DNA from: Parcubacteria group bacterium | GTDB taxonomy: Bacteria > Patescibacteriota > Minisyncoccia > Phycocordibacterales > Phycocordibacteraceae | NCBI GenBank assembly: GCA_028286605.1 | Contig: JAQBRE010000003.1 | Location: 17,275 to 81,274, forward strand | Direction: 5' to 3' | DNA: 64,000 nt | Shown here: positions 1-64,000 of the stretch, in pieces | How the letters are laid out: the number at the start of each line of letters is the position of its first letter | How positions within the stretch are numbered: position 1 is the first letter of the stretch | Notes under the pieces: generated by a model | The model's input: only the letters and a program-made list of their open reading frames with translations | Databases searched by the model: none | What the model was told of the DNA's origin: nothing | Made by a program: the position numbers and the translations under genes

Positions 1-2
1 AG

Positions 3-869
3 TATTTCTCAAATAGAATCGTCGGTGGCCAAGTAGTATTTGATGGATGTCTTCCGTTTGCGGATGCTATTGGCTTGATAGGGAAAAATCCTGATGGTTC
101 ACTCGCAATTAACCCTGAGCTTGCTACATTCCTTCCAAGTGAGGAGTACGCCAGATCGAAGATACTCAGCGGAGTGCTATCGATTCTGTCGATTGACCCA
201 GTCTTCGATGAAATCTTTTGTTCGGAGAACATCTCTTATGACATCATCTACCATCTAATCCAGATTGATGTATCCGCTTTTCCTCTCAAGTACGCGAATT
301 TCCGTCGGCTGCTTATCGACTTTGGATTCCTCACGCGGCACCCCGATAGGGGAATCAGGAAACTAATCGTCAACTCAAGGTTCAAAATAGACTTCGACAA
401 GTACATTCTTCATGAGGTTACGAAGAGGAAGATGGGTATAGAACACTTGGAAGCGATGTTGGAGCGTAACCAACTGCATGGCGCAGAGGCTGAGGACTTC
501 GTCCTTGCATTCGAGAAGGTGCGCTTAGTGAAGCACCCTAAAGTAAGTACGGTTGAAAAGATTTCTGATTACGATGTTGCCGCCGGCTACGATGTGGTCT
601 CTTATCGGGACACAGCCTCAAGCGAATATGACCGTTTCATCGAGGTTAAGTCACATTCTGGTGACCAGCGATTTTTCTGGTCTAGGAATGAAGTTGCCCA
701 AGCTAAACTCAGAAAGGAAACTTACTTCCTCTATCTTGTGGATCGCAGCAAGATGAATGCGGAGAGCTATGAGCCTCAAATGATTCAGAATCCCTATGAC
801 TTGGTCTTCTTAAATAATGAGGAGTGGTCAGGTGAGCCGCAGAAGTGGATTTTTCATCCAGTTGCCTAA
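3..869 (+). CDS. DUF3883-domain protein (PD-(D/E)xK-like nuclease-related C-terminal domain); 5' end probably truncated by window edge
   Basis: Frame is open from position 3 (no in-frame stop before the TTG at 75). C-terminal segment GYDVVSYRDTASSEYDRFIEVKSHSGDQRFFWSRNEVAQAKLRKETYFLYLV matches the DUF3883 signature (GYD[IV]xS...IEVK...SxNE...YxLY). Region is lower GC than the window average. Confidence 0.55.
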   Translation, partial: YFSNRIVGGQVVFDGCLPFADAIGLIGKNPDGSLAINPELATFLPSEEYARSKILSGVLSILSIDPVFDEIFCSENISYDIIYHLIQIDVSAFPLKYANFRRLLIDFGFLTRHPDRGIRKLIVNSRFKIDFDKYILHEVTKRKMGIEHLEAMLERNQLHGAEAEDFVLAFEKVRLVKHPKVSTVEKISDYDVAAGYDVVSYRDTASSEYDRFIEVKSHSGDQRFFWSRNEVAQAKLRKETYFLYLVDRSKMNAESYEPQMIQNPYDLVFLNNEEWSGEPQKWIFHPVA

Positions 870-911
870 TTTTTATTTACACATTTTCATTCTGTGAACT
901 CGAATAGGGTA

Positions 912-1370
912 TCAGTAATCAATTACTCTAAATTCGCTTAAGTTAACACTCATAACCGACAACCTATTCCCGCGCTGCAGCAACGTCATATCCTTGAGGC
1001 GCATATCCTTCTTAATCTGTTCAAGCCTTATCGGTTGCGCTAGTTTCTTAACGAAGGCGATATCTACCAAAAACCAGATGGGTTTTTCCTTTGTAGCTTT
1101 GGGGTCGTAGTACGGGCTTTTTGGATCAAACTGAGTCGGGTCAGGATACGCTTCGGAGGCGACCTTCGCCACGCCATACACGCCGGGAACCGGGCAGCTG
1201 GAGTGATAGAAGAGGACAGGGTCGCCAGGGCGCATGCCGTCGCGCATGAAGTTGCGGGCCGTATAGTTGCGGACGCCGGTCCATGGCGTCTTCTTGTCCT
1301 TCTTAAGATTGTCTATGGAGTAGCTGGTCGGTTCAGACTTTACGAGCCAGTGGCCTGGTTCAGGTTTCAT
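912..1370 (-). CDS. EVE domain (PUA-like) protein
   Basis: 152 aa; HWLVKSEP...YSIDNL...WTGVRNYTARNFMR...GDPVLFYHS...EAYPDPTQFD...KLAQPIRLEQIK is the classic EVE/DUF55 pattern. 4-bp overlap with downstream MazG-like gene indicates an operon. Confidence 0.75.
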   Translation of the reverse strand: MKPEPGHWLVKSEPTSYSIDNLKKDKKTPWTGVRNYTARNFMRDGMRPGDPVLFYHSSCPVPGVYGVAKVASEAYPDPTQFDPKSPYYDPKATKEKPIWFLVDIAFVKKLAQPIRLEQIKKDMRLKDMTLLQRGNRLSVMSVNLSEFRVIDY

Positions 1371-1714
1371 AACTCCGTATACTTCGTGTGCTTTCCCTTG
1401 GCTTTCTCGACAGGGTACTTCGTACCGTTCTTTTTCAGCTTCTTACGGAATGCGTCAGAGATATCTATCTCAAGATCGTTGCTCATAAGGAGTACCCAAT
1501 ACAGGACATCAGCGAGTTCTTCAGAGATTTCAGTCTTGTGAGATGCTAGGTGCGTATCAACCTCTTCCTTGTTTTTCCACTGGAAATGCTCGAGCACTTC
1601 TGCTGCTTCGAGCGAAAGGGAAATCGCCATATCCTTGGGATTATGGAACTGCTTCCAGTCCCGTTCGTCGCGGAAGGCGGTAACCTCGGCGGTTAGATCC
1701 TCTATTCGTGCCAT
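1367..1714 (-). CDS. MazG-like nucleotide pyrophosphohydrolase (NTP-PPase, all-alpha)
   Basis: MARIEDLTAEVTAFRDERDWKQFHNPKDMAISLSLEAAEVLEHFQWK...EISEELADVLYWVLLMSNDL matches MazG/YpjD-type NTP pyrophosphohydrolase family; start chosen at ATG 1714 (ORF-track TTG at 1729 is the alternative). Confidence 0.7.
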   Translation of the reverse strand: MARIEDLTAEVTAFRDERDWKQFHNPKDMAISLSLEAAEVLEHFQWKNKEEVDTHLASHKTEISEELADVLYWVLLMSNDLEIDISDAFRKKLKKNGTKYPVEKAKGKHTKYTEL

Positions 1715-1733
1715 GATGAAATGATACAATGAA

Positions 1734-1762
1734 TTGACTTTAATGAATATGTGTCATAGATT
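1734..1762 (+). promoter_or_regulatory. sigma70-like promoter candidate (TTGACT-N17-TAGATT) in divergent intergenic region
   Basis: TTGACT at 1734-1739, 17-nt spacer, TAGATT at 1757-1762, immediately upstream of the GC-rich segment 1806-2060. Confidence 0.3.
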
Positions 1763-1850
1763 ATACGTTCTGGACGCTTGGTTCAGTACCTGATCTTGGG
1801 AGTACTTAGTGCATTATCAAAGAGATGTAAATCGTCGCGACAACGCCGGC

Positions 1851-2057
1851 ATGGCGGGTAAGAATCCTGGCCATCACGGCCGCCGCAACTTGGCCCGCAA
1901 GACTACGCTGTGCGGCACGAGCGCTTTCGACCCGCGCGCCGCCCTCGCCGACAACACGCCGCAGCCGATCTCGCGCCACTTCCGCAAGCTCATCAAGAAG
2001 GGCTGCTGCGGCTGGCACGCTTTGAGCGAAGCCGCGTACGTCTCGTTGCCGAACTAG
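1851..2057 (+). CDS. hypothetical small protein in anomalously GC-rich segment (possible unconventional antitoxin partner of downstream MazF-like gene)
   Basis: 68-aa ORF MAGKNPGHHGRRNLARKTTLCGTSAFDPRAALADNTPQPISRHFRKLIKKGCCGWHALSEAAYVSLPN ends 5 nt before a perfect 12-bp hairpin terminator. The segment is about 68% GC inside about 45% GC DNA. No recognisable fold; an ORF on the opposite strand also exists, so coding status is uncertain. Confidence 0.2.
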   Translation: MAGKNPGHHGRRNLARKTTLCGTSAFDPRAALADNTPQPISRHFRKLIKKGCCGWHALSEAAYVSLPN

Positions 2058-2062
2058 ACGAT

Positions 2063-2100
2063 GGGCCCCGCACCTTGGTGCGGGGCCCAATTCTTTTATA
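2063..2100 (+). terminator. rho-independent terminator (gggccccgcacc-ttg-gtgcggggccc + T-rich)
   Basis: Perfect 12-bp stem with 3-nt loop followed by aattcttttata. Confidence 0.7.
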
Positions 2101-2125
2101 TTCTCTCGATATTTACTCTATCTGC

Positions 2126-2539
2126 ATGGTGTATGCTCTTCGAGCTATGCCGGAGACAAAAGATTTTGATACATGGAATGAATCTAAGAAACTACTCGAC
2201 ACTCAGGCGGGTACTAGATTTACGCATGCGCGCGAAGTGTGGTGGTGTTCTCTCGGCGTCAATATTGGAGCAGAGATAGATGGAAAGAATGAAAATTTTG
2301 AGCGACCGGTTGTGATTATGAAAGTATATAATCGCGACATGGTGCTTGTCCTGCCGCTCACCAGTAAGAAAAATGATAATCGATTTCATTGCTCAATTCG
2401 AGTTGGTGATCGTATTTCCTGGGCAAAGTTAACTCAAATACAGGTCATCAGTACCAAGCGACTTTTACGTAAAATAGATATGGTGAACGAGACTGATTTT
2501 AAAAAGCTCAAACGAGTTCTTATTAACTCAATTAATTAA
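2126..2539 (+). CDS. PemK/MazF-family endoribonuclease toxin-like protein
   Basis: REVWWCSLGVNIGAEIDGKNENFERPVVIMKV...VLVLPLTSKK...KLTQIQVISTKRLLRKIDMVNETDFKKLKRVL aligns with MazF/EndoA ([26 protein letters not shown]...ITAQ...EQIRTIDKQRL). Start assigned to ATG 2126; the upstream part of the ORF is the GC-rich segment. Confidence 0.65.
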   Translation: MVYALRAMPETKDFDTWNESKKLLDTQAGTRFTHAREVWWCSLGVNIGAEIDGKNENFERPVVIMKVYNRDMVLVLPLTSKKNDNRFHCSIRVGDRISWAKLTQIQVISTKRLLRKIDMVNETDFKKLKRVLINSIN

Positions 2540-2543
2540 AGAC

Positions 2544-2655
2544 GAATTCCCGCATCTCTGCGGGAATTCTCGGAGGCCGAAGCCATAATGTAACTTTTTA
2601 CAGTTACGCACGGCAAACGCATTTCTGCGTGAGCCTCGGAGGCCGAAGCCATAAT
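2544..2655 (+). repeat. intergenic hairpins plus duplicated 20-nt direct repeat TCGGAGGCCGAAGCCATAAT (2570-2589 and 2636-2655)
   Basis: gaattcccgc-atctct-gcgggaattc perfect hairpin (2544-2569); direct repeat copies 66 nt apart, each ending in a CATAAT -10-like hexamer; second small hairpin acgca-tttc-tgcgt between them. Confidence 0.6.
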
Positions 2656-2680
2656 AAGAGTATGATAGCAGATACGCGAT

Positions 2681-3271
2681 ATGGGTCAAACAGAGCACTA
2701 TGAAATCAAGGAATCCGCACGCGCGAAGCACGTGCGGATAGATATATACCCCGATGGGCGCGTCGTGGTGACGAAGCCTCTTCGCTTGCCGATGCTCATG
2801 GTTGAGGCGTTCGTGCGATCACGGAGGAAGTGGATAGAGGAGACTGTGGTTAAATTCGAGGCACGCCGCAGGCGTGCCGAAACAAAGCGAGCGAAACTCG
2901 GCCTGCCGGCACCTGAACCGCTCCCGAAACCGCGTCGCGGTTCCAAGGCATACAAAGACGCCGTGAAGGCGGCTCGCTCGCTCGCAGCAAGTCACCTCCA
3001 GCATTTCAATCAGCACTACGGTTTCCGATACGGCTCCATCTCTATTCGCAATCAGAAGACGCGATGGGGAAGCTGTTCAGCTGCCGGTAATCTTTCCTTT
3101 AACTACCGTATTACATTCCTTCCGCCAGAACTGCAGGACTACCTGATAGTCCACGAGCTCTCACACGTGAAAGAGCACAACCATTCTGCAAAGTTCTGGG
3201 CGCTCGTCGCACAGACCGTTCCGGACCATGTGCGCCGCCGTACCCAGCTTCAGGCGTACGATATGCATTAA
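2681..3271 (+). CDS. DUF45/YgjP-like zinc metallohydrolase (M48-family fold, HExxH)
   Basis: 196 aa; conserved [16 protein letters not shown] and preceding WGSCS...[11 protein letters not shown]...YLIVHEL typical of YgjP/DUF45 (SprT/WLM-like). Confidence 0.7.
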
Positions 3272-3277
3272 TAAAAA

Positions 3278-3300
3278 AGATGCCCGACAACCGGGCATCT
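3278..3300. terminator. hairpin terminator agatgcccg-acaa-cgggcatct (A-run upstream, weak U-run downstream)
   Basis: Perfect 9-bp stem; T-run lies on the minus-strand side (ttttttatt), so it is a stronger terminator for minus-strand transcription from the 3300-3690 region. Confidence 0.5.
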
Positions 3301-3689
3301 TCAGAAGTTTGACGAGTATACGTCTCCGACTGAGGTTCTCACCATGTCATGGGCATCGCATGAAAGGAAGTTCACGCGCTCGAGTGATCAGGCATGGCCT
3401 GCACTATCCATGGTGGTTGCGAGTTCGCGCGGGGATACATGGAAGGGTTCTTCCCAACCAATCCAGCATCTGGCCTGCACACACAGCTCCTTCGGTTTCG
3501 CTCGCCGGTCCCCCAGTATATTCAGATGCCTTCTTGGAGGCGTTCTGGAGGTCTGCCATCGTTATAGCACAGAAAGCCATTCACACGCTTCATGAAGTAA
3601 AGTTGAAGGAAATATAAAGAAGGAGTAGAATATCCGCTTGGTCGCTTCGGCGACCGCTTGTTATTTATCTGTAACCTCTTGGGGGAATC

Positions 3690-4799
3690 ATGCTTGATAC
3701 TATGTCTGATCGCACTATCGAAACCAATAAAGAGCCCTATGTCGCAGGCTCCGTCCGCGATCTATCGAAATTCATCTTGGACCGTAATCGCACGCAGAGC
3801 GACGAGTTTTGCAATGCAAGTGCGCGTTTGGCGCGTCAGCAGTATCGCAGCGTGCACCCTACAGAAATTGCCGCACTGAAATGCATGGACGGCCGGCTCA
3901 ATCTCTCTCTTATGACAGAGACGCCGGTTGGAATCCTGCACCCGTACCGCAACATCGGCGGCACGTTCGACATGGGCTGGCCGTTTCTGGCTCAGCTGCT
4001 TAAGGAATGGGTCTATGTTTCGACCACGAAAGGCCGAGACTGCCTCATGCTTATGACCTATCACTATTCAAAGGGTGATTCCCATCGTGGATGTGCTGGT
4101 CACAATTACGACACCGACGCTGCGCGAGCAGGCGCTGCCGAACTGGTAGTGCAGGCGGCTCGCGTGTTCGGTCGTCCGTATCGTGCGGTTCATCCCATCA
4201 TGGTGGGTATTGAAACAGATGACGAGGCGCTCGTGTTCCATAGCGAAGAAGGAGAAGCCTTCTCGCTTGCGGACAATCTCGACATGACACCAGGAATGCT
4301 GGCCCAGCATTTCGCGCATCTCTATCCAGAGATGCGCGAACGGATCCTCATTGATCTTCTTGAGTTGGTGAAAGGAAACCAGCGTCATATCAAGAAGGTA
4401 CGTGCAGCGAACCGTATGCCTATAGACCTGAACCATCGCGAACAGATTATCGCCGTGGGTCGCGGGTTCGATTGGCTGCATCTGCCGAACATGGCGCTCA
4501 TCGTTGGCCCGTACGGGCTCGAGTGGCCGAAGGCAGTTGGTACTGCGGGGAAGATCATTCTAAGCAACTTGAAGGAAGGGAGGCTTGATCCCGAAGCGGG
4601 TCGCATGCTGCTCATCGCTAAGCTTGCTCGTGAAGAACGCGGAAGCTACGGCTGGAATATGGCCGAAGAAGAAGCTCGCTTCGTAACGCGCGAGGCGCAC
4701 CGAGCTCTTTTGAGCACGGTGCCTGAACTGCTCGATAACAACTTCACTATCCATACGGGCGTGGTCGACGCATCGACGCGTTTGCTGCATCTTATCTAA
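3690..4799 (+). CDS. beta-class carbonic anhydrase-like protein with approx 170-aa C-terminal extension
   Basis: CMDGRLN (CxDxR) at res 65-69, ILHPYRNIGG (beta-CA RN.GN motif) and HRGCAGH (HxxC) at res 132-135; spacing matches beta-CA zinc ligands. SD-like GGGGGAA 4 nt upstream of ATG. Confidence 0.5.
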   Translation: MLDTMSDRTIETNKEPYVAGSVRDLSKFILDRNRTQSDEFCNASARLARQQYRSVHPTEIAALKCMDGRLNLSLMTETPVGILHPYRNIGGTFDMGWPFLAQLLKEWVYVSTTKGRDCLMLMTYHYSKGDSHRGCAGHNYDTDAARAGAAELVVQAARVFGRPYRAVHPIMVGIETDDEALVFHSEEGEAFSLADNLDMTPGMLAQHFAHLYPEMRERILIDLLELVKGNQRHIKKVRAANRMPIDLNHREQIIAVGRGFDWLHLPNMALIVGPYGLEWPKAVGTAGKIILSNLKEGRLDPEAGRMLLIAKLAREERGSYGWNMAEEEARFVTREAHRALLSTVPELLDNNFTIHTGVVDASTRLLHLI

Positions 4800-4818
4800 A
4801 TTCGTCCTCGGACGAAAA

Positions 4819-4856
4819 AGACCGCACATCCCTTCGGGAGTGCGGTCTTTCATTTT
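4819..4856. terminator. bidirectional rho-independent terminator (agaccgcac...gtgcggtct + ttcatttt)
   Basis: 9-bp perfect stem with nested tccc-ttcg-ggga; A-run before and T-run after. Confidence 0.7.
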
Positions 4857-4913
4857 GTAGCGGGGGCGTACCTAGAATGGTTGCCACCCTTTGTCTTTCA
4901 TGCGCTGCCGGCT

Positions 4914-5093
4914 TCATTGATCTTCATTGCGGTGGTCTTGTTTGGACTGCTTCTGCCAACTCTTTTCTTTGGGAGGAAGGTATGGCAGCTTCGGCATACC
5001 TGAGCTGGTGCGCTCGGTTTCCGGCTGTGCGGCGACAGCCGACAAGGCGAGCAATGCTGCGCCCGTGATTCCTCGTAAAACGATTACCTTCAT
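4914..5093 (-). CDS. small secreted/lipoprotein-like peptide (60 aa, signal-peptide-like N-terminus)
   Basis: MKVIVLRGITGAALLALSAVAAQPETERTSSGMPKLPYLPPKEKSWQKQSKQDHRNEDQ; GGAG SD 8 nt upstream of ATG at 5093; remainder of the 201-aa ORF upstream has no coding signal. Confidence 0.3.
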   Translation of the reverse strand: MKVIVLRGITGAALLALSAVAAQPETERTSSGMPKLPYLPPKEKSWQKQSKQDHRNEDQ

Positions 5094-5177
5094 CTGATGT
5101 ACTCCGATTGACCCGCTGAAACCATACCATAATCGTTGCGTTGTGCATGGGGGAGAGTGATACCGTAGAATGGAGGA

Positions 5178-8018
5178 ATGAACGCCAAGGAGAATGCACG
5201 CAGCCATGAGGCGACCTTCAAGGAGGCCTATGCGAAGCTGAACCCGGCCCAGAAGAAGGCGGTGGATACCGTTGAAGGACCGGTGCTGGTGATTGCCGGC
5301 CCAGGTACCGGCAAGACGCATATCCTGACGCTGCGCATCGCGAACATCCTGAATGTAACGCAGGCGAATGCCACCAATATTCTGGTGCTTACGTTTACGG
5401 AAAGCGCGGCGCGCACGGTACGTGCGCGCCTTTCGAATTTGATAGGCGAAGCTCCTGCGCGCGACGTATTCATTTCCACTTTCCACGGCTTCGCCGAACA
5501 TCTGCTGCAGCAGTATCAAGATTCATTTCCGCAGGCTATCGGGAAGCGGCTCGCTGGCGATGTAGAAAGCGCGCTGCTGTGGCGCGAAGTATTAGATACC
5601 GAAGAGCTCGTCGCGCTCCGTACTACGAAGAGCCCATACTTCTATCTGAAGGATCTTTCCATGCTTCGTAACGATTTGCTACGCGAACGCATCACTCTGG
5701 ATGCATACCGCGCATGGGCGAATGAAGAAGCGGATCGCATCAAGAGCGACGAGTCGTTCACGTATGTGCGAGACAGCAAACATGGCGCGAAAGGTACGAT
5801 GAAGCCGGAGGGCTTCAAGAAGCTCGAGCGGTTGGAAAAAGTATTCGAAGCTGCGCGCTTGATCGAAGCGTACGAAGCATTGAAAGAGGAACGCGACGTA
5901 TATGACTTCGCGGACGTATTGCGCATTGCCGTTGATGGCTTAGCGCAAGATCCGGAATTGCGCGCGACGATTCAGGAGCAGTATCAGTACGTGCTTGCAG
6001 ACGAGCATCAGGATGCAAACGCATTGCAGCATGCGCTGCTGGATGTGCTTGCCTATGACGAGCATCCGAATATCTTCGTGGTGGGGGATGAGAAGCAGGC
6101 CATATATCGATTCCAAGGAGCGGACAGCTCAGGTTTCGGCAGTTTTATGGAGCATTTTCCTCGTACCGAGGTGATAGCGCTCGATACGAGCTATCGCTCG
6201 CGTCAGGGCATTCTGGACGCCGCACACGCCCTTATACAGGGCGTTCCAGCAGCGAATGGCGCCCATATGCAGCTGGTGGGTTCAGAGCTTCCGGCGAGCA
6301 TTTCAGTGCTTGCAGCGCCCGACCCGTTGGCCGAACGAGACCAGATTGCGCAGCTCATTTCTGACGCGATTGATGGGGGGACGGAGCCGCACGAAATCGC
6401 CGTCATATCCGCGCGCAACAGTACCGCAGACCAGTTCGCAGACGCTTTGCAGGCGCGCGGCGTACCGATGCTTCGTGCGGGCGATGTCCTATTAAGTAGC
6501 CGTCCTATCATGCGCGCGATACTTGCGTTGATGCGCGCGGTTGCGGACCCGCTTGATTCTGCCTCGCTGCGCGAGGCGCTGCTTGCGCCGTGGTGGCCGC
6601 TCACGCTCACCGAGCGCGCGGAACTTCTGCGCCGGAATCGCGACAACGATCTCCCGCTCTCGCTTGAAACGAGCGTGCCACAAATTTCAAAGACAATAGC
6701 GTCGCTTCGCGACGCCGTACTCACCGAAGCTCCGCTCCCGCTTCTCTCTAAGATTCTCGTTGAATCCGGCGCACGCGCGTTCCTTCTTTCACACGCAGAC
6801 TACTTCGAAGACATCACGCTTATGCGCAAAGTGTTTATGCATATCGAAGAACTTGTCGCCCGCAATCCGGATCAATCCTTTGCAGACATCGTCCGTACAT
6901 TCACGCAGGCGAATGAGCATGGCCTCGAGAACGTGAAGACGAGTATCACGCTAACGGAAGGGAAGGTGACGGTTATAACCGCGCACAAGGCGAAGGGAAT
7001 GGAATTCAAGAAAGTATTTGTCGTAGGAATGAACGCACGGCAGTGGGAGAAGGGCGGCATGCCTGCAAAGATCCCTTCGCCCGTGGATCAGACCCGAAGC
7101 CTTGAAGACATCACGAAGCTTTTCTATGTGGCAATAACGCGTGCGAAAGATGAGCTCGTATTTTCATATGCAGTGGAAAGCGCGGACGGTCGCGACACGC
7201 CGCCCTCAGCACTACTACCAGAAAGCCTTCCTGCTATCGCACCCAGCTTCGATCCGTTGCCGGTGCTGCATACGACCATTGAAGCATCGAAGCTCGTATG
7301 CGAGCTGGTGCATGAATTCCTCACCAAGGATGGTCTCTCGCCCTCTGCATTCAATGAGTATCTGGAATCACCAGCGACATTCTTCGCTCGTCGTGTACTG
7401 CGCCTGCATGAGGCAGAGGCGCCCGCAACGGCGATAGGAATCGCCGTACACGCCGGCATCGCTGCGTACCTGGAAGCGAAAGACGAAGATGCTGCGTACG
7501 CCGCGCTGACTCGCCAACTGAAGAAATCCCTCCTGCAGCGTAACGCCGCGTATGACCGCGTCGTTACGCACGCACGCGAAAGCCTCGCGAGCTACATCGC
7601 TCACGACGGCACGCTGAAAGAACCTATCGCTATCGAGAAAGCCTATTCAATAAGCCAGACAATTGCCGGCCATGATATCAAGCTGCAGGGAAAGGTGGAT
7701 GCGATTTTCAATACGCCGAACGGTGAATGCATCGTGGATTTCAAGACCTCCAGCGACGTCCATATAAAAGATGAGAAGCACGCGCGCCAGCTCGCATTCT
7801 ATGATCTGCTGCTTCGCGCGAACGGACACAACACCACGACGGCAAGCATCGTGCAGGTAGGTCCTGAACATGTAGAAGAATTTCCCGTGCCGCTGAACGA
7901 CGAAACGCGCAGCGCGCTCGTGCAGACACTCGAAGAAGTTATCACTGAACTCTGGGATGGCACCTGGCGCAAGGGCGAACCTTCCGTCTACGACGACCTC
8001 CTCAAGCTTTTTATATAA
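5178..8018 (+). CDS. UvrD/PcrA-family superfamily-1 DNA helicase fused to C-terminal PD-(D/E)xK (RecB/AddA-like) nuclease domain
   Basis: Helicase motifs I AGPGTGKTH, II VLADEHQDAN, III GDEKQAIYRFQGA, IV TSYRS, V-VI VITAHKAKGMEFKKVFVVG; C-terminal GKVDAIFNTPNGECIVDFKTS...QLAFYDLLL is a RecB-type nuclease motif. GGAGG SD 4 nt upstream. Confidence 0.8.
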   Translation: MNAKENARSHEATFKEAYAKLNPAQKKAVDTVEGPVLVIAGPGTGKTHILTLRIANILNVTQANATNILVLTFTESAARTVRARLSNLIGEAPARDVFISTFHGFAEHLLQQYQDSFPQAIGKRLAGDVESALLWREVLDTEELVALRTTKSPYFYLKDLSMLRNDLLRERITLDAYRAWANEEADRIKSDESFTYVRDSKHGAKGTMKPEGFKKLERLEKVFEAARLIEAYEALKEERDVYDFADVLRIAVDGLAQDPELRATIQEQYQYVLADEHQDANALQHALLDVLAYDEHPNIFVVGDEKQAIYRFQGADSSGFGSFMEHFPRTEVIALDTSYRSRQGILDAAHALIQGVPAANGAHMQLVGSELPASISVLAAPDPLAERDQIAQLISDAIDGGTEPHEIAVISARNSTADQFADALQARGVPMLRAGDVLLSSRPIMRAILALMRAVADPLDSASLREALLAPWWPLTLTERAELLRRNRDNDLPLSLETSVPQISKTIASLRDAVLTEAPLPLLSKILVESGARAFLLSHADYFEDITLMRKVFMHIEELVARNPDQSFADIVRTFTQANEHGLENVKTSITLTEGKVTVITAHKAKGMEFKKVFVVGMNARQWEKGGMPAKIPSPVDQTRSLEDITKLFYVAITRAKDELVFSYAVESADGRDTPPSALLPESLPAIAPSFDPLPVLHTTIEASKLVCELVHEFLTKDGLSPSAFNEYLESPATFFARRVLRLHEAEAPATAIGIAVHAGIAAYLEAKDEDAAYAALTRQLKKSLLQRNAAYDRVVTHARESLASYIAHDGTLKEPIAIEKAYSISQTIAGHDIKLQGKVDAIFNTPNGECIVDFKTSSDVHIKDEKHARQLAFYDLLLRANGHNTTTASIVQVGPEHVEEFPVPLNDETRSALVQTLEEVITELWDGTWRKGEPSVYDDLLKLFI

Positions 8019-8025
8019 AAGATGG

Positions 8026-8056
8026 AGCCCTCGATGTAACGAGGGCTCCTTTTTCC
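8026..8056. terminator. bidirectional rho-independent terminator (ggagccctcg-atgtaa-cgagggctcc-ttttt)
   Basis: 10-bp perfect stem, T5 downstream, A-rich upstream. Confidence 0.75.
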
Positions 8057-8224
8057 AGCGAGGGCGATCACACAATCAGAATCGATGTTCCTTTGTGTCC
8101 TTGAAGCTCAAGACCTACGGCGCGACCGTGGCCGAATCAGCATTGCAGCTAAGTTCTGGCTTCTCTAGATGGGAAGGAAAGCAGGGCTGGTACCCTCTTA
8201 CCTCTTCACCATCAGGCAAAATCA

Positions 8225-8252
8225 CCTAGAAATATAGTACTCTTTTAGTATA
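8225..8252 (-). promoter_or_regulatory. sigma70-like promoter candidate on minus strand (TTGACA-N16-TACTAT)
   Basis: Reverse complement of 8225-8252 reads TTGACAttttatactaaaagagTACTAT; points into an ORF-free 170-190 nt stretch ending at terminator 8026-8056. Confidence 0.3.
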
Positions 8253-8268
8253 AAATGTCAAGACTCGG

Positions 8269-8997
8269 CTATTTTGCCTTCGCGATCGCCTGATCCACGA
8301 TCTTCTTCATCGCATCGTAGGGAAGCGAGCCGCTGAGCGGGATGGACTTCTGACCGTGAATCACGATAACCGTGTATGGCGAACCTGAAGCGCCAATAGC
8401 GATAGCGTTCGAGATATCAGCATTCACGCGAGTTTGATACGTGTGTGCACCCAGGCAGGAGTCGAAGCGAACGGTGTCGATACCGAGCGCCTGCGCAACA
8501 TTGTCATAGCCGGAAGGATCGAACTGCTGATTGTCTGGCGCATACGTCTGAAGGAAATCGATGAAGCTCCAGAATGCGTTCGCGTTGCCAAGTGAAGAGG
8601 CGCACTCTGCGGCTTCGGCGTGCTGTTCGCTATTGGGGTACTCATCAATAAGCGGGAAGTGGCGATACACCCAGGCGACTTTTCCGGTCGGCCCATAGGT
8701 AACCATAAGCTGCTCCATCACTTTCTGGAATGATTTCGAATAGCTGGAATCGATGTCCGCATATTCCACGATAACGACGGACGCGCTCGGGCTGCCGATT
8801 ATGTGGTCTTGGCTGGTGATAGGAGCGAGTGCTGAAACATCACCCTTCGGCGGACCTAAGACATGAGTCGCGCGTACCACATACACGCTTATTGCGATCA
8901 TGATGCCGGCAACAATAATCGCACCAGGAAGGAACCAGCGATTCCGGTTCTCTTGCGTACGATGCAGTTCTTCCAGTGCCTGATCCTGTTCATCCAT
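8269..8997 (-). CDS. DsbA-like thioredoxin-fold protein, membrane-anchored, catalytic CxxC replaced by SSYS
   Basis: N-terminal TM helix (WFLPGAIIVAGIMIAISVYVV); VVIVEYADIDSSYSKSF aligns with DsbA/BdbD EFFDYQCPYCKRF with both Cys replaced by Ser; C-terminal GASGSPYTVIVIHGQ matches GVSGTPTFFING. Start at ATG 8997 (MDEQDQ...). Confidence 0.6.
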   Translation of the reverse strand: MDEQDQALEELHRTQENRNRWFLPGAIIVAGIMIAISVYVVRATHVLGPPKGDVSALAPITSQDHIIGSPSASVVIVEYADIDSSYSKSFQKVMEQLMVTYGPTGKVAWVYRHFPLIDEYPNSEQHAEAAECASSLGNANAFWSFIDFLQTYAPDNQQFDPSGYDNVAQALGIDTVRFDSCLGAHTYQTRVNADISNAIAIGASGSPYTVIVIHGQKSIPLSGSLPYDAMKKIVDQAIAKAK

Positions 8998-9106
8998 ATG
9001 CCTATCAGGATAACATGCAGGCCGCAGCGGCCTGCCACACTTGTATAAAAGAAACTCCGACGGGCCGTGAGGCGCCGCCGGAGCGAAAGGGTAGAGGTGG
9101 AAGAAG

Positions 9107-9427
9107 TCAGATGTGCTCGTGCGCGAAGCATATGCGCTCAGCAAGAATTTTCCCGTTAGGGCCGTCTATGATTCGTACGGTGAATTGCTCGCCGAAAGAA
9201 ACATAGACGGCTTCTTTGATGACATTGATCTTCTTCTTATCGAGCAAGCAGTCCCAGGTATGAACCTCGACGACGCGCTTGCCTTTGCACGAAAGAAAGG
9301 TGATTCGAGCATTCTCGATTTCTGCGGGATCGTATAGCTCCTTCATGAGACTTGTCTTCAGATTGATCTCAGCGCACCTGCGCACAATGGGTTCTGCCTC
9401 AGGCGGGCATCGGCCTTCAAATCTCAC
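9107..9427 (-). CDS. hypothetical protein (Cys-containing, 106 aa)
   Basis: GTG start with GGGGAG SD 7 nt upstream; no recognisable family. Confidence 0.4.
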   Translation of the reverse strand: MRFEGRCPPEAEPIVRRCAEINLKTSLMKELYDPAEIENARITFLSCKGKRVVEVHTWDCLLDKKKINVIKEAVYVSFGEQFTVRIIDGPNGKILAERICFAHEHI

Positions 9428-9520
9428 TCTCTAACTCCCCAAATGGTTCGTGACCTACGGACATCGCAGGTCACATTTGAGTAAGTATACACGAATGCCG
9501 TGGCGCAGCCAAGAATATGG

Positions 9521-10099
9521 CTAGAAACCGAGCGTGTGCGTGATTGCGGGAGCTTCGGGAAGCGTTTCCCACGCACGCGTATCAATTTTCACGCTGCGGC
9601 TCGTCTTCAGGTCTTTATATTTGAGCGAGCCGTTCGTAAGCGCGTAGTCGTAGAGTTCGCGAGTGATGCGCACATCTTCGATGCAATACTTTCGCACTTT
9701 TTCATATTCGCCTGCGGCCCACCACTCAACGGCCTGCAACCCATTTCCGCCTTTTCCTTTTCCAAGCGTTGCTTCAGCGAGCGACTGCAGGCGTACGCGG
9801 CGGCCGAGCGCTTTCTGGAATTCAACGAGAAGGTCGAGAGATTTTATTTTCGTGAGGTCGCCCGGGTAATAGCGGTTAAGGATAGGAATATCGAACGTGT
9901 CGGAGTTGAAGCCGATGAGCATATCTGCGCGCTCAAGGATGGGCCAAAGCTGCGGGAATTCTTCTTTGGAATACGAGCTGTATTCGTTCGTTTCGGAATC
10001 GTGTATCCCAACTATCGATACCTCCATGCGCGAAAGATCGTTCCGGGCGAGGCTCGGAAAGGCATTAGCAGTTTCTATATCGAACGTGATTGCGCGCAT
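9521..10099 (-). CDS. DEDDy-type 3'-5' exonuclease, RNase H-like fold (PolB-exonuclease-related, YprB-like)
   Basis: Exo motifs ITFDIETANAF (DxE), SDTFDIPIL, YCIEDV. ATG at 10099 lies 2 nt after hisS stop. Confidence 0.6.
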   Translation of the reverse strand: MRAITFDIETANAFPSLARNDLSRMEVSIVGIHDSETNEYSSYSKEEFPQLWPILERADMLIGFNSDTFDIPILNRYYPGDLTKIKSLDLLVEFQKALGRRVRLQSLAEATLGKGKGGNGLQAVEWWAAGEYEKVRKYCIEDVRITRELYDYALTNGSLKYKDLKTSRSVKIDTRAWETLPEAPAITHTLGF

Positions 10100-10100
10100 A

Positions 10101-11366
10101 TTATTTTGAAACTTGAAGCAGGTATGAAGCGAAGTCCTGCTCATCAAGTGATTCTTCTGCGCCGGTATCGAGCTTCTTAAGGCGCATGTTGCCGGACTTC
10201 ACTTCATCAGGACCATAGGTAGTGAAATAGGGAATACCACGCTTCGCCGCTTCGCGGATCTGGTCGCCAAGGTTGCGGGAAGTGAGATTCATGAATACCC
10301 GGATGCCAGAAGCGCGCAGCGCCTCTGCGAACGTGCGTGCTTCTTCCAGGCCATCGGGAAAAGTACCTAAATAAAGCTGCGCTTTGCCTTCTCCATCGGG
10401 CATAATGTCGTGCGTCTCAAGGAAATCCATGAGCGTGACATCGCCGATAGCGAACCCGACTGCAGGAATCGGATCACCGCCGAAGAGCGAGACCAAGCGG
10501 TCATAGCGGCCTCCGCCGAAGATGGCACGTGGATTCTCCGGGTTCGTATCAAACACTTCGAACGTAATGCCGGTGTAATAATCGAAACCACGTACGAGCG
10601 TCGGATCAAATACCGCATTCGCTACGCCCTGTTCCTTTAGGAGAACGATAGTGCCCAGTATGTTGCGCTTCGCATCAACCAAGCTTGGCGAATCATTCGC
10701 GATGAGCGCGAGCGGGTCCGTCTGCGTAATCTCGCGTACGGCTGCATTGAAGACGCCTTCGGGCATCTTGTCCTTCTTATCGAGCAGGCGCATGTATTCC
10801 TTTATGCGATCACCAGTGAGGCCCGCTGCGCTGCATGCCTGCGTAAGCAATTCACGCGAATTGATGCGGACGATGAAGTCTTCATCTTTTGCGCCGAGGT
10901 CCTTAAGGACGCGTACAGAAAGCGAGACGACTTCGATATCGGCATCGCCGGCGGGAAGACCAAGAAGGTCAACGTCTGTCTGGAAGAACTCGCGGAGGCG
11001 GCCGCGTTGCGGCCGCTCGTAGCGGAACCGGTTACCGATAGAGAACCAGCGAAGAGGGAACACGAGCTCACGACGCTTTCCCGCCACCATGCGCGCAAGC
11101 GACGGTGTCATCTCTGGGCGAAGCGTCACACGACGATCGCCGCGATCCGTGAACGTGTATGTCTGTTCATTAACGATTTCCTCGCTCGTTTTCGCTTCAT
11201 AGAGCTCTGCACGCTCGAGTGGGGAGGCGTTATATTCCTCGTAGCCATAGAGGCCGAGGGTACGCCGAATCGCCGCGAAGACCGCTTCGCGCCTCGCAAA
11301 GTCGTTCGGATAGAAATCCCGTACGCCTTTATATGCCTCCGTGCTAAGCGGTTCATTCTCGCTCAT
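10101..11366 (-). CDS. hisS: histidine--tRNA ligase
   Basis: Class II HisRS motifs: RGVRDFYPNDFARREAV..., RLREFFQTDVDLLG, GGRYDRLVSLFGG. Confidence 0.9.
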   Translation of the reverse strand: MSENEPLSTEAYKGVRDFYPNDFARREAVFAAIRRTLGLYGYEEYNASPLERAELYEAKTSEEIVNEQTYTFTDRGDRRVTLRPEMTPSLARMVAGKRRELVFPLRWFSIGNRFRYERPQRGRLREFFQTDVDLLGLPAGDADIEVVSLSVRVLKDLGAKDEDFIVRINSRELLTQACSAAGLTGDRIKEYMRLLDKKDKMPEGVFNAAVREITQTDPLALIANDSPSLVDAKRNILGTIVLLKEQGVANAVFDPTLVRGFDYYTGITFEVFDTNPENPRAIFGGGRYDRLVSLFGGDPIPAVGFAIGDVTLMDFLETHDIMPDGEGKAQLYLGTFPDGLEEARTFAEALRASGIRVFMNLTSRNLGDQIREAAKRGIPYFTTYGPDEVKSGNMRLKKLDTGAEESLDEQDFASYLLQVSK

Positions 11367-11488
11367 ATATAGGTAAGTCTATCAAATATTGCTCAAACTA
11401 TGAAAGTTATGAAATCTTTCTGAAGAAATAATCAATAAATCCTTCATCGTTACTAGACGCTGTTAAAAGCCGGAATTATAATGAGCGT

Positions 11489-11758
11489 ATGACCGAAGCA
11501 ACAAATGTTATTCAGATAAGCGACCTACAGGCCTTTGTCGGTATAGCGGCGATGCTTATAAGTGTTGGTGCTGCTTGGGGTTCTCTTAAGCAAAACATGA
11601 AATCGCTCGAAGAGAATATGTCTCTATTTAAGAGCAGTATCGACCGCATTGATGCATCTTTGAGAGACCTCCATGAGCGATTCATCATCGTTGAAGATCG
11701 AGTAAACATGTTGTGGAAAGAAAAATTCTCACCTTCACGTCTTCCTGAAGTCGTCTAA
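11489..11758 (+). CDS. small membrane-anchored coiled-coil protein (paralog of 35896-36108)
   Basis: One TM helix then LRDLHERFIIVEDRVNMLWKEKF; paralog has LYERFIRVEERVEALWMEKF. TATAAT -10 at 11476-11481. Confidence 0.5.
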   Translation: MTEATNVIQISDLQAFVGIAAMLISVGAAWGSLKQNMKSLEENMSLFKSSIDRIDASLRDLHERFIIVEDRVNMLWKEKFSPSRLPEVV

Positions 11759-11760
11759 GT

Positions 11761-12348
11761 TTACACAAGTCCGTCTGTTGAAGTGGCTGTAACATTCGTA
11801 CCCATGCTGCCGGTGTTCTGCAGCGCAGCGATCTCGCGCATCACGAGGTCACGGATCTGTTCAGGATGCGCGATACCTTCCATCTGGAATTTTTCCTGTC
11901 GTCCTGCTGTTTCAACATTCAATGTGCCGTAGCCGATGAGGGTGGGAAAGAATCCTTCGACATCTGTCGTGATGTCCTGCACACGCGAAAGAAGGAAGCT
12001 CGAGACGCGACGATCGAAGTATCGGTACTGGGTGATATCGACAATGCGATGCGAGGTGATGACCCAGAGCGTCAGGAAGAATTTCGTAATCATCGTGAAT
12101 GCGGACATCCAGACGAAGAGCCAGTACACGCCAAGGAGAAATCGAACGATGGGATTGTTGAAATTTATATTAATTGCGCCCGTGGATGCCGTGCCGACAT
12201 GGCTCGTAATGGCGGCAGCGATTGGAATCACTATGAGCGGTGCGATAGTGAGCACGATGAACGGTATGAAACGCAGCGCGATAAGGAACGGATGCTGATG
12301 CACCGTTTCGGTTATCGTCTCACCCGGTTCTAGTTCGAATTCTTCCAT
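11761..12348 (-). CDS. bacterial PH-domain (bPH_2/YdbT-like) membrane protein
   Basis: Two TM helices flanking a loop then PH-like C-terminal region; resembles DUF304/bPH_2 family. Confidence 0.45.
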   Translation of the reverse strand: MEEFELEPGETITETVHQHPFLIALRFIPFIVLTIAPLIVIPIAAAITSHVGTASTGAININFNNPIVRFLLGVYWLFVWMSAFTMITKFFLTLWVITSHRIVDITQYRYFDRRVSSFLLSRVQDITTDVEGFFPTLIGYGTLNVETAGRQEKFQMEGIAHPEQIRDLVMREIAALQNTGSMGTNVTATSTDGLV

Positions 12349-12349
12349 A

Positions 12350-12703
12350 TTATTGCAGGCCGCTGATCATATATATGATTATTGATCCTGATACGAACAA
12401 GTGTAGCGCGATTGCCGGCACGGCGAACCATGATTTGTGACGATAGCGGAACCAGTGATAAATCACGACGAAGGTATAGATAACCCATATAAGGAAGATC
12501 CCGCTGAATACGACGGGAACGAATCCTGAGATATTAATCTGCGGAAGCGGGGCAGGTTGGCCGGTCTGCGCTTGGCTTGTTTGAACAGCTTGAGAATTCT
12601 GAGTTGCCGGCGTGTTGCTGTTTCCGTAATGGAACCACTGCGCCATAAGATTCACGGGCGGCGCGGTGCTATTCAGCGTAGGAGTCGGAGCGTCTGCGGC
12701 CAT
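12350..12703 (-). CDS. hypothetical membrane protein with Q/T/P-rich N-terminus
   Basis: 117 aa; two predicted TM helices; abuts upstream and downstream genes (operon). Confidence 0.45.
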   Translation of the reverse strand: MAADAPTPTLNSTAPPVNLMAQWFHYGNSNTPATQNSQAVQTSQAQTGQPAPLPQINISGFVPVVFSGIFLIWVIYTFVVIYHWFRYRHKSWFAVPAIALHLFVSGSIIIYMISGLQ

Positions 12704-13470
12704 TACGGATAGTATGCCACCACGAATCGCTGGCGGCCATACTGGTCGGTGCGTATCTCGGAGCTGCTCGTGCCGTAGGTATCGAGTATCGTCTTGGCGA
12801 GCCCAACATTCTCCATATCCGCTTCAAGCCAGAGTTCGCCTTCAGGGTTGAGATGCATCTGCGCTTCCAGGGCGATTCTTCGGATTACGCCCAACCCGTC
12901 ATTCCCTCCGAACAATGATTCTGGCGGTTCGAAATTCGTAACGCTCGTATCGAGTGCGCGCTCCTGCGGAATATACGGCGGGTTGGATGCGATGACATCG
13001 AACGACCCCGGTACTGCCGTGAAGAGATCGCTTTCGTACATATGTGCACGCGATGCATCGAGATTATTTTCTTCCAGATTCATTTTAATCTGTGCAACGT
13101 GTTCTGGCATGAGTTCGCCGAATGATACGTGCGCGTTCGGGAACGCGCTGAGTATCGCGAGACCTATCGCGCCGGAACCGGCGCAGAGGTCGAGTAAATG
13201 AAATGGAGTATCGCCGAATCGTTCGCGCAGATGCGTGATGAGTTCGTTCGTCCACCATTCCGTTTCAGGGCGGGGAATAAGGGGATGCGAATCGAGACGG
13301 ATGTGCAGGTTAAGGAAGGGAATCCAGCCAATGACATAGGCCAGCGGCTCGCCTGCGGCGAGCCGCGCTAAGTCCGCTTCAAGCTCGCTATCGCTCGCTT
13401 TGCCCTCATATTTATCCCGTATTAGCGCCACGATATCCTCGTGGGGTACGCCCTGGGGGTCAGGTATCAT
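12703..13470 (-). CDS. prmC: release factor glutamine N5-methyltransferase PrmC/HemK
   Basis: SAM motif LLDLCAGSGAIGLAI and NPPY motif (VIASNPPYIP). Confidence 0.85.
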   Translation of the reverse strand: MIPDPQGVPHEDIVALIRDKYEGKASDSELEADLARLAAGEPLAYVIGWIPFLNLHIRLDSHPLIPRPETEWWTNELITHLRERFGDTPFHLLDLCAGSGAIGLAILSAFPNAHVSFGELMPEHVAQIKMNLEENNLDASRAHMYESDLFTAVPGSFDVIASNPPYIPQERALDTSVTNFEPPESLFGGNDGLGVIRRIALEAQMHLNPEGELWLEADMENVGLAKTILDTYGTSSSEIRTDQYGRQRFVVAYYP

Positions 13471-13499
13471 TCTCTAATTCTATAGTAGAATGCGGGCAT

Positions 13500-13943
13500 A
13501 TGCGCATACATCTTTGGAACACTCTGCTTTCCCTATTTTTCGCCGTACTCATGGTTGCGGCTATCTGGTGGCTTTTTGCGACCGGCCGTCTCTTCTATCA
13601 GGTGCCGTTCCGCGATCTCCTCCTCCTCGCGCTTGCGACGTATCGTCTCATTCGCCTCTTCACGTATGACATCATCACGAAGTTCATTCGCGATTGGTTC
13701 GCAGGCGCACGTGAGAATTCTCTCGGCGGTACGCTCGGCGCGCTTCTGAATTGCCCGTGGTGCACCGGCCTCTGGTTCAGCTTCCTCGTGGTATTCAGCT
13801 ACTTCGCAACGCCGTATGCGTGGCCCGTGATAATTATCCTCGCCGTCGCAGGTATCGCTTCGTTCTTCATGACGCTTTCAAACCTTATCGGCTGGATGGC
13901 AGAAGGTCGCAAGCTTGATGTGCATAGCCGCTTCGGCGAGTAG
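13500..13943 (+). CDS. DUF1360-family membrane protein
   Basis: Conserved CPWCTGLW motif and four TM helices typical of DUF1360. Confidence 0.55.
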   Translation: MRIHLWNTLLSLFFAVLMVAAIWWLFATGRLFYQVPFRDLLLLALATYRLIRLFTYDIITKFIRDWFAGARENSLGGTLGALLNCPWCTGLWFSFLVVFSYFATPYAWPVIIILAVAGIASFFMTLSNLIGWMAEGRKLDVHSRFGE

Positions 13944-13965
13944 TTCGCTCTATGTTCTAAAAAGA

Positions 13966-13989
13966 AAAACGGCCTTTCGGCCGTTTTTC
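13966..13989. terminator. palindromic bidirectional terminator aaaaacggcc-tttc-ggccgttttt
   Basis: Perfect 10-bp stem flanked by A5 and T5; the same element in opposite orientation occurs at 49454-49477. Confidence 0.75.
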
Positions 13990-14034
13990 TCCACGCTATG
14001 TCCATACAAGTATGAACTAAGTCTTGACCTCACT

Positions 14035-14063
14035 ATAGTATTCTTTCTCGGAATCTGTGTCAA
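14035..14063 (-). promoter_or_regulatory. sigma70-like promoter candidate on minus strand (TTGACA-N17-TACTAT)
   Basis: rc of 14035-14063 = TTGACAcagattccgagaaagaaTACTAT; points toward terminator 13966-13989, giving a predicted transcript of about 50-60 nt. Confidence 0.3.
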
Positions 14064-14214
14064 TTATTCCTACTATGCTGGCGGAGGAAATCGAATCCTC
14101 AGGCATAGCGTGTCAAGACTTAAACCCGCCATCCAGGACCGCCAGCTATGTAGAAGCATACGAAATGAGTGGTCAAAACTCTTCAAAGAAAAGATAAAGT
14201 TTTTCTGACGATTT

Positions 14215-14255
14215 AAAAGAAAACACACCTGCTTTTAGCAGGTGTGTTTTCTTTG
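14215..14255. terminator. bidirectional terminator aaaacacacctgc...gcaggtgtgtttt
   Basis: 10-bp stem flanked by A-run and T-run; downstream of the RRM-protein gene on the minus strand. Confidence 0.7.
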
Positions 14256-14263
14256 GTGCTAGA

Positions 14264-14635
14264 TTAGTAGCTGTTGCCGCCGCCGAAGCCGCCGCGATCG
14301 CCACCTCCACCACCATAGCCTCCGCCGCGAGCGCCGCCGAAGCCGCCTTCGCGACGAGCAGGACGGTCGCCAGCTGGACGATCACCCTGTGGGCGAGCGA
14401 AGGAAACAGAGAGCATACGCCCGTCTAGTTCCTTGCCATCCCAACGGTCGATCGCAGCCTGTGCCATCGTCTCGTCAGCCATCTCCACGAAGCCGAAGCC
14501 GCGTGAGCGATTGGTCATACGATCCATGATAATTGATGCGGACGTCACCGTACCTGCTTCTTCGAAGGTAGCGCGGAGTTCATCCTCGGTCGTGCGGTAT
14601 GGAATACCGCCGACATAGAGCTTGTTTGTTGCCAT
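14264..14635 (-). CDS. RRM-type RNA-binding protein with glycine-rich C-terminus
   Basis: RNP-2 KLYVGGIP and RNP-1 RGFGFVEM; C-terminal GGYGGGGGDRGGFGGG. Confidence 0.85.
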   Translation of the reverse strand: MATNKLYVGGIPYRTTEDELRATFEEAGTVTSASIIMDRMTNRSRGFGFVEMADETMAQAAIDRWDGKELDGRMLSVSFARPQGDRPAGDRPARREGGFGGARGGGYGGGGGDRGGFGGGNSY

Positions 14636-14803
14636 GAGGGCTGAGAATACTACGTAATAATCTCGCTGGCACCGAACACTTGGGGAGACACGTTTTGGAG
14701 CGGTCGCACAAAGCTTCTGGAAATCGGCGAGTCATTAGCAGTATGCTACAAAACACCCCAAATCGCAAGGCAGTTGACTAAAGGTGGGGAAAAGTATACC
14801 GGC

Positions 14804-16039
14804 CTACTCGTAGCGGAGCGCATCGATAGGATTCATGCGTGCCGCGCGGCGTGCGGGGTACCAGCCGAAGATAACACCGATCGCGGCGGAAACGCCGAAG
14901 GCAAGCGCGATTGAACCGAGGGAAACAGAGGCGGCGAGCAGACCAGTGGCCGTCGTTAAGAAAGCGATGAGCACGCCTAACAGGATACCGACGGTACCGC
15001 CGATGACCGTAAGCACGAGAGACTCAAGAAGAAACTGATTGCTGATATCTTTCTGGTTCGCGCCGATAGCTTTGCGCAAGCCTATCTCACGCGTACGTTC
15101 CGTAACGCTGGTGAGCATCATGTTCATGATACCGATGCCGCCCACAAGCAGCGAGATGCCGGCGACTGCGCCAAGGAGCAGCGTGAACGTACCGGTTACT
15201 GATGATGCCGTAGCGACGATCGAAGCTTGGTTAAGAATACTGAAATCGGCTTGCGTCGGATCGCTTATCTGATGGCGCTGAAGAAGAAGGTTCGTCGTAT
15301 CAGTCTGGACCTGTGTCATGGCGTCTGCGCTTTGCGCCTGGATGTCTACGGTGGTGAGGTATTCGCCACCGGCAAGATAGCGCGCTGCAGTTGCGACAGG
15401 AATGTACACCATGTCGTCTGAGTTAGTGAATCCAGTGCCGCCTTTCGCCTGTGTTACGCCGATGATGGTAAAGACGATACCGTTAATGCGGATCTGTTGT
15501 CCGATCACATCAGCAGCAACTGCATCTGCGCCGAAGAGATCGGTCATGGTGGTCGGGCCGATGACGGCAACTTTCGATAAGGACTGCACCTGTTCAGAAG
15601 AAAAGAATGTGCCGTCGGTAACGGTTACGTCACGAACCGTCGCGTATTCAGGACTCACACCATCAACGGTGGTATTCGTATTCGTTCCTTTCGCAGTAAC
15701 CTGATAGCGCGAAGAAATTTCCTGCGCAACAGCAGTGATGCCGGAAACTTGCGCGCTGATCGCGTTAGCATCCGCGATAGTGAGCGTGTGCGAAGAGCCG
15801 CGTCCTGCGGACGCTCCGAAGCCGCCAACGTTCTTTGTAGCGCCTGGCGTAACGATAAGCAGGTTCGAGCCGAGGGATTGAATACTCGATTGTATCGAAG
15901 CCTGCGCGCCATTGCCGATAGCGACGAGCGCGATAACGGAAGCGATACCGATTACGATGCCGAGCATCGTAAGGCCGGCACGCGCCTTGTTCGCGGAAAG
16001 GGCAGTGAATGTTTCTTCAAAAAGATCTTTTGAGGTCAT
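14804..16039 (-). CDS. ABC transporter permease, MacB/FtsX family
   Basis: N-terminal TM, large periplasmic MacB-type core domain, C-terminal FtsX-like 3-TM bundle; 4-bp overlap with upstream ATPase. Confidence 0.8.
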   Translation of the reverse strand: MTSKDLFEETFTALSANKARAGLTMLGIVIGIASVIALVAIGNGAQASIQSSIQSLGSNLLIVTPGATKNVGGFGASAGRGSSHTLTIADANAISAQVSGITAVAQEISSRYQVTAKGTNTNTTVDGVSPEYATVRDVTVTDGTFFSSEQVQSLSKVAVIGPTTMTDLFGADAVAADVIGQQIRINGIVFTIIGVTQAKGGTGFTNSDDMVYIPVATAARYLAGGEYLTTVDIQAQSADAMTQVQTDTTNLLLQRHQISDPTQADFSILNQASIVATASSVTGTFTLLLGAVAGISLLVGGIGIMNMMLTSVTERTREIGLRKAIGANQKDISNQFLLESLVLTVIGGTVGILLGVLIAFLTTATGLLAASVSLGSIALAFGVSAAIGVIFGWYPARRAARMNPIDALRYE

Positions 16040-16767
16040 GCGAGTGTAGGTGCGGCTTCAGCCATATGGTGAATCTTTCTGCGCGTGTGCGTGCTGTCAT
16101 CGCTTTCTATGTGGCCGTCGCGTACACGAATGATTCGTTTCGCATAGAGCGCGACATCTTCTTCATGCGTAATAAGAATAATGGTGCGCCCATGCTCTTC
16201 GTTCAGGCGGCTGAACGTGTCGAGCACGATTTCCGTCGTCTTGGAATCAAGATTACCCGTCGGCTCATCCGCAAGAATGAGTGCCGGATCGTTCACCAGT
16301 GCGCGTGCGATAGCGACGCGTTGTATCTGTCCGCCGGAAAGCTGGTTCGATTTATGCTCGTAGCGCGATTCGTCGAGGCCAGCAGCTTTGAGTGATTTCT
16401 TCGCGCGTTCTTCGCGTTCTGCTTCAGGAATATTTGCATACATAAGAGGAAGCATCACGTTGCGAAGTACGGTAGTACGGGGAAGCAGATTGAATGCCTG
16501 GAAGACGAAGCCGATGTTGCGCTTGCGTACGTCAGCGAGCTCATCGTCTGAAAGGGTAGAGACATCCTCACCATCAAGCACATACGTGCCGGAAGTCGGT
16601 GTATCAAGACACCCCAGGATGTGCATGAGCGTAGACTTTCCGGAACCGGAAGGACCCATGATGGCGACGAATTCGCCGGTGTTTATTTTGAACGACACGT
16701 GATCGAGCGCGCGCGTTTCTGTTTCGCCCGTTGAATAGATCTTGCTGATATCAGTGACTTCGATCAT
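16036..16767 (-). CDS. ABC transporter ATP-binding protein (MacB/LolD-type)
   Basis: Walker A GPSGSGKST, signature LSGGQIQRVAIARAL, Walker B LILADEPTGNLD. Confidence 0.9.
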   Translation of the reverse strand: MIEVTDISKIYSTGETETRALDHVSFKINTGEFVAIMGPSGSGKSTLMHILGCLDTPTSGTYVLDGEDVSTLSDDELADVRKRNIGFVFQAFNLLPRTTVLRNVMLPLMYANIPEAEREERAKKSLKAAGLDESRYEHKSNQLSGGQIQRVAIARALVNDPALILADEPTGNLDSKTTEIVLDTFSRLNEEHGRTIILITHEEDVALYAKRIIRVRDGHIESDDSTHTRRKIHHMAEAAPTLA

Positions 16768-16772
16768 AAGGC

Positions 16773-18671
16773 TTAGCCGCCGGTGCGTCCTGCGAAGCCG
16801 CTATTTCCACCGCCGGTCGTACGAGTCGTTGCACCGGTCGCGCCTGCACGACTACCGCCTAGCGAACCAAGAAGGCTTGGCGCGGTTGCGCTCGTTGCGG
16901 TGGTCTTGCCGCTCGCGGCAATCGTTTGTGTTACCACCCGCATGCCAGGCGTAAGGCCGGTGAGCACTTCCGTCATCGTATCGCTCTGTAAGCCTATCGT
17001 TACGGGTACGCGCTTAAGAGTGACGGTATCAGCACTTACGGTTGCGGTGCGCGCACCGAACGCTGCGCTACCTGTGCCGGTAAATGTACGAGTGCTTGAT
17101 GCGGTGCTGCTTCCGGTGCGTCCTACGAACGCGGTGGTGGAAGTTGCGCTTCGTACACGACGTGCGGCGGTGCTCGTTCCTGTCGTTGCGCCCTGCGCTG
17201 GCGTCGTACTGCTGGTTGGTACGGCAACTTCAACGTAATAGGTAGAGCCTTGCGTTTTTACTGCTGCAGAAGGTACGACGAGTGCTGCGGCTTTAGATGC
17301 CGTAACGATCGTTGCGTTAACGGTCATGCCTGGGCGCACGCGCGAGTCGCCGCCACCAAGGCTTATCTTCACGCTATAGCTGACGACTCCCTGCGTTACC
17401 GTTCCTACTGAATCTATTTCAGCGACCGTGCCGTTAAGCGTGAGTCCGTTGATAGCGTCGAAAGTGAGGGTAGTAGGCTGGCCTACCTGAACTTTTTCAG
17501 CATCTGTTTCGTTGAGCGAAAGCTGCGCGAATTGATCGTCCGTTATAAGGGTTGCTGCTGCCGCGCTGCCGCCTGCCGTATCGAATTTCTGTACATTCAC
17601 TTTCGCGATGGTGCCGGCGAATGGCGCGACGACGCTGTAGTCTGCGAGCGCATCGAGTGCGTCATTGTACGCATTCTGCGCTTTGGTAAGCGAAAGCTGC
17701 GCGCTCTGTACATCCAGCGATGGTCCTGCAGTTGAATTCAATGTCTGGAGCGAGCTCGCGAGTGCGGTCTCTGCGGTGCTGAGCTGCGTGGTTGCCGAGG
17801 TTATCGGCGAGATATCAGCGTTAATCTTCGTTATACGCGCGGCAAGGTCGGTTGGCACCGCAAGTGCGTTGTGCACCTGAAGCGTCTGATTCACGAGTGT
17901 AAGAAATGCGAGCGTATCTTTCACTGCCTGCGTGGTTGCCGCTGAAGAGGTGTATTCAGTTTTTGCGAGCGCGAGCAATGTTTGCGGTGATGACGTGCGC
18001 GTCGCCGTTATGTATGCGCTCGTTGCTGCATCGTGCGCAGTAATCGCTGCGTGATATGAATTTATCGCCTGCAGTTCTGCAACCGCTGCGCTTGGATCGA
18101 CGCTCTGAATGCTATTCATGTCTGCAACGAGGCCGCCGTTATTATCAATGACGGAACGAAGATCCGTAATCGCGTTCGGCACCGCAGTCTCATCATTCAC
18201 TACCGCGTCAAAAGTGTTACCGGATGCGTCTACTGAAGTCGTATTCGAGGAAGAAATAGATTGCGCGTATGAAATCTTTGCACCCTGCAGGTTCGCGAGC
18301 GCGTCGCGCACCGCTTTCTGCGCGGCGGTATCATCGACCGTTGCGATGAGCGTGCCAGCGCTTACATGATCGCCCGCTTTCACATCAATGCTCGTAACCA
18401 CGCCAGAAGCCTTCGGCGTAAGGTCGAGCTCATGTGAAGAAGCCACTTGTCCGCTGCCGGTAACCGTGGTTTGAATTGGCGCGATGCTTGCCACAGCTAC
18501 GACATACTGCGCTGCAGTGTGATCTGCTTTATATGTGGTGTACCCATAGTATCCAGCACCCGCCACGACCAAGATCGCGATACCTGCCTGAATCTTATGG
18601 CGCATCGCGTAGCCGCCCGCGCCTAGGAAGAAGTTCTTGATTGCGCTGAGGATGTTCTTGAGCGTTTGCAT
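16773..18671 (-). CDS. HlyD/MacA-family periplasmic adaptor (membrane fusion protein) with long coiled-coil and approx 170-aa S/T/G/A-rich C-terminal tail
   Basis: N-terminal TM anchor, biotinyl/lipoyl-like hairpins (VTGSGQV...VKAGDHVSAGTLIATVD), extended coiled-coil, beta-barrel (VRPGMTVNATIV), then low-complexity tail. Confidence 0.7.
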   Translation of the reverse strand: MQTLKNILSAIKNFFLGAGGYAMRHKIQAGIAILVVAGAGYYGYTTYKADHTAAQYVVAVASIAPIQTTVTGSGQVASSHELDLTPKASGVVTSIDVKAGDHVSAGTLIATVDDTAAQKAVRDALANLQGAKISYAQSISSSNTTSVDASGNTFDAVVNDETAVPNAITDLRSVIDNNGGLVADMNSIQSVDPSAAVAELQAINSYHAAITAHDAATSAYITATRTSSPQTLLALAKTEYTSSAATTQAVKDTLAFLTLVNQTLQVHNALAVPTDLAARITKINADISPITSATTQLSTAETALASSLQTLNSTAGPSLDVQSAQLSLTKAQNAYNDALDALADYSVVAPFAGTIAKVNVQKFDTAGGSAAAATLITDDQFAQLSLNETDAEKVQVGQPTTLTFDAINGLTLNGTVAEIDSVGTVTQGVVSYSVKISLGGGDSRVRPGMTVNATIVTASKAAALVVPSAAVKTQGSTYYVEVAVPTSSTTPAQGATTGTSTAARRVRSATSTTAFVGRTGSSTASSTRTFTGTGSAAFGARTATVSADTVTLKRVPVTIGLQSDTMTEVLTGLTPGMRVVTQTIAASGKTTATSATAPSLLGSLGGSRAGATGATTRTTGGGNSGFAGRTGG

Positions 18672-18673
18672 GG

Positions 18674-19153
18674 TTACGGGGTTGGGTTAGTGGGTGCAGG
18701 AGGCGCAGGCACGATACGAATAAGGCGAGCATGAACGCTGCCGTCATCCATGGGTTCACCGAAGATGACGACTAAATCACCGGCACTCAGAGCGCTTGAG
18801 CTTGCATTGCCGTTCTGCGTGCGAATCATCGTATCTGCGTCGAACATGACGTTCTGCTCGGGGCCGCTGGTATTTGCAATAATTATTGAAGAAGGTGTAA
18901 CGCTCACGATCTTTCCCATGGCGCCGTGGCCGCCCGGAGTACCGGGCTGCATGAAGCGTGCGGTGGTCGTACCGAAGGTACGACCATAATTCTCATCAAG
19001 ATGATAGCCGTACGCGGCGCGATGAAATCCGAATGCTGCACCCGCCTGAAAGGCGACGAAGAGCGCAAGCACGGCGATGACTACTGCCGCGATTAAGCGA
19101 AACTGTTCGCTACGTACCCACGCCTTCGCACTATCTGTATCGAATGATTTCAT
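18674..19153 (-). CDS. hypothetical membrane-anchored protein (operon with efflux system)
   Basis: One N-terminal TM helix; C-terminal P/A-rich tail; no family assignment. Confidence 0.45.
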   Translation of the reverse strand: MKSFDTDSAKAWVRSEQFRLIAAVVIAVLALFVAFQAGAAFGFHRAAYGYHLDENYGRTFGTTTARFMQPGTPGGHGAMGKIVSVTPSSIIIANTSGPEQNVMFDADTMIRTQNGNASSSALSAGDLVVIFGEPMDDGSVHARLIRIVPAPPAPTNPTP

Positions 19154-19165
19154 ATGCTCAGTATA

Positions 19166-19612
19166 TTATGCGATGCGTATGCGCGGACGTATCCCGAATC
19201 CAACCGAACTGCGAAGGGAAACGAGGAACACGGCGACGAGTGCGAGCACGAGCGTGCTTTCGATACTAGGTACCGATTCAACAAGGCTCGCGAAGAACGA
19301 AGTGAAGTGTGCGGAAACGATGCTGCTGTCTGAAACTATCAGTGATGCGTATGCGGTGAAGCCTGATGCGCTTGCTGCCGCCACGAACGCTTGTATGGAA
19401 ATGAAGAGGCCGCCGAATGAAATCAAGCTTATGCCGCCGGAAAGCATACGAACCGTATGTGCCATACGTGCCTGACGAGCCCGTTCGCGGGAAAGGGCAG
19501 TGCGGACACGAATGGTGAGGTCTTCAGGCAGGTCGCTCTGAAGAGCTTCGTGGAGCAGGTCTATACCTTGATGCATATACCCTATACGCGGCTCAGGTTG
19601 GTTATGTTGCAT
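19166..19612 (-). CDS. putative anti-sigma factor (membrane protein downstream of ECF sigma)
   Basis: Overlaps sigma gene by 11 nt; cytoplasmic N-domain followed by TM segments, typical anti-sigma arrangement. Confidence 0.5.
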   Translation of the reverse strand: MQHNQPEPRIGYMHQGIDLLHEALQSDLPEDLTIRVRTALSRERARQARMAHTVRMLSGGISLISFGGLFISIQAFVAAASASGFTAYASLIVSDSSIVSAHFTSFFASLVESVPSIESTLVLALVAVFLVSLRSSVGFGIRPRIRIA

Positions 19613-20162
19613 GGGGAAGGGCTGCTTTTAAACGGAGTAATGCACGGCGATGGATACTGCGAACGGTACTTGCCGGTACTCCTAGTATAGTGGCGATTTC
19701 CTCAAACGGGAGTTCGTCATCATAGCGAAGAGCAAGGAGGGTCTGTTCGCGCGGCGCAAGCTGCGCAAGCGCGTTACGCACTTCTTCCGCAGACTCAGCG
19801 CGCGCGAATAATTCATCGGCGCGTGGTTCGGTATCCGCTTCTCGTTCTGCGAATGTGAGCCCTTCGTCTGATTCTATCTGCGCGAAGGGAAGCGTGCGCT
19901 TCTCTTTTCGCAACAGATCCGTCGCTGCGTTACGTGCAATTTGAAGAAGCCACGGCGCAAGCGGCCGCGCAGGATCGAAACGCTTTATATTGCGCCACGC
20001 CTTCACGAAGGTTTCTTGTGCGGCATCTTCAGCGAGGTCCGGCTTTCCGGTAAACCGTGCGACGAATCGATATACGGAAGGGAGGTGTCGGGCCACAAGC
20101 GTATCGAAAGCAGAATCGTCGCCTGCCTGCGCTTGCTCAATAAGTTCCTGCTCATCCGCCAT
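19602..20162 (-). CDS. RNA polymerase sigma factor, ECF (sigma-70 group 4)
   Basis: Region 2 (VYRFVARFTGKPDLAEDAAQETFVKAWRNIKRF) and region 4 (LAPREQTLLALRYDDELPFEEIATILGVPASTVRSIHRRAL). Confidence 0.85.
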   Translation of the reverse strand: MADEQELIEQAQAGDDSAFDTLVARHLPSVYRFVARFTGKPDLAEDAAQETFVKAWRNIKRFDPARPLAPWLLQIARNAATDLLRKEKRTLPFAQIESDEGLTFAEREADTEPRADELFARAESAEEVRNALAQLAPREQTLLALRYDDELPFEEIATILGVPASTVRSIHRRALLRLKAALPHAT

Positions 20163-20212
20163 AGGTGCATATCATGGTACTTCATATACTCCCGATGCGT
20201 TATAAATAAGGT

Positions 20213-20893
20213 ATGAAGGTATTCTCATTTCTTACTGAAGTTTTCGTTCGCGCCTTGCCAGCGCTGGTTGGAATAACGCTCCTTGCCGGCGTGGCCTATG
20301 TGAACGATCAGCAGACGTGGCGCATGATGGCGAATGAACCGCAGGAATGGATAGCGCAAAACGCAGCTAACACCGCTGCACAGCAAACGTCCGCACCGGT
20401 CGCCCCTATAGATACAATCACCGGTACGAATACGCCCGTACTAAACCCCACGCCAGAAGATGCTGCACCACTTCCTGCTACGGCACAAGGATCGCAAACG
20501 CATATAGCGATAGAACGCGATGAAGCGCCGTACACGATTCTGTACAACGCGAAGCGTGATGCGGTTTCCGGAACCGGCTATCTGCACGGTGTTCTTCCGC
20601 AGCTTCCGAGCGGCATCTTCGATGCCGCGGCCAAAGCCGGCGTGAATCGTCTCACCTGGCAGCCTGAACCCGGCGTGCGCCAGGCAATCGTCGTCCTTCC
20701 GATTACAGGCGGACCCCTCACTGGCGGCTTCGTCGTTGCGGGCCGCTCGCTCGCCTATACCGAATGGCAGGAGTCGCAACTCACCCAACGCTGGATTCTT
20801 GGCTGGCTCGCTTCTGCAATCGGAATCCTAATCATCTCAGCGATTATCGCCTTCCTCCATCTTCGCCGCCGCACCGCACCAACACCTGTTTAA
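20213..20893 (+). CDS. hypothetical membrane protein (N- and C-terminal TM helices), divergent from ECF sigma gene
   Basis: 226 aa; no recognisable domain. Confidence 0.45.
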   Translation: MKVFSFLTEVFVRALPALVGITLLAGVAYVNDQQTWRMMANEPQEWIAQNAANTAAQQTSAPVAPIDTITGTNTPVLNPTPEDAAPLPATAQGSQTHIAIERDEAPYTILYNAKRDAVSGTGYLHGVLPQLPSGIFDAAAKAGVNRLTWQPEPGVRQAIVVLPITGGPLTGGFVVAGRSLAYTEWQESQLTQRWILGWLASAIGILIISAIIAFLHLRRRTAPTPV

Positions 20894-20896
20894 ATA

Positions 20897-20926
20897 AGAA
20901 TTCCAACATCGTCCCAGACTGCCAGC
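20897..20926 (+). repeat. copy a of conserved 28-30 nt intergenic motif AAGGTTCCAACATCGTCCCAGACTGCCAGC
   Basis: Exact match to consensus over 26 nt. Confidence 0.8.
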
Positions 20927-21050
20927 ATAATTTCTAGAGAGGCATTTTTAGGTGCTTTTGCGAGTACCTCGTAGGGTAAATAATACGCTTCATGAAGACG
21001 AAGGCAACACAAATATGGAACCGCCCGACTTTCGCCGGGCGGCCATGGAG

Positions 21051-21308
21051 TCAGGCGGCATTCGCCTGACGAAGAGCAGAGATGTCGACAACTCGGTAGA
21101 GGGAGATGGCTTCTGCCTTGATCCTTCCACTTGGATCGCGAGCTGAGCGTTCGCGCATGATGCCGATGACTTTTACCAGCGCGGCGTCATCAGATTCAGC
21201 TTCGAAATACTCGACTGACTTTCGGGTAGTCATGCCAGCACGCCGACTTCCTTCGCCGTCATCTCCACCAAAATGCTCGGGCTCATTAAACTCAAACCTA
21301 TAGCTCAT
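21051..21308 (-). CDS. hypothetical small acidic protein (85 aa) flanked by motif copies a and b
   Basis: MSYRFEFNEPEHFGGDDGEG...; strong SD AAGGAAGG about 8 nt upstream of ATG 21308. Confidence 0.45.
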   Translation of the reverse strand: MSYRFEFNEPEHFGGDDGEGSRRAGMTTRKSVEYFEAESDDAALVKVIGIMRERSARDPSGRIKAEAISLYRVVDISALRQANAA

Positions 21309-21395
21309 AGAGCTTTCCTTCCTTTTGTTTACTGGAGAATCCAGTGCCGAGAACCAATCCCATGTAATCAAATCACTTTCAAGGCAGAAGTGCAA

Positions 21396-21426
21396 AAGGT
21401 TACAACATCGTCCCAGACTAGTCAGC
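21396..21426 (+). repeat. copy b of conserved intergenic motif (variant AAGGTTACAACATCGTCCCAGACTAGTCAGC)
   Basis: 27/31 identity to consensus. Confidence 0.75.
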
Positions 21427-21479
21427 TAGTCAAATTTATTTTACGTAGTATAGTCTCTCTGGTTAGAAGGAGAGACACC

Positions 21480-21617
21480 ATGTGCGATGGTTGCAATGAT
21501 CCACGGTGCCAGTTTGGTTGTCTGATCGCGGAGAGCATCAGGGCGAGGGAAGAAAACCCTCAAACTGAAAAGCCGCGCCAGGAATCCTGGTTCCATCGGC
21601 TGTTTCGGTTCTCCTAG
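21480..21617 (+). CDS. Cys-rich small protein (45 aa, CxxC-x4-C-x3-C)
   Basis: MCDGCNDPRCQFGCLIAESIRAREENPQTEKPRQESWFHRLFRFS; strong SD GAAGGAGAG 5 nt upstream; TAGTCA-N16-TATAGT promoter-like element at 21427-21454 just after motif b. Confidence 0.45.
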   Translation: MCDGCNDPRCQFGCLIAESIRAREENPQTEKPRQESWFHRLFRFS

Positions 21618-21675
21618 CGAGAACCTTAAACTTTGAGTCGCCTAGTACCGAAAGGGAACGGCGGCTTTTGTTATG

Positions 21676-21704
21676 TAGGTTCCAACATGGTCCCAGACTG
21701 CCAG
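21676..21704 (+). repeat. copy c of conserved intergenic motif (AGGTTCCAACATGGTCCCAGACTGCCAGC)
   Basis: One substitution relative to consensus. Confidence 0.8.
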
Positions 21705-21729
21705 CACATATAAAAAGTATGGGTCCCGC

Positions 21730-22050
21730 CTATACAGAGCGGGACCCAGTTCCGAGCAGGTGGATTAGACCTGCTTCGCGCACGAATTCAAAAACATCTT
21801 CTTCGGATAAGAATTCGTCGCTCTGGACGTATATCCAGTCGTCATAATCTTCATCGGTAGGGGTGATGAGGATTTGGTGGATGCCGATGCGAGGAGATTC
21901 ATCGAACCCCTCCCCAGCCAGCTGCTTATCAACCACCTTCATGTAATCGATGCCGCCGTGCGTAGCGAACTCGCGTACCTCTTTGAGGGCTGCAACCCGA
22001 GAGAGTCCGCGTTCCTGATCCCTATCGGGATAGAGTATTTCGTATCTCAT
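21730..22050 (-). CDS. hypothetical small acidic protein (106 aa) flanked by motif copies c and d
   Basis: AGGAGG SD 6 nt upstream of ATG 22050; C-terminal segment resembles that of 32824-33225 (acidic stretch then E.GLI..HL). Confidence 0.5.
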   Translation of the reverse strand: MRYEILYPDRDQERGLSRVAALKEVREFATHGGIDYMKVVDKQLAGEGFDESPRIGIHQILITPTDEDYDDWIYVQSDEFLSEEDVFEFVREAGLIHLLGTGSRSV

Positions 22051-22114
22051 ACGAGCCTCCTAAGAACACTCAGTATAACTATACCACCTATTCTAATAAG
22101 AACAAGTCCTCACG

Positions 22115-22140
22115 AAGGTTCCAACATCGTCCCAGTCAGT
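22115..22140 (+). repeat. copy d of conserved intergenic motif (AAGGTTCCAACATCGTCCCAG-TCAGT, 3' part deleted)
   Basis: First 21 nt identical to consensus. Confidence 0.75.
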
Positions 22141-22202
22141 AACTATTTATATAAAAGAAAAGCGACCCCCGAAGGAGTCGCTCTGTAGTCGCACAAGCGC
22201 GA

Positions 22203-22628
22203 CTAGGTGGTGCCGATGAAGATGGTCGGCTTGTGGGCAATGCGTGCTGCGGCCAGGAGCATGTCGAGGGCATTGCTGCTTATGCCGTTGCAGCACTTCA
22301 AGAGCTCGATAGTCCTGAGATCGGAAAGCTGGGGAAGCAGGTCAGTCAGTTCACTGGAACCGACCTCACCGAACATCCATGCCACCGTGACGCCGAGTGC
22401 GTCAGCGATGTGACTGAGTCGAGAAGCAGAGATGCGATTCGCACCGCTTTCATACTTCTGGATTTGCTGGAACGTGATGCCTACCTTTTCCGCCAAGGTC
22501 TGCTGGCTCATGTTGAGCTCTTTGCGCCTGACGCGCATACGAGCGCCAACCTGAAGGTCGATCAGATCGGCTGTCTTGGGATTTGCGGAAGAGGGCATTG
22601 TGCTGCCGTCGGCCATTTGTAACCTCAA
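22203..22628 (-). CDS. XRE-family (Cro/C1-type) helix-turn-helix transcriptional regulator
   Basis: MSQQTLAEKVGITFQQIQKYESGANRISASRLSHIADALG is a canonical HTH_XRE; true start may be an internal Met (MADGS...). Confidence 0.8.
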   Translation of the reverse strand: MRLQMADGSTMPSSANPKTADLIDLQVGARMRVRRKELNMSQQTLAEKVGITFQQIQKYESGANRISASRLSHIADALGVTVAWMFGEVGSSELTDLLPQLSDLRTIELLKCCNGISSNALDMLLAAARIAHKPTIFIGTT

Positions 22629-22719
22629 TGTTCTGTGAATACAGTAGAGACTGGGGACCCAAACCTCTAAATGTATTATATTCTATAATACGGAAAAGTC
22701 AATGTCATCCTATCGCATC

Positions 22720-24666
22720 TTACATACTGCGGATCATGTCCTTCTCGATATCTTCGAAGGTGCCGCCGACCTTCTTGCCTGGGTTGAAGATGTTTTCAGG
22801 ATCGAATATACGCTTCGTTTCTGCGAAAAGGCTCACCATGTCCTGGCCGAACATCTGGGTGAGGTACGGAGTGCGGATGATGCCGTCATTATGTTCGCCG
22901 GTGGTGGAGCCGCCGTATTTAAGAACGATGTCGTAGACCTTCGGCGCGAGTTCGAGGATTATCTTTCTCGATTCAGGCTTAGAAACATCCATGAGCGGAA
23001 TGATATGGAAGTTACCGTTGCCGATGTGTCCGGCAATCGTATATATAAGGTCATATTTGCCAAGGAGCGCATTGAGTTCCGGAAGGAACTTCGGATAGGT
23101 GTCGGGCGGCACGACGAAGTCGTCGATGAACGGGGAAGCGTAGAGTCCCTTCAGGTTCTTGCGGAGAAGCGCAAAGCTTTCGCGACGCACGATCCAATAT
23201 TTCTCTGCAGCCTGTTCGTTCTTCGCGATACGTGTGGGCAGTTTCATCGAGGCGAGGGAAGCGCGCGCATCCTCTGCACGCTTCAGCGCGCGCTCTGCAG
23301 TTTCGTCCGAAAATTCAGCCATCAGGATAAGTTTCGGTATGCCGCCGGTGATTGCCATACCCACTTCAGGAATGAACGAAAGACCGAGGCGTGTGGCGCG
23401 AACAAGACCCATCTGCGAAAGCATTTGCGGCATGAACTGTACGGCAAGCTTCAGTGTGTGGTCGTCATAGGACTCGAATGATTCCGGATTGAACGGCAAG
23501 ACTTTCTTCACGACCTGTGGCAACGGATCGAGGCTCGTAAGGAAGACGATGAGCATGGCTCGATGCTTTTGCGGCTTCACTAACGAAAGCTTCGCTTTCG
23601 TGACGAGCGCGAGCGTCCCCTGCGCGCCACAAATAACTTTCGCCAAGTTGAACGTGCCAGTCTTCGGGTCATGAATATCCCACAATGCGTAGCCTGCAGA
23701 GTTCTTCGTTACATGCGGTCGTGCTTTCTCGATGGTCTTCGCGTTCGTGCTTATGAGTGCGCTCATGCGCTTGTATATAGAACCTTCAAGCGTCGGAAGC
23801 TGCTGCTTCGCAGCGAGTTCGCGTGCATTGAGCGCTTTGAATGTTGTCTGCGTACCATCTGAAAGCACGACATCGACCTCCTCAAGATACCTTGCCGTCT
23901 TGCCGTATTCGAGTGTGCGTTCACCGCCGGAATTATTGTTCACGATACCGCCCATCGCGCAGATTTCGCGCGAAGCAGGGTACGAGGGAAGTATGAAATC
24001 CTGCTTCAGCGTTTCCTTCTCGAAATCACGATAGAACACGCCTGGTTCAGTAACGGCATATCCGTGATCGCCTTCCGTTCCGACGGCGATCACTTTGTTC
24101 ATGTATTTGGTGAATACTGCGACGATAGAATCGGTGAGCGGTCCGCCGCTCATGTCGGTACCTGCCGAACGCGCGGTAACGGAAACATTCATGCCGTGCG
24201 CACGTGCGCCATTCGCTGCCTTTACGAGCTCGCTAACATCGTTCGCATCCTTTGGATAAACCACGAGCTGCGGCATCTTCGTGAAGAGGCTCGTGTCGCG
24301 CGAATACTTCGTGCGTTCTGCACTGCTTTCCTCAACGTCACCGGTTATGTGCGGCTGAATCATCTTGTAGAGCGGTGTGTGCTGTATCGAAACAGCAACC
24401 GGTACTGGCGCAGCGCTGATGCGTGCACGATTTACCTGCGGTCGCACCGGCACTTCGCGTGGTGCCTTCCGTTCTTTCACTGGCTTCATCTTCGGCTCCT
24501 TGATTGCCTTCGGAGCTTTCTGCACTCTCTCTTTCTTCTCGCGCTGTTTCCAGAATCGTTCTCCCGGATGATGCGTTCGCCATACCTCACGTACGGCACC
24601 ATATATGAATGCGAGCAGCACAACGAAACAGAGAATGATAATGAGATAGGCAAGGAGCGCGTACAT
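22720..24666 (-). CDS. FAD-binding oxidoreductase (GlcD/D-lactate dehydrogenase-like) with N-terminal TM helix and Lys-rich linker
   Basis: FAD_binding_4 segment VVYPKDANDVSELVKAANGARAHGMNVSVTARSAGTDMSGG and FAD-oxidase C-terminal domain. Confidence 0.75.
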   Translation of the reverse strand: MYALLAYLIIILCFVVLLAFIYGAVREVWRTHHPGERFWKQREKKERVQKAPKAIKEPKMKPVKERKAPREVPVRPQVNRARISAAPVPVAVSIQHTPLYKMIQPHITGDVEESSAERTKYSRDTSLFTKMPQLVVYPKDANDVSELVKAANGARAHGMNVSVTARSAGTDMSGGPLTDSIVAVFTKYMNKVIAVGTEGDHGYAVTEPGVFYRDFEKETLKQDFILPSYPASREICAMGGIVNNNSGGERTLEYGKTARYLEEVDVVLSDGTQTTFKALNARELAAKQQLPTLEGSIYKRMSALISTNAKTIEKARPHVTKNSAGYALWDIHDPKTGTFNLAKVICGAQGTLALVTKAKLSLVKPQKHRAMLIVFLTSLDPLPQVVKKVLPFNPESFESYDDHTLKLAVQFMPQMLSQMGLVRATRLGLSFIPEVGMAITGGIPKLILMAEFSDETAERALKRAEDARASLASMKLPTRIAKNEQAAEKYWIVRRESFALLRKNLKGLYASPFIDDFVVPPDTYPKFLPELNALLGKYDLIYTIAGHIGNGNFHIIPLMDVSKPESRKIILELAPKVYDIVLKYGGSTTGEHNDGIIRTPYLTQMFGQDMVSLFAETKRIFDPENIFNPGKKVGGTFEDIEKDMIRSM

Positions 24667-24680
24667 ATATATAGAATAAC

Positions 24681-25430
24681 TTATCCGGCGAGAAGCTCGC
24701 CGATAACGCGCATCGTGTCTTCAGGATCTTTCACCTGTTGCGTGCGGATGCCGGTCTCCTTCACCACCTCATCGTTGCCGCCCGGATACAGCGCGTCGCC
24801 GATGTACATCGTGTCTGCGATTATGTACGAACGGTATTCGCACAACTTGCGAATGCCGTATGCCTTGTTAATTCCTTTCAACGTAACGTCGATCGAAGTT
24901 GAACCGCCGGTTTTTACGTCGTATTCGGGAAGCATCGGCACGAGCGCGTCGTGCAGCGTGCGCTTCTTAGAACCGTCTGGATCCCACGCTTCTTTCTCTG
25001 CGATAGGTGCTTCTTGGCCAAGTGCAGAGAGCGTTACTTCTGCGCCGCGGAACTCGATGCGATCGCCATATGAATGTGATGCGAGGTCAACGATACCCGT
25101 TTCGCGCATCGCGGTCTCAAGGGTCGTGCATATGCTTTGTGCCTGCGCGTCGGTAAGGCGTTCCTCATATACGGCCTGCCATCGTCCTTCAAGGAATGCG
25201 TAGAGCGCCGCGCCGCTCGTGGGAAGAATGAATAGATGATCGAGCACCGTACCTTCGGGGAGCTGGTCTGCGACTTGTTCCTTAAGCTGTGAGAATTTTC
25301 CGCCAGAGATTATCGCCACGTTCGTACGTGCAAGAAGCTTCGAAAGAAGCTGCGCCATTTCGGGCGTGAGCGGCTGCTTGCTCGCAGCGAGCGTCTTATC
25401 GAGATCGAAGAAAATGAGAGAAGGAAGCAT
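24681..25430 (-). CDS. HAD-superfamily hydrolase, subfamily IIB (phosphomannomutase/Cof-like)
   Basis: Motif I FFDLDKTL, motif II ISGG, C-terminal GDALYPGGND. Confidence 0.7.
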   Translation of the reverse strand: MLPSLIFFDLDKTLAASKQPLTPEMAQLLSKLLARTNVAIISGGKFSQLKEQVADQLPEGTVLDHLFILPTSGAALYAFLEGRWQAVYEERLTDAQAQSICTTLETAMRETGIVDLASHSYGDRIEFRGAEVTLSALGQEAPIAEKEAWDPDGSKKRTLHDALVPMLPEYDVKTGGSTSIDVTLKGINKAYGIRKLCEYRSYIIADTMYIGDALYPGGNDEVVKETGIRTQQVKDPEDTMRVIGELLAG

Positions 25431-25431
25431 A

Positions 25432-27363
25432 TTAGTTCTTTACGAGGAGACGGCTCATAAGCTTTGAAACGGAGAACGTAGCGACACCCAGCTTACTGTC
25501 TGCACCGCCGTAATACACGAAGAGCGTATCATCACGGCGCACGATGCCGCAGGTGAATACGACATCGCCGATCTGCCCGTGCTTCTCCCAATCATCGAGC
25601 GGCTCGAGTATCGGCGCAACCATGCGCGAAATGACCCGTTCGGCAGCGTCATCAAGTAATGCGGCTCCAAGCCTGTACGTCTTCTTGTCTGGTGCGATAG
25701 CGTGATAAATGAATAGCCAGCCTTCAGGAACTTTCAGCGGCGCTGAACCGGCACCTATCTTATGGCCGTCCCACATGCCCGGGCGCGGACCCATAAGATC
25801 GAAGGCGCGGTCTATGGTGTGAATCTTGTCGAGGGAATCGAACATCTCGATACAGATGTTCGGATCAAGGCGATGCATCACCGCGACCTTTCCGTTGATG
25901 CGTTCGGGGAAGATGCATACGTCTTTGTCTGCAATTCCTTCAGGGGTGATGAGCTTCGGCGTGGACCAGTTCTTGAATTTCTTCGCGACGAAATCCTGTA
26001 TAGGAATACTGCTTATCGCGCCGCGTACCGATACACGCCCATCGTAGGCGGTGTAGCAAACGGTGAGCGTGTCATCAAGCAGCGTAAGGCGTGGATCTTC
26101 GCAGCCGGAGTTTCCGTCGGGCGCGCCTCCTTTCGCTTCGAATGATTCGCGCGGCGTGTACGCAGGCGTGTCGAGGCGCTCGGTAACGTGAATGCCATCT
26201 TCAAGGCGCGCGTATCCCATAACCGAGGTCGAGTCCGCACCCATGGCGCGGTACAGCAGATGCACTGAACCGCTGTGATCGATTGCTGCGGCATTGAATA
26301 CCGCGCGTGATTCCCATGCGTGTTCAGGAATAGGAGAGAGTATCGGATTACCTTCAGCGCGCGTACCGAAATTACGGCGACTGGTTTCGCTCATCGATTC
26401 TATAAGCGCAGAAAGAGAAAGCGTTGCCGTTGCGCAGGAAGTGTCAGCAGCGCCGTAATATACGTGCAGCGTGTCGCCATCGAGGCTCGCGCCGGAAGGG
26501 AATACGACGTTGCCGACGATGCCGTATCGTTCGTAGGATTCTTCCGGCACCATGAATGGATATTCCGTCTTGCCGATAACCTTGCGTGGATCATTCGCGT
26601 CAAGCAACAATGCTTCGACGCCAAAGATACGACGATGCTCGTCGTAATAATCCTGTATGTGCGAATACACGAGCAGCCACCCTTCCTTCACGCGTAGCGG
26701 CGTAGCCGCTACTTCCATATGTTCCGTATCGTTACGGCGAATATCCGGAAGTGCATGTTCAGGAAGATGCGCATGCCATTCCTCCCAGAACGAAGGATTC
26801 CAGAAGTCTTCGATATTCTTCGAGCGCGCGATGCCGATGGTGGAGGTGGGGTAATCCGCAGTCCAGTCGGTATGCGCCGTGACCATAAGAACGGCGTCGC
26901 CATCGATGCGTTCAGGGAATAGCGTGGCAGCTTTGGCATTGAAGGGTGTGACGATATGCTTCTCGGTGAGCTCGTTCGGAAGCGTACCAATAGCGACTGC
27001 GCATTTAATGTTGTCCGGTCCGAACGGATATCCGCCGAGCGCGGTATAGAACACGTACCACTTTCCTTCGAAGAAGGTCGCGCGCGGGTCTTCGCATCCG
27101 TACTTCTCCCAGTCTTCGGTCGGCTCGATTACTTGCGCGCGCTCCTCGAAATCTAAGTCGCCGTGCCCGGCAGAATAGCCGATCGTAGAGAACCCATGAT
27201 GCGGCGTCCGCAGGACGTCCGGTTCTCCCATCGCTCTATAAAAAAGATGTGTCGTGCCATCCTTGTGCACGACGGTGGGATTAAACGCACCGATCGCTTC
27301 ATACGCGCGGTTACGCGATGGCACAATTATAGGGTTGTTTTTTGAGCGGGTGACGATGAACAT
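25432..27363 (-). CDS. tandem GH130 (DUF377) glycoside hydrolase/phosphorylase-like protein
   Basis: Two repeats of the GH130 signature (NPIIVP...AFNPTVV...HLFYRAMG and GNPILSPIPEHAWESRAVFNAAAI...HLLYRAMG). Confidence 0.7.
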   Translation of the reverse strand: MFIVTRSKNNPIIVPSRNRAYEAIGAFNPTVVHKDGTTHLFYRAMGEPDVLRTPHHGFSTIGYSAGHGDLDFEERAQVIEPTEDWEKYGCEDPRATFFEGKWYVFYTALGGYPFGPDNIKCAVAIGTLPNELTEKHIVTPFNAKAATLFPERIDGDAVLMVTAHTDWTADYPTSTIGIARSKNIEDFWNPSFWEEWHAHLPEHALPDIRRNDTEHMEVAATPLRVKEGWLLVYSHIQDYYDEHRRIFGVEALLLDANDPRKVIGKTEYPFMVPEESYERYGIVGNVVFPSGASLDGDTLHVYYGAADTSCATATLSLSALIESMSETSRRNFGTRAEGNPILSPIPEHAWESRAVFNAAAIDHSGSVHLLYRAMGADSTSVMGYARLEDGIHVTERLDTPAYTPRESFEAKGGAPDGNSGCEDPRLTLLDDTLTVCYTAYDGRVSVRGAISSIPIQDFVAKKFKNWSTPKLITPEGIADKDVCIFPERINGKVAVMHRLDPNICIEMFDSLDKIHTIDRAFDLMGPRPGMWDGHKIGAGSAPLKVPEGWLFIYHAIAPDKKTYRLGAALLDDAAERVISRMVAPILEPLDDWEKHGQIGDVVFTCGIVRRDDTLFVYYGGADSKLGVATFSVSKLMSRLLVKN

Positions 27364-27369
27364 AAATAA

Positions 27370-28512
27370 CTATGCGAGCGCCATTTGCGGCGTACCGTGC
27401 GTCATGAGCGTATCAAGAAAACTGCCGATCGGTGCGCTTGCTGAACAGACGACATTATCGCCGCCGCCATAATACACGCGGAGCGTGTCGTCTTTTATCG
27501 TTGCGCCGCAGCCGTATACGATTCCTGGCTTTCCTTCATTCTCATACGTAGCGTCAGGTACGAGCACTGGCAACGGCGCGCGCGCGATTATCTTCGTCGG
27601 ATCAAGCAAATCAAGAAGCGCTGCACCCATCTTATATTTGTGAGTCTCATCGTCATTCGCGTGATAGAGGAAGAGCCAGCCGAATGCTGTCTTAATCGGT
27701 GGCGGGCCGATGCTGCGCATGCGCTTGTGCCACGCGATCGTGCGATCAGGCATCGCATGAGGATTCGGGCTATCGATATGAGGAGAATCTGCGCCGATGC
27801 GCATCGGGTCGTTCATGTATTCGATGCGCACGCGATTCTCGTCGTCCGTATGCAGATTATGCATAAGCGCGAACTGTCCGTTCACTTTTTCAGGGAAGAG
27901 CACCCAATTCTTATGACGCTCGCCGGCAGGTGAAAGGAATGATGGCTTGCTCCAGTTCCAGCGATGGTTTATGAGGTCGTCGACATCAAGGGTGATTGCC
28001 GCGACGCGCATATTGTCCCAGCCGTCGAACATATTGAACGTCAGGTACAATTTATTATCTATGATGACGGCGCGCGGGTCTTCCGTGCCGCCCCAGCTAC
28101 CACCAGAAGGATACTGTACCGGGTCATAGCGATAATGAACGCCATCACGCAAGCCATCGGCAGCGTATACCGGAAAGGGAAGACGCTCATCAAAATTAAC
28201 GCCGTCCTTAGAGGAGGCATAGCCGATACGCGATACGCCGTCCGCACCTACGGCACGGTAGAACATATGCGTCCTTCCTCCAGCTTCAACGATCGCGGGA
28301 TTCAGCACTGATTCTTTTTCCCAGTGATAAGAACCGGTTCTAAGGATAGGATTCATCGCATTGCGCACGAGCTCCAGCGCTTCCTGCACCACTGCCTGTA
28401 TGCGCGGCTGTGAGAAGAACGCATGCAGCATCTGCCACAGTCCATAGAAAAAGAGGCCGGTGACGGAGAACGCTATGAATACTGCGACGAAAAAGATTAT
28501 GAGATCACTCAT
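27370..28512 (-). CDS. GH130 (DUF377) family glycosidase-like protein with N-terminal TM anchor
   Basis: WEKESVLNPAIVEAGGRTHMFYRAVGADGVSRIGYASSKDG and C-terminal LRVYYGGGD match GH130. Confidence 0.7.
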   Translation of the reverse strand: MSDLIIFFVAVFIAFSVTGLFFYGLWQMLHAFFSQPRIQAVVQEALELVRNAMNPILRTGSYHWEKESVLNPAIVEAGGRTHMFYRAVGADGVSRIGYASSKDGVNFDERLPFPVYAADGLRDGVHYRYDPVQYPSGGSWGGTEDPRAVIIDNKLYLTFNMFDGWDNMRVAAITLDVDDLINHRWNWSKPSFLSPAGERHKNWVLFPEKVNGQFALMHNLHTDDENRVRIEYMNDPMRIGADSPHIDSPNPHAMPDRTIAWHKRMRSIGPPPIKTAFGWLFLYHANDDETHKYKMGAALLDLLDPTKIIARAPLPVLVPDATYENEGKPGIVYGCGATIKDDTLRVYYGGGDNVVCSASAPIGSFLDTLMTHGTPQMALA

Positions 28513-28876
28513 GTGCGGTATCTGCTACGCGTCCGTAATCGTCTTCAAGCCGTTCGATATCATTCTCATCGAATTCACCGAGTGCGATTTCCAAAACAGT
28601 TATTCCTTCAGGACCACCAGTTAAACGATGAGTCGCGCCAATAGGAATTTCAACTTCGCTATCTATAGTCATCGGATACTCGACACCATCGACCTCAGCC
28701 ATGCCGCTTCCTTTGATAGTCTTCCAGAATTCGGAACGCTTCGAATGCTTCTGCAGTGAAAAGCGCTGGCCTGCAGCAACATTCAGGAATTTCAGTTCTG
28801 AAGGCTCGTTCTCGGTGAAACGGTCGAATGAGCCCCACGGACGATCTTCGTGGCAGCGATTGGAGAGAAGGGACAT
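28505..28876 (-). CDS. cupin-domain protein (mannose-6-phosphate isomerase type II C-terminal-like)
   Basis: RPWGSF...KFLNVAAGQRFSLQKHSKRSEFW...G matches cupin_2 / MPI-II. Confidence 0.6.
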   Translation of the reverse strand: MSLLSNRCHEDRPWGSFDRFTENEPSELKFLNVAAGQRFSLQKHSKRSEFWKTIKGSGMAEVDGVEYPMTIDSEVEIPIGATHRLTGGPEGITVLEIALGEFDENDIERLEDDYGRVADTAHE

Positions 28877-28946
28877 ATACCTATAATACATTGCATGAAG
28901 CGTTTATGAGCAGTGGAAAACGTGCATAACAACATAAATCTGAGGT

Positions 28947-29441
28947 ATGGTTAGCGCCATGAGACTCGCAACCCTGGCAATCATCGTGCAGGACGGAAAA
29001 GTGCTGCTTGGCGAGAAGAAGAAAGGTGAAATCGGCACAGGAACCCTGAATGGACCCGGTGGCAAGCTTGATCCCGGAGAGACGCTAACAGAATGTCTTA
29101 TCCGCGAGGTTGATGAAGAGCTTGAAATAAAACTGGATGCAGATCAACTGAAGAAAGTTGCCATCATAACGTTCTTCGCCGGAGGTGAGCCTGACTTCGG
29201 TGTACATGTGTACCGTACTCAGTATTTCGAGGGCGAATTGAAAGAGACCGCAGACATGATACCGAACTGGTACGATATCCAGGATCTCCCATTCGATCGA
29301 ATGCTCGGCTCAGATCATATGTGGTTCAAACAAGCTGTGGATGGAGAATCCTTTTGCGCAAACGTGTATTACAAGGAGCGGGCAAGCGGGTTCGAACGTA
29401 TTGATTTCCTTCCGTTCGTAGATACCGAGGTTGTAGCGTAG
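28947..29441 (+). CDS. NUDIX hydrolase
   Basis: Nudix box GPGGKLDPGETLTECLIREVDEELEI. Confidence 0.85.
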   Translation: MVSAMRLATLAIIVQDGKVLLGEKKKGEIGTGTLNGPGGKLDPGETLTECLIREVDEELEIKLDADQLKKVAIITFFAGGEPDFGVHVYRTQYFEGELKETADMIPNWYDIQDLPFDRMLGSDHMWFKQAVDGESFCANVYYKERASGFERIDFLPFVDTEVVA

Positions 29442-29463
29442 GGCCCGTCCGGAGGACGGGCCC
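29441..29463. terminator. bidirectional hairpin gggcccgtcc-gga-ggacgggccc between convergent genes
   Basis: Perfect 10-bp GC-rich stem. Confidence 0.6.
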
Positions 29464-29470
29464 TTACTAG

Positions 29471-29884
29471 TTACTCGTGATGCATCCCCGCAACCCTGAA
29501 ATTCACGTGCAAATTGAAGAGATAATTCACGATGCCGATTACTCCCGCTACCAGCACGCGTGCCAACAGGTAATAAAGGTGCGCGAAGCTAACTAACAAC
29601 GCAACGAGCCCGGTTGTCGCGAGCGCTCCCAGAAGCGCAACGATGATGAAGTACGCATAGCCATGATGAATCGGCCGCTTCGTTCCATAGAACACGAAAC
29701 GACGGCTTATGAAATAGTTTATTGAGACGGCAATAAGGAACGTCGCAGGCGTGGAAAAATAGTAGGGAATACCGAGAATGCTTGTAGCGATATATAGGAG
29801 GCACAGGTCAAATCCGAGCGTACTGGCTCCTACGAGAGCATAGCGAAGAAAACGGCGGAGCGAGGGCGAACGAGCTAAGTCCAT
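29471..29884 (-). CDS. GtrA-family polysaccharide-synthesis membrane protein
   Basis: RFLRYALVGASTLGFDLCLLY...NYFISRRFVF matches GtrA-like fold (4 TM). Confidence 0.6.
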   Translation of the reverse strand: MDLARSPSLRRFLRYALVGASTLGFDLCLLYIATSILGIPYYFSTPATFLIAVSINYFISRRFVFYGTKRPIHHGYAYFIIVALLGALATTGLVALLVSFAHLYYLLARVLVAGVIGIVNYLFNLHVNFRVAGMHHE

Positions 29885-29896
29885 GGCCGTAGTCTA

Positions 29897-29925
29897 GCGC
29901 ATGGGGATAACGCTTGACTTTTCTA
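29897..29925 (+). promoter_or_regulatory. sigma70-like promoter TTGACT-N17-TATATT
   Basis: Consensus-like hexamers with 17-nt spacer; followed about 110 nt later by terminator 30040-30065. Confidence 0.4.
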
Positions 29926-30039
29926 AAAGCGTCTGATATATTCAAAGGAAGTTGAGGTGAGTGATGTGCGGCTTATGTTCGACCTTCGAGTTGAACCCTT
30001 TTTACAACTAAGCCGCGCATCAGTCTTCTTAACTCCACT

Positions 30040-30065
30040 AAACGCGCCACAGGGCGCGTTTTTGC
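30040..30065 (+). terminator. rho-independent terminator aacgcgcc-acag-ggcgcgtt + ttttt
   Basis: 8-bp perfect stem, T5 tail. Confidence 0.65.
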
Positions 30066-30081
30066 GTATTTCAGGCCTCTT

Positions 30082-30110
30082 TTGTGCAGAAATACGCAAC
30101 GCGTTATACT
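30082..30110 (+). promoter_or_regulatory. sigma70-like promoter TTGTGC-N17-TATACT for ABC transporter operon
   Basis: -10 TATACT 9 nt upstream of ATG 30120 (near-leaderless); overlaps inverted repeat tgcgtatttc...gaaatacgca (possible operator). Confidence 0.4.
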
Positions 30111-30119
30111 GCCTAAATC

Positions 30120-31070
30120 ATGGCTCCTGACCCCACCGTTCCTGCTCTCGAAATCGTCAATCTAAAGAAGAAATACGCAGGAACGAAGAAGAATCCTGGT
30201 ACCGATGCCTTGAAAGGCGTCTCACTCACCGTTCCCCAAGGCGAATTCTTCGCCTTCCTCGGACCGAACGGAGCAGGAAAAACCTCACTCATTTCTATCG
30301 TTGCCGGCCTTGCCGTTAAGAGCAGCGGGGAAGTTCGCGTACACGGCATCTCTATAGACGAGCATGCGGACCATGCAAAGGCGTTCATTGGCCTCGTTCC
30401 GCAGGAAATGAATTTCAATATCTTCGAGAAAGTTATCAACATCGTGCTTGATCAGGCTGGGTACTACGGAATCTCACGTGCAGAAGCGATGCCGCAGGCT
30501 GAAAAGGTCCTCAAGGATCTTTCACTCTGGGAAAAGCGCAATGAGGCAGCGCAGGCACTTTCGGGCGGCATGAAGCGACGCCTGCTCATCGCTCGCGCCC
30601 TCGTGCACAAGCCGCGCGTGCTGCTTCTTGATGAACCGACCGCCGGCGTAGACGTTGAGCTGCGTCGCGGCATGTGGGATTTCCTTCGTGAACTCAACGA
30701 ATCAGGCACGACAATCATTCTCACGACGCACTATCTTGAAGAAGCAGAACAGCTCTGCCGTCGCGTAGCGATAATCAATCAGGGCGAAATCATTAAAGAG
30801 GGAACCGTAAAGGAATTGCTCACGAGCCTCAGTTCGGTAACGCTGCTCGTGGATACGAAGGAGCCAGTATTGCTCTCAAATATGGAACTGCTGCGCGGCT
30901 ATCCGATAACGAAGATCGATGAGACCACGCTTGAAGTGAAGCTGGAACATAATCAGCCGGCGAACGATATTTTCCGTAAGCTTTCCTCTATCGGCATCAA
31001 CATAATGAATGTTCGAAATTCAGGAAGCCGCCTTGAGGAAGTGTTCGTCAGCTTGGTAGAAAAGAAATAA
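30120..31070 (+). CDS. ABC transporter ATP-binding protein (ABC-2/DrrA-type)
   Basis: Walker A GPNGAGKTS, signature LSGGMKRRL, Walker B LLLDEPTAGVD. Confidence 0.9.
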   Translation: MAPDPTVPALEIVNLKKKYAGTKKNPGTDALKGVSLTVPQGEFFAFLGPNGAGKTSLISIVAGLAVKSSGEVRVHGISIDEHADHAKAFIGLVPQEMNFNIFEKVINIVLDQAGYYGISRAEAMPQAEKVLKDLSLWEKRNEAAQALSGGMKRRLLIARALVHKPRVLLLDEPTAGVDVELRRGMWDFLRELNESGTTIILTTHYLEEAEQLCRRVAIINQGEIIKEGTVKELLTSLSSVTLLVDTKEPVLLSNMELLRGYPITKIDETTLEVKLEHNQPANDIFRKLSSIGINIMNVRNSGSRLEEVFVSLVEKK

Positions 31071-31074
31071 TCTT

Positions 31075-31848
31075 ATGGACCGTCACCCAATCACAACCGG
31101 CTATTACACGATGGTGCGCAAGGAATTCATCCGCATCGTGCGTATCTGGGCGCAGACCCTTCTTCCGCCGATCATCACCACGGCGCTGTATTTCGCTATC
31201 TTCGGAACATTCATCGGTTCGCAGGTCGCGAAGATCCACGGCGTCTCGTATATAGAATTCATCGTGCCAGGCTTGGTTATGATGGCGATTATCACCAGTT
31301 CGTACACGAACACCGTCTCGACCTTCTATTTCGCGAAGTGGCAGCACACGATAGACGAACTCTTCGCATCGCCGATGCCGGACTGGGTGGTTATCGCCGG
31401 TTTCGTTACGGGCGGCGTGATGCGCGGCGTTCTTGTGGGCATCCTCGTCATCGGCGTCTCGCTTTTCTTCACGCATCTCCTTATTTACAACATGTTTGTG
31501 CTTATTGCAGCGGCAGTGCTTACATCTGTGCTGTTTTCTTGCGCAGGATTGGTTAATGCTATTTTCGCCAAGACGTTCGACGCGATCAACATCGTTACGA
31601 CGTTCGTGCTCACGCCGCTTACGTATCTCGGCGGCGTCTTCTATTCGATAAACCAGCTTCCGCCAATCTTCCGTACGCTTTCGCTCGCCAACCCCATTCT
31701 CTATATGGTGAATGCATTTCGCTACGGATTCCTTGGCATAAGCGACGTATCGCTCGGCCTGAGCTTCGGCGTCATAATCGGCCTGATCATAATCCTTCTT
31801 GTCGCATCGATACTGTTATTCAAGCGCGGTACCAAACTCAAGAACTAA
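31075..31848 (+). CDS. ABC-2 type transporter permease
   Basis: 6 predicted TM helices; ABC2_membrane-like; 4-nt gap after ATPase gene. Confidence 0.8.
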   Translation: MDRHPITTGYYTMVRKEFIRIVRIWAQTLLPPIITTALYFAIFGTFIGSQVAKIHGVSYIEFIVPGLVMMAIITSSYTNTVSTFYFAKWQHTIDELFASPMPDWVVIAGFVTGGVMRGVLVGILVIGVSLFFTHLLIYNMFVLIAAAVLTSVLFSCAGLVNAIFAKTFDAINIVTTFVLTPLTYLGGVFYSINQLPPIFRTLSLANPILYMVNAFRYGFLGISDVSLGLSFGVIIGLIIILLVASILLFKRGTKLKN

Positions 31849-31866
31849 GCGCGGTATACTGAGCGT

Positions 31867-32733
31867 ATGCTGACGTTCACACAAGCGATCATCCTAGGTC
31901 TTGTTCAGGGCTTCACGGAACTCTTTCCGATATCAAGCTTAGGTCATAGTGTGCTGCTTCCGATGCTGCTCGGATGGAAGCTCGATCAGAGCGCGCCATT
32001 CTTTGTGGTATTCCTCGTGGCGACGCATCTTGCAACCGCGCTCGTACTTATCGGATTCTATTTCCGCGACTGGATTCGCATCGCGCAGGGCTTCCTTCGC
32101 TCCCTTATCTATCGTCGTGTTCATGGCGACGTATATGCGAAGCTCGCGTGGCTGCTTATTGCCGCGACTATTCCTGCCGGGCTTCTTGGGTTCCTTTTTC
32201 AGAACAAGCTAAGTGCGCTCTTCGCTTCGCCGCATATCGTTGCCGTATTCCTGTTCGCGAACGGCCTTATGCTGCTCGTTATTGAACGTATGAAGAAGCG
32301 TCCTTCCACGTCACTGCAGACTGCAGGAGGGCTTGCGCTTGATACGAACATCTCGCGGCTCACCGGCTTCCAGGCATTGCGCGCCGGAACGATGCAGGCG
32401 CTTGCGCTGTTCCCGGGATTCTCGCGTACCGGCGCATCTATCGGCGGGGGATTGCTTTCAGGCCTTGATCACGCGAGCGCAGCTCGCTTCTCATTCCTTC
32501 TCGCGACACCGATCATTCTCGCTGCTGCGGTACTAAAACTTCCAGTCCTGTTTACCGCTACGCACAGCTACCCGACACAACAGATAGTTGCCGGCATGCT
32601 CGCTGCCGCATTCGCTGCGCTCGTTTCCGTACTCTTCCTTACGCGCTATTTCCGCACGCGCTCGCTTCTTCCATTCGCGTATTACTGCATGCTCGCTGGC
32701 GCGAGCTCGATCATATTCTTCTTGTTCTCTTAG
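31867..32733 (+). CDS. uppP: undecaprenyl-diphosphatase (BacA/UppP)
   Basis: ELFPISSLGHSVLL and RFSFLLATP motifs. Confidence 0.85.
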   Translation: MLTFTQAIILGLVQGFTELFPISSLGHSVLLPMLLGWKLDQSAPFFVVFLVATHLATALVLIGFYFRDWIRIAQGFLRSLIYRRVHGDVYAKLAWLLIAATIPAGLLGFLFQNKLSALFASPHIVAVFLFANGLMLLVIERMKKRPSTSLQTAGGLALDTNISRLTGFQALRAGTMQALALFPGFSRTGASIGGGLLSGLDHASAARFSFLLATPIILAAAVLKLPVLFTATHSYPTQQIVAGMLAAAFAALVSVLFLTRYFRTRSLLPFAYYCMLAGASSIIFFLFS

Positions 32734-32736
32734 TTC

Positions 32737-32754
32737 GGTTCCTGGTCTGCCAGC
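32737..32754 (+). repeat. copy f (degenerate/partial) of conserved intergenic motif: GGTTCC-TGGTCTGCCAGC
   Basis: Shares 5' GGTTCC and 3' CTGCCAGC plus identical 3' flank with copy d (TAACT-TTATATAAAAGAAAA). Confidence 0.5.
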
Positions 32755-32823
32755 TAACTTTATATAAAAGAAAACGCCCGCCTCAGAGAAGCTGGTGAGC
32801 GTTCTCCGAAGCGGACGTGTTTG

Positions 32824-33225
32824 TCAGGCCGGTTCTTGTAAGTGAACCGCGATGAGGCCCAGTTCATGATTGTCTTCGCCAGCATCTTCGAAGTCGAAGT
32901 CGCCGAGCACAGTGGCCATGACCTCTTGGATTCGAGCTGCGATTGTAGGGAACTGATTTTGATCCCCAAACACGACGATAAACGTAGGGCCCACCCAGAC
33001 ACGTTCAATACCTATCGTGTCATCGAGCCCTTTGTACAACTGAGGGATTTTCTCACCCTGTAGACGGAGATGCCTCAAGTAGCCGCGAAGGAACTTGCCG
33101 TCCCTGAATGAAGCAGTGACAACTTCCCAGACCATCGGAATTTTGTAGATAGGGTCAATGATCTGAAATACGAGGCGGATACCTCCTGTTCCTCGCGCCG
33201 TGCCGAATAGAACAAATGGCTTCAT
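32824..33225 (-). CDS. hypothetical small acidic protein (133 aa) flanked by motif copies f and e
   Basis: AAGGAGG SD 8 nt upstream of ATG 33225; C-terminal DFDFEDAGEDNHELGLIAVHL resembles C-terminus of 21730-22050. Confidence 0.55.
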   Translation of the reverse strand: MKPFVLFGTARGTGGIRLVFQIIDPIYKIPMVWEVVTASFRDGKFLRGYLRHLRLQGEKIPQLYKGLDDTIGIERVWVGPTFIVVFGDQNQFPTIAARIQEVMATVLGDFDFEDAGEDNHELGLIAVHLQEPA

Positions 33226-33271
33226 GATTGAGTCCTCCTTTCTCTGGACAGAACCCTAACACAGTTGCATA

Positions 33272-33303
33272 AAGGTTCCAACATCGTCTCCCAGACTGCC
33301 AGC
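33272..33303 (+). repeat. copy e of conserved intergenic motif (AAGGTTCCAACATCGTCTCCCAGACTGCCAGC)
   Basis: 2-nt insertion (TC) relative to consensus. Confidence 0.8.
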
Positions 33304-33322
33304 TGTTTGCTAGAATGAAGGT

Positions 33323-33856
33323 ATGAAAATCATTAGAATTATTCTGCTCATCCTGATTATTATCGGACTCGGCCTCCTTGCTACTCAAAGATATTGGGTA
33401 TCTCCTTTGGTGAACAAGATACTGTCGTATGAAAAAATGCCTGTTGTCGTATCACCTACGCCTGCGCCAACTCACCTACCTGCGCCAACCGGTACCGCAA
33501 CGGTTCCTGTATCGCACCCTCCCACACCTCCTGTAAATCAGGCCTCGAGCAGCGTGGCGATTACTGCAACAATTGGTCCGACATGTCCTGTCATGAAAGA
33601 TCCGCCAGACCCTGCATGTGCGGATAAGCCATATGAAACGACACTGGTACTTGCGAGTACCATAATCGGAAGGAATGGGGGAGTGCTGGTGAAAACGGAT
33701 GCGCAGGGTTATTTCTCTGAAAGCATCAGTCCAGGTATCTATACCATTCGCGCTCAATCAGATGCAGCGCTCCCGCGACTCACTCCTGTTACTTTTACCG
33801 TTGAGCCGAACAAGCAAACCAGCGTGCATCTTCAGTTCGATAGTGGCATACGGTAA
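33323..33856 (+). CDS. secreted/membrane-anchored protein with Pro-rich linker and carboxypeptidase-regulatory-like beta-sandwich domain
   Basis: Signal anchor MKIIRIILLILIIIGLGLLA; PTPAPTHLPAPTGT linker; TDAQGYFSESISPGIYTIRA resembles CarboxypepD_reg motif. Extended -10 TGCTAGAAT at 33304-33312. Confidence 0.5.
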   Translation: MKIIRIILLILIIIGLGLLATQRYWVSPLVNKILSYEKMPVVVSPTPAPTHLPAPTGTATVPVSHPPTPPVNQASSSVAITATIGPTCPVMKDPPDPACADKPYETTLVLASTIIGRNGGVLVKTDAQGYFSESISPGIYTIRAQSDAALPRLTPVTFTVEPNKQTSVHLQFDSGIR

Positions 33857-33863
33857 ATGAAAA

Positions 33864-33900
33864 GGCCCCGGGAATTCCGCTTTGCGGAATTCCCGGGGCC
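33864..33900. terminator. 17-bp perfect hairpin ggccccgggaattccgc-tttg-cggaattcccggggcc (bidirectional, convergent genes)
   Basis: A-run upstream gives a T-run for the minus-strand HK/RR operon. Confidence 0.7.
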
Positions 33901-34029
33901 GATCATGCGCTTTGGCGCTCTATCTCGATATTCATGACCGTTGGGTAGTTAGCAGCTACTATCAGGCAGACGTCATCAATCGTTTCGTTCCCGCGCAGTA
34001 TGCGCGTGTGTACATGAAGCCCAGATGAA

Positions 34030-35172
34030 TTAGCTTAGGTTGAGCGTTATTTCATGCACTTCGTCTGCATCAACGTCTGGAATGGGATGCGTTACTGCCT
34101 CTTCCGCCCGTGGAAAGGAAAGCTCGATAGTAGTGCCTTTACCCACTGCGCTGCGTACGGTTATGGTGCCGCGATGCAGACGAACGATTTCGTTCACGAT
34201 GGCAAGCCCGAGGCCTGACGTGCCTGAACCGACACCGCGCACACGAGAACTTTCAGCACGGTAGAACGGTTCGAATACGTGGTAGAGATCCTTCTGTGCA
34301 ATGCCGATGCCAGTATCAATGACAGAGAGAAGTACGCGGCCACGATAATCAATATCCAGTTTCACTACCACCGAGCCGTTCTTATTCTGCGGCGTGTAGT
34401 TGAGGGCATTCTTCACGAGATTCGTGATGACTTGATCCAGTGCCACGGCATTTCCCATGATTCGATATTCAGTACCAGGTGTCTGTGCCGAAAGCGTTAT
34501 ACCTCGAGTTTTCGCGAGTGTCTCATGCCGCCCGATGACCGTCCGTACTATAGGGACCAGATCCAGCGGTTCCGACTTCACCTTGCCCGGGTGAATAAGA
34601 TTGTCGAAGGAAAGCAGATTGTTGATCGTTTCCGATATGCGATCCAGCTCAACGATAGTTTCGTTAAGTGTGGTGCGCATTTCATCGTCTACCTCTGGAT
34701 CCATGAGCGCCACTTCCGTACTGGTCTTGATAATGGCGAGCGGCGTGCGTATCTCATGCGCGACATTCCCGATGAACCGTTTCTGGAATTGCAGGGAATT
34801 GCGCGTAGGGCGAAGCGCGAAGCGTGCTGCAAGGAAACCGAATATCGTTGTCAGGAAGAGTAGGCACCAGAAGACGTACCAAATTGTCTTCGACCGCACA
34901 TCCGCGATGCTTTCCGGCAGCGTCTGCATCTGGGTCGTGCTACCGTTCTGCACTGCCGTAATATGCTGACTAATCGAGCCGACCGTACGCGTTTGGGAAT
35001 ACTGGATGCCCCAGCCGAATATGGCGACCGTAAGGATCGTCAGGATTACCTGCAGCAGGATGATGTGTACCGTCGTCTGTACGTACGGATTGTGACGATA
35101 CTTATCCGTTAAGTCGGTAACCAATGCCTCGAATCGTTTCGAAGAGGGGGTCGGCATTTGCATAGTCATCAA
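34030..35172 (-). CDS. sensor histidine kinase (HisKA + HATPase_c)
   Basis: H-box VAHEIRTPLAII, N/G1/G2 boxes (LVKNALNYT, DTGIGI, GSGLGLAIV); two TM helices. Confidence 0.85.
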   Translation of the reverse strand: MMTMQMPTPSSKRFEALVTDLTDKYRHNPYVQTTVHIILLQVILTILTVAIFGWGIQYSQTRTVGSISQHITAVQNGSTTQMQTLPESIADVRSKTIWYVFWCLLFLTTIFGFLAARFALRPTRNSLQFQKRFIGNVAHEIRTPLAIIKTSTEVALMDPEVDDEMRTTLNETIVELDRISETINNLLSFDNLIHPGKVKSEPLDLVPIVRTVIGRHETLAKTRGITLSAQTPGTEYRIMGNAVALDQVITNLVKNALNYTPQNKNGSVVVKLDIDYRGRVLLSVIDTGIGIAQKDLYHVFEPFYRAESSRVRGVGSGTSGLGLAIVNEIVRLHRGTITVRSAVGKGTTIELSFPRAEEAVTHPIPDVDADEVHEITLNLS

Positions 35173-35779
35173 GTTTTTTACGGAGGTTCTTCATATGCAC
35201 GTCGAGTACATTGCTGAATGCAGGGAAGTCGAAACTCCACACATGATCGAGAACCTGTTCACGCTTCAGTGCCTCATTCGGATGACGCATGAAGAATTCG
35301 AGCAGGGAGAACTCCTTCAATGTGAGAGAAATATCCTTGCCATCTTTCTTAACCGTATGCTTGCTTGGGTCGAGCTCTATGTCCCGCACCGTGAGCGTGG
35401 TCGGCAGCGTTTCTGATGGACGGCGTAGCACCGCATTCATGCGTGCGACGACTTCATCGAAGGAGAATGGTTTCGCGATGTAGTCGTCTGCACCAAGGTT
35501 AAGGAGGTCGATCTTGTATTCAGTCTCGTCCCGCGCCGTGAGGATGATGATCGGCGTTGTAACGCCTTCTGCGCGCACATCTCTGCAGATAGTCGCACCA
35601 TCGATACCCGGAAGCATGAGGTCGAGCAGGATCAGATCGTACTCGTCGCGATAGAGCATGATGCGCGTGCGAGCCTTCTCACTATCAGAAAGCCAGTCCA
35701 CGGTGAACCCTTTCAGTTCCAGACCTTTCTTAAGTGCCTCGGCTAGCTTCGCTTCGTCTTCAACAATAAGGATTCGCAT
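35102..35779 (-). CDS. OmpR/PhoB-family response regulator
   Basis: REC domain MRILIVEDE...DLILLDLMLPGIDG and winged-helix trans_reg_C C-terminus; start at ATG 35779. Confidence 0.85.
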   Translation of the reverse strand: MRILIVEDEAKLAEALKKGLELKGFTVDWLSDSEKARTRIMLYRDEYDLILLDLMLPGIDGATICRDVRAEGVTTPIIILTARDETEYKIDLLNLGADDYIAKPFSFDEVVARMNAVLRRPSETLPTTLTVRDIELDPSKHTVKKDGKDISLTLKEFSLLEFFMRHPNEALKREQVLDHVWSFDFPAFSNVLDVHMKNLRKKLDDYANADPLFETIRGIGYRLNG

Positions 35780-35895
35780 ACGTTCGGGGTTAGTGAATAC
35801 TGGATAACATTCACGAAGTATCCACATTAACGCATGAAGGCTTCATGAAGGATACTTCATGAAAGGTACGCCTTACGAATTCTTACGTCAAAACC

Positions 35896-36108
35896 TTAGT
35901 CTGCGGATCGAATGAACTTTTCCATCCATAGTGCCTCTACACGTTCTTCTACTCTTATGAACCGTTCGTATAGGCTCTCTACTTTACGCTCTAGCATATC
36001 TAATCTTTCAGCGACGGTATCCAAGATTTGCAGCTTTCTTCCGAAGTAGACAACTGCTGCAAATATTGCAGGAATACCGATATAAAGAATGAGATTCAAG
36101 GCTGTCAT
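35896..36108 (-). CDS. small membrane-anchored coiled-coil protein (paralog of 11489-11758)
   Basis: TM helix + LYERFIRVEERVEALWMEKF. Confidence 0.5.
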   Translation of the reverse strand: MTALNLILYIGIPAIFAAVVYFGRKLQILDTVAERLDMLERKVESLYERFIRVEERVEALWMEKFIRSAD

Positions 36109-36126
36109 AGAAGGAATTATACAACC

Positions 36127-36642
36127 TTACCGCGTAAGGCAGAATTCGCTTGATTCAGTAATGGCTGATTCAGCTGCGCCAGGTGCACAGACGGTGATGC
36201 GACCTGTCGAAGCGCTCTCTGTGATGGTGTATTTCGACGTGTATTCTTCGTCGCTTGAAGCACAGGCAGCTGAAGTACAGGTATTCGTTCCGTCTTTCGG
36301 GTCAGTGGGCATTTCTGAAATGAAGTTTGGAACGAGACATGGTCGCAAGTCGTACGCATTTCCACCTCCATTACCTATAAATTCAGTTTCATTCGGCAAT
36401 GGGTTTAGACAGGTACCGACCTGATTATTAAAGATGCCTTTATTCTCTGCAAGGCGTTCTCCAATAGCGTTCAGGATCGCATTCACATCGCTTTCTCGTT
36501 GCGCATTGCGCGCCTCGGCAAATTGACGCAAAGGATTGATAGCAAGAAGCACGATGCTTGCCAGTACGGCAATCATGCCGATGACGACCAATATTTCGAT
36601 GAGGGTGAATCCTTGAGCAGGAATTTTTCTTCGCGTGTGCAT
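36127..36642 (-). CDS. type IV pilin (prepilin-type N-terminal cleavage/methylation domain)
   Basis: N-terminal GFTLIEILVVIGMIAVLASIV class III signal; C-terminal Cys pair. Confidence 0.8.
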   Translation of the reverse strand: MHTRRKIPAQGFTLIEILVVIGMIAVLASIVLLAINPLRQFAEARNAQRESDVNAILNAIGERLAENKGIFNNQVGTCLNPLPNETEFIGNGGGNAYDLRPCLVPNFISEMPTDPKDGTNTCTSAACASSDEEYTSKYTITESASTGRITVCAPGAAESAITESSEFCLTR

Positions 36643-36740
36643 AGGTATACGTGTTATGGGTATACCTTTAGTTTGAAAGAATACGTATCCGTTTCATATG
36701 AATATACGGGTACTAACCGCTTTGCCGCTCGAGGTTTTCT

Positions 36741-37163
36741 TTATATTGCGTTCACTTCCTTCCAAGATGTGATTGTGGGAACCCCAAAAACACCCGGCAT
36801 GTTTATGTGGCCCTCAATGCGCACCGAAGCAGTACGTGCAGAGGCGGTTGTGATGACCGTCGCGTCTAAGGCTATTATTGTGATACTTACGATATGACAA
36901 ACATGCGTGGGGTCTGTAAACACATCGATACCTGTGCTTGGTATGTGATAGGTGGTTGGATCAATAGTGAGTGAATATGCAGTGGCATACAAGCAGGACA
37001 GAGCTTGATACCGTGCCTGCAGGTGTGCTCCGTAATCTGATGTATCAAAGCGAGCAAGCAGTGCCGTCGTTCCGGCATTTAGCGTATATAAGGCAAGAAG
37101 AAACGCTATGATGAGTGCCGATGCAAGGGCGATATATCCGTTCTTTCTTTGGAGCGCTCTCAT
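36741..37163 (-). CDS. pilus-associated membrane protein (pseudopilin-like, non-canonical N-terminus)
   Basis: N-terminal hydrophobic helix IALASALIIAFLLAL; located between pilin genes with 4-bp overlap. Confidence 0.4.
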   Translation of the reverse strand: MRALQRKNGYIALASALIIAFLLALYTLNAGTTALLARFDTSDYGAHLQARYQALSCLYATAYSLTIDPTTYHIPSTGIDVFTDPTHVCHIVSITIIALDATVITTASARTASVRIEGHINMPGVFGVPTITSWKEVNAI

Positions 37164-37576
37164 GGTAAATCTATATACGTACGTCCAGTAAAGGTGCGCA
37201 TGAGCACCTTTCCGTCATCCGTGTGCGCAGTCAGAGTGAAGGAACTGTCGACGAACGCCGGTTCTCCCCCAGTCTTGCTCGTCTGTATGAATTTCAAATC
37301 ATGCACCTGCACCTGGTTTCCGCTAACTGCTTGTCCTGTTGGAAATCCTTGCAGAAGCGTTGAGCTAGACAGATGGAAAGAAGAAGCGGCTCCGCCGCTT
37401 CCGATTGTGTAGTCGATCGTCTCGAGAAGGAACGTGCCTTCTTCTAAGAGAAGTGACTGCGTTTCAGTGCGCGCCGCAGCGGCGCGCATGCCCCCAAGAG
37501 CAGGAAGTACACCACTCATAAGTAATCCGAAGAGGCCCAGATATACTATCGTTTCGATAAGAGTGAAAGCACGCAT
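37160..37576 (-). CDS. minor pilin / pseudopilin (prepilin-type N-terminal domain)
   Basis: AFTLIETIVYLGLFGLLM N-terminus. Confidence 0.7.
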   Translation of the reverse strand: MRAFTLIETIVYLGLFGLLMSGVLPALGGMRAAAARTETQSLLLEEGTFLLETIDYTIGSGGAASSFHLSSSTLLQGFPTGQAVSGNQVQVHDLKFIQTSKTGGEPAFVDSSFTLTAHTDDGKVLMRTFTGRTYIDLP

Positions 37577-37577
37577 A

Positions 37578-39083
37578 TCACGAGCTCGTTACTACGGTAA
37601 GATATCCCGTCCCGTCTGAACCGACCGAACCGACATACAAAACATTTTGTCTGCAGGTCATTGCTGTCGCGGTTCCTTGTGGAATAGCTATGTGGGAATA
37701 CAGAACAGGGTTCGCAGAATCCTGAATATTCCAAAGCTGTAGCTCATCGTTCGTCAGCACAAATGCAAGGAAGCCTCGAATTAAAATACTTTGCACTCCG
37801 CGATGGTTCAGGTTGTTTCCAATGTCGACTCCGCCTACACGGGTAAGAGAAGCATCCTGCGTAAGGATTGAGAATTCTTCAGAAGCGCCATTCGCGTAGG
37901 AGCGACCACTGAACAGATACGAGCCTGCTCGCACTAGTACGCGCACGAATCCTGCACCTGAAAAACTATGAGATCCAATTTCAACAGGATGAGCAGGATC
38001 ATGCACGTCTTCGGCGATAATGGCTTTTCCAGAGCCGCTATTATCATCAGTCCCTACATATATTGTGGTGCGTGCTGCGACAACTGCATTCACACCGCGT
38101 CCGATAGCGACTCCTCCTATACGAGTAGGGACGTATTGATTGCTCATATCTACGATCTGCAGTTCCTGGCCGCCACCTGTTTTCGAAAGACCTACATATG
38201 CGGTGTTCGCACGATAGGCAACAGCATCTCCTGGGGAAGTTGCGCCGCTTGCCGTAAGAGCTAGTGCAGGGCTCGTGGTAGGAATTTGAAAATTTGCAGA
38301 GGGATCCGGCGTTGTTCCTGGCGTAAAGTATGTCTGCAGTTGTCTACAATTTACTGTGCTGTAGGCGCAGTTAGGCATGTCCGTACTTGAGAATCCATTT
38401 GCTGCGTACATATGATCATCTCCCGCGGCAAGTGCCGTAAGACCTATTTTTGACGGACTTGCGTTGTCGAAAGAATTTATATAGGCGGGCTGTTGTGCTT
38501 GGTCTGTTATACGAAAGAAAAACAAGGTCGGGTCACTCGCCTGCGTAGTGCTTGCGACCCCAACGGCAAGGACATTTCCCTGGACTGCAAGAGATGATAT
38601 GGGGTAATGGCCAGCCGGAATAGTTCCGGGAAGAAGGAAACCAGGCATCAGCTCGTACGAACCCAGGATGTGCGGATGCGTCCAGTCTCCTAAGATGAAC
38701 GGTTGGCAGGGGTGACTACTGACATTCTTATAATTAGCGACGAGCGTGCTGTATGTGGCTGACTGCGGAACACCTTCAAGACTTGTCCATGTCGCCGTGC
38801 TGGTTAGTAGAACAGCACTGTCATCAAACGGTCTCAAGATTAGAGAGGTGCTGATACCATTTGCAGTCGTAGTTGCTATGGCAGTCAGTCCAGTAAAATC
38901 AGTACGAGCCAGCAGTAACGAATGCTCAAGGAGTGCTTGCGCCTTGCGATTTGCTTCAGCTTCTGTAAATGCATTCTGAAGTACGATGGGCATACGGTAT
39001 GCGACCAGCCCCGCTGCCACTATTGCCGTTGTCAGAATAACGAAGGCAAGCATGAGTTCGATTATCGAGAAACCTTTTTTCAT
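37578..39083 (-). CDS. large pilin-like protein (501 aa) with prepilin-type N-terminus
   Basis: GFSIIELMLAFVILTTAIVAAGL N-terminus followed by about 460-aa presumably beta-rich domain (possible tip/adhesin subunit). Confidence 0.6.
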   Translation of the reverse strand: MKKGFSIIELMLAFVILTTAIVAAGLVAYRMPIVLQNAFTEAEANRKAQALLEHSLLLARTDFTGLTAIATTTANGISTSLILRPFDDSAVLLTSTATWTSLEGVPQSATYSTLVANYKNVSSHPCQPFILGDWTHPHILGSYELMPGFLLPGTIPAGHYPISSLAVQGNVLAVGVASTTQASDPTLFFFRITDQAQQPAYINSFDNASPSKIGLTALAAGDDHMYAANGFSSTDMPNCAYSTVNCRQLQTYFTPGTTPDPSANFQIPTTSPALALTASGATSPGDAVAYRANTAYVGLSKTGGGQELQIVDMSNQYVPTRIGGVAIGRGVNAVVAARTTIYVGTDDNSGSGKAIIAEDVHDPAHPVEIGSHSFSGAGFVRVLVRAGSYLFSGRSYANGASEEFSILTQDASLTRVGGVDIGNNLNHRGVQSILIRGFLAFVLTNDELQLWNIQDSANPVLYSHIAIPQGTATAMTCRQNVLYVGSVGSDGTGYLTVVTSS

Positions 39084-39493
39084 AGCGTGTGCATAACCGT
39101 AATGGCCTCTTCTGAATTGCTATCAACTTCCCACGCACCCGTGCTTGAGGCTGCACGCCTAAGCCAACCAACGGGGTGTAGGTTTCCCAAGCCAAGAAAT
39201 TGAATGATGCCGGATGCCGTGCCGTCTTTGTTTTCTGCAAGAGGATACGATTGGTCTGATTCACCGGCGGCTCGTATGACAAGTGCGTGAGGTGCATCAG
39301 ACCAATACAGGCTGTGCGGTATTCCGTGCATCGCTTCGGCACGCGCATGGCGGGCGATAGCCGCCATGCGCGTGCCGTCGGACTGCGCAAGCGCAGCTTC
39401 AAATTGCTGTATGCCTGGCCCGATCGTTACGCTTGCAAGCAGGGCAGCGAGAGAAATACTTATCAATAACTCTACCAAGGTGACTCCGCGCAT
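39080..39493 (-). CDS. pseudopilin (GspH/FimT-like, prepilin-type N-terminus)
   Basis: GVTLVELLISISLAALLASV. Confidence 0.65.
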   Translation of the reverse strand: MRGVTLVELLISISLAALLASVTIGPGIQQFEAALAQSDGTRMAAIARHARAEAMHGIPHSLYWSDAPHALVIRAAGESDQSYPLAENKDGTASGIIQFLGLGNLHPVGWLRRAASSTGAWEVDSNSEEAITVMHTL

Positions 39494-39496
39494 ATA

Positions 39497-40537
39497 TTAC
39501 TGAGCGCTTATTCCCTGAGTCAGACCATAGATCGGCGTGATGATCGCGAGCGCGACGAATCCTACGATGCAGCCCATGATGAGCATTAATACAGGCTCAA
39601 TGAGTGCCTGCAGCGTGCGTGATCGCTCTTCAAGATACTGTTCATATATCTGCGCAACATTTCGCAAACTTTCGGGAAGCGTACCGGTTAATTCACCTGC
39701 CGTAATCAGCTGCACCGCAACAGAGGGGAAGAGCGTTACTCGTTCAGAAAATCCCTCTGCAACTGGTCGTCCTTCGCTTATGCGCGTATACAAATGCGTA
39801 AGCGCTTCTTCGTACTGACTATGCTGGATACTCTTGGCAAGCATATCCAACGCCGTAAGTATGCCTACGCCGCTCTCAAGCAACGTTGAAAGCGTGCGCG
39901 CAATAGAGGCAGCATGATAGTAAAGAATCATAGAACCGAAAACGGGAATACTCAGCAGTATGCGATCGCGCAACTGTCTGAAACGCGAGAAGCGAAGAGC
40001 GTAGACGAACGCACCACTCGAAAGAACGATAAGAACGAGCACCAGCCATCCATAGTTTGATGTGAATTCAGTCAGGCCGATGAGAATACGAGTCGGTAGC
40101 GGTAATGTCTGATGGAATCCTTTAAACAAAGGCAAGATCTTAGGAAAGGCGTACAGCGTTAGGAACGCGGTCAGTGCGACCGTGGCGCATACGATGATAA
40201 GCGGATAGAGCGCAGCACTCATCATGCGCCGTTTGTCATCACGATTTCGTGTACAGAGCAGCGCAATTTGCTCAAGATGATTCGAGAGCGATCCGCTCGT
40301 TTCCCCAACTTGCACTAAGCTCACATGGAGCGGATCGAAGATGCGCGGGAATCGAGCAAGCGCATCAGAAAGACGTTTGCCGCGAAGCACCTCTTCACTA
40401 ATTGCTTTTATTACGCGTACGTACGCAGGGCGCGAAGCGCCCTGCTGTATCAGTTCGAGGGCACTAATAATAGGAATACCAGCACGCAGAAAGAGTGATA
40501 ATCGTCGCACGAAAAGAATTACTTCATCGGTACGCAT
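39497..40537 (-). CDS. pilC: type IV pilus assembly platform protein PilC (GspF family)
   Basis: Two T2SSF repeats; start set at ATG 40537 abutting pilB stop (ORF-track start 40606 overlaps pilB). Confidence 0.8.
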   Translation of the reverse strand: MRTDEVILFVRRLSLFLRAGIPIISALELIQQGASRPAYVRVIKAISEEVLRGKRLSDALARFPRIFDPLHVSLVQVGETSGSLSNHLEQIALLCTRNRDDKRRMMSAALYPLIIVCATVALTAFLTLYAFPKILPLFKGFHQTLPLPTRILIGLTEFTSNYGWLVLVLIVLSSGAFVYALRFSRFRQLRDRILLSIPVFGSMILYYHAASIARTLSTLLESGVGILTALDMLAKSIQHSQYEEALTHLYTRISEGRPVAEGFSERVTLFPSVAVQLITAGELTGTLPESLRNVAQIYEQYLEERSRTLQALIEPVLMLIMGCIVGFVALAIITPIYGLTQGISAQ

Positions 40538-40538
40538 A

Positions 40539-41798
40539 TCAGGTGTGATGAAGACGAATAATTTCTTCAAGCGTCGTGCTGCCATCTGCAACTTTTTGCA
40601 CCGCATCGCTCATCAGGGGTATCATTCCGCGTTCGCGTGCGATTCTGGCTATAGCACGCGCATCAGTAACGTCGTGGAGCGTATCGCGAATCACGTCATC
40701 AATTGGCAGTAGTTCGCATATGCTTATACGTCCTCTATAGCCCGTTCCTCCGCATACAACGCAACCGATACCGCGCAGAATACGCATAGGAAGCGATTCT
40801 ATAACACCTCCGTTTATCAGCGTTTCCAGAACTTCCTTCTCTCCTGCATTCAATATTCTTTCTACGCTACATTTCGTACAGACACGCCGTACGAGGCGTT
40901 GCGCCACGATAAGGGTCACGCTTGAAGCAATGAGATATGATTCGATACCTTGATCACGCAAGCGAATAAGTGCCGTTGTCGCATCAACCGTATGCAAAGT
41001 TGAAAGGACGAGGTGGCCGGTAAGCGCAGCGGTGCAGGCAAGCCGCGCCGTTTCCGCGTCTCGAATTTCACCCACCATGATTACGTCAGGATCCTGACGT
41101 ACGATGCTACGCAAGCCGTGGGCAAACGTAAATCCTGTGCGCGGATTCACTTGTATCTGACTTATGTCGTCTATCGAGTATTCGATCGGATCTTCAATCG
41201 TAACAATCGATTGGTTCTGATGTGCAAGCACGGTAATAAGCGTGTAGAGCGTGGTCGTTTTCCCTGAACCAGTCGGACCGGTAACGAGTACCAATCCGTG
41301 CGCACGGCTTATTGCATATTCAAGCGCAGCACGCTGTTCAGTGCTGAATCCTAATTGTTCGAGCGTTCCGGTGCGAGTATCCAGTGAAAGAAGTCGCAAT
41401 ACGGCATTCTCGCCGTAGTAGGTCGGTGCAAGTGAGATGCGAATATCTACTGAGCGCTCTGAATCAAGTGTGAATCGAAAGCGACCATCATGGGCAGCGT
41501 GGTGTTCATCGGTACGAAGATTCGAAAGAATTTTAAGCCGGGCAATAAGTTCTGCATGTACTGAAAGTGGAATCGCATGTTCTGTGGTAAGTACGCCATC
41601 AACTCGAAACCGAATACAGATGTTCTTACGTCCGGGAAGAATGTGCATATCTGATGCGCCTGCCGCATGCGCATGGAGTATGAGCACGTCGACCAGCGCA
41701 ATTACCGATGAAGCGTGGCCATCTGAAATGCTTTGTATAAGGCGCGCCGCTTCGCGGCGCACGGTAGTCAGCAGGGAATTCGGGTCTTCGTTTTGCAT
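40539..41798 (-). CDS. pilB: type IV pilus assembly ATPase PilB (GspE family, lacks long N1 domain)
   Basis: Walker A GPTGSGKTTTL, Asp box, His box, tetracysteine CTKC...CVVCGGTGYRGR. Confidence 0.85.
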   Translation of the reverse strand: MQNEDPNSLLTTVRREAARLIQSISDGHASSVIALVDVLILHAHAAGASDMHILPGRKNICIRFRVDGVLTTEHAIPLSVHAELIARLKILSNLRTDEHHAAHDGRFRFTLDSERSVDIRISLAPTYYGENAVLRLLSLDTRTGTLEQLGFSTEQRAALEYAISRAHGLVLVTGPTGSGKTTTLYTLITVLAHQNQSIVTIEDPIEYSIDDISQIQVNPRTGFTFAHGLRSIVRQDPDVIMVGEIRDAETARLACTAALTGHLVLSTLHTVDATTALIRLRDQGIESYLIASSVTLIVAQRLVRRVCTKCSVERILNAGEKEVLETLINGGVIESLPMRILRGIGCVVCGGTGYRGRISICELLPIDDVIRDTLHDVTDARAIARIARERGMIPLMSDAVQKVADGSTTLEEIIRLHHT

Positions 41799-41912
41799 AG
41801 GTATCTGTACTACTCATGCTAGCGAAGCGGTCCCTAAAACAATCCTGTTTCAGGCTGTGTAGAACTCCACCCACTCCATAAATTTCCTATTTCTGCTACA
41901 CTTTCTCTACAT

Positions 41913-42464
41913 ATGGCATACGACTTTTCAAAACTGACGGCGAACGTGAAAGAGACTGAAGAATGGCTCCAGCGCGAGTTTTCTAACATCCGCACGGGCC
42001 GCGCAACCCCCACGCTTCTGGATTCCGTTAAGCCTGAAATATACGGCGCACGAACGCCAATTCAGCAGGTGGCGAGCGTTACTATCGAGGACGCGCGTAC
42101 ACTTCGTATCGTGCCGTGGGATAAATCGATCGCAAAGGATATCGAGCGCGCGATAAACGATGCAGATTTCGGTGTTTCCGTTGCGGTAGATGATCAAGGT
42201 CTTCGCGTTATTTTCCCGATGCTTACTGCAGAACGACGCACGCAGCTTCAGAAAATGGCAGGAGAAAAAGCCGAGCAGGCCAAGGTGACGCTTCGCGGGC
42301 ATCGCACCGATGCGCTGAAGGATGTCGAGGCCACAGAAAAAGAAGGCGGCATGGGACTTGATGATTTGAAGCGCCTCAAGGATGACGTTCAGAAACATAT
42401 CGATAAAGGCACCGAAGCGATCGAAACGATGATGAAAAAGAAACAGGAGGAAATTACGCTTTAG
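41913..42464 (+). CDS. frr: ribosome recycling factor
   Basis: 183 aa; RTGRATPTLLDSVKPEIYG...QLQKMAGEKAEQAKVTLRGHRTDA. Confidence 0.9.
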   Translation: MAYDFSKLTANVKETEEWLQREFSNIRTGRATPTLLDSVKPEIYGARTPIQQVASVTIEDARTLRIVPWDKSIAKDIERAINDADFGVSVAVDDQGLRVIFPMLTAERRTQLQKMAGEKAEQAKVTLRGHRTDALKDVEATEKEGGMGLDDLKRLKDDVQKHIDKGTEAIETMMKKKQEEITL

Positions 42465-42554
42465 TTGCTCTCAAATAAGACAAGGTTTATAATAGGCATA
42501 CGTTCGTGAGCGAAAGCTTATTCTGGATACGGCTAGTCCGACTTCCGAGCGAAC

Positions 42555-42593
42555 AAGGAAAATCCTTACTTTTGTAGGGATTTTTCCTTTTTC
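42555..42593. terminator. bidirectional hairpin aaggaaaatcc...gggatttttcctt + tttc
   Basis: Imperfect 11-bp stem between convergent frr and AT-rich orphan gene. Confidence 0.5.
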
Positions 42594-42958
42594 ATAACAC
42601 TCAAAAAATGAATTTTTCCATTTCCAACTCTTCTAACCACAACCCGAATCGGATGTTGTTGATTATGAACAGTGGCAACAAATGACCAATACTCAGTATT
42701 CCAAATTTTCCTATATCTATACCCTTCGATAACTTTTGCAGAACGTAGAATTTCAGGCACAAATTCCAATAAGCGCACTCGATTCAAAACCACATCTGGA
42801 TTCCTTGCTCTATTGTCAGCGCTGAAACGTAGATGATTGAATCCTTTCATATTGAAATAAACGTAAGATTTTAATGGGCCACAGTACACAGGTTTCCAAC
42901 TCTTATATTCTTTACGACACAGATCTATTAGATCTTTAAGTTTCTTATTCATCCGCAC
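42566..42958 (-). CDS. hypothetical basic protein in AT-rich insertion
   Basis: 130 aa, pI high; region 42470-43040 is markedly AT-rich relative to flanking frr and rseP; no confident family (C-terminus HPIRVVVRRVGNGKIHFLSV faintly toxin-like). Confidence 0.45.
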   Translation of the reverse strand: MRMNKKLKDLIDLCRKEYKSWKPVYCGPLKSYVYFNMKGFNHLRFSADNRARNPDVVLNRVRLLEFVPEILRSAKVIEGYRYRKIWNTEYWSFVATVHNQQHPIRVVVRRVGNGKIHFLSVMKKEKSLQK

Positions 42959-43040
42959 AGTATTGCTTTTTGGTGTTCAAGATTCGCTAAGAGAAAGTTA
43001 AAATTTATCTGAAATTTGCTGCTGTAGTACACTAGAGCGA

Positions 43041-44132
43041 ATGACTGTCATCCTTTTCATACTCGTATTGGTGGCGCTTATCGTTGTTCATGAATTCGGG
43101 CATTTTGTCGTCGCAAAACTTTCGGGCATGCGTGTGGACGAATTCGGTATCGGCTACCCGCCGCGCATCGCGGCGTTCAAAGTAGGTGCTACGGAATATA
43201 GCCTGAACTGGCTGCCATTCGGCGGTTTCGTTCGTATATATGGTGAGGATGAAACAGATGCAGCAGGGAAGGACGCATTCAGCTCCCGCCCGAAAATTCT
43301 GCAGGCGCTCACCTTGGTCGCAGGTATCTTTATGAATCTTTTGTTCGCGTACGTGCTCGTGGTGCTGGCTCTCGGTTTCGGTACGCAGCGCGCGCTTTCA
43401 GATCAGGAAGCATTGAGCGCACCTGATGCAGTGATTGCGGTTGCAGACGTATTGCCAGGAAGTCCTGCCGCAACGGCAGGACTCATGCCCGGTGATTTCA
43501 TTCGTTCTGTAGACGCGCCGAATTCTTCGTTCACGAGTGCAGTCACGAATGATTTCACGACGTTCATCGGCCAGGACACGAATTTCGCACCGCTCACATT
43601 CCATATCGAGCGAAATTACAAACCGATGACCCTCACAGTAACGCCGAAGAGTGACATTATTCCTTCGCAGCCGTGGCGCATCGGTATAGGTATCGCTATT
43701 TCAGATGTCGGTACTGCGCGCGTATCGTGGGGCACGGCGATAACTGACGGCGCATCGCTCACCTGGGAGCTCGTGAAGGAAACTGCTATAGGGCTCGCGA
43801 AGTTCTTTGCCAGCCTTGCGACGTTCACCGCGAATCTTTCTGATGTTTCAGGTCCTATCGGTATCGCGGGAGCAGTGGGGAATGCGTACAGTCAGGGCAT
43901 TACCTCGCTCCTTACGATTACCGCGCTCATCTCTATAAATCTTGCGCTTATCAACATCATTCCGATTCCTGCACTCGATGGCGGACGTCTCCTGTTCGTT
44001 ATTATCGAGGCCGTTATTCGTAAGCCTATCAAGCCAAGAATCGCGCAGACCGTAAACATGGTCGGCTTTGCGCTGCTCATATTGCTTATGGTCTTGGTGA
44101 GTGCTCACGACATTTTCAAGCTGTTCACCTAG
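43041..44132 (+). CDS. rseP: RIP metalloprotease RseP (site-2 protease, M50 family)
   Basis: HEFGHFVVAK HExxH in TM1, PDZ domain, C-terminal LDGG motif (ALDGGRLLF). Confidence 0.85.
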   Translation: MTVILFILVLVALIVVHEFGHFVVAKLSGMRVDEFGIGYPPRIAAFKVGATEYSLNWLPFGGFVRIYGEDETDAAGKDAFSSRPKILQALTLVAGIFMNLLFAYVLVVLALGFGTQRALSDQEALSAPDAVIAVADVLPGSPAATAGLMPGDFIRSVDAPNSSFTSAVTNDFTTFIGQDTNFAPLTFHIERNYKPMTLTVTPKSDIIPSQPWRIGIGIAISDVGTARVSWGTAITDGASLTWELVKETAIGLAKFFASLATFTANLSDVSGPIGIAGAVGNAYSQGITSLLTITALISINLALINIIPIPALDGGRLLFVIIEAVIRKPIKPRIAQTVNMVGFALLILLMVLVSAHDIFKLFT

Positions 44133-44186
44133 GGTCCGAAAGGAAGGTTTTGCCTCCTTGGCTTCGGGACGTATACTGTCTGGGAT

Positions 44187-45467
44187 ATGAGGCAAACACA
44201 GCTTTTCACGAAGACGCGGCGCGAAGCGCCGGCAGATGAGGTGTCTAAGAATGCACAGCTTTTGATTCGTGCGGGATTCATCCATAAGGAAATGGCAGGC
44301 GCGTACGATCTGCTCCCGCTTGGCTTACGCGTTATAGAAAAGATTCGCGGCATCATTCGCGAAGAGATGAATGCTATCGGCGGACAGGAACTGCACATGA
44401 CGACGCTGCAGGGTCCTGAATTATGGGAGAAGACCGGACGGTTCGACGACGCAGTCGTCGACAACTGGTTCAAGACGAAGCTTACGAACGGTACGGAGCT
44501 CGGTATCGCAAACACGCATGAAGAACCGATCACCGCGATGCTCACGCACCACATCAACTCGTATAAGGATCTTCCTGCGTACGTGTATCAATTCCAGACG
44601 AAGTTCCGTAACGAACTGCGTGCGAAATCCGGCATCATGCGCGCACGCGAATTCCTGATGAAAGATTTTTATTCTTTCAATCGAACCGAAGAAGATTTCA
44701 AGGCGTTCTATGAAAAAGCAGCGGAAGCATACACTCGCATCTTCATGCGTGCCGGTATCGGGAACGTAACGTATCGCACGGTTGCCGCAGGCGGCACGTT
44801 CACGACTGGATTCACGGATGAATTTCAGACCATTTCAGACGCAGGCGAAGACATTATTTACGTAGACAAGGAGAAGGGTATTGCCGTCAACAAGGAGGTA
44901 TACAATGACGACACGCTCGCGCAATACGGCCTAGATAAAGCCTCAATGGTGGAAGAGAAGTCAATCGAGGTTGGAAACATCTTCCCGCTCGGTACGAAAT
45001 ATCCGGACGCTATGGGCCTCACGATTAAGGATGAGAATGGAGAACAGCAGCAGGTACACATGGGCAGCTATGGTATCGGCCTTGGCCGCTTGATGGGCAC
45101 CGTGGTTGAAGTGCTTTCAGACGAGAAAGGAATCGTGTGGCCTGCATCGATTGCGCCATTCGGCGTTCATCTGGTTTCAATGACTTCGAACGACGAAGTG
45201 GTCGTTGCATACGCAGATGCACTCTATGAGGAACTCACCGCAAGCGGCGTGGAAGTTCTGTATGACGATCGCGACGCGCGCGCAGGCGAAAAACTCGCAG
45301 ACGCAGATCTTATCGGTATCCCGACACGCATCCTTATCGGCAAGGACACGATATCAAGCGGCGCTGTTGAAGTGGTCGATCGCGCTACAGCCGTAGTGAA
45401 AAAAGTTACTCGTGACGAATTGCTTTCGCACATGGGCTCCGTCGCTAGTGCAGAAATCGCAGGATAG
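44187..45467 (+). CDS. proS: proline--tRNA ligase (short form without insertion/editing domain)
   Basis: Class II motifs; LIRAGFIHKEMAGAYDLLPLGLRV, FRNELRAKSGIMRAREFLMKDFYSF. Confidence 0.85.
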   Translation: MRQTQLFTKTRREAPADEVSKNAQLLIRAGFIHKEMAGAYDLLPLGLRVIEKIRGIIREEMNAIGGQELHMTTLQGPELWEKTGRFDDAVVDNWFKTKLTNGTELGIANTHEEPITAMLTHHINSYKDLPAYVYQFQTKFRNELRAKSGIMRAREFLMKDFYSFNRTEEDFKAFYEKAAEAYTRIFMRAGIGNVTYRTVAAGGTFTTGFTDEFQTISDAGEDIIYVDKEKGIAVNKEVYNDDTLAQYGLDKASMVEEKSIEVGNIFPLGTKYPDAMGLTIKDENGEQQQVHMGSYGIGLGRLMGTVVEVLSDEKGIVWPASIAPFGVHLVSMTSNDEVVVAYADALYEELTASGVEVLYDDRDARAGEKLADADLIGIPTRILIGKDTISSGAVEVVDRATAVVKKVTRDELLSHMGSVASAEIAG

Positions 45468-45469
45468 GT

Positions 45470-46525
45470 ATGGCAAATCGCTTCTCAAGGAATTCGCTCT
45501 TCTCCAGCGATATCGGCATAGACCTCGGTACCGGAAACACGCTCGTGTACGTACGCGGGCGAGGCATCGTTATCAATGAACCATCAGTGGTAACGGTAAA
45601 TGAGAAGACCGGGCAGGTCGTTGCGGTGGGTATCAGTGCGAAAGCGATGCTCGGCAAGACACCGCCGCATATACGCGCTATCCGCCCGCTCGAGCATGGC
45701 GTGATTTCGGATTTCGAAGTAACGCAGGAACTGCTTTCGTACCTTATTCATAAGGCGCAGAGCGGCCGTACGCGCCTGTTCGGTCCGCGCGTGGTGATTG
45801 GCGTACCGACCGGCGTGACTAACGTAGAGAGCCGCGCGGTTCGCGATGCCGCGCTCACGGCCGGGGCGCGCGAAGTATATATATTGGAAGAGCCGATGGC
45901 TGGCGCCATCGGCGCGAAGCTGCCCGTAAATGAAGCGCTCGGTACGATGGTGCTCGACATCGGCGCCGGTACCACCGACATCGCAGTAATTGCGCTTGGC
46001 GGAACGGTAGCAGGGAAGAGCTCGCAGGTTGCGGGCGATCGCCTGAACGACAACATCATCGATTTCGTACGCAGTGAATTCTCGCTCGCCATAGGCGAGC
46101 GTACCGCAGAGGACGCGAAGATCGCCGTCGGTGCCGTGCTGCCGCTCGACGAAGTGCTGGAGCGTCCGATACGCGGCCGTGACCTCGCTACCGGTCTTCC
46201 GCGCGAAGTGATACTTACGGATTCGCACGTACGCGAGGCGCTCGCGCCTTCCATGGACAGTCTTATGGAAGCGATGAAGGATGTGATCGAACGCACGCCG
46301 CCGGAACTTCTTTCCGATGTGCTTGAGCGCGGCGTAACGGTATTCGGCGGCGGCGCGCTGCTGCGCGGCCTGCCGGAGCTTCTCGCGAAGATGCTCGGCG
46401 TGCCGGTCATGGTCGCTGACGATCCACTTACGGCGGTGGTGCGTGGTACGGGTATCGTTACAGAAAGTCCGCGAGACTGGGCTGAAGCTTTCATGCATGA
46501 AGACGCCATCCTTACGCAAATATAG
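45470..46525 (+). CDS. mreB: rod shape-determining protein MreB
   Basis: IGIDLGTGNTLVY..., actin-fold phosphate/adenosine motifs. Confidence 0.9.
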   Translation: MANRFSRNSLFSSDIGIDLGTGNTLVYVRGRGIVINEPSVVTVNEKTGQVVAVGISAKAMLGKTPPHIRAIRPLEHGVISDFEVTQELLSYLIHKAQSGRTRLFGPRVVIGVPTGVTNVESRAVRDAALTAGAREVYILEEPMAGAIGAKLPVNEALGTMVLDIGAGTTDIAVIALGGTVAGKSSQVAGDRLNDNIIDFVRSEFSLAIGERTAEDAKIAVGAVLPLDEVLERPIRGRDLATGLPREVILTDSHVREALAPSMDSLMEAMKDVIERTPPELLSDVLERGVTVFGGGALLRGLPELLAKMLGVPVMVADDPLTAVVRGTGIVTESPRDWAEAFMHEDAILTQI

Positions 46526-47303
46526 TTCTCGTTCGAGTCGCAACAATCTGCTTTCGCCAGGCATGTTCGCCGTAGGCGTACTCGTGCTTTTAATAGGTAT
46601 TCTCGCGATCGTACGATTCGCCGCTCCGAATGCGTTCATCACCATCGCATCGCCATTCTGGAAAGCAGGGACATCAGTTTCTGCAGCAGTTGCTACCGGT
46701 GCAGGAGGATTTACGAGCACAGCGAACTTAGTTAGTCAGCGTGATCAGCTTGCTACACAGGTTGATCAGCTGACGGCACAGAATCGTACGCTTACGGCGC
46801 GTGCGCAGGACCTACAGAACCTGCTGGGCAACCGTACGCAATCTTCAGGAGGAATATTGGCGGCCGTGTTGGCGCGCCCTCCGGTCGCGCCTTATGACGT
46901 CCTCATCGTTGATCAGGGCGCATCAACCCACGTTGTTCTTGGTGCAACGGCATACGGCCCCGGCGGCACGCCCATCGGCACGGTTGCAACGGTAGAGAAC
47001 ACATCATCACGCATCACGCTCTATTCGAATCCTGGCCTTCAGACTGATGCATGGGCCGGCGATACTCGCATTCCTATAACGCTCACCGGCGCCGGCTCGG
47101 GCGGCTTCACCGCAACGCTACCGAAAGCAGCAGGCGTAACCGAAGGGCAGGGAATATACGTTGCCGCAGCCGGCGCGGTACCGGTCGGCGTCGTCTCGCA
47201 TGTAAATGCCGACCCTTCTTCACCGAACGTCGTGCTCCAGATTCATCCCTACCTCAACCCATTTTCCCTTACATGGGTGACGATAAGCGCTGACGGCTCA
47301 TGA
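46497..47303 (+). CDS. mreC: rod shape-determining protein MreC
   Basis: Basic N-terminus, TM helix, coiled coil (QRDQLATQVDQLTAQNRTLTARAQDLQ), beta-rich C-terminus; follows mreB. Confidence 0.65.
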   Translation: MKTPSLRKYSSRSSRNNLLSPGMFAVGVLVLLIGILAIVRFAAPNAFITIASPFWKAGTSVSAAVATGAGGFTSTANLVSQRDQLATQVDQLTAQNRTLTARAQDLQNLLGNRTQSSGGILAAVLARPPVAPYDVLIVDQGASTHVVLGATAYGPGGTPIGTVATVENTSSRITLYSNPGLQTDAWAGDTRIPITLTGAGSGGFTATLPKAAGVTEGQGIYVAAAGAVPVGVVSHVNADPSSPNVVLQIHPYLNPFSLTWVTISADGS

Positions 47304-47560
47304 TTCGCATTAGCTTACCGCTACGCATAGGCATCATTATTCTGGCCTGTGCGTCGCCATTCATTTTTCCCAGTATCCTCACTGGAATTCTTGCCTTTGC
47401 AGCCGCGCTTATCTTTCCACCACTCGCAATAGTACTTGGAATGCTCACCGATCTCCTCTATGAACCGACTGGATACTGGCCATTCGCGAGCATGCTCGGC
47501 GTGATTCTGTGCGTCATAGCGCTCTTCGTGCGCTCATTCGTGAAGGAGCGTATTATGTAA
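47300..47560 (+). CDS. mreD: small membrane protein, possible MreD-like
   Basis: 86 aa, 3 TM helices; position between mreC and PBP2 gene; 4-bp overlap with mreC. Confidence 0.4.
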   Translation: MIRISLPLRIGIIILACASPFIFPSILTGILAFAAALIFPPLAIVLGMLTDLLYEPTGYWPFASMLGVILCVIALFVRSFVKERIM

Positions 47561-47562
47561 GA

Positions 47563-49227
47563 ATGTTCGGCAAACGCAGATATCAAGATCCAGAACTCAA
47601 TCCGGATGAGATATTTCTCGACGCATCTAACCTGCCTGAATTCAATCAGAACAGTCTTGAGGGGAGGCTTGAAAAGCCCGTTGCACGTACCACCTACCTC
47701 GGTTTAGGTATTTTCGTATTCTTTATCTTCAGTGCGCTCGTGGCGCAGGCGGCGAATCTCGAACTCGTGAAGGGAAGTACCTATGCCACGCAAAGCGAGA
47801 AGAATCGCCTACGCCCCGATGTGCTGTTCGCACAACGTGGTGCGATTCTCGATCGTAACGGCGTACCGCTCGTATCGAACATACAGGCGAATGATGGTAG
47901 CACGAAGCGCACCTACGCGACGCCTGGCTTCGGCCATCTTCTTGGCTACGTTTCATATCCGAAGAAGGACTCAACCGGTAACTATTATGATACGGATATT
48001 ACCGGTCTTGCCGGTGTCGAATCCGCATTCAACAGCACGCTCGCCGGAAAGAACGGCACGCTTCTGGTGGAAGAAGATGCGCTTGGCCACGTGCAGAGCC
48101 AAGGGACGGTGCAGCCAACCGTGAACGGAACGCCGCTCACGCTCTCTGTTGATTCGCGCGCGCAGACCGCGTTCTATAACGCGATCAAGACGACCGCAGA
48201 CAAGATTCCGTTCCAGGGCGGGGCAGGCATCCTTATGAATATTGATACGGGTGAAATCGTCGCGATGACATCGTATCCGGAATATGATCCGAACGTTCTT
48301 TCAAGCGGAGGGCCAAGCGACGTGATTGCCGGATACAGCACGGACCCGCGTCAGCCATACCTTGATCGCCCGGTGAATGGTCTCTATACGCCAGGCTCTG
48401 TTGTGAAGCCGCTTGAGGCTTCCGGTGCGCTCACAGACGGCGTCATAACACCGGAGACGGTCATCACTTCAACTGGCTCCATTTCAGTACCGAACCCGTA
48501 TGACGCTGCGCATCCGAACGTGTTCAAAGACTGGAAGGTGCTTGGTCCGCTTACCGTGCGCACGGGTATCGCGTATTCTTCTGACGTTTTCTTCTACACG
48601 GTGGGCGGAGGCTTCGGCCCTATAAAAGGTCTCGGTATCGATCGTTTGGATTACTGGTTCCAGCAATTCGGTCTCACCACCCCGACTGGTATCCAACTTG
48701 CAGGTGAGAAGACTGGTTTCTTGCCGACACCCGCGTGGAAGCTCTCTACGACAGGTGGAAAATGGAATATCGGCGACACGTACCATACTGCTATCGGTCA
48801 GTATGCCGTTCAGATTACGCCACTTGAAGAAGCGCGTGCGATCGCCGCAGTCGCTAATGGCGGCAACCTGGTTCAACCGACGCTCCTTAAGAATCCGACG
48901 GTCGTAAGCACGAAAGTGCCGGTAAGTGCTGCAGATCTTGAAATCGTACGAGAGGGCATGCGACTCGGCGCAACTGAAGGAACGTCAGTCGGTCTCAACG
49001 ATCTTTCCTTCGTGAATGTGGCAGGCAAGACCGGTACGGCGCAGCTCGGTTTTCACAACGAGTATTACAACTCATGGGCGGTCGGCTTCTTCCCGTACGA
49101 GCATCCGAAGTATGTATACGTCGTCGTTATGGAGAAAGGCCCTGCAGGGAACGCGATCGGCGGTATCTATGTTATCCACCAATTCCTCACTGCGCTTCAC
49201 TCTGTCGCGCCCGAATATTTCCAATAG
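47563..49227 (+). CDS. mrdA: peptidoglycan D,D-transpeptidase PBP2
   Basis: SxxK (GSVVKP), SxN (YSSDV), KTG (KTGTAQ); follows mreBCD. Confidence 0.8.
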   Translation: MFGKRRYQDPELNPDEIFLDASNLPEFNQNSLEGRLEKPVARTTYLGLGIFVFFIFSALVAQAANLELVKGSTYATQSEKNRLRPDVLFAQRGAILDRNGVPLVSNIQANDGSTKRTYATPGFGHLLGYVSYPKKDSTGNYYDTDITGLAGVESAFNSTLAGKNGTLLVEEDALGHVQSQGTVQPTVNGTPLTLSVDSRAQTAFYNAIKTTADKIPFQGGAGILMNIDTGEIVAMTSYPEYDPNVLSSGGPSDVIAGYSTDPRQPYLDRPVNGLYTPGSVVKPLEASGALTDGVITPETVITSTGSISVPNPYDAAHPNVFKDWKVLGPLTVRTGIAYSSDVFFYTVGGGFGPIKGLGIDRLDYWFQQFGLTTPTGIQLAGEKTGFLPTPAWKLSTTGGKWNIGDTYHTAIGQYAVQITPLEEARAIAAVANGGNLVQPTLLKNPTVVSTKVPVSAADLEIVREGMRLGATEGTSVGLNDLSFVNVAGKTGTAQLGFHNEYYNSWAVGFFPYEHPKYVYVVVMEKGPAGNAIGGIYVIHQFLTALHSVAPEYFQ

Positions 49228-49382
49228 TCTATCTTCAGGAATATTTTAACTTTTGTTTAAGACTCCTTGAACACCTTTTTGCTACCGTACTTACAGCTGG
49301 CGGTCTGCTGACGGAGGTGGCCTGATATCCAATCTTCAGGGGCGCAATTCCCCTCGCCAGCACAATTGTTCTAACTTTCCTG

Positions 49383-49411
49383 TTGACGAAGATTTTACCA
49401 AAGAGTATTAT
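49383..49411 (+). promoter_or_regulatory. sigma70-like promoter candidate TTGACG-N17-TATTAT upstream of terminator 49454-49477
   Basis: Would yield an approx 60-nt transcript with no ORF. Confidence 0.25.
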
Positions 49412-49453
49412 TCAAAGGTCAGGTCTTCTCGTCATCAGACGGAGGTTGGAGAG

Positions 49454-49477
49454 AAAAACGGCCGAAAGGCCGTTTTT
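49454..49477. terminator. palindromic bidirectional terminator aaaaacggcc-gaaa-ggccgttttt (reverse-orientation copy of 13966-13989)
   Basis: Identical stem to 13966-13989; loop is the reverse complement. Confidence 0.75.
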
Positions 49478-49483
49478 CTTTTG

Positions 49484-49511
49484 TATTGACGCGCCAGAGG
49501 GGCCACGTACA
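49484..49511 (+). promoter_or_regulatory. sigma70-like promoter TTGACG-N16-TACAAT for greA
   Basis: -10 TACAAT 28 nt upstream of greA ATG. Confidence 0.4.
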
Positions 49512-49538
49512 ATACAGGTACTTCAACTTAATATTTAC

Positions 49539-50012
49539 ATGATGACTGAACAGGAAACGATGGTCAGCCAGGAGAAGTTCGATGAGATGGTAAAGGAGCT
49601 CGACAACCTTAAGACTGTCCGTCGCACGGAAATCGCGAAGAATCTTGAATACGCTCGCTCGCTCGGAGACCTCTCCGAGAACGCGGAGTATCAGGAGGCG
49701 CGTGATCTTCAGGCAGCGACAGAAGAACGCATCCGCAAGCTCGAAGAATTAGTTAAGCGCGCGAAGATCGTTACGGATGGAAAGAAGAAGGATGTCGTCG
49801 GCTTCGGCTCGATTATCGTCATCAAGAAAGATGGCGGTAATGATGTGCACGAATACACGATCGTCGGTTCAGAAGAAGCAGACATGCGTGCGCACAAGCT
49901 TTCGCACGTATCGCCGCTCGGCGCTGCGCTCATGGGCAAGAAGAAGGGAGATCAGTTCACCTTCGAGACGCCTAACGGCAAGCAGACGTATCACGTAGAG
50001 AAAGTCGCATAA
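49539..50012 (+). CDS. greA: transcription elongation factor GreA
   Basis: N-terminal coiled coil with DLSENAEYQEARD and C-terminal FKBP-like domain. Confidence 0.85.
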   Translation: MMTEQETMVSQEKFDEMVKELDNLKTVRRTEIAKNLEYARSLGDLSENAEYQEARDLQAATEERIRKLEELVKRAKIVTDGKKKDVVGFGSIIVIKKDGGNDVHEYTIVGSEEADMRAHKLSHVSPLGAALMGKKKGDQFTFETPNGKQTYHVEKVA

Positions 50013-50102
50013 CGAAGGTAAATAGACGCAAAAGGAAAGACCCCGCGAAGCGGGGTCTTTCCTAATCTCACAATTGGCCAGGTATGCTAGTCTGGAGGAT
50101 AT

Positions 50103-51575
50103 ATGGCAGACACAGAAACGATCCGGAAAGAAAGGCTGACGAAGATAGAAAAGCTGAAGGAAGCAGGCATGGAAGCCTATCCGACCAGCTCGAACCGTTC
50201 GCACACGATAGGGGATTTCATACATAAGCACCAGGCGCTTGAGCGCGAGCATGCGCTTATTACGATCGCAGGACGCATCATGAGTATTCGCGACCAAGGC
50301 GGTGTGATGTTCGCAGACCTCTTCGACGGCACTGAAAAGACACAGGTAGTACTGCAGCAGGATGCAGACATGAAACCAGAGCAGTTCGACCTGTTCAAAG
50401 AAGCGGTCGACACGGGAGACATCATCGAGGTCGCCGGCTTCGCCTTCACTACCAAGCGCGGCATGCGTTCGCTGCAGGCGTCCCGCTGGAATATGCTTGC
50501 GAAGTCTCTTCTTCCGGTGCCGGATGAATTCTATGGCATCAAGGATGAAGACGAACGCTTCCGAAAGCGATACCTCGACATTCTTCTTTCGAAAGAAACA
50601 GCAGACCGCATCCGTCGTCGTTCGGCATTCTGGAATACGGCGCGTACCTATCTTCTTAAGAAAGGATTCGTTGAAGTCGAGACGCCCGTGCTTGAAACCA
50701 CGACCGGCGGTGCCGACGCGCGCCCGTTCGTCACGCATCACAACGCGCTCGATATCGATGTGTATCTCCGTATCTCTGCAGGCGAACTATGGCAGAAGCG
50801 TTTGATGGTTGCCGGACTCCCGAAAGTATTCGAGATCGGCCGCATCTTCCGCAATGAAGGCATGTCTTTCGAACACGCGCAGGACTACACGCAGCTTGAA
50901 TTCTACGAGGCATTCGAAGATTACAATCATGGCATGCAGATGATTACGGATATGTATCGTACGATCGCGGACGAAGTGTATGGAACACGTGTATTCACGA
51001 TACGTGATATGGAAGTGGATCTGGGAGCTGCGTGGGAGACCTATGATTACTGCGCGCTTATCAAAGACGCCTACGGAATCGATCCTCTTGATACGGATGA
51101 AAAGGCGGTGGCGAACGCCATGAAGGATGCAGGTATAACTGTGCCTGCAGATGGCTTCAACAAGGAACGCGGTATCGACCTGCTGTGGAAGCAGATTCGC
51201 AAAACTCTCACCGGCCCTGGCTTCCTTATCGGCGTTCCTGCGTATATGGAGCCTCTTGCAAAACGAAGCAAGGAAGATGCGCGTGTGGTTGAACGATTTC
51301 AGCCTATTATCGCCGGTTCAGAAATCGGGAAGGGCTTTACCGAATTGAATGACCCGATTGATCAGGCAGGCCGCTTCGCGCATCAGCAGGAACTACGTGA
51401 AGCTGGGGACGACGAAGCGCAGATGAATGATACGGATTACGTAGAAGCGCTTGAATACGGCATGCCACCAGCCTTCGGCTTCGGCGTTTCCGAGCGCCTC
51501 TTCAGCGTGCTAGAAGGCGTCTCTATCCGCGAGGGACAAATATTCCCGCTCATGCGTCCGCGAAGTGATTCGTAA
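50103..51575 (+). CDS. lysS: lysine--tRNA ligase (class II)
   Basis: OB-fold N-domain; motif 2 FEIGRIFRNEG; motif 3 GGFGVSERL. Confidence 0.9.
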   Translation: MADTETIRKERLTKIEKLKEAGMEAYPTSSNRSHTIGDFIHKHQALEREHALITIAGRIMSIRDQGGVMFADLFDGTEKTQVVLQQDADMKPEQFDLFKEAVDTGDIIEVAGFAFTTKRGMRSLQASRWNMLAKSLLPVPDEFYGIKDEDERFRKRYLDILLSKETADRIRRRSAFWNTARTYLLKKGFVEVETPVLETTTGGADARPFVTHHNALDIDVYLRISAGELWQKRLMVAGLPKVFEIGRIFRNEGMSFEHAQDYTQLEFYEAFEDYNHGMQMITDMYRTIADEVYGTRVFTIRDMEVDLGAAWETYDYCALIKDAYGIDPLDTDEKAVANAMKDAGITVPADGFNKERGIDLLWKQIRKTLTGPGFLIGVPAYMEPLAKRSKEDARVVERFQPIIAGSEIGKGFTELNDPIDQAGRFAHQQELREAGDDEAQMNDTDYVEALEYGMPPAFGFGVSERLFSVLEGVSIREGQIFPLMRPRSDS

Positions 51576-51635
51576 GCAGAAATAAAGAAAAAGCGACCCC
51601 TTCTTAGGGGCCGCTTCGCTTTAGAACAAGATGCT

Positions 51636-52127
51636 TCAGCCGACGAACTGTTCGCGTTCGCGCCGTGCAGCCCGTCCGTATTTGCGTTTCGGGCGCTGCT
51701 TCGGCGGCGGATGCCATCCGCCGCATTTACGTTGCAGATCGAGCAACGCAAGCTCGATGCAGTATTTTCCCGTTTCGGGGTCCATACGCGTGATATCTGC
51801 GTCGGGATTGAATGCGATCTGGAGCCTTGACGAGCGCGCCCAGATTGGCAGACATTCACCTAGCTTCGTCCGGCACTCTGGAGTTGCAATGTACCGGAAG
51901 TATCGGCTCGGGTACGTTATCTGCTTCGTCGTGAAGATCGAGACCGTTTTTGAAGGGGCACAGGGTGGCTCTCTGCCACGGATAATTTCAAGCCCTGCAT
52001 GATCACCTGCGCAGTCGCGCATGCCGAGATCTTTGAATTGAGCCTCGAGCGTCGCTCCAAGCCTTCCGAACAGCATATGTGCCGTGGCATCCGTGTCACG
52101 CAGCGAATAGATAACAGGTTCGAACAT
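51636..52127 (-). CDS. hypothetical protein with Cys-containing core and basic C-terminal tail
   Basis: 163 aa; ...ECRTKLGEC...KYCIELALLDLQRKCGGWHPPPKQRPKRKYGRAARRER; no confident family. Confidence 0.45.
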   Translation of the reverse strand: MFEPVIYSLRDTDATAHMLFGRLGATLEAQFKDLGMRDCAGDHAGLEIIRGREPPCAPSKTVSIFTTKQITYPSRYFRYIATPECRTKLGECLPIWARSSRLQIAFNPDADITRMDPETGKYCIELALLDLQRKCGGWHPPPKQRPKRKYGRAARREREQFVG

Positions 52128-52378
52128 TATTTTCTCCCTTTTTCTGGTTTATGTGAAAGAACAAACAGAAGAGTCCTCGACTGGAAGGTCAAGGACTCAA
52201 TTCAAGTTTCTTCGTGGAGTGTAATTACTTCGCAGAAACCTCAGTTGAAACCTCGACCGGTATTAGGCCGAAGACATACTTTAGGATCCAGCGAGTAATC
52301 TGAGCTGACATAAGAATATTGTACATCTCACATGTGGTGTTCGTCAAAGAGTAAAAATACCTTGGTTTCTGGGGATAA

Positions 52379-52437
52379 ATGGGGGCTTGTGGGGGGGAAG
52401 TGTCATATACTTGTGTATAAGTGGGATGAAGTGGGAT
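52379..52437 (+). promoter_or_regulatory. MraZ-box array (GTGGG direct repeats) upstream of mraZ
   Basis: TGGGGG (52380), GTGGGGG (52389), AAGTGGGAT (52419) and AAGTGGGAT (52429), the last two spaced exactly 10 nt apart. Confidence 0.55.
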
Positions 52438-52475
52438 TTAGCCCATTCACTTCAATCCGCTGCTACTTACCTACA

Positions 52476-52895
52476 ATGTTCATCGGAGAATATCGTCATA
52501 CATTCGATGCGAAGAATCGCATCTCTCTTCCGGCAAAGTTCCGGAAAGAACTTGGCGGCTCCGTTATCATTACGCGCGGCCTCGATCACTGTCTCTTCGT
52601 GTATCCGAAGATGGCGTGGAAGAAAGAAGCGGCGAAGCTGGCAGCACACTCCACAGGAAGCGCCGCAGGACGCGGACTCTCTCGCCTTATGCTCGCCGGC
52701 GCTAACGAAGCGGAACTCGATTCCGCTGGTCGTGTGCTCGTACCCGATTATCTGAAGAGCTTCGGCGGCCTTACCGTGAAGAGCGTCATCGCAGGGGTGA
52801 ACGAGCGTTTAGAGATATGGGATGAGGCAGCATGGGATACCTATACGAAGGAGATAGAAGCTAAAGCGGATGAACTCGCGGAATCGCTTGCATAA
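52476..52895 (+). CDS. mraZ: transcriptional regulator MraZ
   Basis: Two tandem MraZ/SpoVT-AbrB-like halves; FIGEYRHTFDAKNRISLPAKFRKEL. Confidence 0.85.
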   Translation: MFIGEYRHTFDAKNRISLPAKFRKELGGSVIITRGLDHCLFVYPKMAWKKEAAKLAAHSTGSAAGRGLSRLMLAGANEAELDSAGRVLVPDYLKSFGGLTVKSVIAGVNERLEIWDEAAWDTYTKEIEAKADELAESLA

Positions 52896-52899
52896 GGAT

Positions 52900-53844
52900 A
52901 TGGAACAGTCTCACGAAAGCGTCCTTCTGAATGAGTGTCTGGAAAGCCTCGATATACAGCCGAATGACATCGTTGTTGATGCGACCATCGGCGGGGCAGG
53001 GCACTTCCGTGCCTTACTTGAACGTCTCGGTAGCGAAGGTATGCTGATCGGCATCGATGCGGATGAAGACGCTATCGAACGTGCGGCGAAGGTCGAGCAT
53101 GCCTCCGGCGTGCAGGTGCATCTCGTACACGACAACTTCCGTAACCTCGATGCGATTCTCGAGCACGAAAGCATCGAGCATATCGACAAGGCGCTCTTCG
53201 ATCTTGGCTGGAGCAGTTTCCATCTTACGAGCGGACGTGGCTTCTCATTCCGTGCCGACGAACCTTTGTATATGACCTACGGAAGCCCTGAAGAAGGGAA
53301 GACGGCTGCAGACCTCATTAACTCTGCGACAGAAGAAGAACTCTCAGACATCATCTTTACGTACGGAGAAGAACGTTTCGCGCGCGGCATCGCGAAATCT
53401 ATCGTTACGACGCGCCGCCAGTCTCCGATACTCACCACCACCGAGCTTGCAGAAGCCGTTACGAACGGCGTACCAGGCTGGTATCAGCATCGCCGCCTGC
53501 ATCCTGCGACGAAGACCTTCCAGGCGCTTCGTATCGCGGTGAATGATGAGCTCGGCGCGCTGCGCGCCGGCCTGGCTTCGGCGCTGTCGCGCCTCGCCCC
53601 GGGCGGCCGTGTTGCGGTCATAACCTTCCACAGTATCGAGGATCGCATCGTCAAAGGGATGTTCCGTGATGCGGTGTATCAGGGAAGCGGACGCCTCGTT
53701 AACAAGAAGCCGCTCGTCCCCGGCGACGCTGAATCGATGCGGAACCCTCGTTCACGAAGCGCGAAGCTTCGTGTCTTCGAACGCTGCACGAATCTGGAGT
53801 CCTGTGCGCCCGTGTTCGATCATGCCGCCTTATCCGTCGCGTAA
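52900..53844 (+). CDS. rsmH: 16S rRNA (cytosine1402-N4)-methyltransferase RsmH
   Basis: VVDATIGGAGH SAM motif; follows mraZ. Confidence 0.85.
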   Translation: MEQSHESVLLNECLESLDIQPNDIVVDATIGGAGHFRALLERLGSEGMLIGIDADEDAIERAAKVEHASGVQVHLVHDNFRNLDAILEHESIEHIDKALFDLGWSSFHLTSGRGFSFRADEPLYMTYGSPEEGKTAADLINSATEEELSDIIFTYGEERFARGIAKSIVTTRRQSPILTTTELAEAVTNGVPGWYQHRRLHPATKTFQALRIAVNDELGALRAGLASALSRLAPGGRVAVITFHSIEDRIVKGMFRDAVYQGSGRLVNKKPLVPGDAESMRNPRSRSAKLRVFERCTNLESCAPVFDHAALSVA

Positions 53845-53854
53845 TTTTATTTGT

Positions 53855-54169
53855 ATGTCTACCATGTCACTCGTCCCCGCAATGCCCAGCCGCACCATTC
53901 CGGTCCTTTCTTTCGCCGTCGGCGTGATGCTTCTTGCATACATGGCACTTGTGGTAACGACCATCGTGTTCGCGACATGGCAGACAGATGCGATGAGTTC
54001 GATAAGCGACGCGCAGGCATCAATCGGCACGCTCGAGGCGCAGTACTACGCATCCATCGGCACGCTCGACTCCACCGACCCGGCGACGCTCGGTTTCGTT
54101 CAGCCATCGCAGGTTGAATACGTCGCTGCCTCGAACCTGCCGGACAACCTGACGTTCGCCGGCAACTAA
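53855..54169 (+). CDS. ftsL: cell division protein FtsL-like (small bitopic membrane protein)
   Basis: 105 aa, single TM then coiled coil; between rsmH and ftsI. Confidence 0.5.
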   Translation: MSTMSLVPAMPSRTIPVLSFAVGVMLLAYMALVVTTIVFATWQTDAMSSISDAQASIGTLEAQYYASIGTLDSTDPATLGFVQPSQVEYVAASNLPDNLTFAGN

Positions 54170-54170
54170 T

Positions 54171-55904
54171 ATGCGTCGGGCGTTCAGATGGCGGCTTCGT
54201 ATCGTTTCTGGCGCTATCGTTCTGCTCGCTCTGCTTCTGGTGGTGCGTCTCTATTTCGTACAGATCGTGCATGCGCAAGAATATTCCTTACGTGCGGAGC
54301 GTCAGTATGTGAGTTCGAGTCAGCAGCTGTATGATCGCGGCTCTATCCTATTCACTCGTAAGGATGGCGCGTATCTTTCTGCCGCAACGGTTGCCGACGG
54401 ATTCCTTATCGCGATTGATCCGGAAATGCTCAAGGATAAGGACGCTGCGTATCAGGCTATCGTTGCCGTTGAACCATCAATTAATCATGACGCATTTTAT
54501 GCTTCTGCGTCGAAGACGACGGACCCGTACGAAGTGATAACGCACCACGTAAGCGACGAAGCCGGCCGTGCGCTTGATGTGAAGAATATCCCTGGCATCA
54601 TCGTCGAACGAGAGCGCTGGCGCGTGTACCCCGCAGGCGCAGAAGGGGCGCAGACGATCGGCTTCACCGGATATAACAACGACGGCGTAACGATTTCAGG
54701 CCGCTACGGCTTGGAGCGTTACTACGATTCTGTATTGCAGGAACCTGGTAATGGCGTGTTCGGAAACTTCTTCGCAGAACTCTTCGCGAACCTTGATAAT
54801 GTGGTGGTTGATGCGAGTGCCACGCGCGAAGGGGACGTCATCACCTCTATCGAACCTATCGTGCAGGAGAAGCTGGATCAGGATCTGAAAGCGGTGAATA
54901 CGCAGTACAGCAGTCAGCTGACGGGCGGCATCATCATGGATCCTTCAACGGGCCAGATAATCGCGATGGATACCTATCCTTCCTTCGATGCGAACAATTT
55001 CAAAGATGCGAATGTTGATGTTTTCGATAATCCGCTCGTGAGTAGCCGGTACGAGTTCGGTTCTATCTTTAAGATACTCACCATGACGACGGGCCTCGAT
55101 ACGGGAGCGATTCAGCCGGATAGTACATACAACGATACCGGCTGTATCGAAGTGAATAAGTCGCGCATCTGTAACTATGACCTCGCCGCGCGCGGCGTAA
55201 TTCCGATGCAGCAGATTCTCTCACAGTCGCTGAATGTGGGCGCTTCGTACATCGCGACGAAAGTCGGGCATGATAACTTCCGCAAGTATTTTACGAACCT
55301 TGATCTCGGGCAGAAAACTGGCATCGACTTGCCGAGCGAAATCTCCGGCAACATCGCGAACCTCAATAGCCCGCGCGACGTTGAGTATGACACCGCATCA
55401 TTCGGTCAGGGAATCGCAACGACGCCGGTAGAAACTATCCGTGCGCTTTCAGCAGTTGCAAACCATGGAGCCATCGTTACGCCGCATATTGCCACGGCGA
55501 TTCGATTGCAATCTGGCGTGGTGAAGACTCTCACATACCCAGGGCCGATACAAGTGTTCAAGCCGCAATCTACGGATGAAGTGACGAAAATGCTTACATA
55601 CGTTGTCGATAACAATCTTGCGAACGGAAAAGACAAGATTCCTGAGATGAGCGTAGCTGCAAAGACCGGTACGGCGCAGATAGCCGGCCCTGATGGCAAG
55701 TACATTCCAGGCGCCGTGTACTTCCACTCCTTCTTCGGCTATTTCCCAGCCACGGAACCGAAGTTCACGATCCTCCTGTACACGGTGAAGCCGCAGGGTG
55801 TAGAGTATGCCTCCGGAACGCTCACAGCGACCTTCATCGATATGACCCACTTCCTGATCAATTATTACGACGTCCCGCCAGACCGAGCCACGTATACTCA
55901 ATAG
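54171..55904 (+). CDS. ftsI: penicillin-binding protein, FtsI/PBP3-type transpeptidase
   Basis: PBP dimer domain + transpeptidase; SxxK (GSIFK), KTGTAQ; dcw-cluster position. Confidence 0.8.
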   Translation: MRRAFRWRLRIVSGAIVLLALLLVVRLYFVQIVHAQEYSLRAERQYVSSSQQLYDRGSILFTRKDGAYLSAATVADGFLIAIDPEMLKDKDAAYQAIVAVEPSINHDAFYASASKTTDPYEVITHHVSDEAGRALDVKNIPGIIVERERWRVYPAGAEGAQTIGFTGYNNDGVTISGRYGLERYYDSVLQEPGNGVFGNFFAELFANLDNVVVDASATREGDVITSIEPIVQEKLDQDLKAVNTQYSSQLTGGIIMDPSTGQIIAMDTYPSFDANNFKDANVDVFDNPLVSSRYEFGSIFKILTMTTGLDTGAIQPDSTYNDTGCIEVNKSRICNYDLAARGVIPMQQILSQSLNVGASYIATKVGHDNFRKYFTNLDLGQKTGIDLPSEISGNIANLNSPRDVEYDTASFGQGIATTPVETIRALSAVANHGAIVTPHIATAIRLQSGVVKTLTYPGPIQVFKPQSTDEVTKMLTYVVDNNLANGKDKIPEMSVAAKTGTAQIAGPDGKYIPGAVYFHSFFGYFPATEPKFTILLYTVKPQGVEYASGTLTATFIDMTHFLINYYDVPPDRATYTQ

Positions 55905-55910
55905 ACGCTT

Positions 55911-57203
55911 ATGAAATCAATCCTTCGCAGCCTGTTCGTTGTAATACTCTCTCTATTGGCCCGCGGCGTCGTGCGGAAATATCGACCAAAGATCGTGATG
56001 ATAACAGGAAGCGTAGGAAAGACTTCAACGAAAGATGCCGTCGCTGCGGCTCTTGCTCAAGGCTTCATGGTGCGAAAAAGTGAGAAGAGCTATAACAGTG
56101 AATTTGGTTTGCCATTCACCATACTTGGTGAGGAGAGTCCTTGGCAAAATCCGTTTGCTTGGCTGAAATTATTTGGTAATGCTCTCGCGCTTCGTTTTCT
56201 TCCAAGCATATATCCGAATATGCTTGTGCTTGAAGTGGGGGCAGACCGTCCTGGTGATTTGGCAAAGATAATGAACATCGCATTGCCGGATGCCGTGGTG
56301 GTAACGCGCCTGCCTGAAGTGCCAGTACACGTGGAAGCGTATGCGACTCCTGCAGCCGTGCGCGAGGAAGAATTCTATCCGGCCTATGCGCTGGATGACG
56401 GCATGCCGCTCATCTTGAATGCAGAAGATGAATATGCAGTTGCCATGAGCGCGCGCCTGCAGGCGCACGTCATTTCGTTCGGCGTTAGTGAGTCCGCTTC
56501 GGCTCGCATCCTCAAACCGAAGCTGCATGTTGAGAACGGCAAGATAAAAGGAATGCAGGCTACTCTTCACATAGAGGGGAAGGAGTGTCCGCTCGACGTG
56601 CCTGGTGTGGTGGGGAATCCGGCGCTCTATGCGCCGGCAGCAGCGCTCGCAACCGCTGTAGCGCTCGGGATGAGCCTTGAAGATGCTTGTATCGGCCTTG
56701 CGGCGTATCAGCCGCCGCCCGGCCGCGCTCGCGTACTGGAAGGAATCAATGGTTCCGTGCTCATAGATGATTCGTATAATTCTTCGCCCGCAGCAACCGA
56801 AGAAGCGCTCGCTTCGCTCGCGCTCATTTCAACAGAACTGAACCTTCGCCGTATCGCCGTACTTGGCGACATGCTCGAACTTGGTCGCTATTCGCACGAA
56901 GAGCATGAGCGTATCGGTACACTCGTTGCAAAGCAGGCTGACGTACTCGTTACGGTGGGTATACGCTCGCGCGGCATCGCAGATGCCGCTAAACTGGCCG
57001 GCATGCCGGAAGATTCCATACGCATGTTCAGTACTTCGGAAGAAGCGGCAGATGAACTCATCACCATTGTTGGGGAAGGAGATGTCGTCCTTATAAAAGG
57101 TTCGCAATCTGTCCGTACCGAACGTATCGTTGAAGCGCTACTCAAAAATCCTGAAGACTCCAACCTGCTCGTTCGTCAGGACATTGAATGGAAGAAACGC
57201 TGA
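55911..57203 (+). CDS. murF: UDP-N-acetylmuramoyl-tripeptide--D-alanyl-D-alanine ligase
   Basis: ITGSVGKTSTK P-loop, Mur ligase middle and C domains. Confidence 0.85.
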   Translation: MKSILRSLFVVILSLLARGVVRKYRPKIVMITGSVGKTSTKDAVAAALAQGFMVRKSEKSYNSEFGLPFTILGEESPWQNPFAWLKLFGNALALRFLPSIYPNMLVLEVGADRPGDLAKIMNIALPDAVVVTRLPEVPVHVEAYATPAAVREEEFYPAYALDDGMPLILNAEDEYAVAMSARLQAHVISFGVSESASARILKPKLHVENGKIKGMQATLHIEGKECPLDVPGVVGNPALYAPAAALATAVALGMSLEDACIGLAAYQPPPGRARVLEGINGSVLIDDSYNSSPAATEEALASLALISTELNLRRIAVLGDMLELGRYSHEEHERIGTLVAKQADVLVTVGIRSRGIADAAKLAGMPEDSIRMFSTSEEAADELITIVGEGDVVLIKGSQSVRTERIVEALLKNPEDSNLLVRQDIEWKKR

Positions 57204-57264
57204 TTCTATACAAAAAAGCACCGTAGGAGTATAGTGCCCATGGTTTAGTACAGGGGAGAATAGA

Positions 57265-57573
57265 ATGGTGAAGCAATATACAAAAGCTCAGAATAACCAC
57301 CAAGCAAACAGAGTGGCCCTGGGTCACGCGCATAGCGCAGAGGAAGCAACTCGCAAGAAGGCACCGGCACCCGCCACCTCATCGCAGGCAGAACGCGAAG
57401 CAGCCTGTAAGGAATACAACTTCAGGTATAGGGGTCGGGTCATCTTCGAAGGCGACCGAGTCCTGTATTCGTCATCGAACAAGTTACTGATGATGGATAT
57501 CTGCTACTCGGGGGCTGTCCCGACAAGATCGCCGCCAATCGCATGCGGCCTGCCACAGAATAATCTTCGCTGA
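57265..57573 (+). CDS. hypothetical small protein
   Basis: GGGAGA SD 6 nt upstream; no family. Confidence 0.3.
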   Translation: MVKQYTKAQNNHQANRVALGHAHSAEEATRKKAPAPATSSQAEREAACKEYNFRYRGRVIFEGDRVLYSSSNKLLMMDICYSGAVPTRSPPIACGLPQNNLR

Positions 57574-57649
57574 ATCGCGATGAAAACAAGGCGCACCCAA
57601 GGGTGCGCCACTTTTCTTACCTCGGTAATTCTGGTATAAACACAAAGAC

Positions 57650-57721
57650 GGCCTCATCGTCTAACGGTTAGGACAGATCCCTCTCACGGATCAAATCGGG
57701 GTTCGATTCCCCGTGGGGTCA
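57650..57721 (+). tRNA. tRNA-Glu (anticodon CUC)
   Basis: Manual cloverleaf: acceptor ggcctca/tggggtc (2 G-U pairs), D-arm tcGTCTaacggttagGACa, anticodon stem gatcc/ggatc with loop cTCTCac, T-arm cggggTTCGATTccccg, discriminator A, CCA not encoded; close to E. coli tRNA-Glu D-arm. Confidence 0.75.
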
Positions 57722-57789
57722 CATTTTTGTATATAAAAGAAACCGCCCCGACCTACAGGAAGCCGGTTTGGTTCCTTTGGTCGGTGCGG

Positions 57790-58353
57790 TTATTCGACGA
57801 GAAGCGCAGCTTGGTCGGTCAACTCATCAATTGATTTGTAAATTGGAAAATCATGTTCGAGCGCTGCGCTGAAGTTGTACCTGATCTGGCTCAGGCCAGG
57901 GAACCCAGCTTCAGCAGCGATAAGAACCTTCAACGTCTTGTCGTACATCATCTGGCCGCGCCACTCGCCGAGTTCCTGATAGGAATCCCGAGCGTATGGT
58001 TGACCATCGGTGCGAGGACGCGTTCGGCTTTCGCAGGGAAGGTTGAAGAGGATCGCTCCGCCGCGTCGTCCTTCTGCTTTTGCTTTTGCGGCCCGCCTTA
58101 GATAGTAGCGCTCGTATGAGAGCTGGCGTTCAAAGTATTCCTCGTCCCCTTCAAGGCGATACCTGTAAAGCGGATGTCCTAAGCTATATCTGCACGGAGT
58201 GATGATGATGCAATCAGGCACTTTCTTGGCGAGTATCACGCTGAGCTCGCTCTGATGGTCATCACCACCGCGAATGGGTCCGGCGATGAAGAACAGAGGA
58301 TTTCTCGGGAATTCGTTCAGATCTACGAACGTATTGGGAAGGATCAATTTCAT
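57790..58353 (-). CDS. 2'-deoxynucleoside 5'-phosphate N-hydrolase (DNPH1/Rcl)-like protein, nucleoside 2-deoxyribosyltransferase superfamily
   Basis: LFFIAGPIRGGDDHQSELSVILAKKV matches DNPH1 motif (YFCGSIRGGREDR...); 187 aa with C-terminal extension. Confidence 0.5.
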   Translation of the reverse strand: MKLILPNTFVDLNEFPRNPLFFIAGPIRGGDDHQSELSVILAKKVPDCIIITPCRYSLGHPLYRYRLEGDEEYFERQLSYERYYLRRAAKAKAEGRRGGAILFNLPCESRTRPRTDGQPYARDSYQELGEWRGQMMYDKTLKVLIAAEAGFPGLSQIRYNFSAALEHDFPIYKSIDELTDQAALLVE

Positions 58354-58392
58354 TTCCGTCTCCTGCGTTTGATTCTGCCTAGACCCTACCGC

Positions 58393-58854
58393 ATGTGGTA
58401 TGAACGTGCAAAGAAGGAGACAGGGTTTTGCTATAGTGTGGCAATGGTACTTTCGGACAATAAGCTCTGGCTTTCACAGAAGACATTCGTGTTCAATACA
58501 GAAGGAAAGTTCCTGACGTTGTTCAGGACCGAGACCGCGCCTACGCGGCCCTGTTGCTGGGACCTGCCCGGCGGCGTCTTCGAGCTCGGCGAAGACCCTG
58601 AATCAAGCGCACGACGTGAGATACGAGAGGAAGCCGGTATTGAGGTTACCGACATGGCTCCGCTCGCGCTTGAAGGTTCGTATACTCCTGCGCAAGACTT
58701 CGTCGTTACCGTTGCGTACCGAGCAAATGCCGTGAGCACAGACATTACGCTTAGTTATGAACACAACGAATACAAATGGGTTACGCCGGCAGAATTCCTT
58801 GAACTGAAGTCATCGGATAAATGGATGCAGATCGTGCGCGCGAATCTTCTTTAA
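58393..58854 (+). CDS. NUDIX hydrolase
   Basis: Nudix box LPGGVFELGEDPESSARREIREEAGIEV. Confidence 0.8.
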   Translation: MWYERAKKETGFCYSVAMVLSDNKLWLSQKTFVFNTEGKFLTLFRTETAPTRPCCWDLPGGVFELGEDPESSARREIREEAGIEVTDMAPLALEGSYTPAQDFVVTVAYRANAVSTDITLSYEHNEYKWVTPAEFLELKSSDKWMQIVRANLL

Positions 58855-58868
58855 TAGTACAAAACGAA

Positions 58869-58891
58869 GGCCGCCCAGTTTCTGGGCGGCC
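58869..58891. terminator. bidirectional hairpin ggccgcccag-ttt-ctgggcggcc
   Basis: Perfect 10-bp stem between convergent genes. Confidence 0.6.
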
Positions 58892-58904
58892 CGTTTGCTT
58901 GTGC

Positions 58905-59147
58905 TCATGCGAGCTGCGCGATTTGCATATCAACATCTGCAGTGACTCGCACGATCTTCCTGCCCGCTTGGTCAGTGATGAACTCATACCCCAGGCCGGT
59001 GCAGGCCGGCGGCATGTTTCCACCCGTCTTCACCATGGATGCAATCATGCATTGCGCACCAATGCTGAATGCATCAATCGGCGGTACCACGATCACGGTG
59101 GTTTCCGGTGTGACGATCGAAAGTCTAGCGGTGATGCTCTTTTTCAT
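58905..59147 (-). CDS. hypothetical small protein (80 aa)
   Basis: No recognisable family. Confidence 0.35.
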   Translation of the reverse strand: MKKSITARLSIVTPETTVIVVPPIDAFSIGAQCMIASMVKTGGNMPPACTGLGYEFITDQAGRKIVRVTADVDMQIAQLA

Positions 59148-59183
59148 AGCCCGTCCCTTTGTTCAGTCCAAGCGCAGGATACC

Positions 59184-60002
59184 CTAAAGCTTGAAAAGAG
59201 AGAACCAAAGGGAGAGTGGGCCGAATTTCTTATAGGTGCCGATGCGCGTGCGTCGTATAGAGAAGGCAAGCGCGTTCGTTCCAAGCGCGGTACCGATGCG
59301 CTGTGCCAGCGTGCGCATATACGCGCCTGAACCGCAGATAATCCGAAGCGTAAGAACTGTGTACGAGCGATCAGGCTGCAGGAATGTCGGGGACCACGAA
59401 TTGCGCACCTCATGAATACGGAAGTCAGCACCAAGTGCTTTCCATACTTCATCAGACTTCGGTGCAACGGCGAGCATTTCTTTAACGCGCTGCTGTAACT
59501 CGCTTAGTGGGAGGGAATCTATTGAACGAAGCTGGATGCGATAGAACGTTTCTTCGTGTTCAGGAATGATGATGGTATCGAGTGTCCCTTGTAACGCATG
59601 CAGGAAGAGGGGGGTGCCGTTCACGGTCTTAGAGGAGAACGCAGGATAGGCGCGAAGATGTATTCCAAGTTCTTGCGCGAGTATTTCGCGAACCTTGTCT
59701 GTGTTCGGCACGGTATGCGAATCGTTCTCAGTTGCCATTCCTAATACGTCCCCTGTATCACTTCCGATATCGAGCAAAACTTCCACTTCGTATTCCTTAT
59801 CGAACTTCGTGTACTTCTCTTTCTGTTTACATTCATCGCCAAGAAGAACGAGAAGGAGGCCGGTTGCCATAGGGTCCAGGCGGCCAGCGTAGCTGGCCGG
59901 CACGTCTGCATACTCCGGATGCGCAGCCTTCCATTCTTGAATAGCTTCGAGCGGCGTCTGGCCGAGCTTCTTATCTAAAACGACATACGGAGGAATCTTC
60001 AT
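59184..60002 (-). CDS. truB: tRNA pseudouridine(55) synthase TruB-like
   Basis: Catalytic Asp motif GRLDPMATGLLLVLLG. Confidence 0.75.
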   Translation of the reverse strand: MKIPPYVVLDKKLGQTPLEAIQEWKAAHPEYADVPASYAGRLDPMATGLLLVLLGDECKQKEKYTKFDKEYEVEVLLDIGSDTGDVLGMATENDSHTVPNTDKVREILAQELGIHLRAYPAFSSKTVNGTPLFLHALQGTLDTIIIPEHEETFYRIQLRSIDSLPLSELQQRVKEMLAVAPKSDEVWKALGADFRIHEVRNSWSPTFLQPDRSYTVLTLRIICGSGAYMRTLAQRIGTALGTNALAFSIRRTRIGTYKKFGPLSLWFSLFKL

Positions 60003-60065
60003 TCGTACACTGTAGTACGCAAAAAGCCGCCGTCCAAGTAGTGAGGACGACGGCCTTTGATGGTG

Positions 60066-60434
60066 TTATTGAATTGTCGTAATGATCTTAAGATGCTCTT
60101 CGATCTGACGAGCGAGCAGACGCTTCGCATTGCGCAGGCTCTGCACGCTGTGAATATGCACCTTCTGCTCAAGCAGGCAGGTAAGCACGACCGCCTGTTG
60201 CTGATGATCCATAAACGTTAGCCCTGGCACCGCATCCTGCAGCTTCGTGCAGCGGATGCTCAAGTCATCATCATCGTCCGAAGTGAGTTTCAAGCTGAAC
60301 CACCCTTGGAGCGTGACATCTGCGCCACCGCAGAAATGCGGCGGAACTTTCTTCGCGGTGACGATCGCCTGGAAGAGCGAACGTTCGGTAGCGGGCATTT
60401 CTGTTTCGACTTGCATATCAAGGTCCTGTTTCAA
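60066..60434 (-). CDS. hypothetical protein (122 aa)
   Basis: No family; acidic DDDDD run. Confidence 0.35.
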   Translation of the reverse strand: MKQDLDMQVETEMPATERSLFQAIVTAKKVPPHFCGGADVTLQGWFSLKLTSDDDDDLSIRCTKLQDAVPGLTFMDHQQQAVVLTCLLEQKVHIHSVQSLRNAKRLLARQIEEHLKIITTIQ

Positions 60435-60579
60435 AATGAACGGGACCCCACCAACACTTTTTTATAGAACTTTTTTGTAACCCATCTGAGCATACTACTT
60501 TTATCTGAAGAGGCAATAGATAAAAGGAAAAGACGGGCCGTGGTGTGCGGCCCGTCCTTCAAAGTGGACGATCGTCAAA

Positions 60580-60975
60580 TCAAACGAAGTGAAAATGTTG
60601 TTGTACGGGAGTTCGGTATTCGAACACAATCGCTTCAGAAAGTTCTGTCGCCTGAGTGACGGCTTCTTTCAGCTCAGTTACTGCCGTCCGTGCGACTGCT
60701 TCGCGATTACTGAAGATTTTTGAAACGGCTGATCGATATGCTTTGTATCTTCCCGAACCAACAATGACGCTGTTTGGGAGATTTCCTCTCAGCGCTCGTT
60801 TCAGTGCTTCAGGAAAATCCATGCCTTCGTGCAGCTTTCTACCGGTCGAATTTGCGATGGAAAACACCCGCGACATATCCAGCTCCATAATGAGCTGGTG
60901 TCGTTCGCGAGCGTAAGCGATTCCTGTCTCGACTTCGATGATTTTGACGTCAATGAATGGTCTCGTGCTTGCCAC
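60580..60975 (-). CDS. hypothetical protein (131 aa)
   Basis: No confident family. Confidence 0.4.
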   Translation of the reverse strand: MASTRPFIDVKIIEVETGIAYARERHQLIMELDMSRVFSIANSTGRKLHEGMDFPEALKRALRGNLPNSVIVGSGRYKAYRSAVSKIFSNREAVARTAVTELKEAVTQATELSEAIVFEYRTPVQQHFHFV

Positions 60976-61055
60976 GTGAACTCTCCATTACTACAAATAC
61001 CCTATATATAATAGGTATTAAACACAAATATGTCAATAGTTTCTGTGGATAAACG

Positions 61056-61511
61056 TTAGGAGAGGAGGGAATCAACAACGGCTTTCACATCACCACCGTC
61101 TGCTTTGCCTTTGAGGTCGTTCATGAGCGAGCCCATGAACTTGCCGGCGTCTGCTTTGGTGGTTACGCCCATCTCTGCCATCTTCGCTTTTGCAATCGGT
61201 TCGATCTCCTCGCGGCTCATAAGAGTAGGAAGGAAGGACTCGATAACCGCGAGCTCTTCGATTTCCGGTTCAGTGAGTTCCATGCGGTTCGCTTTCGTGA
61301 ACTGCTCGATTGAATCCTTGCGCTGGTTCGCGGCGCGCTTCAGTACCACGAGTGCCTCTTCATCCGCGAGGAACTCGCTCGGCATGCGCTTCTTGGCGAC
61401 GACCTCGTTGGTCATAAGAGTGACGACAGAGCGAAGGGTGCGAAGACGGACTTCATCCTTGGCGCGAAGCGCGTCGGGAATGCCTTTCTTGAGGGTTTCG
61501 TGGAGGGTCAT
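61056..61511 (-). CDS. GatB/YqeY-domain protein
   Basis: Typical YqeY family sequence (LKKGIPDALRAKDEVRLRTLRSVVTLMTNEVVAKK...). Confidence 0.8.
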   Translation of the reverse strand: MTLHETLKKGIPDALRAKDEVRLRTLRSVVTLMTNEVVAKKRMPSEFLADEEALVVLKRAANQRKDSIEQFTKANRMELTEPEIEELAVIESFLPTLMSREEIEPIAKAKMAEMGVTTKADAGKFMGSLMNDLKGKADGGDVKAVVDSLLS

Positions 61512-61576
61512 GCCAAGAGTTTAGCATATGCAGATGTTCGATAGCGTGCAGCGCAGAGGCCTCGTATAATGCATAT

Positions 61577-62653
61577 ATGGACATCTTTTCTATCGGACTC
61601 ATCGTGCTGGCGCTCGTTCTGGTGCAGGGAATCGGCCTGTGGCTGATGGCGCGGCAGAATGAGAAGAACCGAGCGACTGCTTTGCCCGCCAAAGAAGACG
61701 GCGCCGCGATGATGCTTCTGCAGGGCCAGCTTGAAAAGCTGGAGCGAACGCTCGATTCCCGCATGAATGAATCCTCTAAGCAGGTGTACGAGAACATGCG
61801 CGTGCAGGCAGGGGAGTCTAACCGCCTTATCAAGGAGATTACGACCGAGCTCACCTCCGTAAAGGAAATCGGCCGCCAGACGCAGACATACGCAGAGCAA
61901 CTCCAGTCGCTTCAGGATCTCCTTAAGAACCCGAAGCAGCGCGGTATCCTCGGCGAGTATTATCTTGAGACGGTGCTTAAGAATGTGATGAGTCCGCAGG
62001 ACTATCGCATTCAGTATCCATTCAAGAACGGCGAGATTGTCGATGCCGTCATCGTCATCAACAAGAAGCTCGTGCCGGTGGACTCTAAGTTCTCGCTCGA
62101 TAACTACAATCGCTTCGTCAGTGCGCCGGTGGGAAGCGTCGAACGCACGAATGCAGAAAAGTCCTTCGTGAATGACCTCAAGATGCGCATCACCGAAACA
62201 GCCAAGTACATTCGCCCTGACGAAGACACGATGGACTTCGCCTTCATGTTCATTCCTTCGGAAGGAATCTATTACGACCTTCTTACCAATCAGGTGGGTG
62301 CAGACGAAGAAGAGAATCTCATACAGCGTGCCGCTTCCAAATACAAAGTCATTATCGTCTCGCCGACCTCATTCCTCGCCTATCTTCAGACGGTTATGCA
62401 GGGGCTCAAGGCGCTTGAAATAGAGCAGAAGGCAGTCGAGATTCAGAAGCGCGTAGGAGAACTTGGCAAACACATCGGTAGCTACGAAGAATACTACAAG
62501 AAACTCGGCACTGCGCTCGGCACTGCGGTCTCGCATTACAACAGCGGATACAAGGAACTCGGCAAGATCGAGAAGGATGTCTTCCGCATCGATAATGAGA
62601 AGATCGGCCTTGAACAGCTGCAGCTCGAGAAGCCCGGAAGCGACGACGAATAA
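61577..62653 (+). CDS. rmuC: DNA recombination protein RmuC
   Basis: N-terminal TM, coiled coil, RmuC C-terminal nuclease-like domain (ILGEYYLETVLKNVMSPQDY...). Confidence 0.8.
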   Translation: MDIFSIGLIVLALVLVQGIGLWLMARQNEKNRATALPAKEDGAAMMLLQGQLEKLERTLDSRMNESSKQVYENMRVQAGESNRLIKEITTELTSVKEIGRQTQTYAEQLQSLQDLLKNPKQRGILGEYYLETVLKNVMSPQDYRIQYPFKNGEIVDAVIVINKKLVPVDSKFSLDNYNRFVSAPVGSVERTNAEKSFVNDLKMRITETAKYIRPDEDTMDFAFMFIPSEGIYYDLLTNQVGADEEENLIQRAASKYKVIIVSPTSFLAYLQTVMQGLKALEIEQKAVEIQKRVGELGKHIGSYEEYYKKLGTALGTAVSHYNSGYKELGKIEKDVFRIDNEKIGLEQLQLEKPGSDDE

Positions 62654-62713
62654 CCCTCTTGTGCGCTTCTATAGAAGCGCTATGATGCGTCGGGACATGT
62701 ACGGGGAGTACGT

Positions 62714-62908
62714 TTGATGATTGGAAGGGTGCGCGGTTGGAGTATTACGATACTGGTGGTCGCATTGCTGAGTACTTTGTGGTGGCACTACGTCACCACT
62801 CATCACCTCAGTGAGGCATTACCAGCAGGGTATGAATGGCGAGAGGCGCCCAAGCCTCCGCTGCCATGTTTCGATGATGAAGGGTACTATCTCTGCCAGA
62901 AGACCTGA
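62714..62908 (+). CDS. hypothetical small membrane protein (64 aa)
   Basis: Single TM helix (WSITILVVALLSTLWW). Confidence 0.25.
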   Translation: MMIGRVRGWSITILVVALLSTLWWHYVTTHHLSEALPAGYEWREAPKPPLPCFDDEGYYLCQKT

Positions 62909-62993
62909 ATGGTTTCGGCGCTACGCTCTCTTGGCCGCCCGAAGAACTCGGGCGGCTTGCTTTTTATATGAAATAGCCTAGAATAGCCTTTAT

Positions 62994-63320
62994 ATGCAGT
63001 ATGCCGTTATAAAGACAGGGGGAAAGCAGTATGTCGTTTCTCCAGGCGTCGTCGTTACTATCGAGAAGCTCGGTCGTGGCGCTCAGGACACCAAGAAAGG
63101 CGATAGCATCGTTTTCGATGAGGTTCTCCTCACGAACGATGGCTCGACCACCAACATGGGCGCTCCGTTCCTGACAGGTACGACCGTAAAAGGAACCGTC
63201 GCTGTCGTCGGCCGCAACAAGAAGGTGGAAGTCGTTAAGTACAAGGCTAAGAGCCGTTACCTCAAGCGCCGTGGCCATCGCCAGCCGCACGTGAAGGTTA
63301 AGATCGATTCGATCGGATAA
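62994..63320 (+). CDS. rplU: 50S ribosomal protein L21
   Basis: MQYAVIKTGGKQYVVSPGVVVTIEKL...KVEVVKYKAKSRYLKRRGHRQPHVKVKI. Confidence 0.9.
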   Translation: MQYAVIKTGGKQYVVSPGVVVTIEKLGRGAQDTKKGDSIVFDEVLLTNDGSTTNMGAPFLTGTTVKGTVAVVGRNKKVEVVKYKAKSRYLKRRGHRQPHVKVKIDSIG

Positions 63321-63322
63321 AG

Positions 63323-63347
63323 AAAAAACCGCCTCTGGCGGTTTTTT
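63323..63347 (+). terminator. rho-independent terminator aaaaaaccgcc-tct-ggcggtttttt
   Basis: Perfect 5-bp GC stem extended by A6/T6 (11-bp stem overall) with T6 tail, directly after rplU. Confidence 0.75.
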
Positions 63348-63412
63348 CTTGTGCTTTACGCATTTCCTGATACATATACCTATAGATTCGAATTAACCGA
63401 GGAGATACGAAG

Positions 63413-63685
63413 ATGGCTTTTGCAAACCTCATTGTGACGCTGGAAGGTGTTGGCTCTGTTCTTGGTCCCCGTGCATATCTAATGGCCTCCTACAAAGGTC
63501 CATGCGTCATCGGCCACACAGTGGACGTTGAAGGAATTCAAATCACACTCGAAAAAGTCATGCACAAACTTACGCCAGGAGGTGATGTTAGCCAGAGTAT
63601 TGTATGGGGAGTAGTTGCTAACAAGGATATGGTTAAGCTCTGTGCATGCGAAGGGTGGACCAAGATAGATGCTGCTAAAAAATGA
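63413..63685 (+). CDS. hypothetical small protein (90 aa) downstream of rplU
   Basis: Lower-GC segment; not L27 and does not match the Prp protease motifs. Confidence 0.35.
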   Translation: MAFANLIVTLEGVGSVLGPRAYLMASYKGPCVIGHTVDVEGIQITLEKVMHKLTPGGDVSQSIVWGVVANKDMVKLCACEGWTKIDAAKK

Positions 63686-63693
63686 TGTTGGAA

Positions 63694-63714
63694 GGCCGGC
63701 GCAGAGCGCCGGCC
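63694..63714. terminator. hairpin ggccggcgc-agag-cgccggcc
   Basis: Perfect 8-bp GC stem between convergent genes. Confidence 0.55.
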
Positions 63715-63745
63715 GCCTTTATATCCAAATCCAGTTTCGTATCCA

Positions 63746-64000
63746 CTACGTTTCTTTGCGGTTCTGAAGCGCGCTTGAAAGGGTGGGGGAGTCTGCGTAC
63801 TCAAGTTCGGAACCGGTGGAAAGGCCACGGCCAAGTAGGGTGAGCTTCACGTGCGAGCGCAGCGGTGAGAGGCGCTCACGAAGATGGTCTGCGGTATGCT
63901 CGCCTTCGCTCGTGGCCGAAAGCGCGAGGATGATTTCAGCGAGCCCATTCGCGCTTCTTCGTTCGACCCGTTCAATCAATTCATGCTCACGAATAGCGCC
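63746..64000 (-). CDS. recR: recombination protein RecR (C-terminal Toprim part; N-terminus beyond window)
   Basis: EIILALSATSEGEHTADHL...GSELEYADSPTLSSALQNR matches RecR Toprim/C-terminal region (EVILATNPTVEGEATA...GGELEYVD..TL..AL..R). Confidence 0.65.
   Translation of the reverse strand, partial: GAIREHELIERVERRSANGLAEIILALSATSEGEHTADHLRERLSPLRSHVKLTLLGRGLSTGSELEYADSPTLSSALQNRKET

Follow-up and report, generated by a model that had tools for sequence, protein, structure and literature searches.

Conserved EVE and YgjP genes among strain-specific cargo in a patchwork region of a Parcubacteria chromosome

The left 3.3 kb of the stretch of DNA analysed here (the window, 64,000 nucleotides of a Parcubacteria genome) is a patchwork and not a single system for handling modified bases. 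It holds five domain families, DUF3883/NOV_C, EVE, MazG-like, PemK/MazF and YgjP/DUF45, all of them proposed by the first-pass annotation and confirmed by Pfam search, and its components are mostly ordinary. We put at roughly 0.7 the probability that positions 1-3300 represent a hotspot of recombination and insertion in the Parcubacteria chromosome, lacking any single island function, in which the EVE and YgjP genes are vertically inherited.

Backbone genes and variable slots

Four relatives (L085, L164, L165 and L166) could be read for a syntenic comparison and they share the backbone order (rpoC-dnaG-rpoD)-[slot A]-EVE-[slot B]-YgjP/DUF45-[slot C]-UvrD/PD-(D/E)XK. EVE and YgjP are kept in all four, with protein identities of 62-81 % and 63-71 %, respectively, and strain-specific cargo lies between them. 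The UvrD/PD-(D/E)XK protein is 55-83 % identical in the relatives and is seen in each except L164, where the contig ends first. The defence cargo of slot A differs in every relative: one has an empty slot, and the others hold AIPR, an RT-like protein with Vsr-Dcm-MutH, or DUF2779 and SNF2; the content of slot B is likewise different in each. The DUF3883 gene, MazG, orf82 and MazF are absent from all four. The annotation had described an accessory island and had named synteny across all relatives as evidence against it, and this description applies to these four strain-specific genes, cargo of a defence or mobile-element kind, but not to EVE and YgjP, which belong to the syntenic backbone and have a normal GC content.

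In our proposed layout slot A, downstream of EVE, would comprise positions 1-869 together with a cassette of about 5.2 kb to the left of the window, and slot B (1367-2540, from EVE to YgjP) would hold three unrelated items: a DCTPP1-type MazG, a high-GC ORFan unit and a solitary MazF-fold protein. The adjacency of EVE and YgjP to this cargo would then mirror the position of the hotspot, not a demonstrated cooperation. At the left edge of slot A, the contig that carries the cassette (L169) stops 573 bp left of the methylase gene, with no rpoD in that interval. The right-hand backbone flank (3690..8018, plus strand), identified through Pfam, NCBIfam and the relatives, consists of a 369-aa protein, p369 (3690-4799, plus strand), which has a weak carboxysome carbonic-anhydrase-like match and is 54 % identical in the relatives, and of a UvrD helicase-PD-(D/E)XK nuclease fusion (5178-8018, plus strand; Pfam, NCBIfam). 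No integrase was found among the proteins scanned in 1-8018, and the window's first 57 kb contain no tRNA gene.

The GC content of positions 1-3300 is 48.9 %, against 52.7 +/- 2.0 % in the other 3.3-kb windows, of which 4.5 % lie lower still (minimum 47.8 %). The lower GC reported for the region is thus real as an average, but EVE (51.2 %) and DUF45 (55.8 %) are ordinary for the genome and the dip is due to three cargo genes, DUF3883 (45.6 %), MazG (48.0 %) and MazF (40.1 %, the lowest of the region). The GC-rich insert was also borne out: bases 1809-2090 reach 64.5 %, exceeding all 400-bp windows elsewhere in the 64 kb. Low GC is not by itself diagnostic here, because the core gene frr (41.9-42.5 kb) also sits in a kilobase of 43.7 % GC.

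EVE and the slot A cassette

The DUF3883/NOV_C gene (1..869, ORF 3..869, plus strand; JWM39_648; PF13020, E 4e-13) is open at base 3 and truncated by the window edge, so that only its 3' 288 codons are present; the full protein has 326 aa, and a 326-aa protein (P0121) is 100 % identical to it. DUF3883 is a member of the PD-(D/E)XK superfamily (PMC3424549), and across 26 homologues D235 and E252-V-K254 do not vary. More than 1000 homologues exist; among the 120 matches listed most have 322-338 aa (range 286-351), and the few of these with a named source come from Parcubacteria, Chitinophagaceae and Verrucomicrobiae.

Contig L169, which is 100 % identical to window positions 1-1221, includes the genes upstream. 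They form a cassette in the order C5-methylase (PF00145), 468-aa protein, SNF2 ATPase and DUF3883, of which only the 3' part of the last lies inside the window; the DUF3883 gene starts inside the end of the SNF2 gene, the two sharing 17 nt. The same four genes, in matching order and with the 17-nt overlap, occur in L172/L173 and L175 at 56-72 % identity, in unrelated genomes, with other flanks and with no EVE gene beside them; across copies the proteins measure 560-566, 464-468, 657 and 324-326 aa. A more distant version (L170/L171) has p428, SNF2 and DUF3883 in order, preceded by genes for a C5 methylase and a DpnII/BanI-like endonuclease. The 468-aa protein has no Pfam match, DUF499 included. 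We read the cassette as mobile, and it resembles a restriction-modification system. The Dcm-type C5 cytosine methylase would mark host DNA, the SNF2 ATPase would translocate along unmarked DNA and the DUF3883 protein, by analogy with the Hma system, would use its PD-(D/E)XK site to nick or cut. Since the cassette has its own methylase, it fits the restriction of unmodified, not of modified, DNA.

The cassette meets the backbone at an AT-rich spacer of 42 bp (870..911, 28.6 % GC), which separates the DUF3883 gene from the EVE gene converging on it. The stand-alone EVE protein (912..1370, minus strand; 152 aa; JWM39_649; PF01878, E 3e-56) is, on its sequence matches (PDB 2eve, E 4.5e-41; human THYN1, E 3e-31), of the slow-evolving, highly conserved PSPTO5229/THYN1 type. 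It is 53-62 % identical to proteobacterial EVE proteins, and none of its relatives was found on viral contigs. Fast-evolving EVE domains have been linked to defence contexts and the conserved proteobacterial ones to housekeeping-type operons (Bell et al. 2020, PMC7641849).

The contents of slot B and the YgjP gene

The MazG gene (1367..1714, minus strand; alternative TTG start at 1729) encodes an all-alpha NTP pyrophosphohydrolase of 115 aa and of the DCTPP1/RS21-C6 type (PF12643, E 2e-18), with full-length matches to PDB 4qgp (E 5e-21) and DCTPP1 (6sqw, E 6e-17). It is highly conserved across Patescibacteria, at 68-83 % identity in more than 100 clusters. As the first-pass annotation had noted, MazG and EVE converge on the DUF3883 gene and the MazG stop and EVE start share 4 bp (ATGA, 1367-1370), which suggests their co-translation. 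Strain L002 and the window differ at 20 SNPs, all within 1385-1661 and none in the next 3 kb, which indicates a recombination breakpoint inside MazG. We looked for MazG, by tblastn and with a family HMM, at about 160 other EVE loci and found none; it is missing beside EVE in the four syntenic relatives, in seven reference genomes of Patescibacteria and at about 150 loci of proteobacterial or metagenomic origin. Among the EVE and MazG matches listed, scored from source and exact size only, both lists nevertheless contain contigs of 3913 bp (NCBI), 15211 bp (JGI), and 11506 and 1856 bp (Logan). From these shared contigs, co-localisation probably recurs in about four close relatives, which would be more than a random juxtaposition.

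A self-contained GC-rich transcription unit (1734..2089, plus strand), delimited by promoter and terminator scans and by its GC content, follows: a promoter-like site (1734-1762), the 82-aa ORFan orf82 (1809-2057) and a strong hairpin terminator (2062-2089). The orf82 frame shows a GC 3-periodicity consistent with coding (0.57/0.53/0.80) and the gene callers of two assemblies predict an ORF at this site, of 82 and 68 aa. There is no homologue among 1.84 billion representative proteins and no Pfam, PADLOC or PHROG match; the RNA fold has z = -1.4.

The PemK/MazF-fold protein (2126..2539, plus strand; 137 aa; PF02452, E 3e-15) is, by its matches, solitary and of a phage or plasmid type. It matches phrog_9567, a phage 'MazF-like growth inhibitor' family (E 3e-16), and has homologues on Campylobacter and Helicobacter plasmids. 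The prophage homologue examined (in CJIE4-3) is flanked by the terminase and portal genes, and no adjacent gene is annotated as an antitoxin.

The gap between MazF and YgjP contains an intergenic element (2544..2655, plus strand) comprising a hairpin (2544-2569) and a direct repeat of 21 nt, CTCGGAGGCCGAAGCCATAAT, whose copies at 2569-2589 and 2635-2655 match perfectly; these two copies, against zero expected by chance, occur nowhere else in the window. The element may carry promoter or operator sites of ygjP. The YgjP/DUF45 metallohydrolase gene itself (2681..3271, plus strand; 196 aa; PF01863, E 1e-42) has its HExxH motif as HELSH and is followed by a terminator hairpin (3276-3302).

Alternative readings and relation to known systems

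The region could be read as an integrated modified-base defence island, in which EVE senses modified bases on behalf of the DUF3883 nuclease, modified dNTPs are cleared by MazG, and both MazF and DUF45 contribute to defence as well. This accords with the confirmation of all five domains, with the convergent placing of EVE 42 bp from the cassette, with the ability of DUF3883 to provide the catalytic domain in 5mC/5hmC-dependent endonucleases such as YenY4I (PMC6765204), and with archaea in which a stand-alone EVE adjoins methylase-DUF499-SNF2/nuclease systems (Bell et al. 2020, PMC7641849). We nonetheless consider it highly improbable. The cassette occurs without EVE (L172, L175, L170, L171), so that the DUF3883 gene proposed as a partner of EVE and MazG is better described as the cassette's last gene, and EVE occurs without the cassette, beside AIPR, Vsr-Dcm-MutH or rpoD directly. 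EVE is also of the conserved and not the fast-evolving type, the cassette's methylase suits the restriction of unmodified DNA, and DUF45 is a backbone gene of normal GC. Of the genes examined with PADLOC, only the DUF3883 domain (partially) and a generic UvrD helicase were matched, and EVE, MazG, MazF and DUF45 had no model. Two of five slot A cargoes combine SNF2 with a nuclease and, taken with the archaeal EVE neighbourhoods, this leaves room for a functional tie that EVE may have to the cassette.

Alternatively, MazG and EVE may be a true operon for 5-methylcytosine nucleotides in a host presumed to scavenge nucleotides like other Patescibacteria, the enzyme hydrolysing 5-methyl-dCTP from salvaged or turned-over methylated DNA and EVE binding 5mC-containing nucleic acid. 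The ATGA overlap, the full-length similarity to DCTPP1, which is reported to be active on 5-methyl-dCTP (PMC4491611), the reading of 5mC and 5hmC by THYN1-type EVE (PMC7641849), the nearby Dcm-type methylase and the contigs of identical source and size in some four relatives speak for it. Against it, the pair is not generally conserved, given the EVE loci surveyed above; L164 and L165 carry a different, divergently oriented gene upstream of EVE, the substrate preference derives solely from distant mammalian homologues and the contig matches are indirect. We regard such an operon as doubtful. Within the hotspot reading, MazG is probably a house-cleaning enzyme for (5-modified) dCTP, and a shared 5-methylcytosine theme of Dcm, EVE and the DCTPP1-like enzyme is suggestive, made more plausible by the methylase just left of the window and the type of MazG. 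The annotation had extended the handling of modified nucleotides to a pair at 57.8-58.9 kb, where the NUDIX gene was verified and the 'DNPH1-like' ORF had no Pfam or NCBIfam match. It is also quite unlikely that orf82 serves as the antitoxin of MazF in a conventional type II toxin-antitoxin pair: orf82 is coding-like, is called in two assemblies and lies directly upstream on the same strand, but the strong terminator separates the two genes, orf82 has no homologue and the prophage relative has no annotated antitoxin alongside. The GC contents (64.5 % against 40.1 %) argue for different origins.

The closest known counterparts of the components are as follows. EVE is single-domain and of about 150 aa like PSPTO5229, PP5205 and THYN1, but is flanked by rpoD and YgjP-UvrD in place of the proteobacterial contexts ZapA-ssrS-YgfA and TsaD-GpsA-YciI (Bell et al. 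2020). MazG aligns with DCTPP1/RS21-C6 and the archaeal pyrophosphatase 4qgp at the acidic helices (EaaE, EEx(x)D) and at the KYT(E/D)L tail of the C-terminus, and JGI labels some of its relatives dCTP diphosphatase; it differs in being bacterial, in its 115 aa without the N-terminal extension of eukaryotic DCTPP1 and in overlapping the EVE gene. The MazF protein shares the PemK fold of the MazEF/PemIK type II systems, but has no recognisable antitoxin, about 35 extra residues at its N-terminus and no sequence match to solved MazF structures (best E 0.6). With the PADLOC models PD-T4-1, PDC-S36 and Tiamat (TmtA) the DUF3883 protein has in common the C-terminal nuclease domain (E 5e-15, 5e-12 and 2e-12), of which only some 100-120 residues align (positions 227-348 of 383 in PD-T4-1); its N-terminal two-thirds and operon context are unrelated.

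The cassette most resembles Hma, a PADLOC candidate of Payne 2021 that Liu et al. 2024 later tested (PMC11232893), which comprises HmaA (SNF2 helicase and NOV_C/DUF3883 fused in one protein, defending against phage T4 through its nickase activity; PMC11232893), the DUF1156 methylase HmaB and the DUF499 ATPase HmaC. The cassette was considered as an Hma system and set aside: no Hma model is among the reported PADLOC matches of its SNF2 or DUF3883 proteins, its helicase and nuclease are separate overlapping genes and not a fusion, its methylase is a C5-cytosine enzyme (PF00145) in place of DUF1156/COG1743, its 468-aa protein lacks the DUF499 match of the third Hma protein, and EVE here lies outside the mobile unit. 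What the two share is a DNA methylase, an SNF2 ATPase, a DUF3883 PD-(D/E)XK nuclease domain and one further large protein, and both are situated in insertion hotspots for defence genes, with a stand-alone EVE adjacent here as it is to the Hma gene set in archaea (Bell et al. 2020).

Gene content and composition of the left 3.3 kb

The first-pass annotation read the segment 1-3300 as a single island for the handling of modified bases, and each of the five domain names on which it relied is upheld by Pfam. The genes encode a NOV_C/DUF3883 protein (3-869, plus strand; E 4e-13), whose open reading frame is left open by the window edge, an EVE protein (912-1370, minus strand; PF01878, E 3e-56), a MazG-like protein (1367-1714, minus strand; PF12643, E 2e-18), a PemK/MazF protein (2126-2539, plus strand; E 3e-15) and a YgjP/DUF45 protein (2681-3271, plus strand; PF01863, E 1e-42) with an HELSH motif in its translation. 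The described gene arrangement is also borne out: the MazG stop and the EVE start share 4 bp, and the EVE gene is convergent with the DUF3883 gene. The window derives from a metagenome-assembled genome (MAG) of Parcubacteria, within the candidate phyla radiation. Its EVE, DUF3883 and MazG proteins have 100 % identical counterparts in a MAG named 'Parcubacteria group bacterium' (EVE is JWM39_649 and DUF3883 is JWM39_648 there), and housekeeping genes for HisRS, LysRS, ProRS, MurF, PBP2 and an FtsI-like protein lie elsewhere in the window. A PADLOC search within the window matched the DUF3883 domain, with partial coverage, to PD-T4-1, TmtA and PDC-S36, together with a generic UvrD helicase, and nothing else. 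From the proposed 'DNPH1-like/NUDIX pair' (57790-58854) the NUDIX protein is retained (58255-58854; PF00293, E 6e-16) but its partner, a 187-aa ORF at 57790-58353 on the minus strand, has no Pfam or NCBIfam match.

The low GC attributed to this segment is real but unevenly shared. Its GC content is 48.9 %, against 52.7 +/- 2.0 % in the other 3.3-kb windows, 4.5 % of which are lower; the dip comes from the DUF3883 (45.6 %), MazG (48.0 %) and MazF (40.1 %) genes, whereas EVE (51.2 %) and DUF45 (55.8 %) show the usual GC of this genome. Since pilin-like genes and the core gene frr lie in other low-GC patches of the window, accessory DNA is not marked by low GC alone here. In one such patch, at 36127-37576 (45.9 % GC for 36-37 kb), the encoded proteins carry an N-terminal methylation motif as in type IV pilins/pseudopilins. 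There is no tRNA gene within the first 57 kb, no integrase among the proteins scanned in 1-8018 or on the contig that overlaps the left end of the window, and nothing credible in Rfam over 1-5200 at either the gathering threshold or E <= 1.

The reported GC-rich insert is confirmed at 1809-2090, where 64.5 % GC, above every other 400-bp window, stands amid DNA of about 40-48 % GC. It contains an 82-aa open reading frame, orf82 (1809-2057), with a promoter-like site, three-periodic GC (0.80 at the third position) and a strong terminator. No homologue of orf82 was found among 1.84 billion representatives, which is why it is no longer taken for a recognisable antitoxin or for a fragment of a known gene; a structured RNA was likewise set aside, as the fold z of -1.4 is not significant. 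The neighbouring MazF protein matches a phage family of 'MazF-like growth inhibitor' proteins, with homologues on Campylobacter and Helicobacter plasmids and another in prophage CJIE4-3, between the terminase and portal genes and with no antitoxin annotated beside it. A type II MazEF module is not demonstrable, because the upstream ORF is an ORFan with a terminator between it and MazF and no antitoxin candidate lies downstream before ygjP. Within their families EVE, MazG and YgjP are unremarkable, and the genes outside the cassette described below are of known kinds.

Two intergenic features deserve mention. Between MazF and ygjP the 21-nt sequence CTCGGAGGCCGAAGCCATAAT occurs twice as a perfect direct repeat, at 2569-2589 and 2635-2655, the first copy abutting a hairpin at 2544-2569; the repeat is unique in the window, is not expected there by chance and may mark promoter or operator sites. 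Beyond ygjP, the intergenic stretch 3272-3689 shares conserved blocks with the syntenic relative L165 although the flanking proteins are just 54-66 % identical. They comprise the terminator of the DUF45 gene, a promoter predicted at 3603-3631 and, some 35 nt ahead of the start of the next gene (p369), a UUCG hairpin that is perfectly conserved, CTTGGTCGCTTCGGCGACC (3637-3656); the hairpin region may be a 5'-UTR regulatory element of this carbonic-anhydrase-like gene.

A conserved backbone, its variable slots and the cassette in one of them

The most useful results of the analysis are the architecture of this neighbourhood in relatives and a recurrent Hma-like gene cassette that starts outside the window. 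In all four syntenic relatives the EVE and YgjP genes are kept in order, while the DUF3883 gene, MazG, orf82 and MazF are absent from the locus; identities across the relatives are 63-71 % for YgjP and 55-83 % for the UvrD/PD-(D/E)XK protein. What changes is the interval between rpoD and EVE. It is empty in L085 (EVE identity 62 %), where a sigma-70 (rpoD-like) gene adjoins EVE and YgjP and UvrD follow on the other side. In L164 (81 %) it holds an AIPR abortive-infection protein, with YgjP on the other side, and that contig stops short of the expected UvrD position. In L165 (78 %) a weakly RT-like protein, Vsr, Dcm and a MutH-like protein occupy it, with YgjP, a homologue of the 369-aa protein p369, UvrD and a DsbA-like protein beyond EVE; rpoD does not appear in the portion of this contig that was read. 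In L166 (78 %) the interval is filled by a DUF2779 protein and a 1235-aa SNF2 protein, with YgjP and UvrD on the other side. The interval between EVE and YgjP, which in the window (1367-2540) carries MazG, orf82 and MazF, is also variable: L164 (1472-1879) and L165 (7530-7916) have there, divergent from EVE, a gene for a 128-135-aa protein with no Pfam match and 61 % mutual identity, which is absent across the whole window.

From the synteny of these four relatives we therefore regard EVE, YgjP and UvrD as backbone and the low-GC genes as cargo of two variable slots. The observation of the first-pass annotation is largely confirmed, and its reading of the segment as one modified-base island has partial support: the DUF3883 cassette, MazG, orf82 and MazF are missing at this position in the relatives, as expected of accessory DNA, but EVE and YgjP are not. 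Five defence-flavoured domains within 3 kb do not make a system, and a tempting over-reading is corrected; what emerges is a neighbourhood, rpoD-EVE-YgjP-UvrD, that in one Parcubacteria lineage is a hotspot for the swapping of defence modules. A further sign of exchange comes from L002, a strain from a different sample, which shows 20 differences from the window, every one of them in 1385-1661 inside MazG, and is identical over the next 3 kb; a recombination breakpoint lies near the 5' end of MazG. A third interval, between YgjP and UvrD, holds p369 (3690-4799), with weak similarity to carboxysome carbonic anhydrase, in the window and its counterpart in L165, a Pro_CA_2 protein in L164 and a SulP transporter in L166, which hints at a theme of inorganic-carbon or anion uptake; the reference-genome scan returned no relatives of p369.

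The remainder of the truncated DUF3883 gene was found on the contig L169, from the same sample as the locus L001, the last 1221 bases of which are 100 % identical to window positions 1-1221; no rpoD is present at its left end. On this contig the DUF3883 gene, for a protein of 326 aa, is the last of four in a plus-strand operon. It is preceded, in order, by the genes for a C5 cytosine methylase of 566 aa (PF00145, E 7e-36), for a 468-aa protein without a family match (2320-3726 on L169) and for an SNF2/Helicase_C ATPase of 657 aa. The ATG of the last gene lies 17 nt before the SNF2 stop; the two ORFs are distinct, overlap by 17 nt and stand in a +1 frame relation, and the DUF3883 start codon is conserved. 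The same four genes recur in L172/L173 and in L175 with order, sizes and the 17-nt overlap kept and with 56-72 % identity for all four proteins; their flanks are unrelated, with no EVE, MazG, MazF or DUF45 gene near the cassette. In L175 a Vsr gene lies immediately upstream of the methylase gene, Vsr being the usual companion of an active Dcm. Two contigs of the viral catalogue (L170 and L171) carry a distant version, in which a p428-SNF2-DUF3883 trio is kept at 38-40, 45 and 30 % identity, with a DpnII/BanI-like endonuclease and a C5 methylase ahead of it. Searches of Pfam, PADLOC, NCBIfam, PHROG and the PDB sequences gave no match to the 468-aa protein, and its versions of 428-468 aa belong to no recognised family; a GI(I/V)IDGNRR motif is conserved in its three close copies (L169, L172 and L175), and the IIDGNRR part may be akin to the 'DGxxR' of ParB/sulfiredoxin-type domains.

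EVE, MazG and a possible link through 5-methylcytosine

The EVE protein of the window aligns with PSPTO5229 (2eve) at E 4.5e-41 and with human THYN1 at E 3e-31, and stand-alone EVE proteins of the Burkholderiales and Xanthomonadales are 53-62 % identical to it. Scans of reference genomes and metagenomes with the EVE alignment gave, among the matches listed, relatives of 49-62 % identity, mostly from Proteobacteria, which were used as a negative control in testing for linkage to MazG; the viral-catalogue scan gave no EVE relatives. Fast-evolving EVE domains have been linked to defence contexts and the conserved proteobacterial ones to housekeeping-type operons (Bell et al. 2020, PMC7641849). 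Judged by its sequence, the window protein is of the highly conserved kind, and it most likely binds modified cytosine in DNA or RNA. Modification-dependent restriction associated with EVE, in which EVE is fused to or steadily co-inherited with a nuclease or McrBC-type partner, is not supported: this EVE is stand-alone, its neighbours differ in every relative and the cassette occurs without it. A second EVE protein (P0003, JWM39_897), 83 % identical and with the same MAG prefix, is encoded on a 121.5-kb contig and reflects either a paralogue or a bin that mixes two strains.

The whole length of the MazG-like protein can be aligned to DCTPP1/RS21-C6 (E 6e-17) and to an archaeal pyrophosphatase (E 5e-21), the acidic helices and KYT(E/D)L tail among the aligned parts. 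DCTPP1 is reported to hydrolyse dCTP or 5-modified dCTP (PMC4491611), and from this likeness the MazG-like protein most likely does the same. Because its identity to members of over 100 Patescibacteria clusters, almost all of them about 115 aa long, is 68-83 %, it is a common conserved gene of the group rather than exotic cargo, and is unusual only in adjoining EVE; a viral scan gave relatives on viral contigs of only 43-56 % identity. As to co-occurrence of EVE and MazG across genomes, among about 160 other EVE loci searched with a family HMM and tblastn, no MazG lies near EVE, the sole exception being L131, where the two are about 8.6 kb apart. The lists of best EVE and MazG matches have in common contigs of the same source and the same size (3913 bp from NCBI, 15211 bp from JGI, 11506 and 1856 bp from Logan), an indirect sign that a few close relatives have the two genes together as well.

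A link between methylase, EVE and MazG through 5-methylcytosine would be coherent; the comparative data count against an obligatory coupling. By analogy with Hma, DNA without the 5mC mark set by the Dcm-type methylase would be the target of the SNF2 ATPase and the DUF3883 nuclease. The most ambitious reading sees a '5mC economy' in the Dcm-type methylase of the cassette, the THYN1-type EVE and the DCTPP1-type enzyme co-translated with EVE, and separately takes the cassette, with its more than 1000 homologues, for an uncharacterised ATP-dependent restriction system of wide occurrence; we consider it unlikely, at roughly one chance in eight. If it were true, MazG and EVE would prevent scavenged 5-methyl-dC nucleotides from entering the genome of a bacterium that presumably relies on nucleotide scavenging, such that the self-mark on which SNF2/DUF3883 depends stays faithful, and the gathering of defence cargo beside EVE would be accounted for. 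The coupling of EVE to a DCTPP1-like enzyme is a lead on the handling of methylated nucleotides in a reduced genome.

The DUF3883 nuclease and the cassette among known defence systems

DUF3883 belongs to the PD-(D/E)XK superfamily (PMC3424549), and the cassette protein has both the PF13020 match and intact D...(D/E)xK residues. It has more than 1000 homologues; the 120 listed are mostly of 322-338 aa, and the few among them with a named source span several phyla. A plasmid search gave no match. D235 and E252-V253-K254 are invariant in 26 homologues, and putative catalytic roles are assigned by analogy to D235, E252 and K254. In the AlphaFold model (pLDDT 85) a helix-rich N-terminal part and a long helix precede residues 236-324, which form mainly beta-strands and two helices; Foldseek gave the N-terminal part weak matches (E >= 0.015) to winged-helix proteins and to FokI/Nt.BspD6I.

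The cassette, an Hma-like module that recurs in other genomes, has its DUF3883 nuclease split off and is apparently uncharacterised, is a concrete candidate for an anti-phage system. It is distinct from PD-T4-1, to which PADLOC assigned its nuclease, since model positions 227-348 of 383 align and these cover the nuclease domain only. The closer comparison is with Hma, in which an SNF2 helicase is fused to a DUF3883 nickase and which protects against phage T4 (PMC11232893); no Hma model is among the reported PADLOC matches of the cassette proteins. HmaA carries the SNF2-related, Helicase_C and NOV_C/DUF3883 domains in one polypeptide, whereas the cassette splits helicase and nuclease into proteins of 657 and 326 aa. 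HmaB is a DUF1156/COG1743 methylase, in contrast to the C5-cytosine methylase (PF00145) of the cassette, and HmaC is a DUF499 ATPase, where the cassette has no DUF499 protein and instead encodes the 468-aa protein. By this comparison the cassette would work in a way similar to Hma, yet it is no member of that system.

What the first reader, a model, noticed from the sequence alone, without database searches (positions are those of the whole stretch)
8269..8997. DsbA-like thioredoxin-fold protein with the CxxC active site replaced by SSYS
The protein aligns well to DsbA/BdbD (N-terminal TM anchor, thioredoxin fold, helical insertion, C-terminal cis-Pro-loop region). Both catalytic cysteines are serines (EYADIDSSYSKSF vs EFFDYQCPYCKRF).

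A redox-dead DsbA scaffold suggests a non-catalytic role such as chaperone or substrate holder. It could also be a pseudo-enzyme partner of another oxidoreductase, which would be interesting for an organism with a type IV pilus. Pilins usually need disulfide formation, and the major pilin here has a Cys pair.
Basis: seen in the sequence. Interest (0 to 1): 0.5.

Follow-up and report, generated by a model that had tools for sequence, protein, structure and literature searches.

The report
Cysteine-less DsbA ortholog in Paceibacterota
This gene encodes a membrane-anchored protein with the DsbA (disulfide-bond-forming enzyme) fold in which both catalytic cysteines have been replaced, and the same loss is conserved in many related ultra-small (CPR) bacteria, so the protein is probably kept for a job that is not the usual redox chemistry.

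Summary

It is not an error or a one-off. Of the 120 closest database proteins, 113 have Ser at the first Cys position. So do 30 of the 80 best GTDB species loci, all Paceibacterota/Patescibacteria.

CxxC relatives occupy the same HisRS / RNase_H-like / DsbA / UvrD-like synteny, so this is the lineage's ordinary DsbA ortholog with its active site lost. The number of loss events is unresolved (one to a few).

The protein is under purifying selection:
- It diverges only about 1.17x as fast as HisRS.
- Ser84, the cis-Pro and a second Cys pair (C132/C181) are about 100% conserved.
- Position 87 drifts (S/A/G/T/V) and the residue before the cis-Pro is relaxed.

The most likely role is redox-independent binding (holdase, folding factor or scaffold) of exported proteins. 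This is inferred, not shown. No DsbB, VKOR or second DsbA lies in the window; the whole genome could not be checked. Méheust 2019 reported only that 89% of CPR homologs keep CxxC. I rate this a new variant of a known kind, of moderate interest.

The parts
8269..8997 (-). Complete gene for the 242-aa Ser-type (Cys-less) DsbA-like protein, stop codon included
   Evidence: ORF listing and sequence. A 100% identical protein, P0001, is named 'oxidoreductase [Parcubacteria group bacterium]'. Pfam Thioredoxin_4 and DSBA match.
8863..8940 (-). N-terminal signal-anchor / TM helix (about residues 20-45) with the conserved motif P24-x-A26-I27-x-x-A30-G31
   Evidence: Hydropathy scan and AF2 helix 22-45. 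The motif is conserved at 90-100% in the Ser-type, sister CxYC and outer CPFC groups. Arg residues before the helix suggest an N-in, domain-out topology; this is a prediction.
8272..8829 (-). Extracytoplasmic DsbA-fold domain (residues 57-242): thioredoxin core plus helical insertion (about residues 123-200)
8737..8748 (-). S84-S85-Y86-S87 (TCC AGC TAT TCG), the position of the catalytic CxxC. S84 is the residue just before helix alpha1 (N-cap position).
   Evidence: Alignment to 4n30 CPFC. S84 is 98% conserved in 115 Cys-less homologs; position 87 is S 65%, otherwise A/G/T/V. Helix 85-104 in the model.
8602..8604 (-). Cys132 (TGC), first half of the invariant second Cys pair, in the helical domain
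   Evidence: 100% conserved in 120 homologs and in all 88 loci. It aligns with the second, non-catalytic disulfide of PaDsbA2 and Wolbachia alpha-DsbA1 (PMC3839904).
8455..8457 (-). Cys181 (TGC), second half of the invariant second Cys pair
   Evidence: Same evidence as for Cys132.
8377..8379 (-). Pro207 (CCA), the cis-Pro of the thioredoxin-fold substrate-binding loop. The preceding residue is Ser here (S/A/T across the clade; Thr in CPFC relatives).
   Evidence: P207 is 100% conserved. Position 206 is T in 100% of outer CxxC orthologs but A 44% with S/T in Ser-type proteins.
9521..11366 (-). Context only: the upstream syntenic genes HisRS (10101-11366) and an RNase_H_2-like 3'-5' exonuclease (9521-10144). 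They define the orthologous position of the gene.
   Evidence: The same gene order occurs in L001-L007. Neighbour clusters 1 and 2 are present in 26 of 31 Ser-type loci.
5178..8018 (+). Context only: a convergent UvrD/PDDEXK-type helicase gene, the conserved downstream neighbour
   Evidence: Neighbour cluster 3 is present in 29 of 31 Ser-type loci.

Best explanation
This gene is the orthologous, vertically inherited DsbA/BdbD/MdbA-type protein of a Paceibacterota (Parcubacteria, CPR) lineage. It is anchored in the cytoplasmic membrane by one N-terminal helix, with the DsbA-fold domain predicted to lie outside the cell.

In this lineage the nucleophilic Cys of the CxxC site became Ser, and the second Cys then became free to vary. 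The protein therefore cannot carry out thiol-disulfide exchange at the canonical site (shown).

It has nevertheless been kept under nearly the same purifying selection as its catalytic orthologs. The fold, the cis-Pro loop that forms the peptide-binding platform of DsbA proteins, the TM motif and a second (probably structural) Cys pair are all retained (shown).

The most likely function is therefore a redox-independent part of the ancestral job: binding unfolded or partly folded exported proteins at the membrane surface as a holdase, folding factor or scaffold. This would be analogous to the non-catalytic b/b' domains of PDI (inferred). Ser84 is most simply explained as the isosteric N-cap of helix alpha1, which keeps the groove geometry (inferred).
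For: Canonical site absent:
- SSYS aligns to CPFC, and the protein has no other CxxC.

Fold:
- AF2 pLDDT 92.5.
- Foldseek agrees.

Clade-wide trait:
- 113 of the 120 nearest proteins have Ser at position 84.
- 30 of the 80 best GTDB species loci are Ser-type.

Orthology with catalytic forms:
- CGYC, CAYC and CPFC proteins sit in the same DUF1360 / MTS / bPH_2 / HisRS / RNase_H_2 / DsbA / UvrD-like synteny.

Purifying selection:
- The Ser-type domain diverges 1.17x as fast as HisRS in the same genome pairs, against 1.04x for CxxC orthologs.
- 25 columns are invariant, including C132, C181, P207, W109, R112 and P115.

Pattern of constraint fits loss of chemistry with retention of the scaffold:
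- Position 87 drifts (S/A/G/T/V).
- The residue before the cis-Pro relaxes from an invariant T to A/S/T.
- No new conserved residues appear relative to the CxYC sister group.
- SPYC and APYC proteins nearest to the clade look like intermediates in which Cys1 was lost first.

Helix cap:
- Helix alpha1 starts at residue 85, so S84 occupies the cap position.

Precedents for non-redox use of this fold:
- Degenerate domains sit next to CPFC domains in tandem multi-DsbA proteins of related organisms.
Against: - No binding or chaperone activity has been measured, and no substrate is indicated by gene context. The neighbours are cytoplasmic housekeeping genes.
- A pure scaffold role does not obviously require 98-100% conservation of Ser84. 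Other independent Cys-less domains carry D, E, A or V there. Ser may therefore have a chemical role.
- Exported proteins in the window carry even numbers of Cys (2, 2, 6, 2, 4, 2), and the protein keeps its own Cys pair. Disulfides are therefore probably still made by something unidentified.
- Whether a catalytic DsbA paralog, VKOR or DsbB exists elsewhere in the genome is unknown.
- The topology (domain outside) is predicted only.
Confidence: 0.5

Rival explanations
1. Ser-dependent enzyme. As in kappa-class glutathione transferase (DsbA-L/GSTK1) and HCCA isomerase, the Ser at the first-Cys position at the N-terminus of helix alpha1 activates or stabilises a thiolate. The thiolate could belong to a low-molecular-weight thiol or to a substrate Cys. 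The protein would then catalyse thiol transfer, isomerisation or disulfide shuffling without cysteines of its own.
For: - GSTK1 has a DsbA fold with an S16-x-x-S19 active centre (PMC10295636).
- Ser84 is 98-100% conserved while position 87 drifts. This is the pattern expected if only the first residue is chemically needed.
- Two lineages (L022, L044) encode Ser84 with AGC rather than TCN, so Ser is maintained across codon classes or was reached twice.
Against: - No new conserved residues that could form a cofactor site appear relative to the CxYC sister proteins.
- The domain is predicted to be extracytoplasmic, where a glutathione-like cofactor is not expected. That CPR bacteria generally lack glutathione synthesis is my own knowledge and was not tested here.
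- Ser is also a favoured helix N-cap, which explains its conservation without chemistry.
Confidence: 0.12
2. Pseudo-enzyme subunit of a membrane complex. The conserved TM helix and dead DsbA domain dock onto another membrane protein, such as an oxidase (VKOR, DsbB or a new type), the Sec/YidC machinery or the pilus assembly platform. The protein would act as an adaptor or regulator and would not bind substrates itself.
For: - The TM motif P-x-A-I-x-x-A-G is 90-100% conserved in all groups of the family. That is more than a passive anchor needs.
- In CxxC relatives the gene is often followed by DsbB or by an unannotated multi-TM protein with an invariant membrane CAAC motif. The family therefore does work with membrane partners.
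- A DUF1360 membrane protein with an invariant CPWC is syntenic (window 13500-13943).
Against: - No candidate partner is adjacent in any of the 31 Ser-type loci, and none of DsbB, the cluster-9 protein or a second DsbA is in the 64-kb window.
- The TM motif is ancestral and not specific to the Ser-type clade.
- DUF1360 lies 4.5 kb away on the other strand and its function is unknown.
Confidence: 0.15
3. Redox activity has moved to the remaining Cys pair. C132/C181 in the helical domain would act as a redox-active or redox-sensing disulfide.
For: - Both Cys are 100% conserved.
- In Wolbachia alpha-DsbA1 the homologous pair modulates the enzyme's reaction rates and was proposed to be regulatory (PMC3839904).
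Against: [quoted passage not shown]
- The pair is equally invariant in all catalytic CxxC orthologs. It is therefore an ancestral structural or regulatory feature, not a replacement.
- The two Cys are 49 residues apart and are not at a helix N-terminus next to the cis-Pro loop, as far as the secondary-structure map shows. Distances could not be measured.
Confidence: 0.07
4. Decaying relic or artefact. The gene would be a dead DsbA on its way to loss, or the Ser codons would be sequencing or assembly errors.
For: The catalytic residues are gone. CPR genomes are reductive and, at least for C7867-007 and -008, lack quinone biosynthesis, which is needed to re-oxidise DsbA through DsbB or VKOR (PMC4508563).
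Against: - The reading frame is intact in more than 110 protein clusters and 30 species-level genomes.
- The divergence rate is close to that of HisRS.
- Ser84, P207, C132 and C181 are invariant or nearly so.
- Restoring the two Cys codons would need independent changes in two codons, and the same residues are seen in many independent assemblies.
Confidence: 0.04

Closest known systems
Gram-positive-type membrane-anchored DsbA proteins: B. subtilis BdbD (3eu3), Actinomyces/Corynebacterium MdbA (4z7x, 5c00), and CPR family fam000318 of Méheust et al. 2019
   Same: - Same Pfam family (Thioredoxin_4).
- Orthologous by synteny to CPFC-bearing Paceibacterota proteins.
- Méheust et al. describe this CPR family as MdbA-like and possibly pilin-folding (PMC6744442).
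   Different: - No CxxC (S-S-Y-S), so there is no thiol-disulfide exchange at the canonical site.
- The residue before the cis-Pro is relaxed.
- No adjacent DsbB or VKOR.
- Méheust et al. state only that CxxC is conserved in 89% of CPR members. The text I read does not describe the Cys-less remainder.
Wolbachia alpha-DsbA1 (3f4r) and P. aeruginosa DsbA2 (4n30)
   Same: - They are the best sequence matches among solved structures (profile E 3e-16 and 1e-14).
- They share the extra Cys pair in the helical domain, which aligns with C132/C181.
   Different: - Both are catalytic (CxxC) periplasmic enzymes of proteobacteria with DsbB partners.
- Sequence identity is only 20-23%.
Kappa-class glutathione transferase (GSTK1 / DsbA-L) and HCCA isomerase
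   Same: They have a DsbA-type fold with Ser in place of the first Cys. GSTK1 has S16-x-x-S19 (PMC10295636). They are the only well-studied DsbA-fold proteins I know of with a natural SxxS site; that last point is my own knowledge.
   Different: - They are soluble, GSH-dependent dimers inside cells or organelles.
- No GSH-site residues could be identified in the protein studied here.
Non-catalytic thioredoxin-fold modules: PDI b/b' domains, ERp29, UGGT thioredoxin-like domains and the YjbH adaptor
   Same: They use the thioredoxin or DsbA fold without redox chemistry to bind client proteins. This rests on my own knowledge of these families. YjbH (6ghb) and UGGT appear as structural matches.
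   Different: - They are not homologous at the family level.
- They are eukaryotic ER proteins or cytoplasmic adaptors.
- None is a membrane-anchored bacterial DsbA ortholog.

Membership tests
DsbA/BdbD-type thiol:disulfide oxidoreductase (Pfam PF13462 Thioredoxin_4 / PF01323 DSBA) | Sequence-profile match above the curated threshold | tested here: met
   Thioredoxin_4 scores 53.4 bits (cutoff 23.2) and DSBA 38.7 bits (cutoff 25.6).
DsbA/BdbD-type thiol:disulfide oxidoreductase | Thioredoxin fold with an inserted alpha-helical domain | tested here: met
   [not shown]
DsbA/BdbD-type thiol:disulfide oxidoreductase | Redox-active CxxC at the N-terminus of helix alpha1 | tested here: not met
   S84-S-Y-S87 aligns to CPFC. 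There is no CxxC anywhere in the protein. The trait is conserved across the clade.
DsbA/BdbD-type thiol:disulfide oxidoreductase | Conserved cis-Pro loop opposite the active site | tested here: met
   P207 is 100% conserved. The cis conformation itself could not be checked because no coordinates were available.
DsbA/BdbD-type thiol:disulfide oxidoreductase | Extracytoplasmic location (signal peptide or TM anchor) | tested here: met
   A single N-terminal hydrophobic helix at residues 20-45, preceded by Arg residues. The topology is predicted, not measured.
DsbA/BdbD-type thiol:disulfide oxidoreductase | Re-oxidising membrane partner (DsbB/BdbC or VKOR) encoded in the genome | tested here: inconclusive
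   No DsbB-like, cluster-9-like or second DsbA ORF is in the 64-kb window, and none is in the flanks of 31 Ser-type loci. DsbB (PF02600) is adjacent in 4 CxxC-type loci. No VKOR model was run on the window.
alpha-DsbA1 / PaDsbA2-like subgroup | Second Cys pair in the helical domain | tested here: met
   C132 and C181 align with the extra Cys of 4n30 and are 100% conserved. Formation of the disulfide is not testable here.
Kappa GST / HCCA isomerase (Ser-type DsbA-fold enzymes) | Ser at the first-Cys position of helix alpha1 | tested here: met
   S84 is 98-100% conserved. The GSTK1 motif S16xxS19 is taken from PMC10295636.
Kappa GST / HCCA isomerase | Homology to the family at sequence or close structural level | tested here: not met
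   [not shown]
Kappa GST / HCCA isomerase | Glutathione binding and a dimeric assembly | not testable with these tools
   This needs biochemistry or a complex structure.
NCBIfam NF041057 Rcas_1661 thioredoxin-like (seleno)lipoprotein | Score above the curated cutoff | tested here: not met
   69.5 bits against a cutoff of 190. The protein has no lipobox Cys and no Sec/Cys active site.

The most novel reading that the evidence does not exclude
A whole clade of Paceibacterota has converted its only housekeeping DsbA into a cysteine-free protein that is still required at the cell surface. One possibility is a Ser84-dependent catalyst, or thiolate-binding partner, in a disulfide-forming route that works without a DsbA active-site disulfide. 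Supporting this, exported proteins and the protein itself still carry paired cysteines, and related genomes lack quinone synthesis. The other possibility is a dedicated non-redox folding factor for pilins and other surface proteins. Either would be a new functional class of bacterial DsbA.
Probability: 0.25. Interest if true: 0.7.

Novelty: new variant of a known kind. Interest (0 to 1): 0.45.

Why it matters
DsbA-type proteins are treated as markers of oxidative protein folding. In CPR bacteria they have been proposed to fold type IV pilins, the organelles thought to mediate attachment and DNA uptake in these episymbionts.

A species-rich clade keeps the protein under strong selection after discarding both catalytic cysteines. 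This has three consequences:
- Annotation as 'oxidoreductase' or 'protein-disulfide isomerase' is wrong for these genomes.
- The DsbA scaffold has a selectable function independent of its redox chemistry.
- It is unclear how these cells, which appear to lack quinones, form the disulfides implied by the paired Cys in their exported proteins.

The clade also offers a natural series (CPFC, then CxYC, then SxYC, then SxYx) for studying how an enzyme becomes a pseudo-enzyme.

Tried and rejected
- **Sequencing error or a CxxC elsewhere:** rejected. There are only two Cys, 49 residues apart, and the Ser is conserved in 113 of 120 homologs.
- **Selenocysteine or recoding:** rejected. There is no in-frame TGA, and the NCBIfam selenolipoprotein family match is far below cutoff.
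- **Paralog rather than ortholog:** rejected by the shared synteny with CxxC forms.
- **Clean single-loss scenario:** not sustained. Ser-type proteins form one clade in the point-estimate NJ tree, but bootstrap support is 12/100. A HisRS + RNase_H-like tree nests two CAYC lineages among them (32/100 for monophyly).
- **Exact-sequence contig look-up for the window's own protein:** found nothing.
- **Search for a partner in the window:** profiles for DsbA, DsbB and two unannotated neighbour families found nothing with E<0.3.
- **Even-Cys count:** an FAD-linked oxidase (22720-24666) and a GH130 protein (27370-28512), each with an N-terminal hydrophobic segment, were first counted as exported. I removed them after Pfam suggested cytoplasmic enzymes.
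- **Literature searches:** searches for a described Cys-less DsbA in Patescibacteria, or for pseudo-enzyme or SxxS DsbA, found nothing specific. Only the 89% figure in Méheust 2019 turned up.
- **Intergenic region 8020-8268:** no Rfam family and no conservation in related loci.
- **dN/dS:** not attempted, because the available DNA pairs are at most 63% identical at the protein level, so synonymous sites are saturated. A relative-rate yardstick against HisRS was used instead.
- **Distances in the model** (S84 to P207, C132 to C181): could not be measured because coordinates are not exposed.

Full report
**1. The observation**

The window carries an ORF on the minus strand from 8997 (ATG) to 8269 (stop), encoding 242 aa. 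The peptide EYADIDSSYSKSF is present, and residues 84-87 are Ser-Ser-Tyr-Ser (TCC AGC TAT TCG, nt 8737-8748).

- Pfam places the protein in Thioredoxin_4 (4.5e-14) and DSBA (1.2e-9), both above their curated cutoffs.
- The best match among solved structures, P. aeruginosa DsbA2 (4n30), aligns its CPFC exactly with SSYS within a nearly identical flank (eyad.. / EYADLECPFCK).
- The protein has only two cysteines, C132 and C181, so no displaced CxxC exists. There is no in-frame TGA.
- An AlphaFold2 model built on 45 homologs is confident (mean pLDDT 92.5). It shows a cytoplasmic N-terminal helix, a TM helix (22-45), a thioredoxin core and a helical insertion.

The only correction is that the N_methyl pilin at 36127-36642 has six Cys rather than one pair.

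**2. Not an accident of this genome**

An identical protein is deposited as 'oxidoreductase [Parcubacteria group bacterium]'.

- Of the 120 nearest 90%-clusters (45-100% identity, many independent samples and sources), 113 have Ser at the first Cys position. Five have CxxC, and two have Ala or Asp.
- Position 87 is Ser in 65% and otherwise Ala, Gly, Thr or Val.
- A scan of one genome per GTDB species found 579 relatives. Of the 80 best loci, all from Patescibacteria/Paceibacterota MAGs, 30 are Ser-type and 50 are CxxC, mostly CPFC.
- In a library clustered at 50% identity the wider family is large (20,076 proteins at E<=1e-3) and overwhelmingly CxxC: 246 of 272 domains among the best 150 proteins.

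**3. Orthology and history**

Ser-type genes sit in a conserved housekeeping neighbourhood. The order is DUF1360, MTS methyltransferase, a small ORF, bPH_2, HisRS, an RNase_H_2-like exonuclease, a small ORF, the DsbA-like gene, and a convergent UvrD/PDDEXK helicase.

CxxC proteins occupy the same position: CGYC in L007, and CAYC, CPFC and CPYC forms in the HisRS-linked loci. The Ser-type gene is therefore the ortholog of the lineage's ordinary DsbA, not a side-copy.

- A neighbour-joining tree with the motif columns masked puts all Ser-type proteins in one clade, next to an unusual 'D-I-D-C-x-Y-C' group.
- That clade has only 12/100 bootstrap support.
- A tree of the neighbouring HisRS + exonuclease places two CAYC lineages among the Ser-type ones, with 32/100 support for monophyly.
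- Two Ser-type lineages use AGC instead of TCN for Ser84.

I conclude that there were one to a few losses. The count is unresolved.

SPYC and APYC proteins whose nearest relatives are Ser-type suggest that the nucleophilic Cys went first and the second Cys then drifted. The Pro of CPxC had already lost constraint in the CxYC group.

**4. Selection**

- In the same genome pairs, the Ser-type DsbA domain has diverged 1.17 times as much as HisRS. For CxxC orthologs the figure is 1.04.
- Twenty-five columns are invariant across 45 diverse members, including C132, C181, P207 (the cis-Pro), W109, R112 and P115, as well as P24, I27 and G31 in the TM helix.
- Compared with the CxYC sister group, the only changes specific to the Ser-type clade are C84S, loss of C87, and relaxed constraint at G138, S184 and T206 (the residue before the cis-Pro). 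In DsbA proteins T206's counterpart tunes the active-site Cys; that is my own knowledge of the family.
- No new conserved residues appear.

This is the signature of lost redox chemistry with a retained scaffold. It does not look like decay, and it does not look like the invention of a new active site.

Ser84 is under constraint (98-100%) although neighbouring positions vary freely. In the model it immediately precedes helix alpha1 (residues 85-104), which is the N-cap position.

**5. What it probably does**

- *Shown:* the protein cannot perform canonical DsbA chemistry, it is conserved, and it keeps the cis-Pro loop, the fold, the anchor and the second Cys pair.
- *Inferred:* it retains the binding half of the DsbA function at the outer face of the membrane, as a holdase, folding factor or scaffold for exported proteins. 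This would resemble the PDI b/b' domains, or the DsbA-fold adaptor YjbH and the UGGT thioredoxin-like domains that appear among the structural matches.

Related organisms also encode tandem proteins of three to six DsbA domains in which one degenerate domain (DPFS, EPFS, AAST) accompanies CPFC domains. Non-catalytic DsbA modules therefore recur in this group.

Rivals:
- (b) A pseudo-enzyme subunit of a membrane complex, suggested by the strongly conserved TM motif. No partner gene is adjacent.
- (c) Redox activity transferred to C132/C181. This is unlikely, because the pair is equally invariant in the catalytic orthologs and the homologous disulfide of Wolbachia alpha-DsbA1 is reported not to be redox-active (PMC3839904).
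- (d) A relic or an error. The conservation data contradict this.

**6. The unresolved puzzle**

- No second DsbA, DsbB or similar ORF lies in the 64-kb window or in the flanks of 31 Ser-type loci.
- Some CxxC-type loci carry DsbB or an unannotated multi-TM protein with an invariant CAAC motif immediately downstream.
- The related genomes C7867-007 and -008 are reported to lack quinone biosynthesis (PMC4508563). This would deprive a DsbB or VKOR of its electron acceptor, and it gives a rationale for abandoning the redox site.
- Yet the six predicted exported or anchored proteins with any Cys in this window all have even numbers (2, 2, 6, 2, 4, 2). By parity alone the chance of that is 1/64. 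The sample is small and the topology prediction crude.
- The protein also keeps its own Cys pair.

How disulfides are made here is therefore open. The whole genome could not be interrogated with the tools available.

**7. Relation to what is known**

Méheust et al. 2019 described this CPR-enriched family (fam000318). They called it MdbA-like, proposed that it folds pilins, and noted that the CxxC is conserved in 89% of CPR members and that VKOR is sometimes adjacent (PMC6744442). The existence of Cys-less members is thus implicit in the literature.

My searches found no description of the following:
- the clade itself;
- its orthology to the catalytic forms;
- the conserved Ser;
- the selection acting on it.

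I classify it as a new variant of a known kind: a naturally redox-inactive, membrane-anchored DsbA ortholog. It fails the defining CxxC test for a DsbA oxidoreductase while clearly belonging to that evolutionary family.

**8. Verdict**

The finding is real and reproducible, and it is moderately interesting (0.45). The pilus connection and the chaperone role remain hypotheses. The decisive work is a whole-genome census for oxidases in Ser-type versus CxYC genomes, a cysteine-parity analysis of their exported proteomes, and simple biochemistry on the soluble domain with and without Ser84.

Noticed in passing
window 8020-8268 (- strand): A 250-nt gap lies between the DsbA-like stop codon and the convergent helicase gene. 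It contains a good sigma-70-like promoter match (TTGACA-16-TACTAT, 8261 to 8234) and a 10-bp bidirectional terminator hairpin (8024-8049). The region folds unusually well as RNA (-83.4 kcal/mol, z = -4.6). There is no Rfam family and no conservation in the related loci I fetched. It could be a small RNA or a structured 3' UTR.
   Followed up: partly
L048, L049, L054, L060, L065-L070, L074, L080, L081, L085, L086 (for example L060:6384-6947): An unannotated protein of about 180 aa with 4-6 TM segments lies immediately downstream of the CPFC-type DsbA in about 16 Paceibacterota loci. It has an invariant 'GCAACG' motif inside a TM helix and a C-terminal Cys, and it has no Pfam hit. It is often found beside a P-type ATPase, a multicopper oxidase and a DsbD-like protein. 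It is a candidate new membrane redox partner, analogous to DsbB or VKOR. It is absent from all Ser-type loci.
   Followed up: partly
window 13500-13943 (+), and homologs such as L022:206-700: A DUF1360 membrane protein is syntenic with the DsbA locus in Ser-type and CxYC-type genomes. It carries an invariant CPWC motif at the start of a TM helix in all 15 homologs I saw. Its function is unknown, and the side of the membrane on which the motif lies was not determined.
   Followed up: no
P0122, P0123, P0129, P0135, P0175, P0228 and others (database relatives, not in the window): These are large proteins (400-1196 aa) made of two to six tandem DsbA-like domains. Several combine CPFC domains with one degenerate domain (DPFS, EPFS, CPFS, AAST, SRFT), an arrangement reminiscent of the catalytic and non-catalytic domains of PDI.
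   Followed up: partly
window 8863-8940 (-), residues 20-45 of the protein: The TM anchor has a sequence motif (P-x-A-I-x-x-A-G ... A) conserved at 90-100% across the Ser-type, CxYC and CPFC groups. That is more than a passive anchor would need and suggests helix-helix packing with a partner or with itself.
   Followed up: partly
window 36127-41798 (-): A type IV pilus-like cluster. It contains a T2SSE ATPase (40539-41798) and four to five pilin-like genes with N-terminal methylation motifs. The 171-aa pilin has six Cys and the 501-aa pilin-like protein has four. All Cys-containing predicted exported proteins in the window have even Cys counts.
   Followed up: partly
window 9107-9427 (-), and L001:7534-7911, L003:7549-7902, L007:4235-4600: A small ORF (about 80-125 aa, no Pfam hit) always lies between the RNase_H-like gene and the DsbA-like gene, but it is poorly conserved in sequence. 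I did not test whether it is a real gene or whether it is related to the DsbA-like protein.
   Followed up: no
window 22720-24666 (-): An FAD-linked oxidase (FAD_binding_4 + FAD-oxidase_C) with an N-terminal hydrophobic segment, conserved in the wider synteny (also in L001 and L003). The charged residues after the segment suggest a cytoplasmic catalytic domain. It probably has nothing to do with sulfhydryl oxidation, but this was not examined.
   Followed up: no

Follow-up and report, generated by a model that had tools for sequence, protein, structure and literature searches.

What is the short repeated motif that brackets small genes in a 64,000-nucleotide stretch of DNA (the window) from a Parcubacteria group bacterium (GCA_028286605.1, contig JAQBRE010000003.1, positions 17,275 to 81,274), and does it serve as an operator, a mobile repeat, or a recombination site? 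The initial annotation reported six same-strand copies and offered all three readings, namely an operator or promoter of a small regulon, an attachment site delimiting gene cassettes, or a MITE-like element. The repetition itself has been confirmed, although one of the six sites belongs to a different sequence class. Of the three readings, the analysis supports the attachment site. The motif lies at the junctions between small single-gene units in Patescibacteria, the arrays begin at a glutamine tRNA gene or a fragment of one in 55 of 79 assessable cases, and this points to an integron-like way of swapping genes for which no published description was found.

Repeat copies and genes in the window

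All six sites exist on the + strand. Five of them, at 20897 (copy a), 21396 (b), 21676 (c), 22115 (d) and 33272 (e), are copies of GGTTCCAACATCGTCCCAGAC-NNN-CAGC, and none is expected by chance. The exact 30-mer given in the initial annotation occurs nowhere; copy a differs from it at 3 positions and copy c at 2. A 19-nt core, TTCCAACATCGTCCCAGAC, matches copies a, b, c and d with at most 1 mismatch, whereas shuffles give 0.01 expected matches. A profile built from relatives found copies a to e at E = 4e-12 to 1e-7, and nothing else in the 64 kb scored above 6 bits. Copies b and d diverge in the 3' third (ACTAGTCAGC and a shortened CCCAGTCAGTAAC, respectively), and copy e carries a 2-nt insertion (CGTC-TC-CCAG). 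The sixth site, f (32733-32754, +, GTTCGGTTCCTGGTCTGCCAGC), had been described as a degenerate copy. It is not a decayed copy but a 22-nt fragment of the 3' end of tRNA-Gln. Sequence outside the core is unrelated between copies, apart from the A-rich tracts that belong to terminators.

Array 1 consists of copies a to d and lies between a membrane-protein gene and an XRE gene. Copy a (20897-20926, +, AGAATTCCAACATCGTCCCAGACTGCCAGC, 41 bits) starts 4 nt after the stop codon of the + strand gene 20213-20893 and lies between convergent genes. It is followed by cassette 1 (20927-21395), which holds an 85-aa ORFan on the minus strand (21051-21308) with its own terminator (21019-21044). Copy b (21396-21426, +, AAGGTTACAACATCGTCCCAGACTAGTCAGC, 28 bits) lies between divergent genes and is followed by cassette 2 (21427-21675), a 45-aa Cys-rich ORF on the + strand (21480-21617) with a promoter-like TAGTCA-16-TATAGT, a Shine-Dalgarno sequence and a hairpin with a T-run before copy c. 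Copy c (21676-21705, +, TAGGTTCCAACATGGTCCCAGACTGCCAGC, 42 bits) lies between convergent genes. Cassette 3 (21706-22114) holds a 106-aa ORFan on the minus strand (21730-22050) with a terminator at 21720-21748; its only match among 5.8 billion proteins is itself. Copy d (22115-22143, +, AAGGTTCCAACATCGTCCCAGTCAGTAAC, 29 bits), with a shortened 3' part, is the last repeat of the array.

Array 2 begins at site f, which overlaps the TAG stop codon of uppP and represents an attI/attL-like first site. The tRNA search found no tRNA gene at this position. Cassette 4 (32755-33242) holds a 133-aa ORFan on the minus strand (32824-33225), with a hairpin and A-run next to f. A conserved 5' extension (33243-33271, GGACAGAACCCTAACACAGTTGCATAAAG) precedes copy e; read on the minus strand it is an extended -10 promoter and 5' leader for the cassette gene, and it is shared by about 20 minus-strand cassettes in other genomes. 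Copy e (33272-33303, +, AAGGTTCCAACATCGTCTCCCAGACTGCCAGC, 37 bits) is followed by a distal unit (33304-33900) encoding a 177-aa secreted-type protein on the + strand (33323-33856). This gene has TGC-TAGAAT 7 nt before the ATG, so it looks leaderless, and the unit ends in a strong hairpin (33864-33900). A homologue at another array-bearing locus (L023; loci are numbered with the prefix L) is a motif-bounded cassette. Each of these minus-strand genes has a rho-independent terminator between its stop codon and the motif on its left (21019-21044 and 21720-21748) and starts 47-88 nt from the motif on its right. Both arrays are secondary sites, because the window holds no tRNA-Gln gene.

Distribution and anatomy of the arrays

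The motif is not private to this genome. An exact-pattern scan of genome representatives returned more than 118 loci, about 94 of them from Patescibacteria, and a profile found about 290 copies. Another 84 copies that do not match the search pattern keep the same core. The DnaX proteins of the array-bearing genomes are only 35–88% identical. Many loci come from the same genomes. Within a locus the copies lie on one strand in all but one case, and motif orientation follows GC skew in 76 of 94 loci. Across 146 intervals the median spacing is 567 bp (289–1256 bp, 5th to 95th percentile), and one ORF, called by a crude longest-ORF rule, covers about 77% of each interval. The ORFs lie on either strand relative to the motif (86 plus and 60 minus), and 139 of them fall into 135 clusters, almost all singletons. 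Junctions of the types (-,+), (+,+), (-,-) and (+,-) were observed 18, 18, 17 and 10 times, whereas independence predicts 20, 16, 15 and 12. The motif marks junctions, not gene starts.

Homology between cassettes in different contexts ends at the motifs. Loci L002 and L106 align at 78.6% over 765 nt, and L009 and L110 at 88% over 633 nt; both alignments run from motif to motif, with flanks that do not align. Window positions 32747-33304 align with positions 3512-4076 of L158 at 81%, and the same cassette is present in L156 and L160. Those three copies lie at the dnaX hot spot or next to other genes, not at uppP. Two of the cassette pairs may lie in syntenic hot spots and show modular turnover rather than proven transposition, and no excised circle or within-population presence/absence polymorphism was observed. 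Content also varies at conserved loci. The interval from dnaX to the flavoprotein gene holds 1 to at least 7 motifs with unique genes, and the FAD-oxidase locus of the window differs from its 90–91% identical relatives.

Of 46 tRNA genes in the loci, 26 are tRNA-Gln, and all 26 have the array downstream on the same strand and no motif upstream. Of 34 tRNA-Gln 3' fragments, 33 lie within 1.6 kb upstream of the first canonical copy, and none lies on the opposite strand or downstream of the array. Sequence after the tRNA 3' end looks just like sequence after the motif. Full tRNA-Gln genes end in TCTCCCAGC (16 of 26) and never in TCTGCCAGC, whereas the fragments mostly end in TCTGCCAGC (16 of 35), which is the canonical 3' segment; L192 has GGTTCGATCCGCAGACTGCCAGCAA. 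The similarity of the motif to the tRNA-Gln 3' end is modest (about 22 of 26 positions with a 5-nt gap) and by score alone is not specific to tRNA-Gln. In addition, 24 of 79 assessable arrays, including array 1 of the window, have no detectable tRNA-type first site.

The motif has no secondary structure. Single-stranded DNA folds of the six window sites gave z-scores from +1.2 to -2.0, no hairpin spans the motif, and no inverted repeat was found. Only tRNAs were recovered from Rfam at gathering threshold, and none overlaps a motif copy. Clustering of 752 neighbouring ORFs gave only housekeeping families and no conserved regulator. Pfam analysis of 10 large array-associated ORFs found a Phage_integrase domain only in L019, the 1 of about 94 loci in which a tyrosine recombinase abuts an array. 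The first cassettes are only 312–2266 nt long, and no integrase homologue was detected in any locus with a tRNA-Gln gene.

Interpretation of the motif

The best reading, held with moderate confidence, is that the 30-nt motif is the att-type junction site of a gene-cassette system found across Patescibacteria (CPR), including Parcubacteria. An array begins at the 3' end of a tRNA-Gln gene, or at a 22-nt copy of that end placed elsewhere in the chromosome, and continues as alternating cassettes and motifs. Each cassette is one small gene, usually an ORFan, which carries its own promoter, and minus-strand genes carry their own terminator. It is inferred that a site-specific recombinase encoded elsewhere in the genome acts in trans to recombine a cassette-borne motif with the tRNA-Gln-type site or with another motif, which inserts, excises or swaps single cassettes. 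The recombinase, the crossover point and the direction of insertion are all inferred, and the site has no inverted-repeat arms of the kind that core sites of tyrosine or serine recombinases usually show. The crossover probably falls in or next to the shared 3' segment AG(A/T)C-YNCCAGC(AA).

An alternative, considered unlikely, is that no dedicated recombinase exists and that the motif serves as a short block of shared homology, possibly also as a DNA-uptake signal, so that naturally competent Patescibacteria exchange whatever lies between two copies by RecA-dependent recombination after transformation. The near absence of integrases beside the arrays, the end of cassette homology at the motifs and the near identity of the motif across distant genomes agree with this view, and competence genes have been reported as prevalent in Patescibacteria (PMC12455944). 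However, the first site of an array is the tRNA-Gln end, which shares only about 7–9 nt with the motif, too little for RecA, and the hybrid tRNA/canonical sites point to a precise crossover. Copies are also clustered, about 6 per 64 kb and only around cassettes (the 5 canonical copies of the window all lie in two cassette clusters), whereas uptake sequences are spread evenly, and the strict single-strand orientation is left unexplained.

The regulon reading, for which the initial annotation named the adjacent XRE regulator and ECF sigma factor as candidate regulators, is not supported and appears unlikely. In its favour, these two genes lie next to array 1, and in about 33 of 73 plus-strand cassettes an extended -10 lies 6–10 nt after the motif and the ATG follows 7 nt later, which places the motif in the -35 region. 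About 20 minus-strand cassettes have TTGGAA (the end of the motif), a 17–18 nt spacer and TGnTAGGTT. However, the motif strand is fixed while the gene strand is close to random, and the motif is present at convergent junctions as often as chance predicts, including three of the six window copies. Many cassettes have complete TTGACA-N17-TATAAT promoters at variable distances from the motif, and the tRNA-Gln 3' end replaces the motif upstream of the first cassette with the same -10 spacing. Flanking genes are almost all singletons, so no conserved regulon exists; the XRE is absent from the same locus in the closest relatives, L110 and L192; arrays elsewhere lie next to dnaX, dus and other housekeeping genes; and the motif has no dyad symmetry.

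Similarly unlikely is a role in polar transcription punctuation, in which the motif would act on the + strand as a factor-dependent terminator, insulator or RNA-processing signal at the 3' ends of co-oriented genes. In more than half of plus-strand cassettes the stop codon lies 1–12 nt before the motif with no hairpin between them, whereas minus-strand cassettes carry classical terminators. Sites a and f follow directly on the stop codons of housekeeping + genes, and the motif is C-rich and G-poor and co-oriented with most genes in 73 of 94 loci. However, 17 (-,-) and 18 (-,+) junctions have no + transcript to terminate, the motif lacks structure and an Rfam match at gathering threshold, only a small minority of + genes in the window have it, and neither the tRNA-Gln anchoring nor the modular homology is explained. 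Although the motif is a short, dispersed and conserved repeat, a remnant of a known mobile element or repeat family (MITE, IS end, REP/BIME or a CRISPR-like array) is very unlikely, since there are no inverted repeats or palindrome, no transposase or cas genes were found among the neighbours, the intervals are genes of 300–700 bp, and no CPR-type copy occurs in 2.9 million viral contigs; the initial annotation was right that this is neither a CRISPR array nor an attC-type palindrome.

Comparison with known systems

Integrons, including sedentary chromosomal integrons and CALINs, also consist of arrays of single small genes, mostly of unknown function, with one co-oriented recombination-site repeat at each junction and a distinct first site followed by a different repeated site. 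Cassette size (about 0.5 kb) is similar, and cassette content differs between related genomes at a fixed chromosomal locus. The motif is analogous to attI and attC sites, but the system is not an integron. No intI gene lies next to the array, and the site is an unstructured 30-mer conserved in sequence, not a 60–140 nt imperfect palindrome conserved in structure. In addition, cassettes lie on either strand and carry their own promoters and terminators, each genome has many small arrays, and the first site is part of a tRNA gene.

Elements that target tRNA genes, and the genomic islands they build, have been reported, for example, in Prochlorococcus as tycheposons (bioRxiv 10.1101/2020.12.28.424599). 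There too, variable regions lie 3' of a specific tRNA gene and are co-oriented with it, and the hosts have streamlined genomes that lack classical mobile elements. In tycheposons partial tRNA copies act as att repeats and successive integrations push older units further from the tRNA, as they may here. Tycheposons, however, are multi-kb elements that carry their own tyrosine or serine recombinase and replication genes, and their repeats are true partial tRNAs. Here the units are single genes without an integrase, the repeated site is a diverged, separately conserved 30-mer, and the same site is shared across very distant genomes. In modules that exploit Xer (IMEX elements and Acinetobacter pdif modules), small gene modules are bounded by about 28-nt recombination sites and are moved by a recombinase encoded elsewhere in the genome. 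The dif-like sites are 11-6-11 imperfect palindromes and pdif sites alternate in orientation, whereas the present motif has no dyad symmetry and, in all but one locus, is in direct orientation.

Occurrence of the motif within and beyond the window

The 30-mer given in the initial annotation as occurring in six copies does not occur exactly anywhere in the window. Copies a (20897) and c (21676) match it with 3 and 2 mismatches, respectively, and shuffled sequences gave none. The 19-nt core TTCCAACATCGTCCCAGAC matches copies a, b (21396), c and d (22115) with at most 1 mismatch, against 0.01 expected, and a repeat search listed these four copies as the top family in the window. A profile built from relatives recovered a, b, c, d and e (33272) at E = 4e-12 to 1e-7, and nothing else in the 64 kb scored above 6 bits. 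All copies lie on the + strand. Copy e has a 2-nt insertion, whereas b and d diverge in the 3' third. The gene layout agrees with the initial annotation, which described small minus-strand genes bracketed by copies of the motif. The minus-strand genes for the 85-, 106- and 133-aa proteins each have a rho-independent terminator next to the site on their left, and each starts 47–88 nt from the site on their right. Copy a starts 4 nt after the stop codon of a + strand gene (20213-20893), and copy f, the site at the left of the 133-aa gene, overlaps the stop codon of uppP. The gene at 20213-20893 encodes a 226-aa protein with no Pfam or NCBIfam match, which was read as a membrane protein from its sequence and could be an anti-sigma factor. 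It is transcribed divergently from an ECF-type sigma factor gene (19602-20162, minus strand; Sigma70_r2 and r4 domains), and array 1 (copies a to d) abuts its stop codon. Elsewhere in the window, a 34-nt segment recurs at 25497, 26442 and 27456, at about 1-kb spacing and 76–79% identity, inside the large minus-strand ORFs 25432-27363 and 27370-28512, which suggests internal or paralogous duplication in that operon.

The motif is also found widely among Patescibacteria. Of the loci (8-kb pieces chosen by an exact pattern and denoted here by L and a number), about 94 are Patescibacteria MAGs as judged from their labels, which include Parcubacteria/Paceibacterota, Nomura-, Kaiser-, Wolfe- and Berkelbacteria and Saccharibacteria. 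Many of these loci hold 2–7 copies. The remaining loci are probably chance hits, and most of them fall in one Rhodobacterales prophage gene. The 23-nt string AAGGTTCCAACATCGTCCCAGAC occurs inside one conserved coding gene of Rhodobacterales and Azospirillum genomes (L005, L016, L024, L032 and others, and L119-L152) and in 33 IMG/VR viral contigs. In the one locus checked (L123, 5205-6461, minus strand), this gene is a prophage-type C-5 cytosine DNA methyltransferase. The match is probably due to chance multiplied by conservation of the gene, although four extra flanking bases also match. The flanks of the motif were not part of the search pattern and are conserved too, with the consensus AARG-TTCCAACATCGTCCCAGAC-NNN-CAGCAA. 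A profile found about 290 copies, and 84 copies that fail the exact pattern keep the same core with 1–3 substitutions, so the conservation is not an artefact of how the loci were chosen. The DnaX proteins of 12 array-bearing genomes are 35–88% identical, with a median of 61%, and this intergenic 30-mer is therefore better conserved than a replication protein. The window comes from a Parcubacteria group bacterium MAG (locus tags JWM39_), and the closest locus among those collected is that of Parcubacteria C7867-007 (L110), at 70–74% nucleotide identity across the FAD-oxidase operon.

Anatomy and modularity of the arrays

Within a locus every copy lies on one strand, with the single exception of L118 (LFCQ01000002.1, about 67–71.7 kb), where the motif lies on the minus strand at 2212-2964 and on the plus strand at 7721. 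This switch spans genes for PBP1, RuvC and YebC, with no origin marker, and may be a replichore boundary or an inversion. Motif orientation agrees with GC skew in 76 of 94 loci and with the majority coding strand in 73 of 94, although the loci are not all independent and many come from the same MAGs. The 146 intervals between motifs have a median length of 567 bp, and one ORF, as called by a longest-ORF heuristic, covers about 77% of each interval. The ORF lies on the motif strand in 86 intervals and on the opposite strand in 60, and the 139 ORFs form 135 clusters. The motif sits at junctions of all four types in the proportions expected if it ignored gene orientation, with observed counts of 18, 18, 17 and 10 (the last being convergent junctions) against 20, 16, 15 and 12 expected. 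Genes next to the motif are almost all singletons.

Plus-strand cassettes mostly end with their stop codon 1–12 nt before TTCC (TAG|GTTCC, TAA|AGGTTCC), whereas minus-strand cassettes place a hairpin terminator directly after CAGCAA. About 33 of 73 plus-strand cassettes have TGnTAnnnT 6–10 nt after the motif and the ATG 7 nt further on, so they look leaderless. This arrangement, without a Shine-Dalgarno sequence, is seen in the window at 33311-33325 and in many other loci. Other cassettes have full TTGACA-N17-TATAAT promoters at variable distances. About 20 minus-strand cassettes, including the 133-aa gene in the window, share a conserved promoter and leader block, GTTGGAACCTTTMTGCAA..TGnTAGGTTCTGTCYAGA, and minus-strand cassettes of this class do carry GGAG-type Shine-Dalgarno sequences. 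The corresponding conserved 30-nt block (CTGGACAGAACCTAnCAnAnnTTGCAnAAAGG; window 33243-33271, L110 7130-7160 and about 20 other loci) adjoins the motif upstream of many unrelated minus-strand cassette genes. Read on the minus strand it is TTGGAA, 17–18 nt, TGnTAGGTT and then TCTGTCYAGA, with the spacer and the start region conserved across unrelated cassettes, and GAACCY/RGGTTC shows some compensatory-looking changes. This 5' extension was also considered as a longer tRNA-Gln remnant, but its alignment score to the tRNA body equals that of shuffles, and it reads as a minus-strand extended -10 promoter and leader.

The window's cassette proteins have no Pfam, NCBIfam or PADLOC match, and the 106-aa protein matches only itself among 5.8 billion proteins. 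ORFs associated with arrays in other genomes (L028 7093-7917, L064 6055-6885, L093 3944-5284 and L091 6582-7496) include a reverse transcriptase, a LAGLIDADG endonuclease, an AAA/nSTAND3 ATPase and a 5-hmdU DNA kinase domain protein, which hints that defence or mobile functions ride in these arrays.

Homologous cassettes have been found in different surroundings. L002 5442-6201 and L106 5743-4981 align at 78.6% over 765 nt, and L009 2900-3527 and L110 7108-7740 align at 88% over 633 nt. Both alignments run exactly from motif to motif, and the flanks do not align. The window's own cassette (f, the 133-aa gene and e) behaves the same way. Window 32747-33304 aligns with L158 3512-4076 at 81%, with L156 at 82.7% and with L160 at 72%. 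In the window the cassette follows uppP, in L156 and L158 it lies inside the array near dnaX, and in L160 it lies next to an Exo_endo_phos gene and the CCA-adding enzyme gene. The right-hand site is canonical in three of the four copies and decayed in L156. The left-hand site is canonical in L156 and L158 but tRNA-like in the window and L160, and after ...CCAGC the window and L158 share cassette-specific sequence (TAACTT).

Several conserved loci hold variable content. The interval SerRS, FtsQ-like, Dus, DnaX, M10 peptidase ... HI0933-like flavoprotein holds 1 to at least 7 motifs with unique genes in 14 loci. Most FAD-oxidase relatives have no motif after that gene. L192, which is 90% identical in FAD oxidase, has three copies directly after the stop codon, with different genes between them, whereas L191, which is 91% identical, has an XRE-like gene and no motif, and L110 has two copies, different genes and no XRE. 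In the window, the XRE/HTH_3 gene (22203-22628) has a near-consensus promoter (TTGACT-16-TATAAT at 22702-22675) and its own terminator (22159-22184), and its best NCBIfam similarities are RstR and DicA-type phage repressors. It is absent from the same locus in L110 and L192, so it may itself be an acquired unit. Exact-protein look-ups for near-identical strains, in which presence and absence of cassettes could be compared, returned either nothing or contigs of about 2 kb or less, and no direct evidence of mobility, such as excised circles or within-species polymorphism, was obtained.

Association with tRNA-Gln

Copy f and its counterpart in L160 align without gaps to each other (GTTCGGTTCCTGGTCTGCCAGC and GTTCGATTCCTAGTCTGCCATC) and also to the T-arm and acceptor 3' strand of tRNA-Gln. 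Among 46 tRNA genes in the motif-selected loci, 26 are tRNA-Gln. In all 26, the array lies downstream on the same strand, with the first canonical copy 312–2266 nt away, and no motif lies upstream of any of them. The sequence that follows the tRNA 3' end is the same kind of sequence that follows the motif, namely a -10 with a leaderless ATG, or TTGACA, or the terminator of a convergent gene. In L004 (about 6285-6593), L055 (about 7040-7200) and L077 (about 3800-3984), sequence just downstream of the annotated tRNA-Gln gene looks like a second tRNA-Gln copy, or part of one, at the head of the array. A profile of the tRNA-Gln 3' end found 34 further fragments that are not tRNA genes by ARAGORN, and the subset compared with Rfam gave no tRNA match there either. 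Of these fragments, 33 lie within 1.6 kb upstream of the first canonical copy on the same strand, one lies inside an array, and none lies anywhere else. Of 79 arrays whose start could be assessed, 26 start at a full tRNA-Gln gene and 29 at a fragment, whereas for 24, including array 1 of the window, nothing of the kind was detected.

The best alignment of motif to tRNA end is AGGTTCCAACATCGTCCCAGACTGCCAGCAA over AGGTTCGA-----GTCCTAGTCCGCCAGCAA. By score alone this is not specific to tRNA-Gln, and the case rests on position. Full tRNA-Gln genes end in TCTCCCAGC (16 of 26) and never in TCTGCCAGC. Fragments mostly end in TCTGCCAGC (16 of 35), which is the canonical 3' segment (ACTGCCAGC in 61 canonical copies). 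L192 carries a clear hybrid, GGTTCGATCCGCAGACTGCCAGCAA. These hybrids are what reciprocal site-specific exchange near AG(A/T)C-YNCCAGC would leave behind.

Interpretation and comparison with known systems

The best-supported reading is an att-type junction site of a cassette system anchored at tRNA-Gln, in which the recombinase, the exact crossover point and the direction of insertion are all inferred. No recombinase was found beside an array in about 94 loci except in L019, where the stop codon of a Phage_integrase-family (Xer-like) gene (4198-5142, minus strand) overlaps the 3' end of the last motif of a small array (tRNA-Gln fragment at 3477, motifs at 3774 and 4159). Full-text literature searches, including one for the motif string itself, found no description, and a paper on horizontal gene transfer in Patescibacteria does not mention tRNA, integrase or repeats. 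The system is therefore treated here as undescribed, with the caveat that the literature searched was incomplete.

Among the other readings, a replication-polar element (Ter, KOPS or Chi-like) is consistent with the agreement between orientation and GC skew, but the clustering, the gene-sized spacing and the tRNA anchoring fit an att site better. The anatomy of the arrays and the sequence that follows the tRNA 3' end argue against the promoter or operator reading, and the neighbouring XRE and ECF sigma genes, which the initial annotation had put forward as candidate cognate regulators, are not linked to the motif. Readings as sigma-54, ECF-promoter and IHF-like sites were rejected by eye because they do not fit the consensus spacings. 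The motif has no Rfam family match at gathering threshold, where only tRNAs were found, and single-stranded DNA folds were no better than shuffles, which excludes attC-like, REP-like, terminator-like and structured-RNA readings. A phage or plasmid origin was rejected because all 35 viral-contig hits lie in the one Rhodobacterales prophage gene and none is CPR-type.

Patescibacteria make up a large share of bacterial diversity. They have genomes of about 1 Mb and few recognised mobile elements, so how they gain and lose genes is poorly understood. It is possible, although this remains tentative, that they carry a previously unrecognised class of gene-cassette platform, a functional analogue of the integron that arose independently. 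In such a platform the 3' end of tRNA-Gln, and copies of it seeded around the chromosome, would serve as the resident insertion site, an unstructured, sequence-conserved 30-mer would serve as the cassette-borne site, and an unidentified enzyme acting in trans would move single self-expressed genes between arrays and between very distant members of the radiation. This would be a main route of gene flux in these reduced genomes. A conserved, easily searchable 30-mer that marks every junction of their variable single-gene arrays would offer a direct handle for cataloguing their accessory gene pool, which is mostly ORFans, a concrete target for finding the recombinase, and a natural landing pad for genetic engineering of these hard-to-manipulate bacteria. 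It would also offer an independent example of integron-like organisation, which bears on the question of how gene cassettes originate.

As read here, the system works like an integron, in that a distinct resident first site is followed by cassette-borne repeats, all co-oriented, with single-gene cassettes that turn over at fixed loci. However, it fails the defining tests for membership of the integron family, since there is no adjacent intI and no folded attC, and the genes lie on either strand with their own promoters. It also resembles tRNA-targeted island building, as in tycheposons (10.1101/2020.12.28.424599), but differs in that the units are single genes without integrases and the repeat is a diverged, separately conserved sequence.
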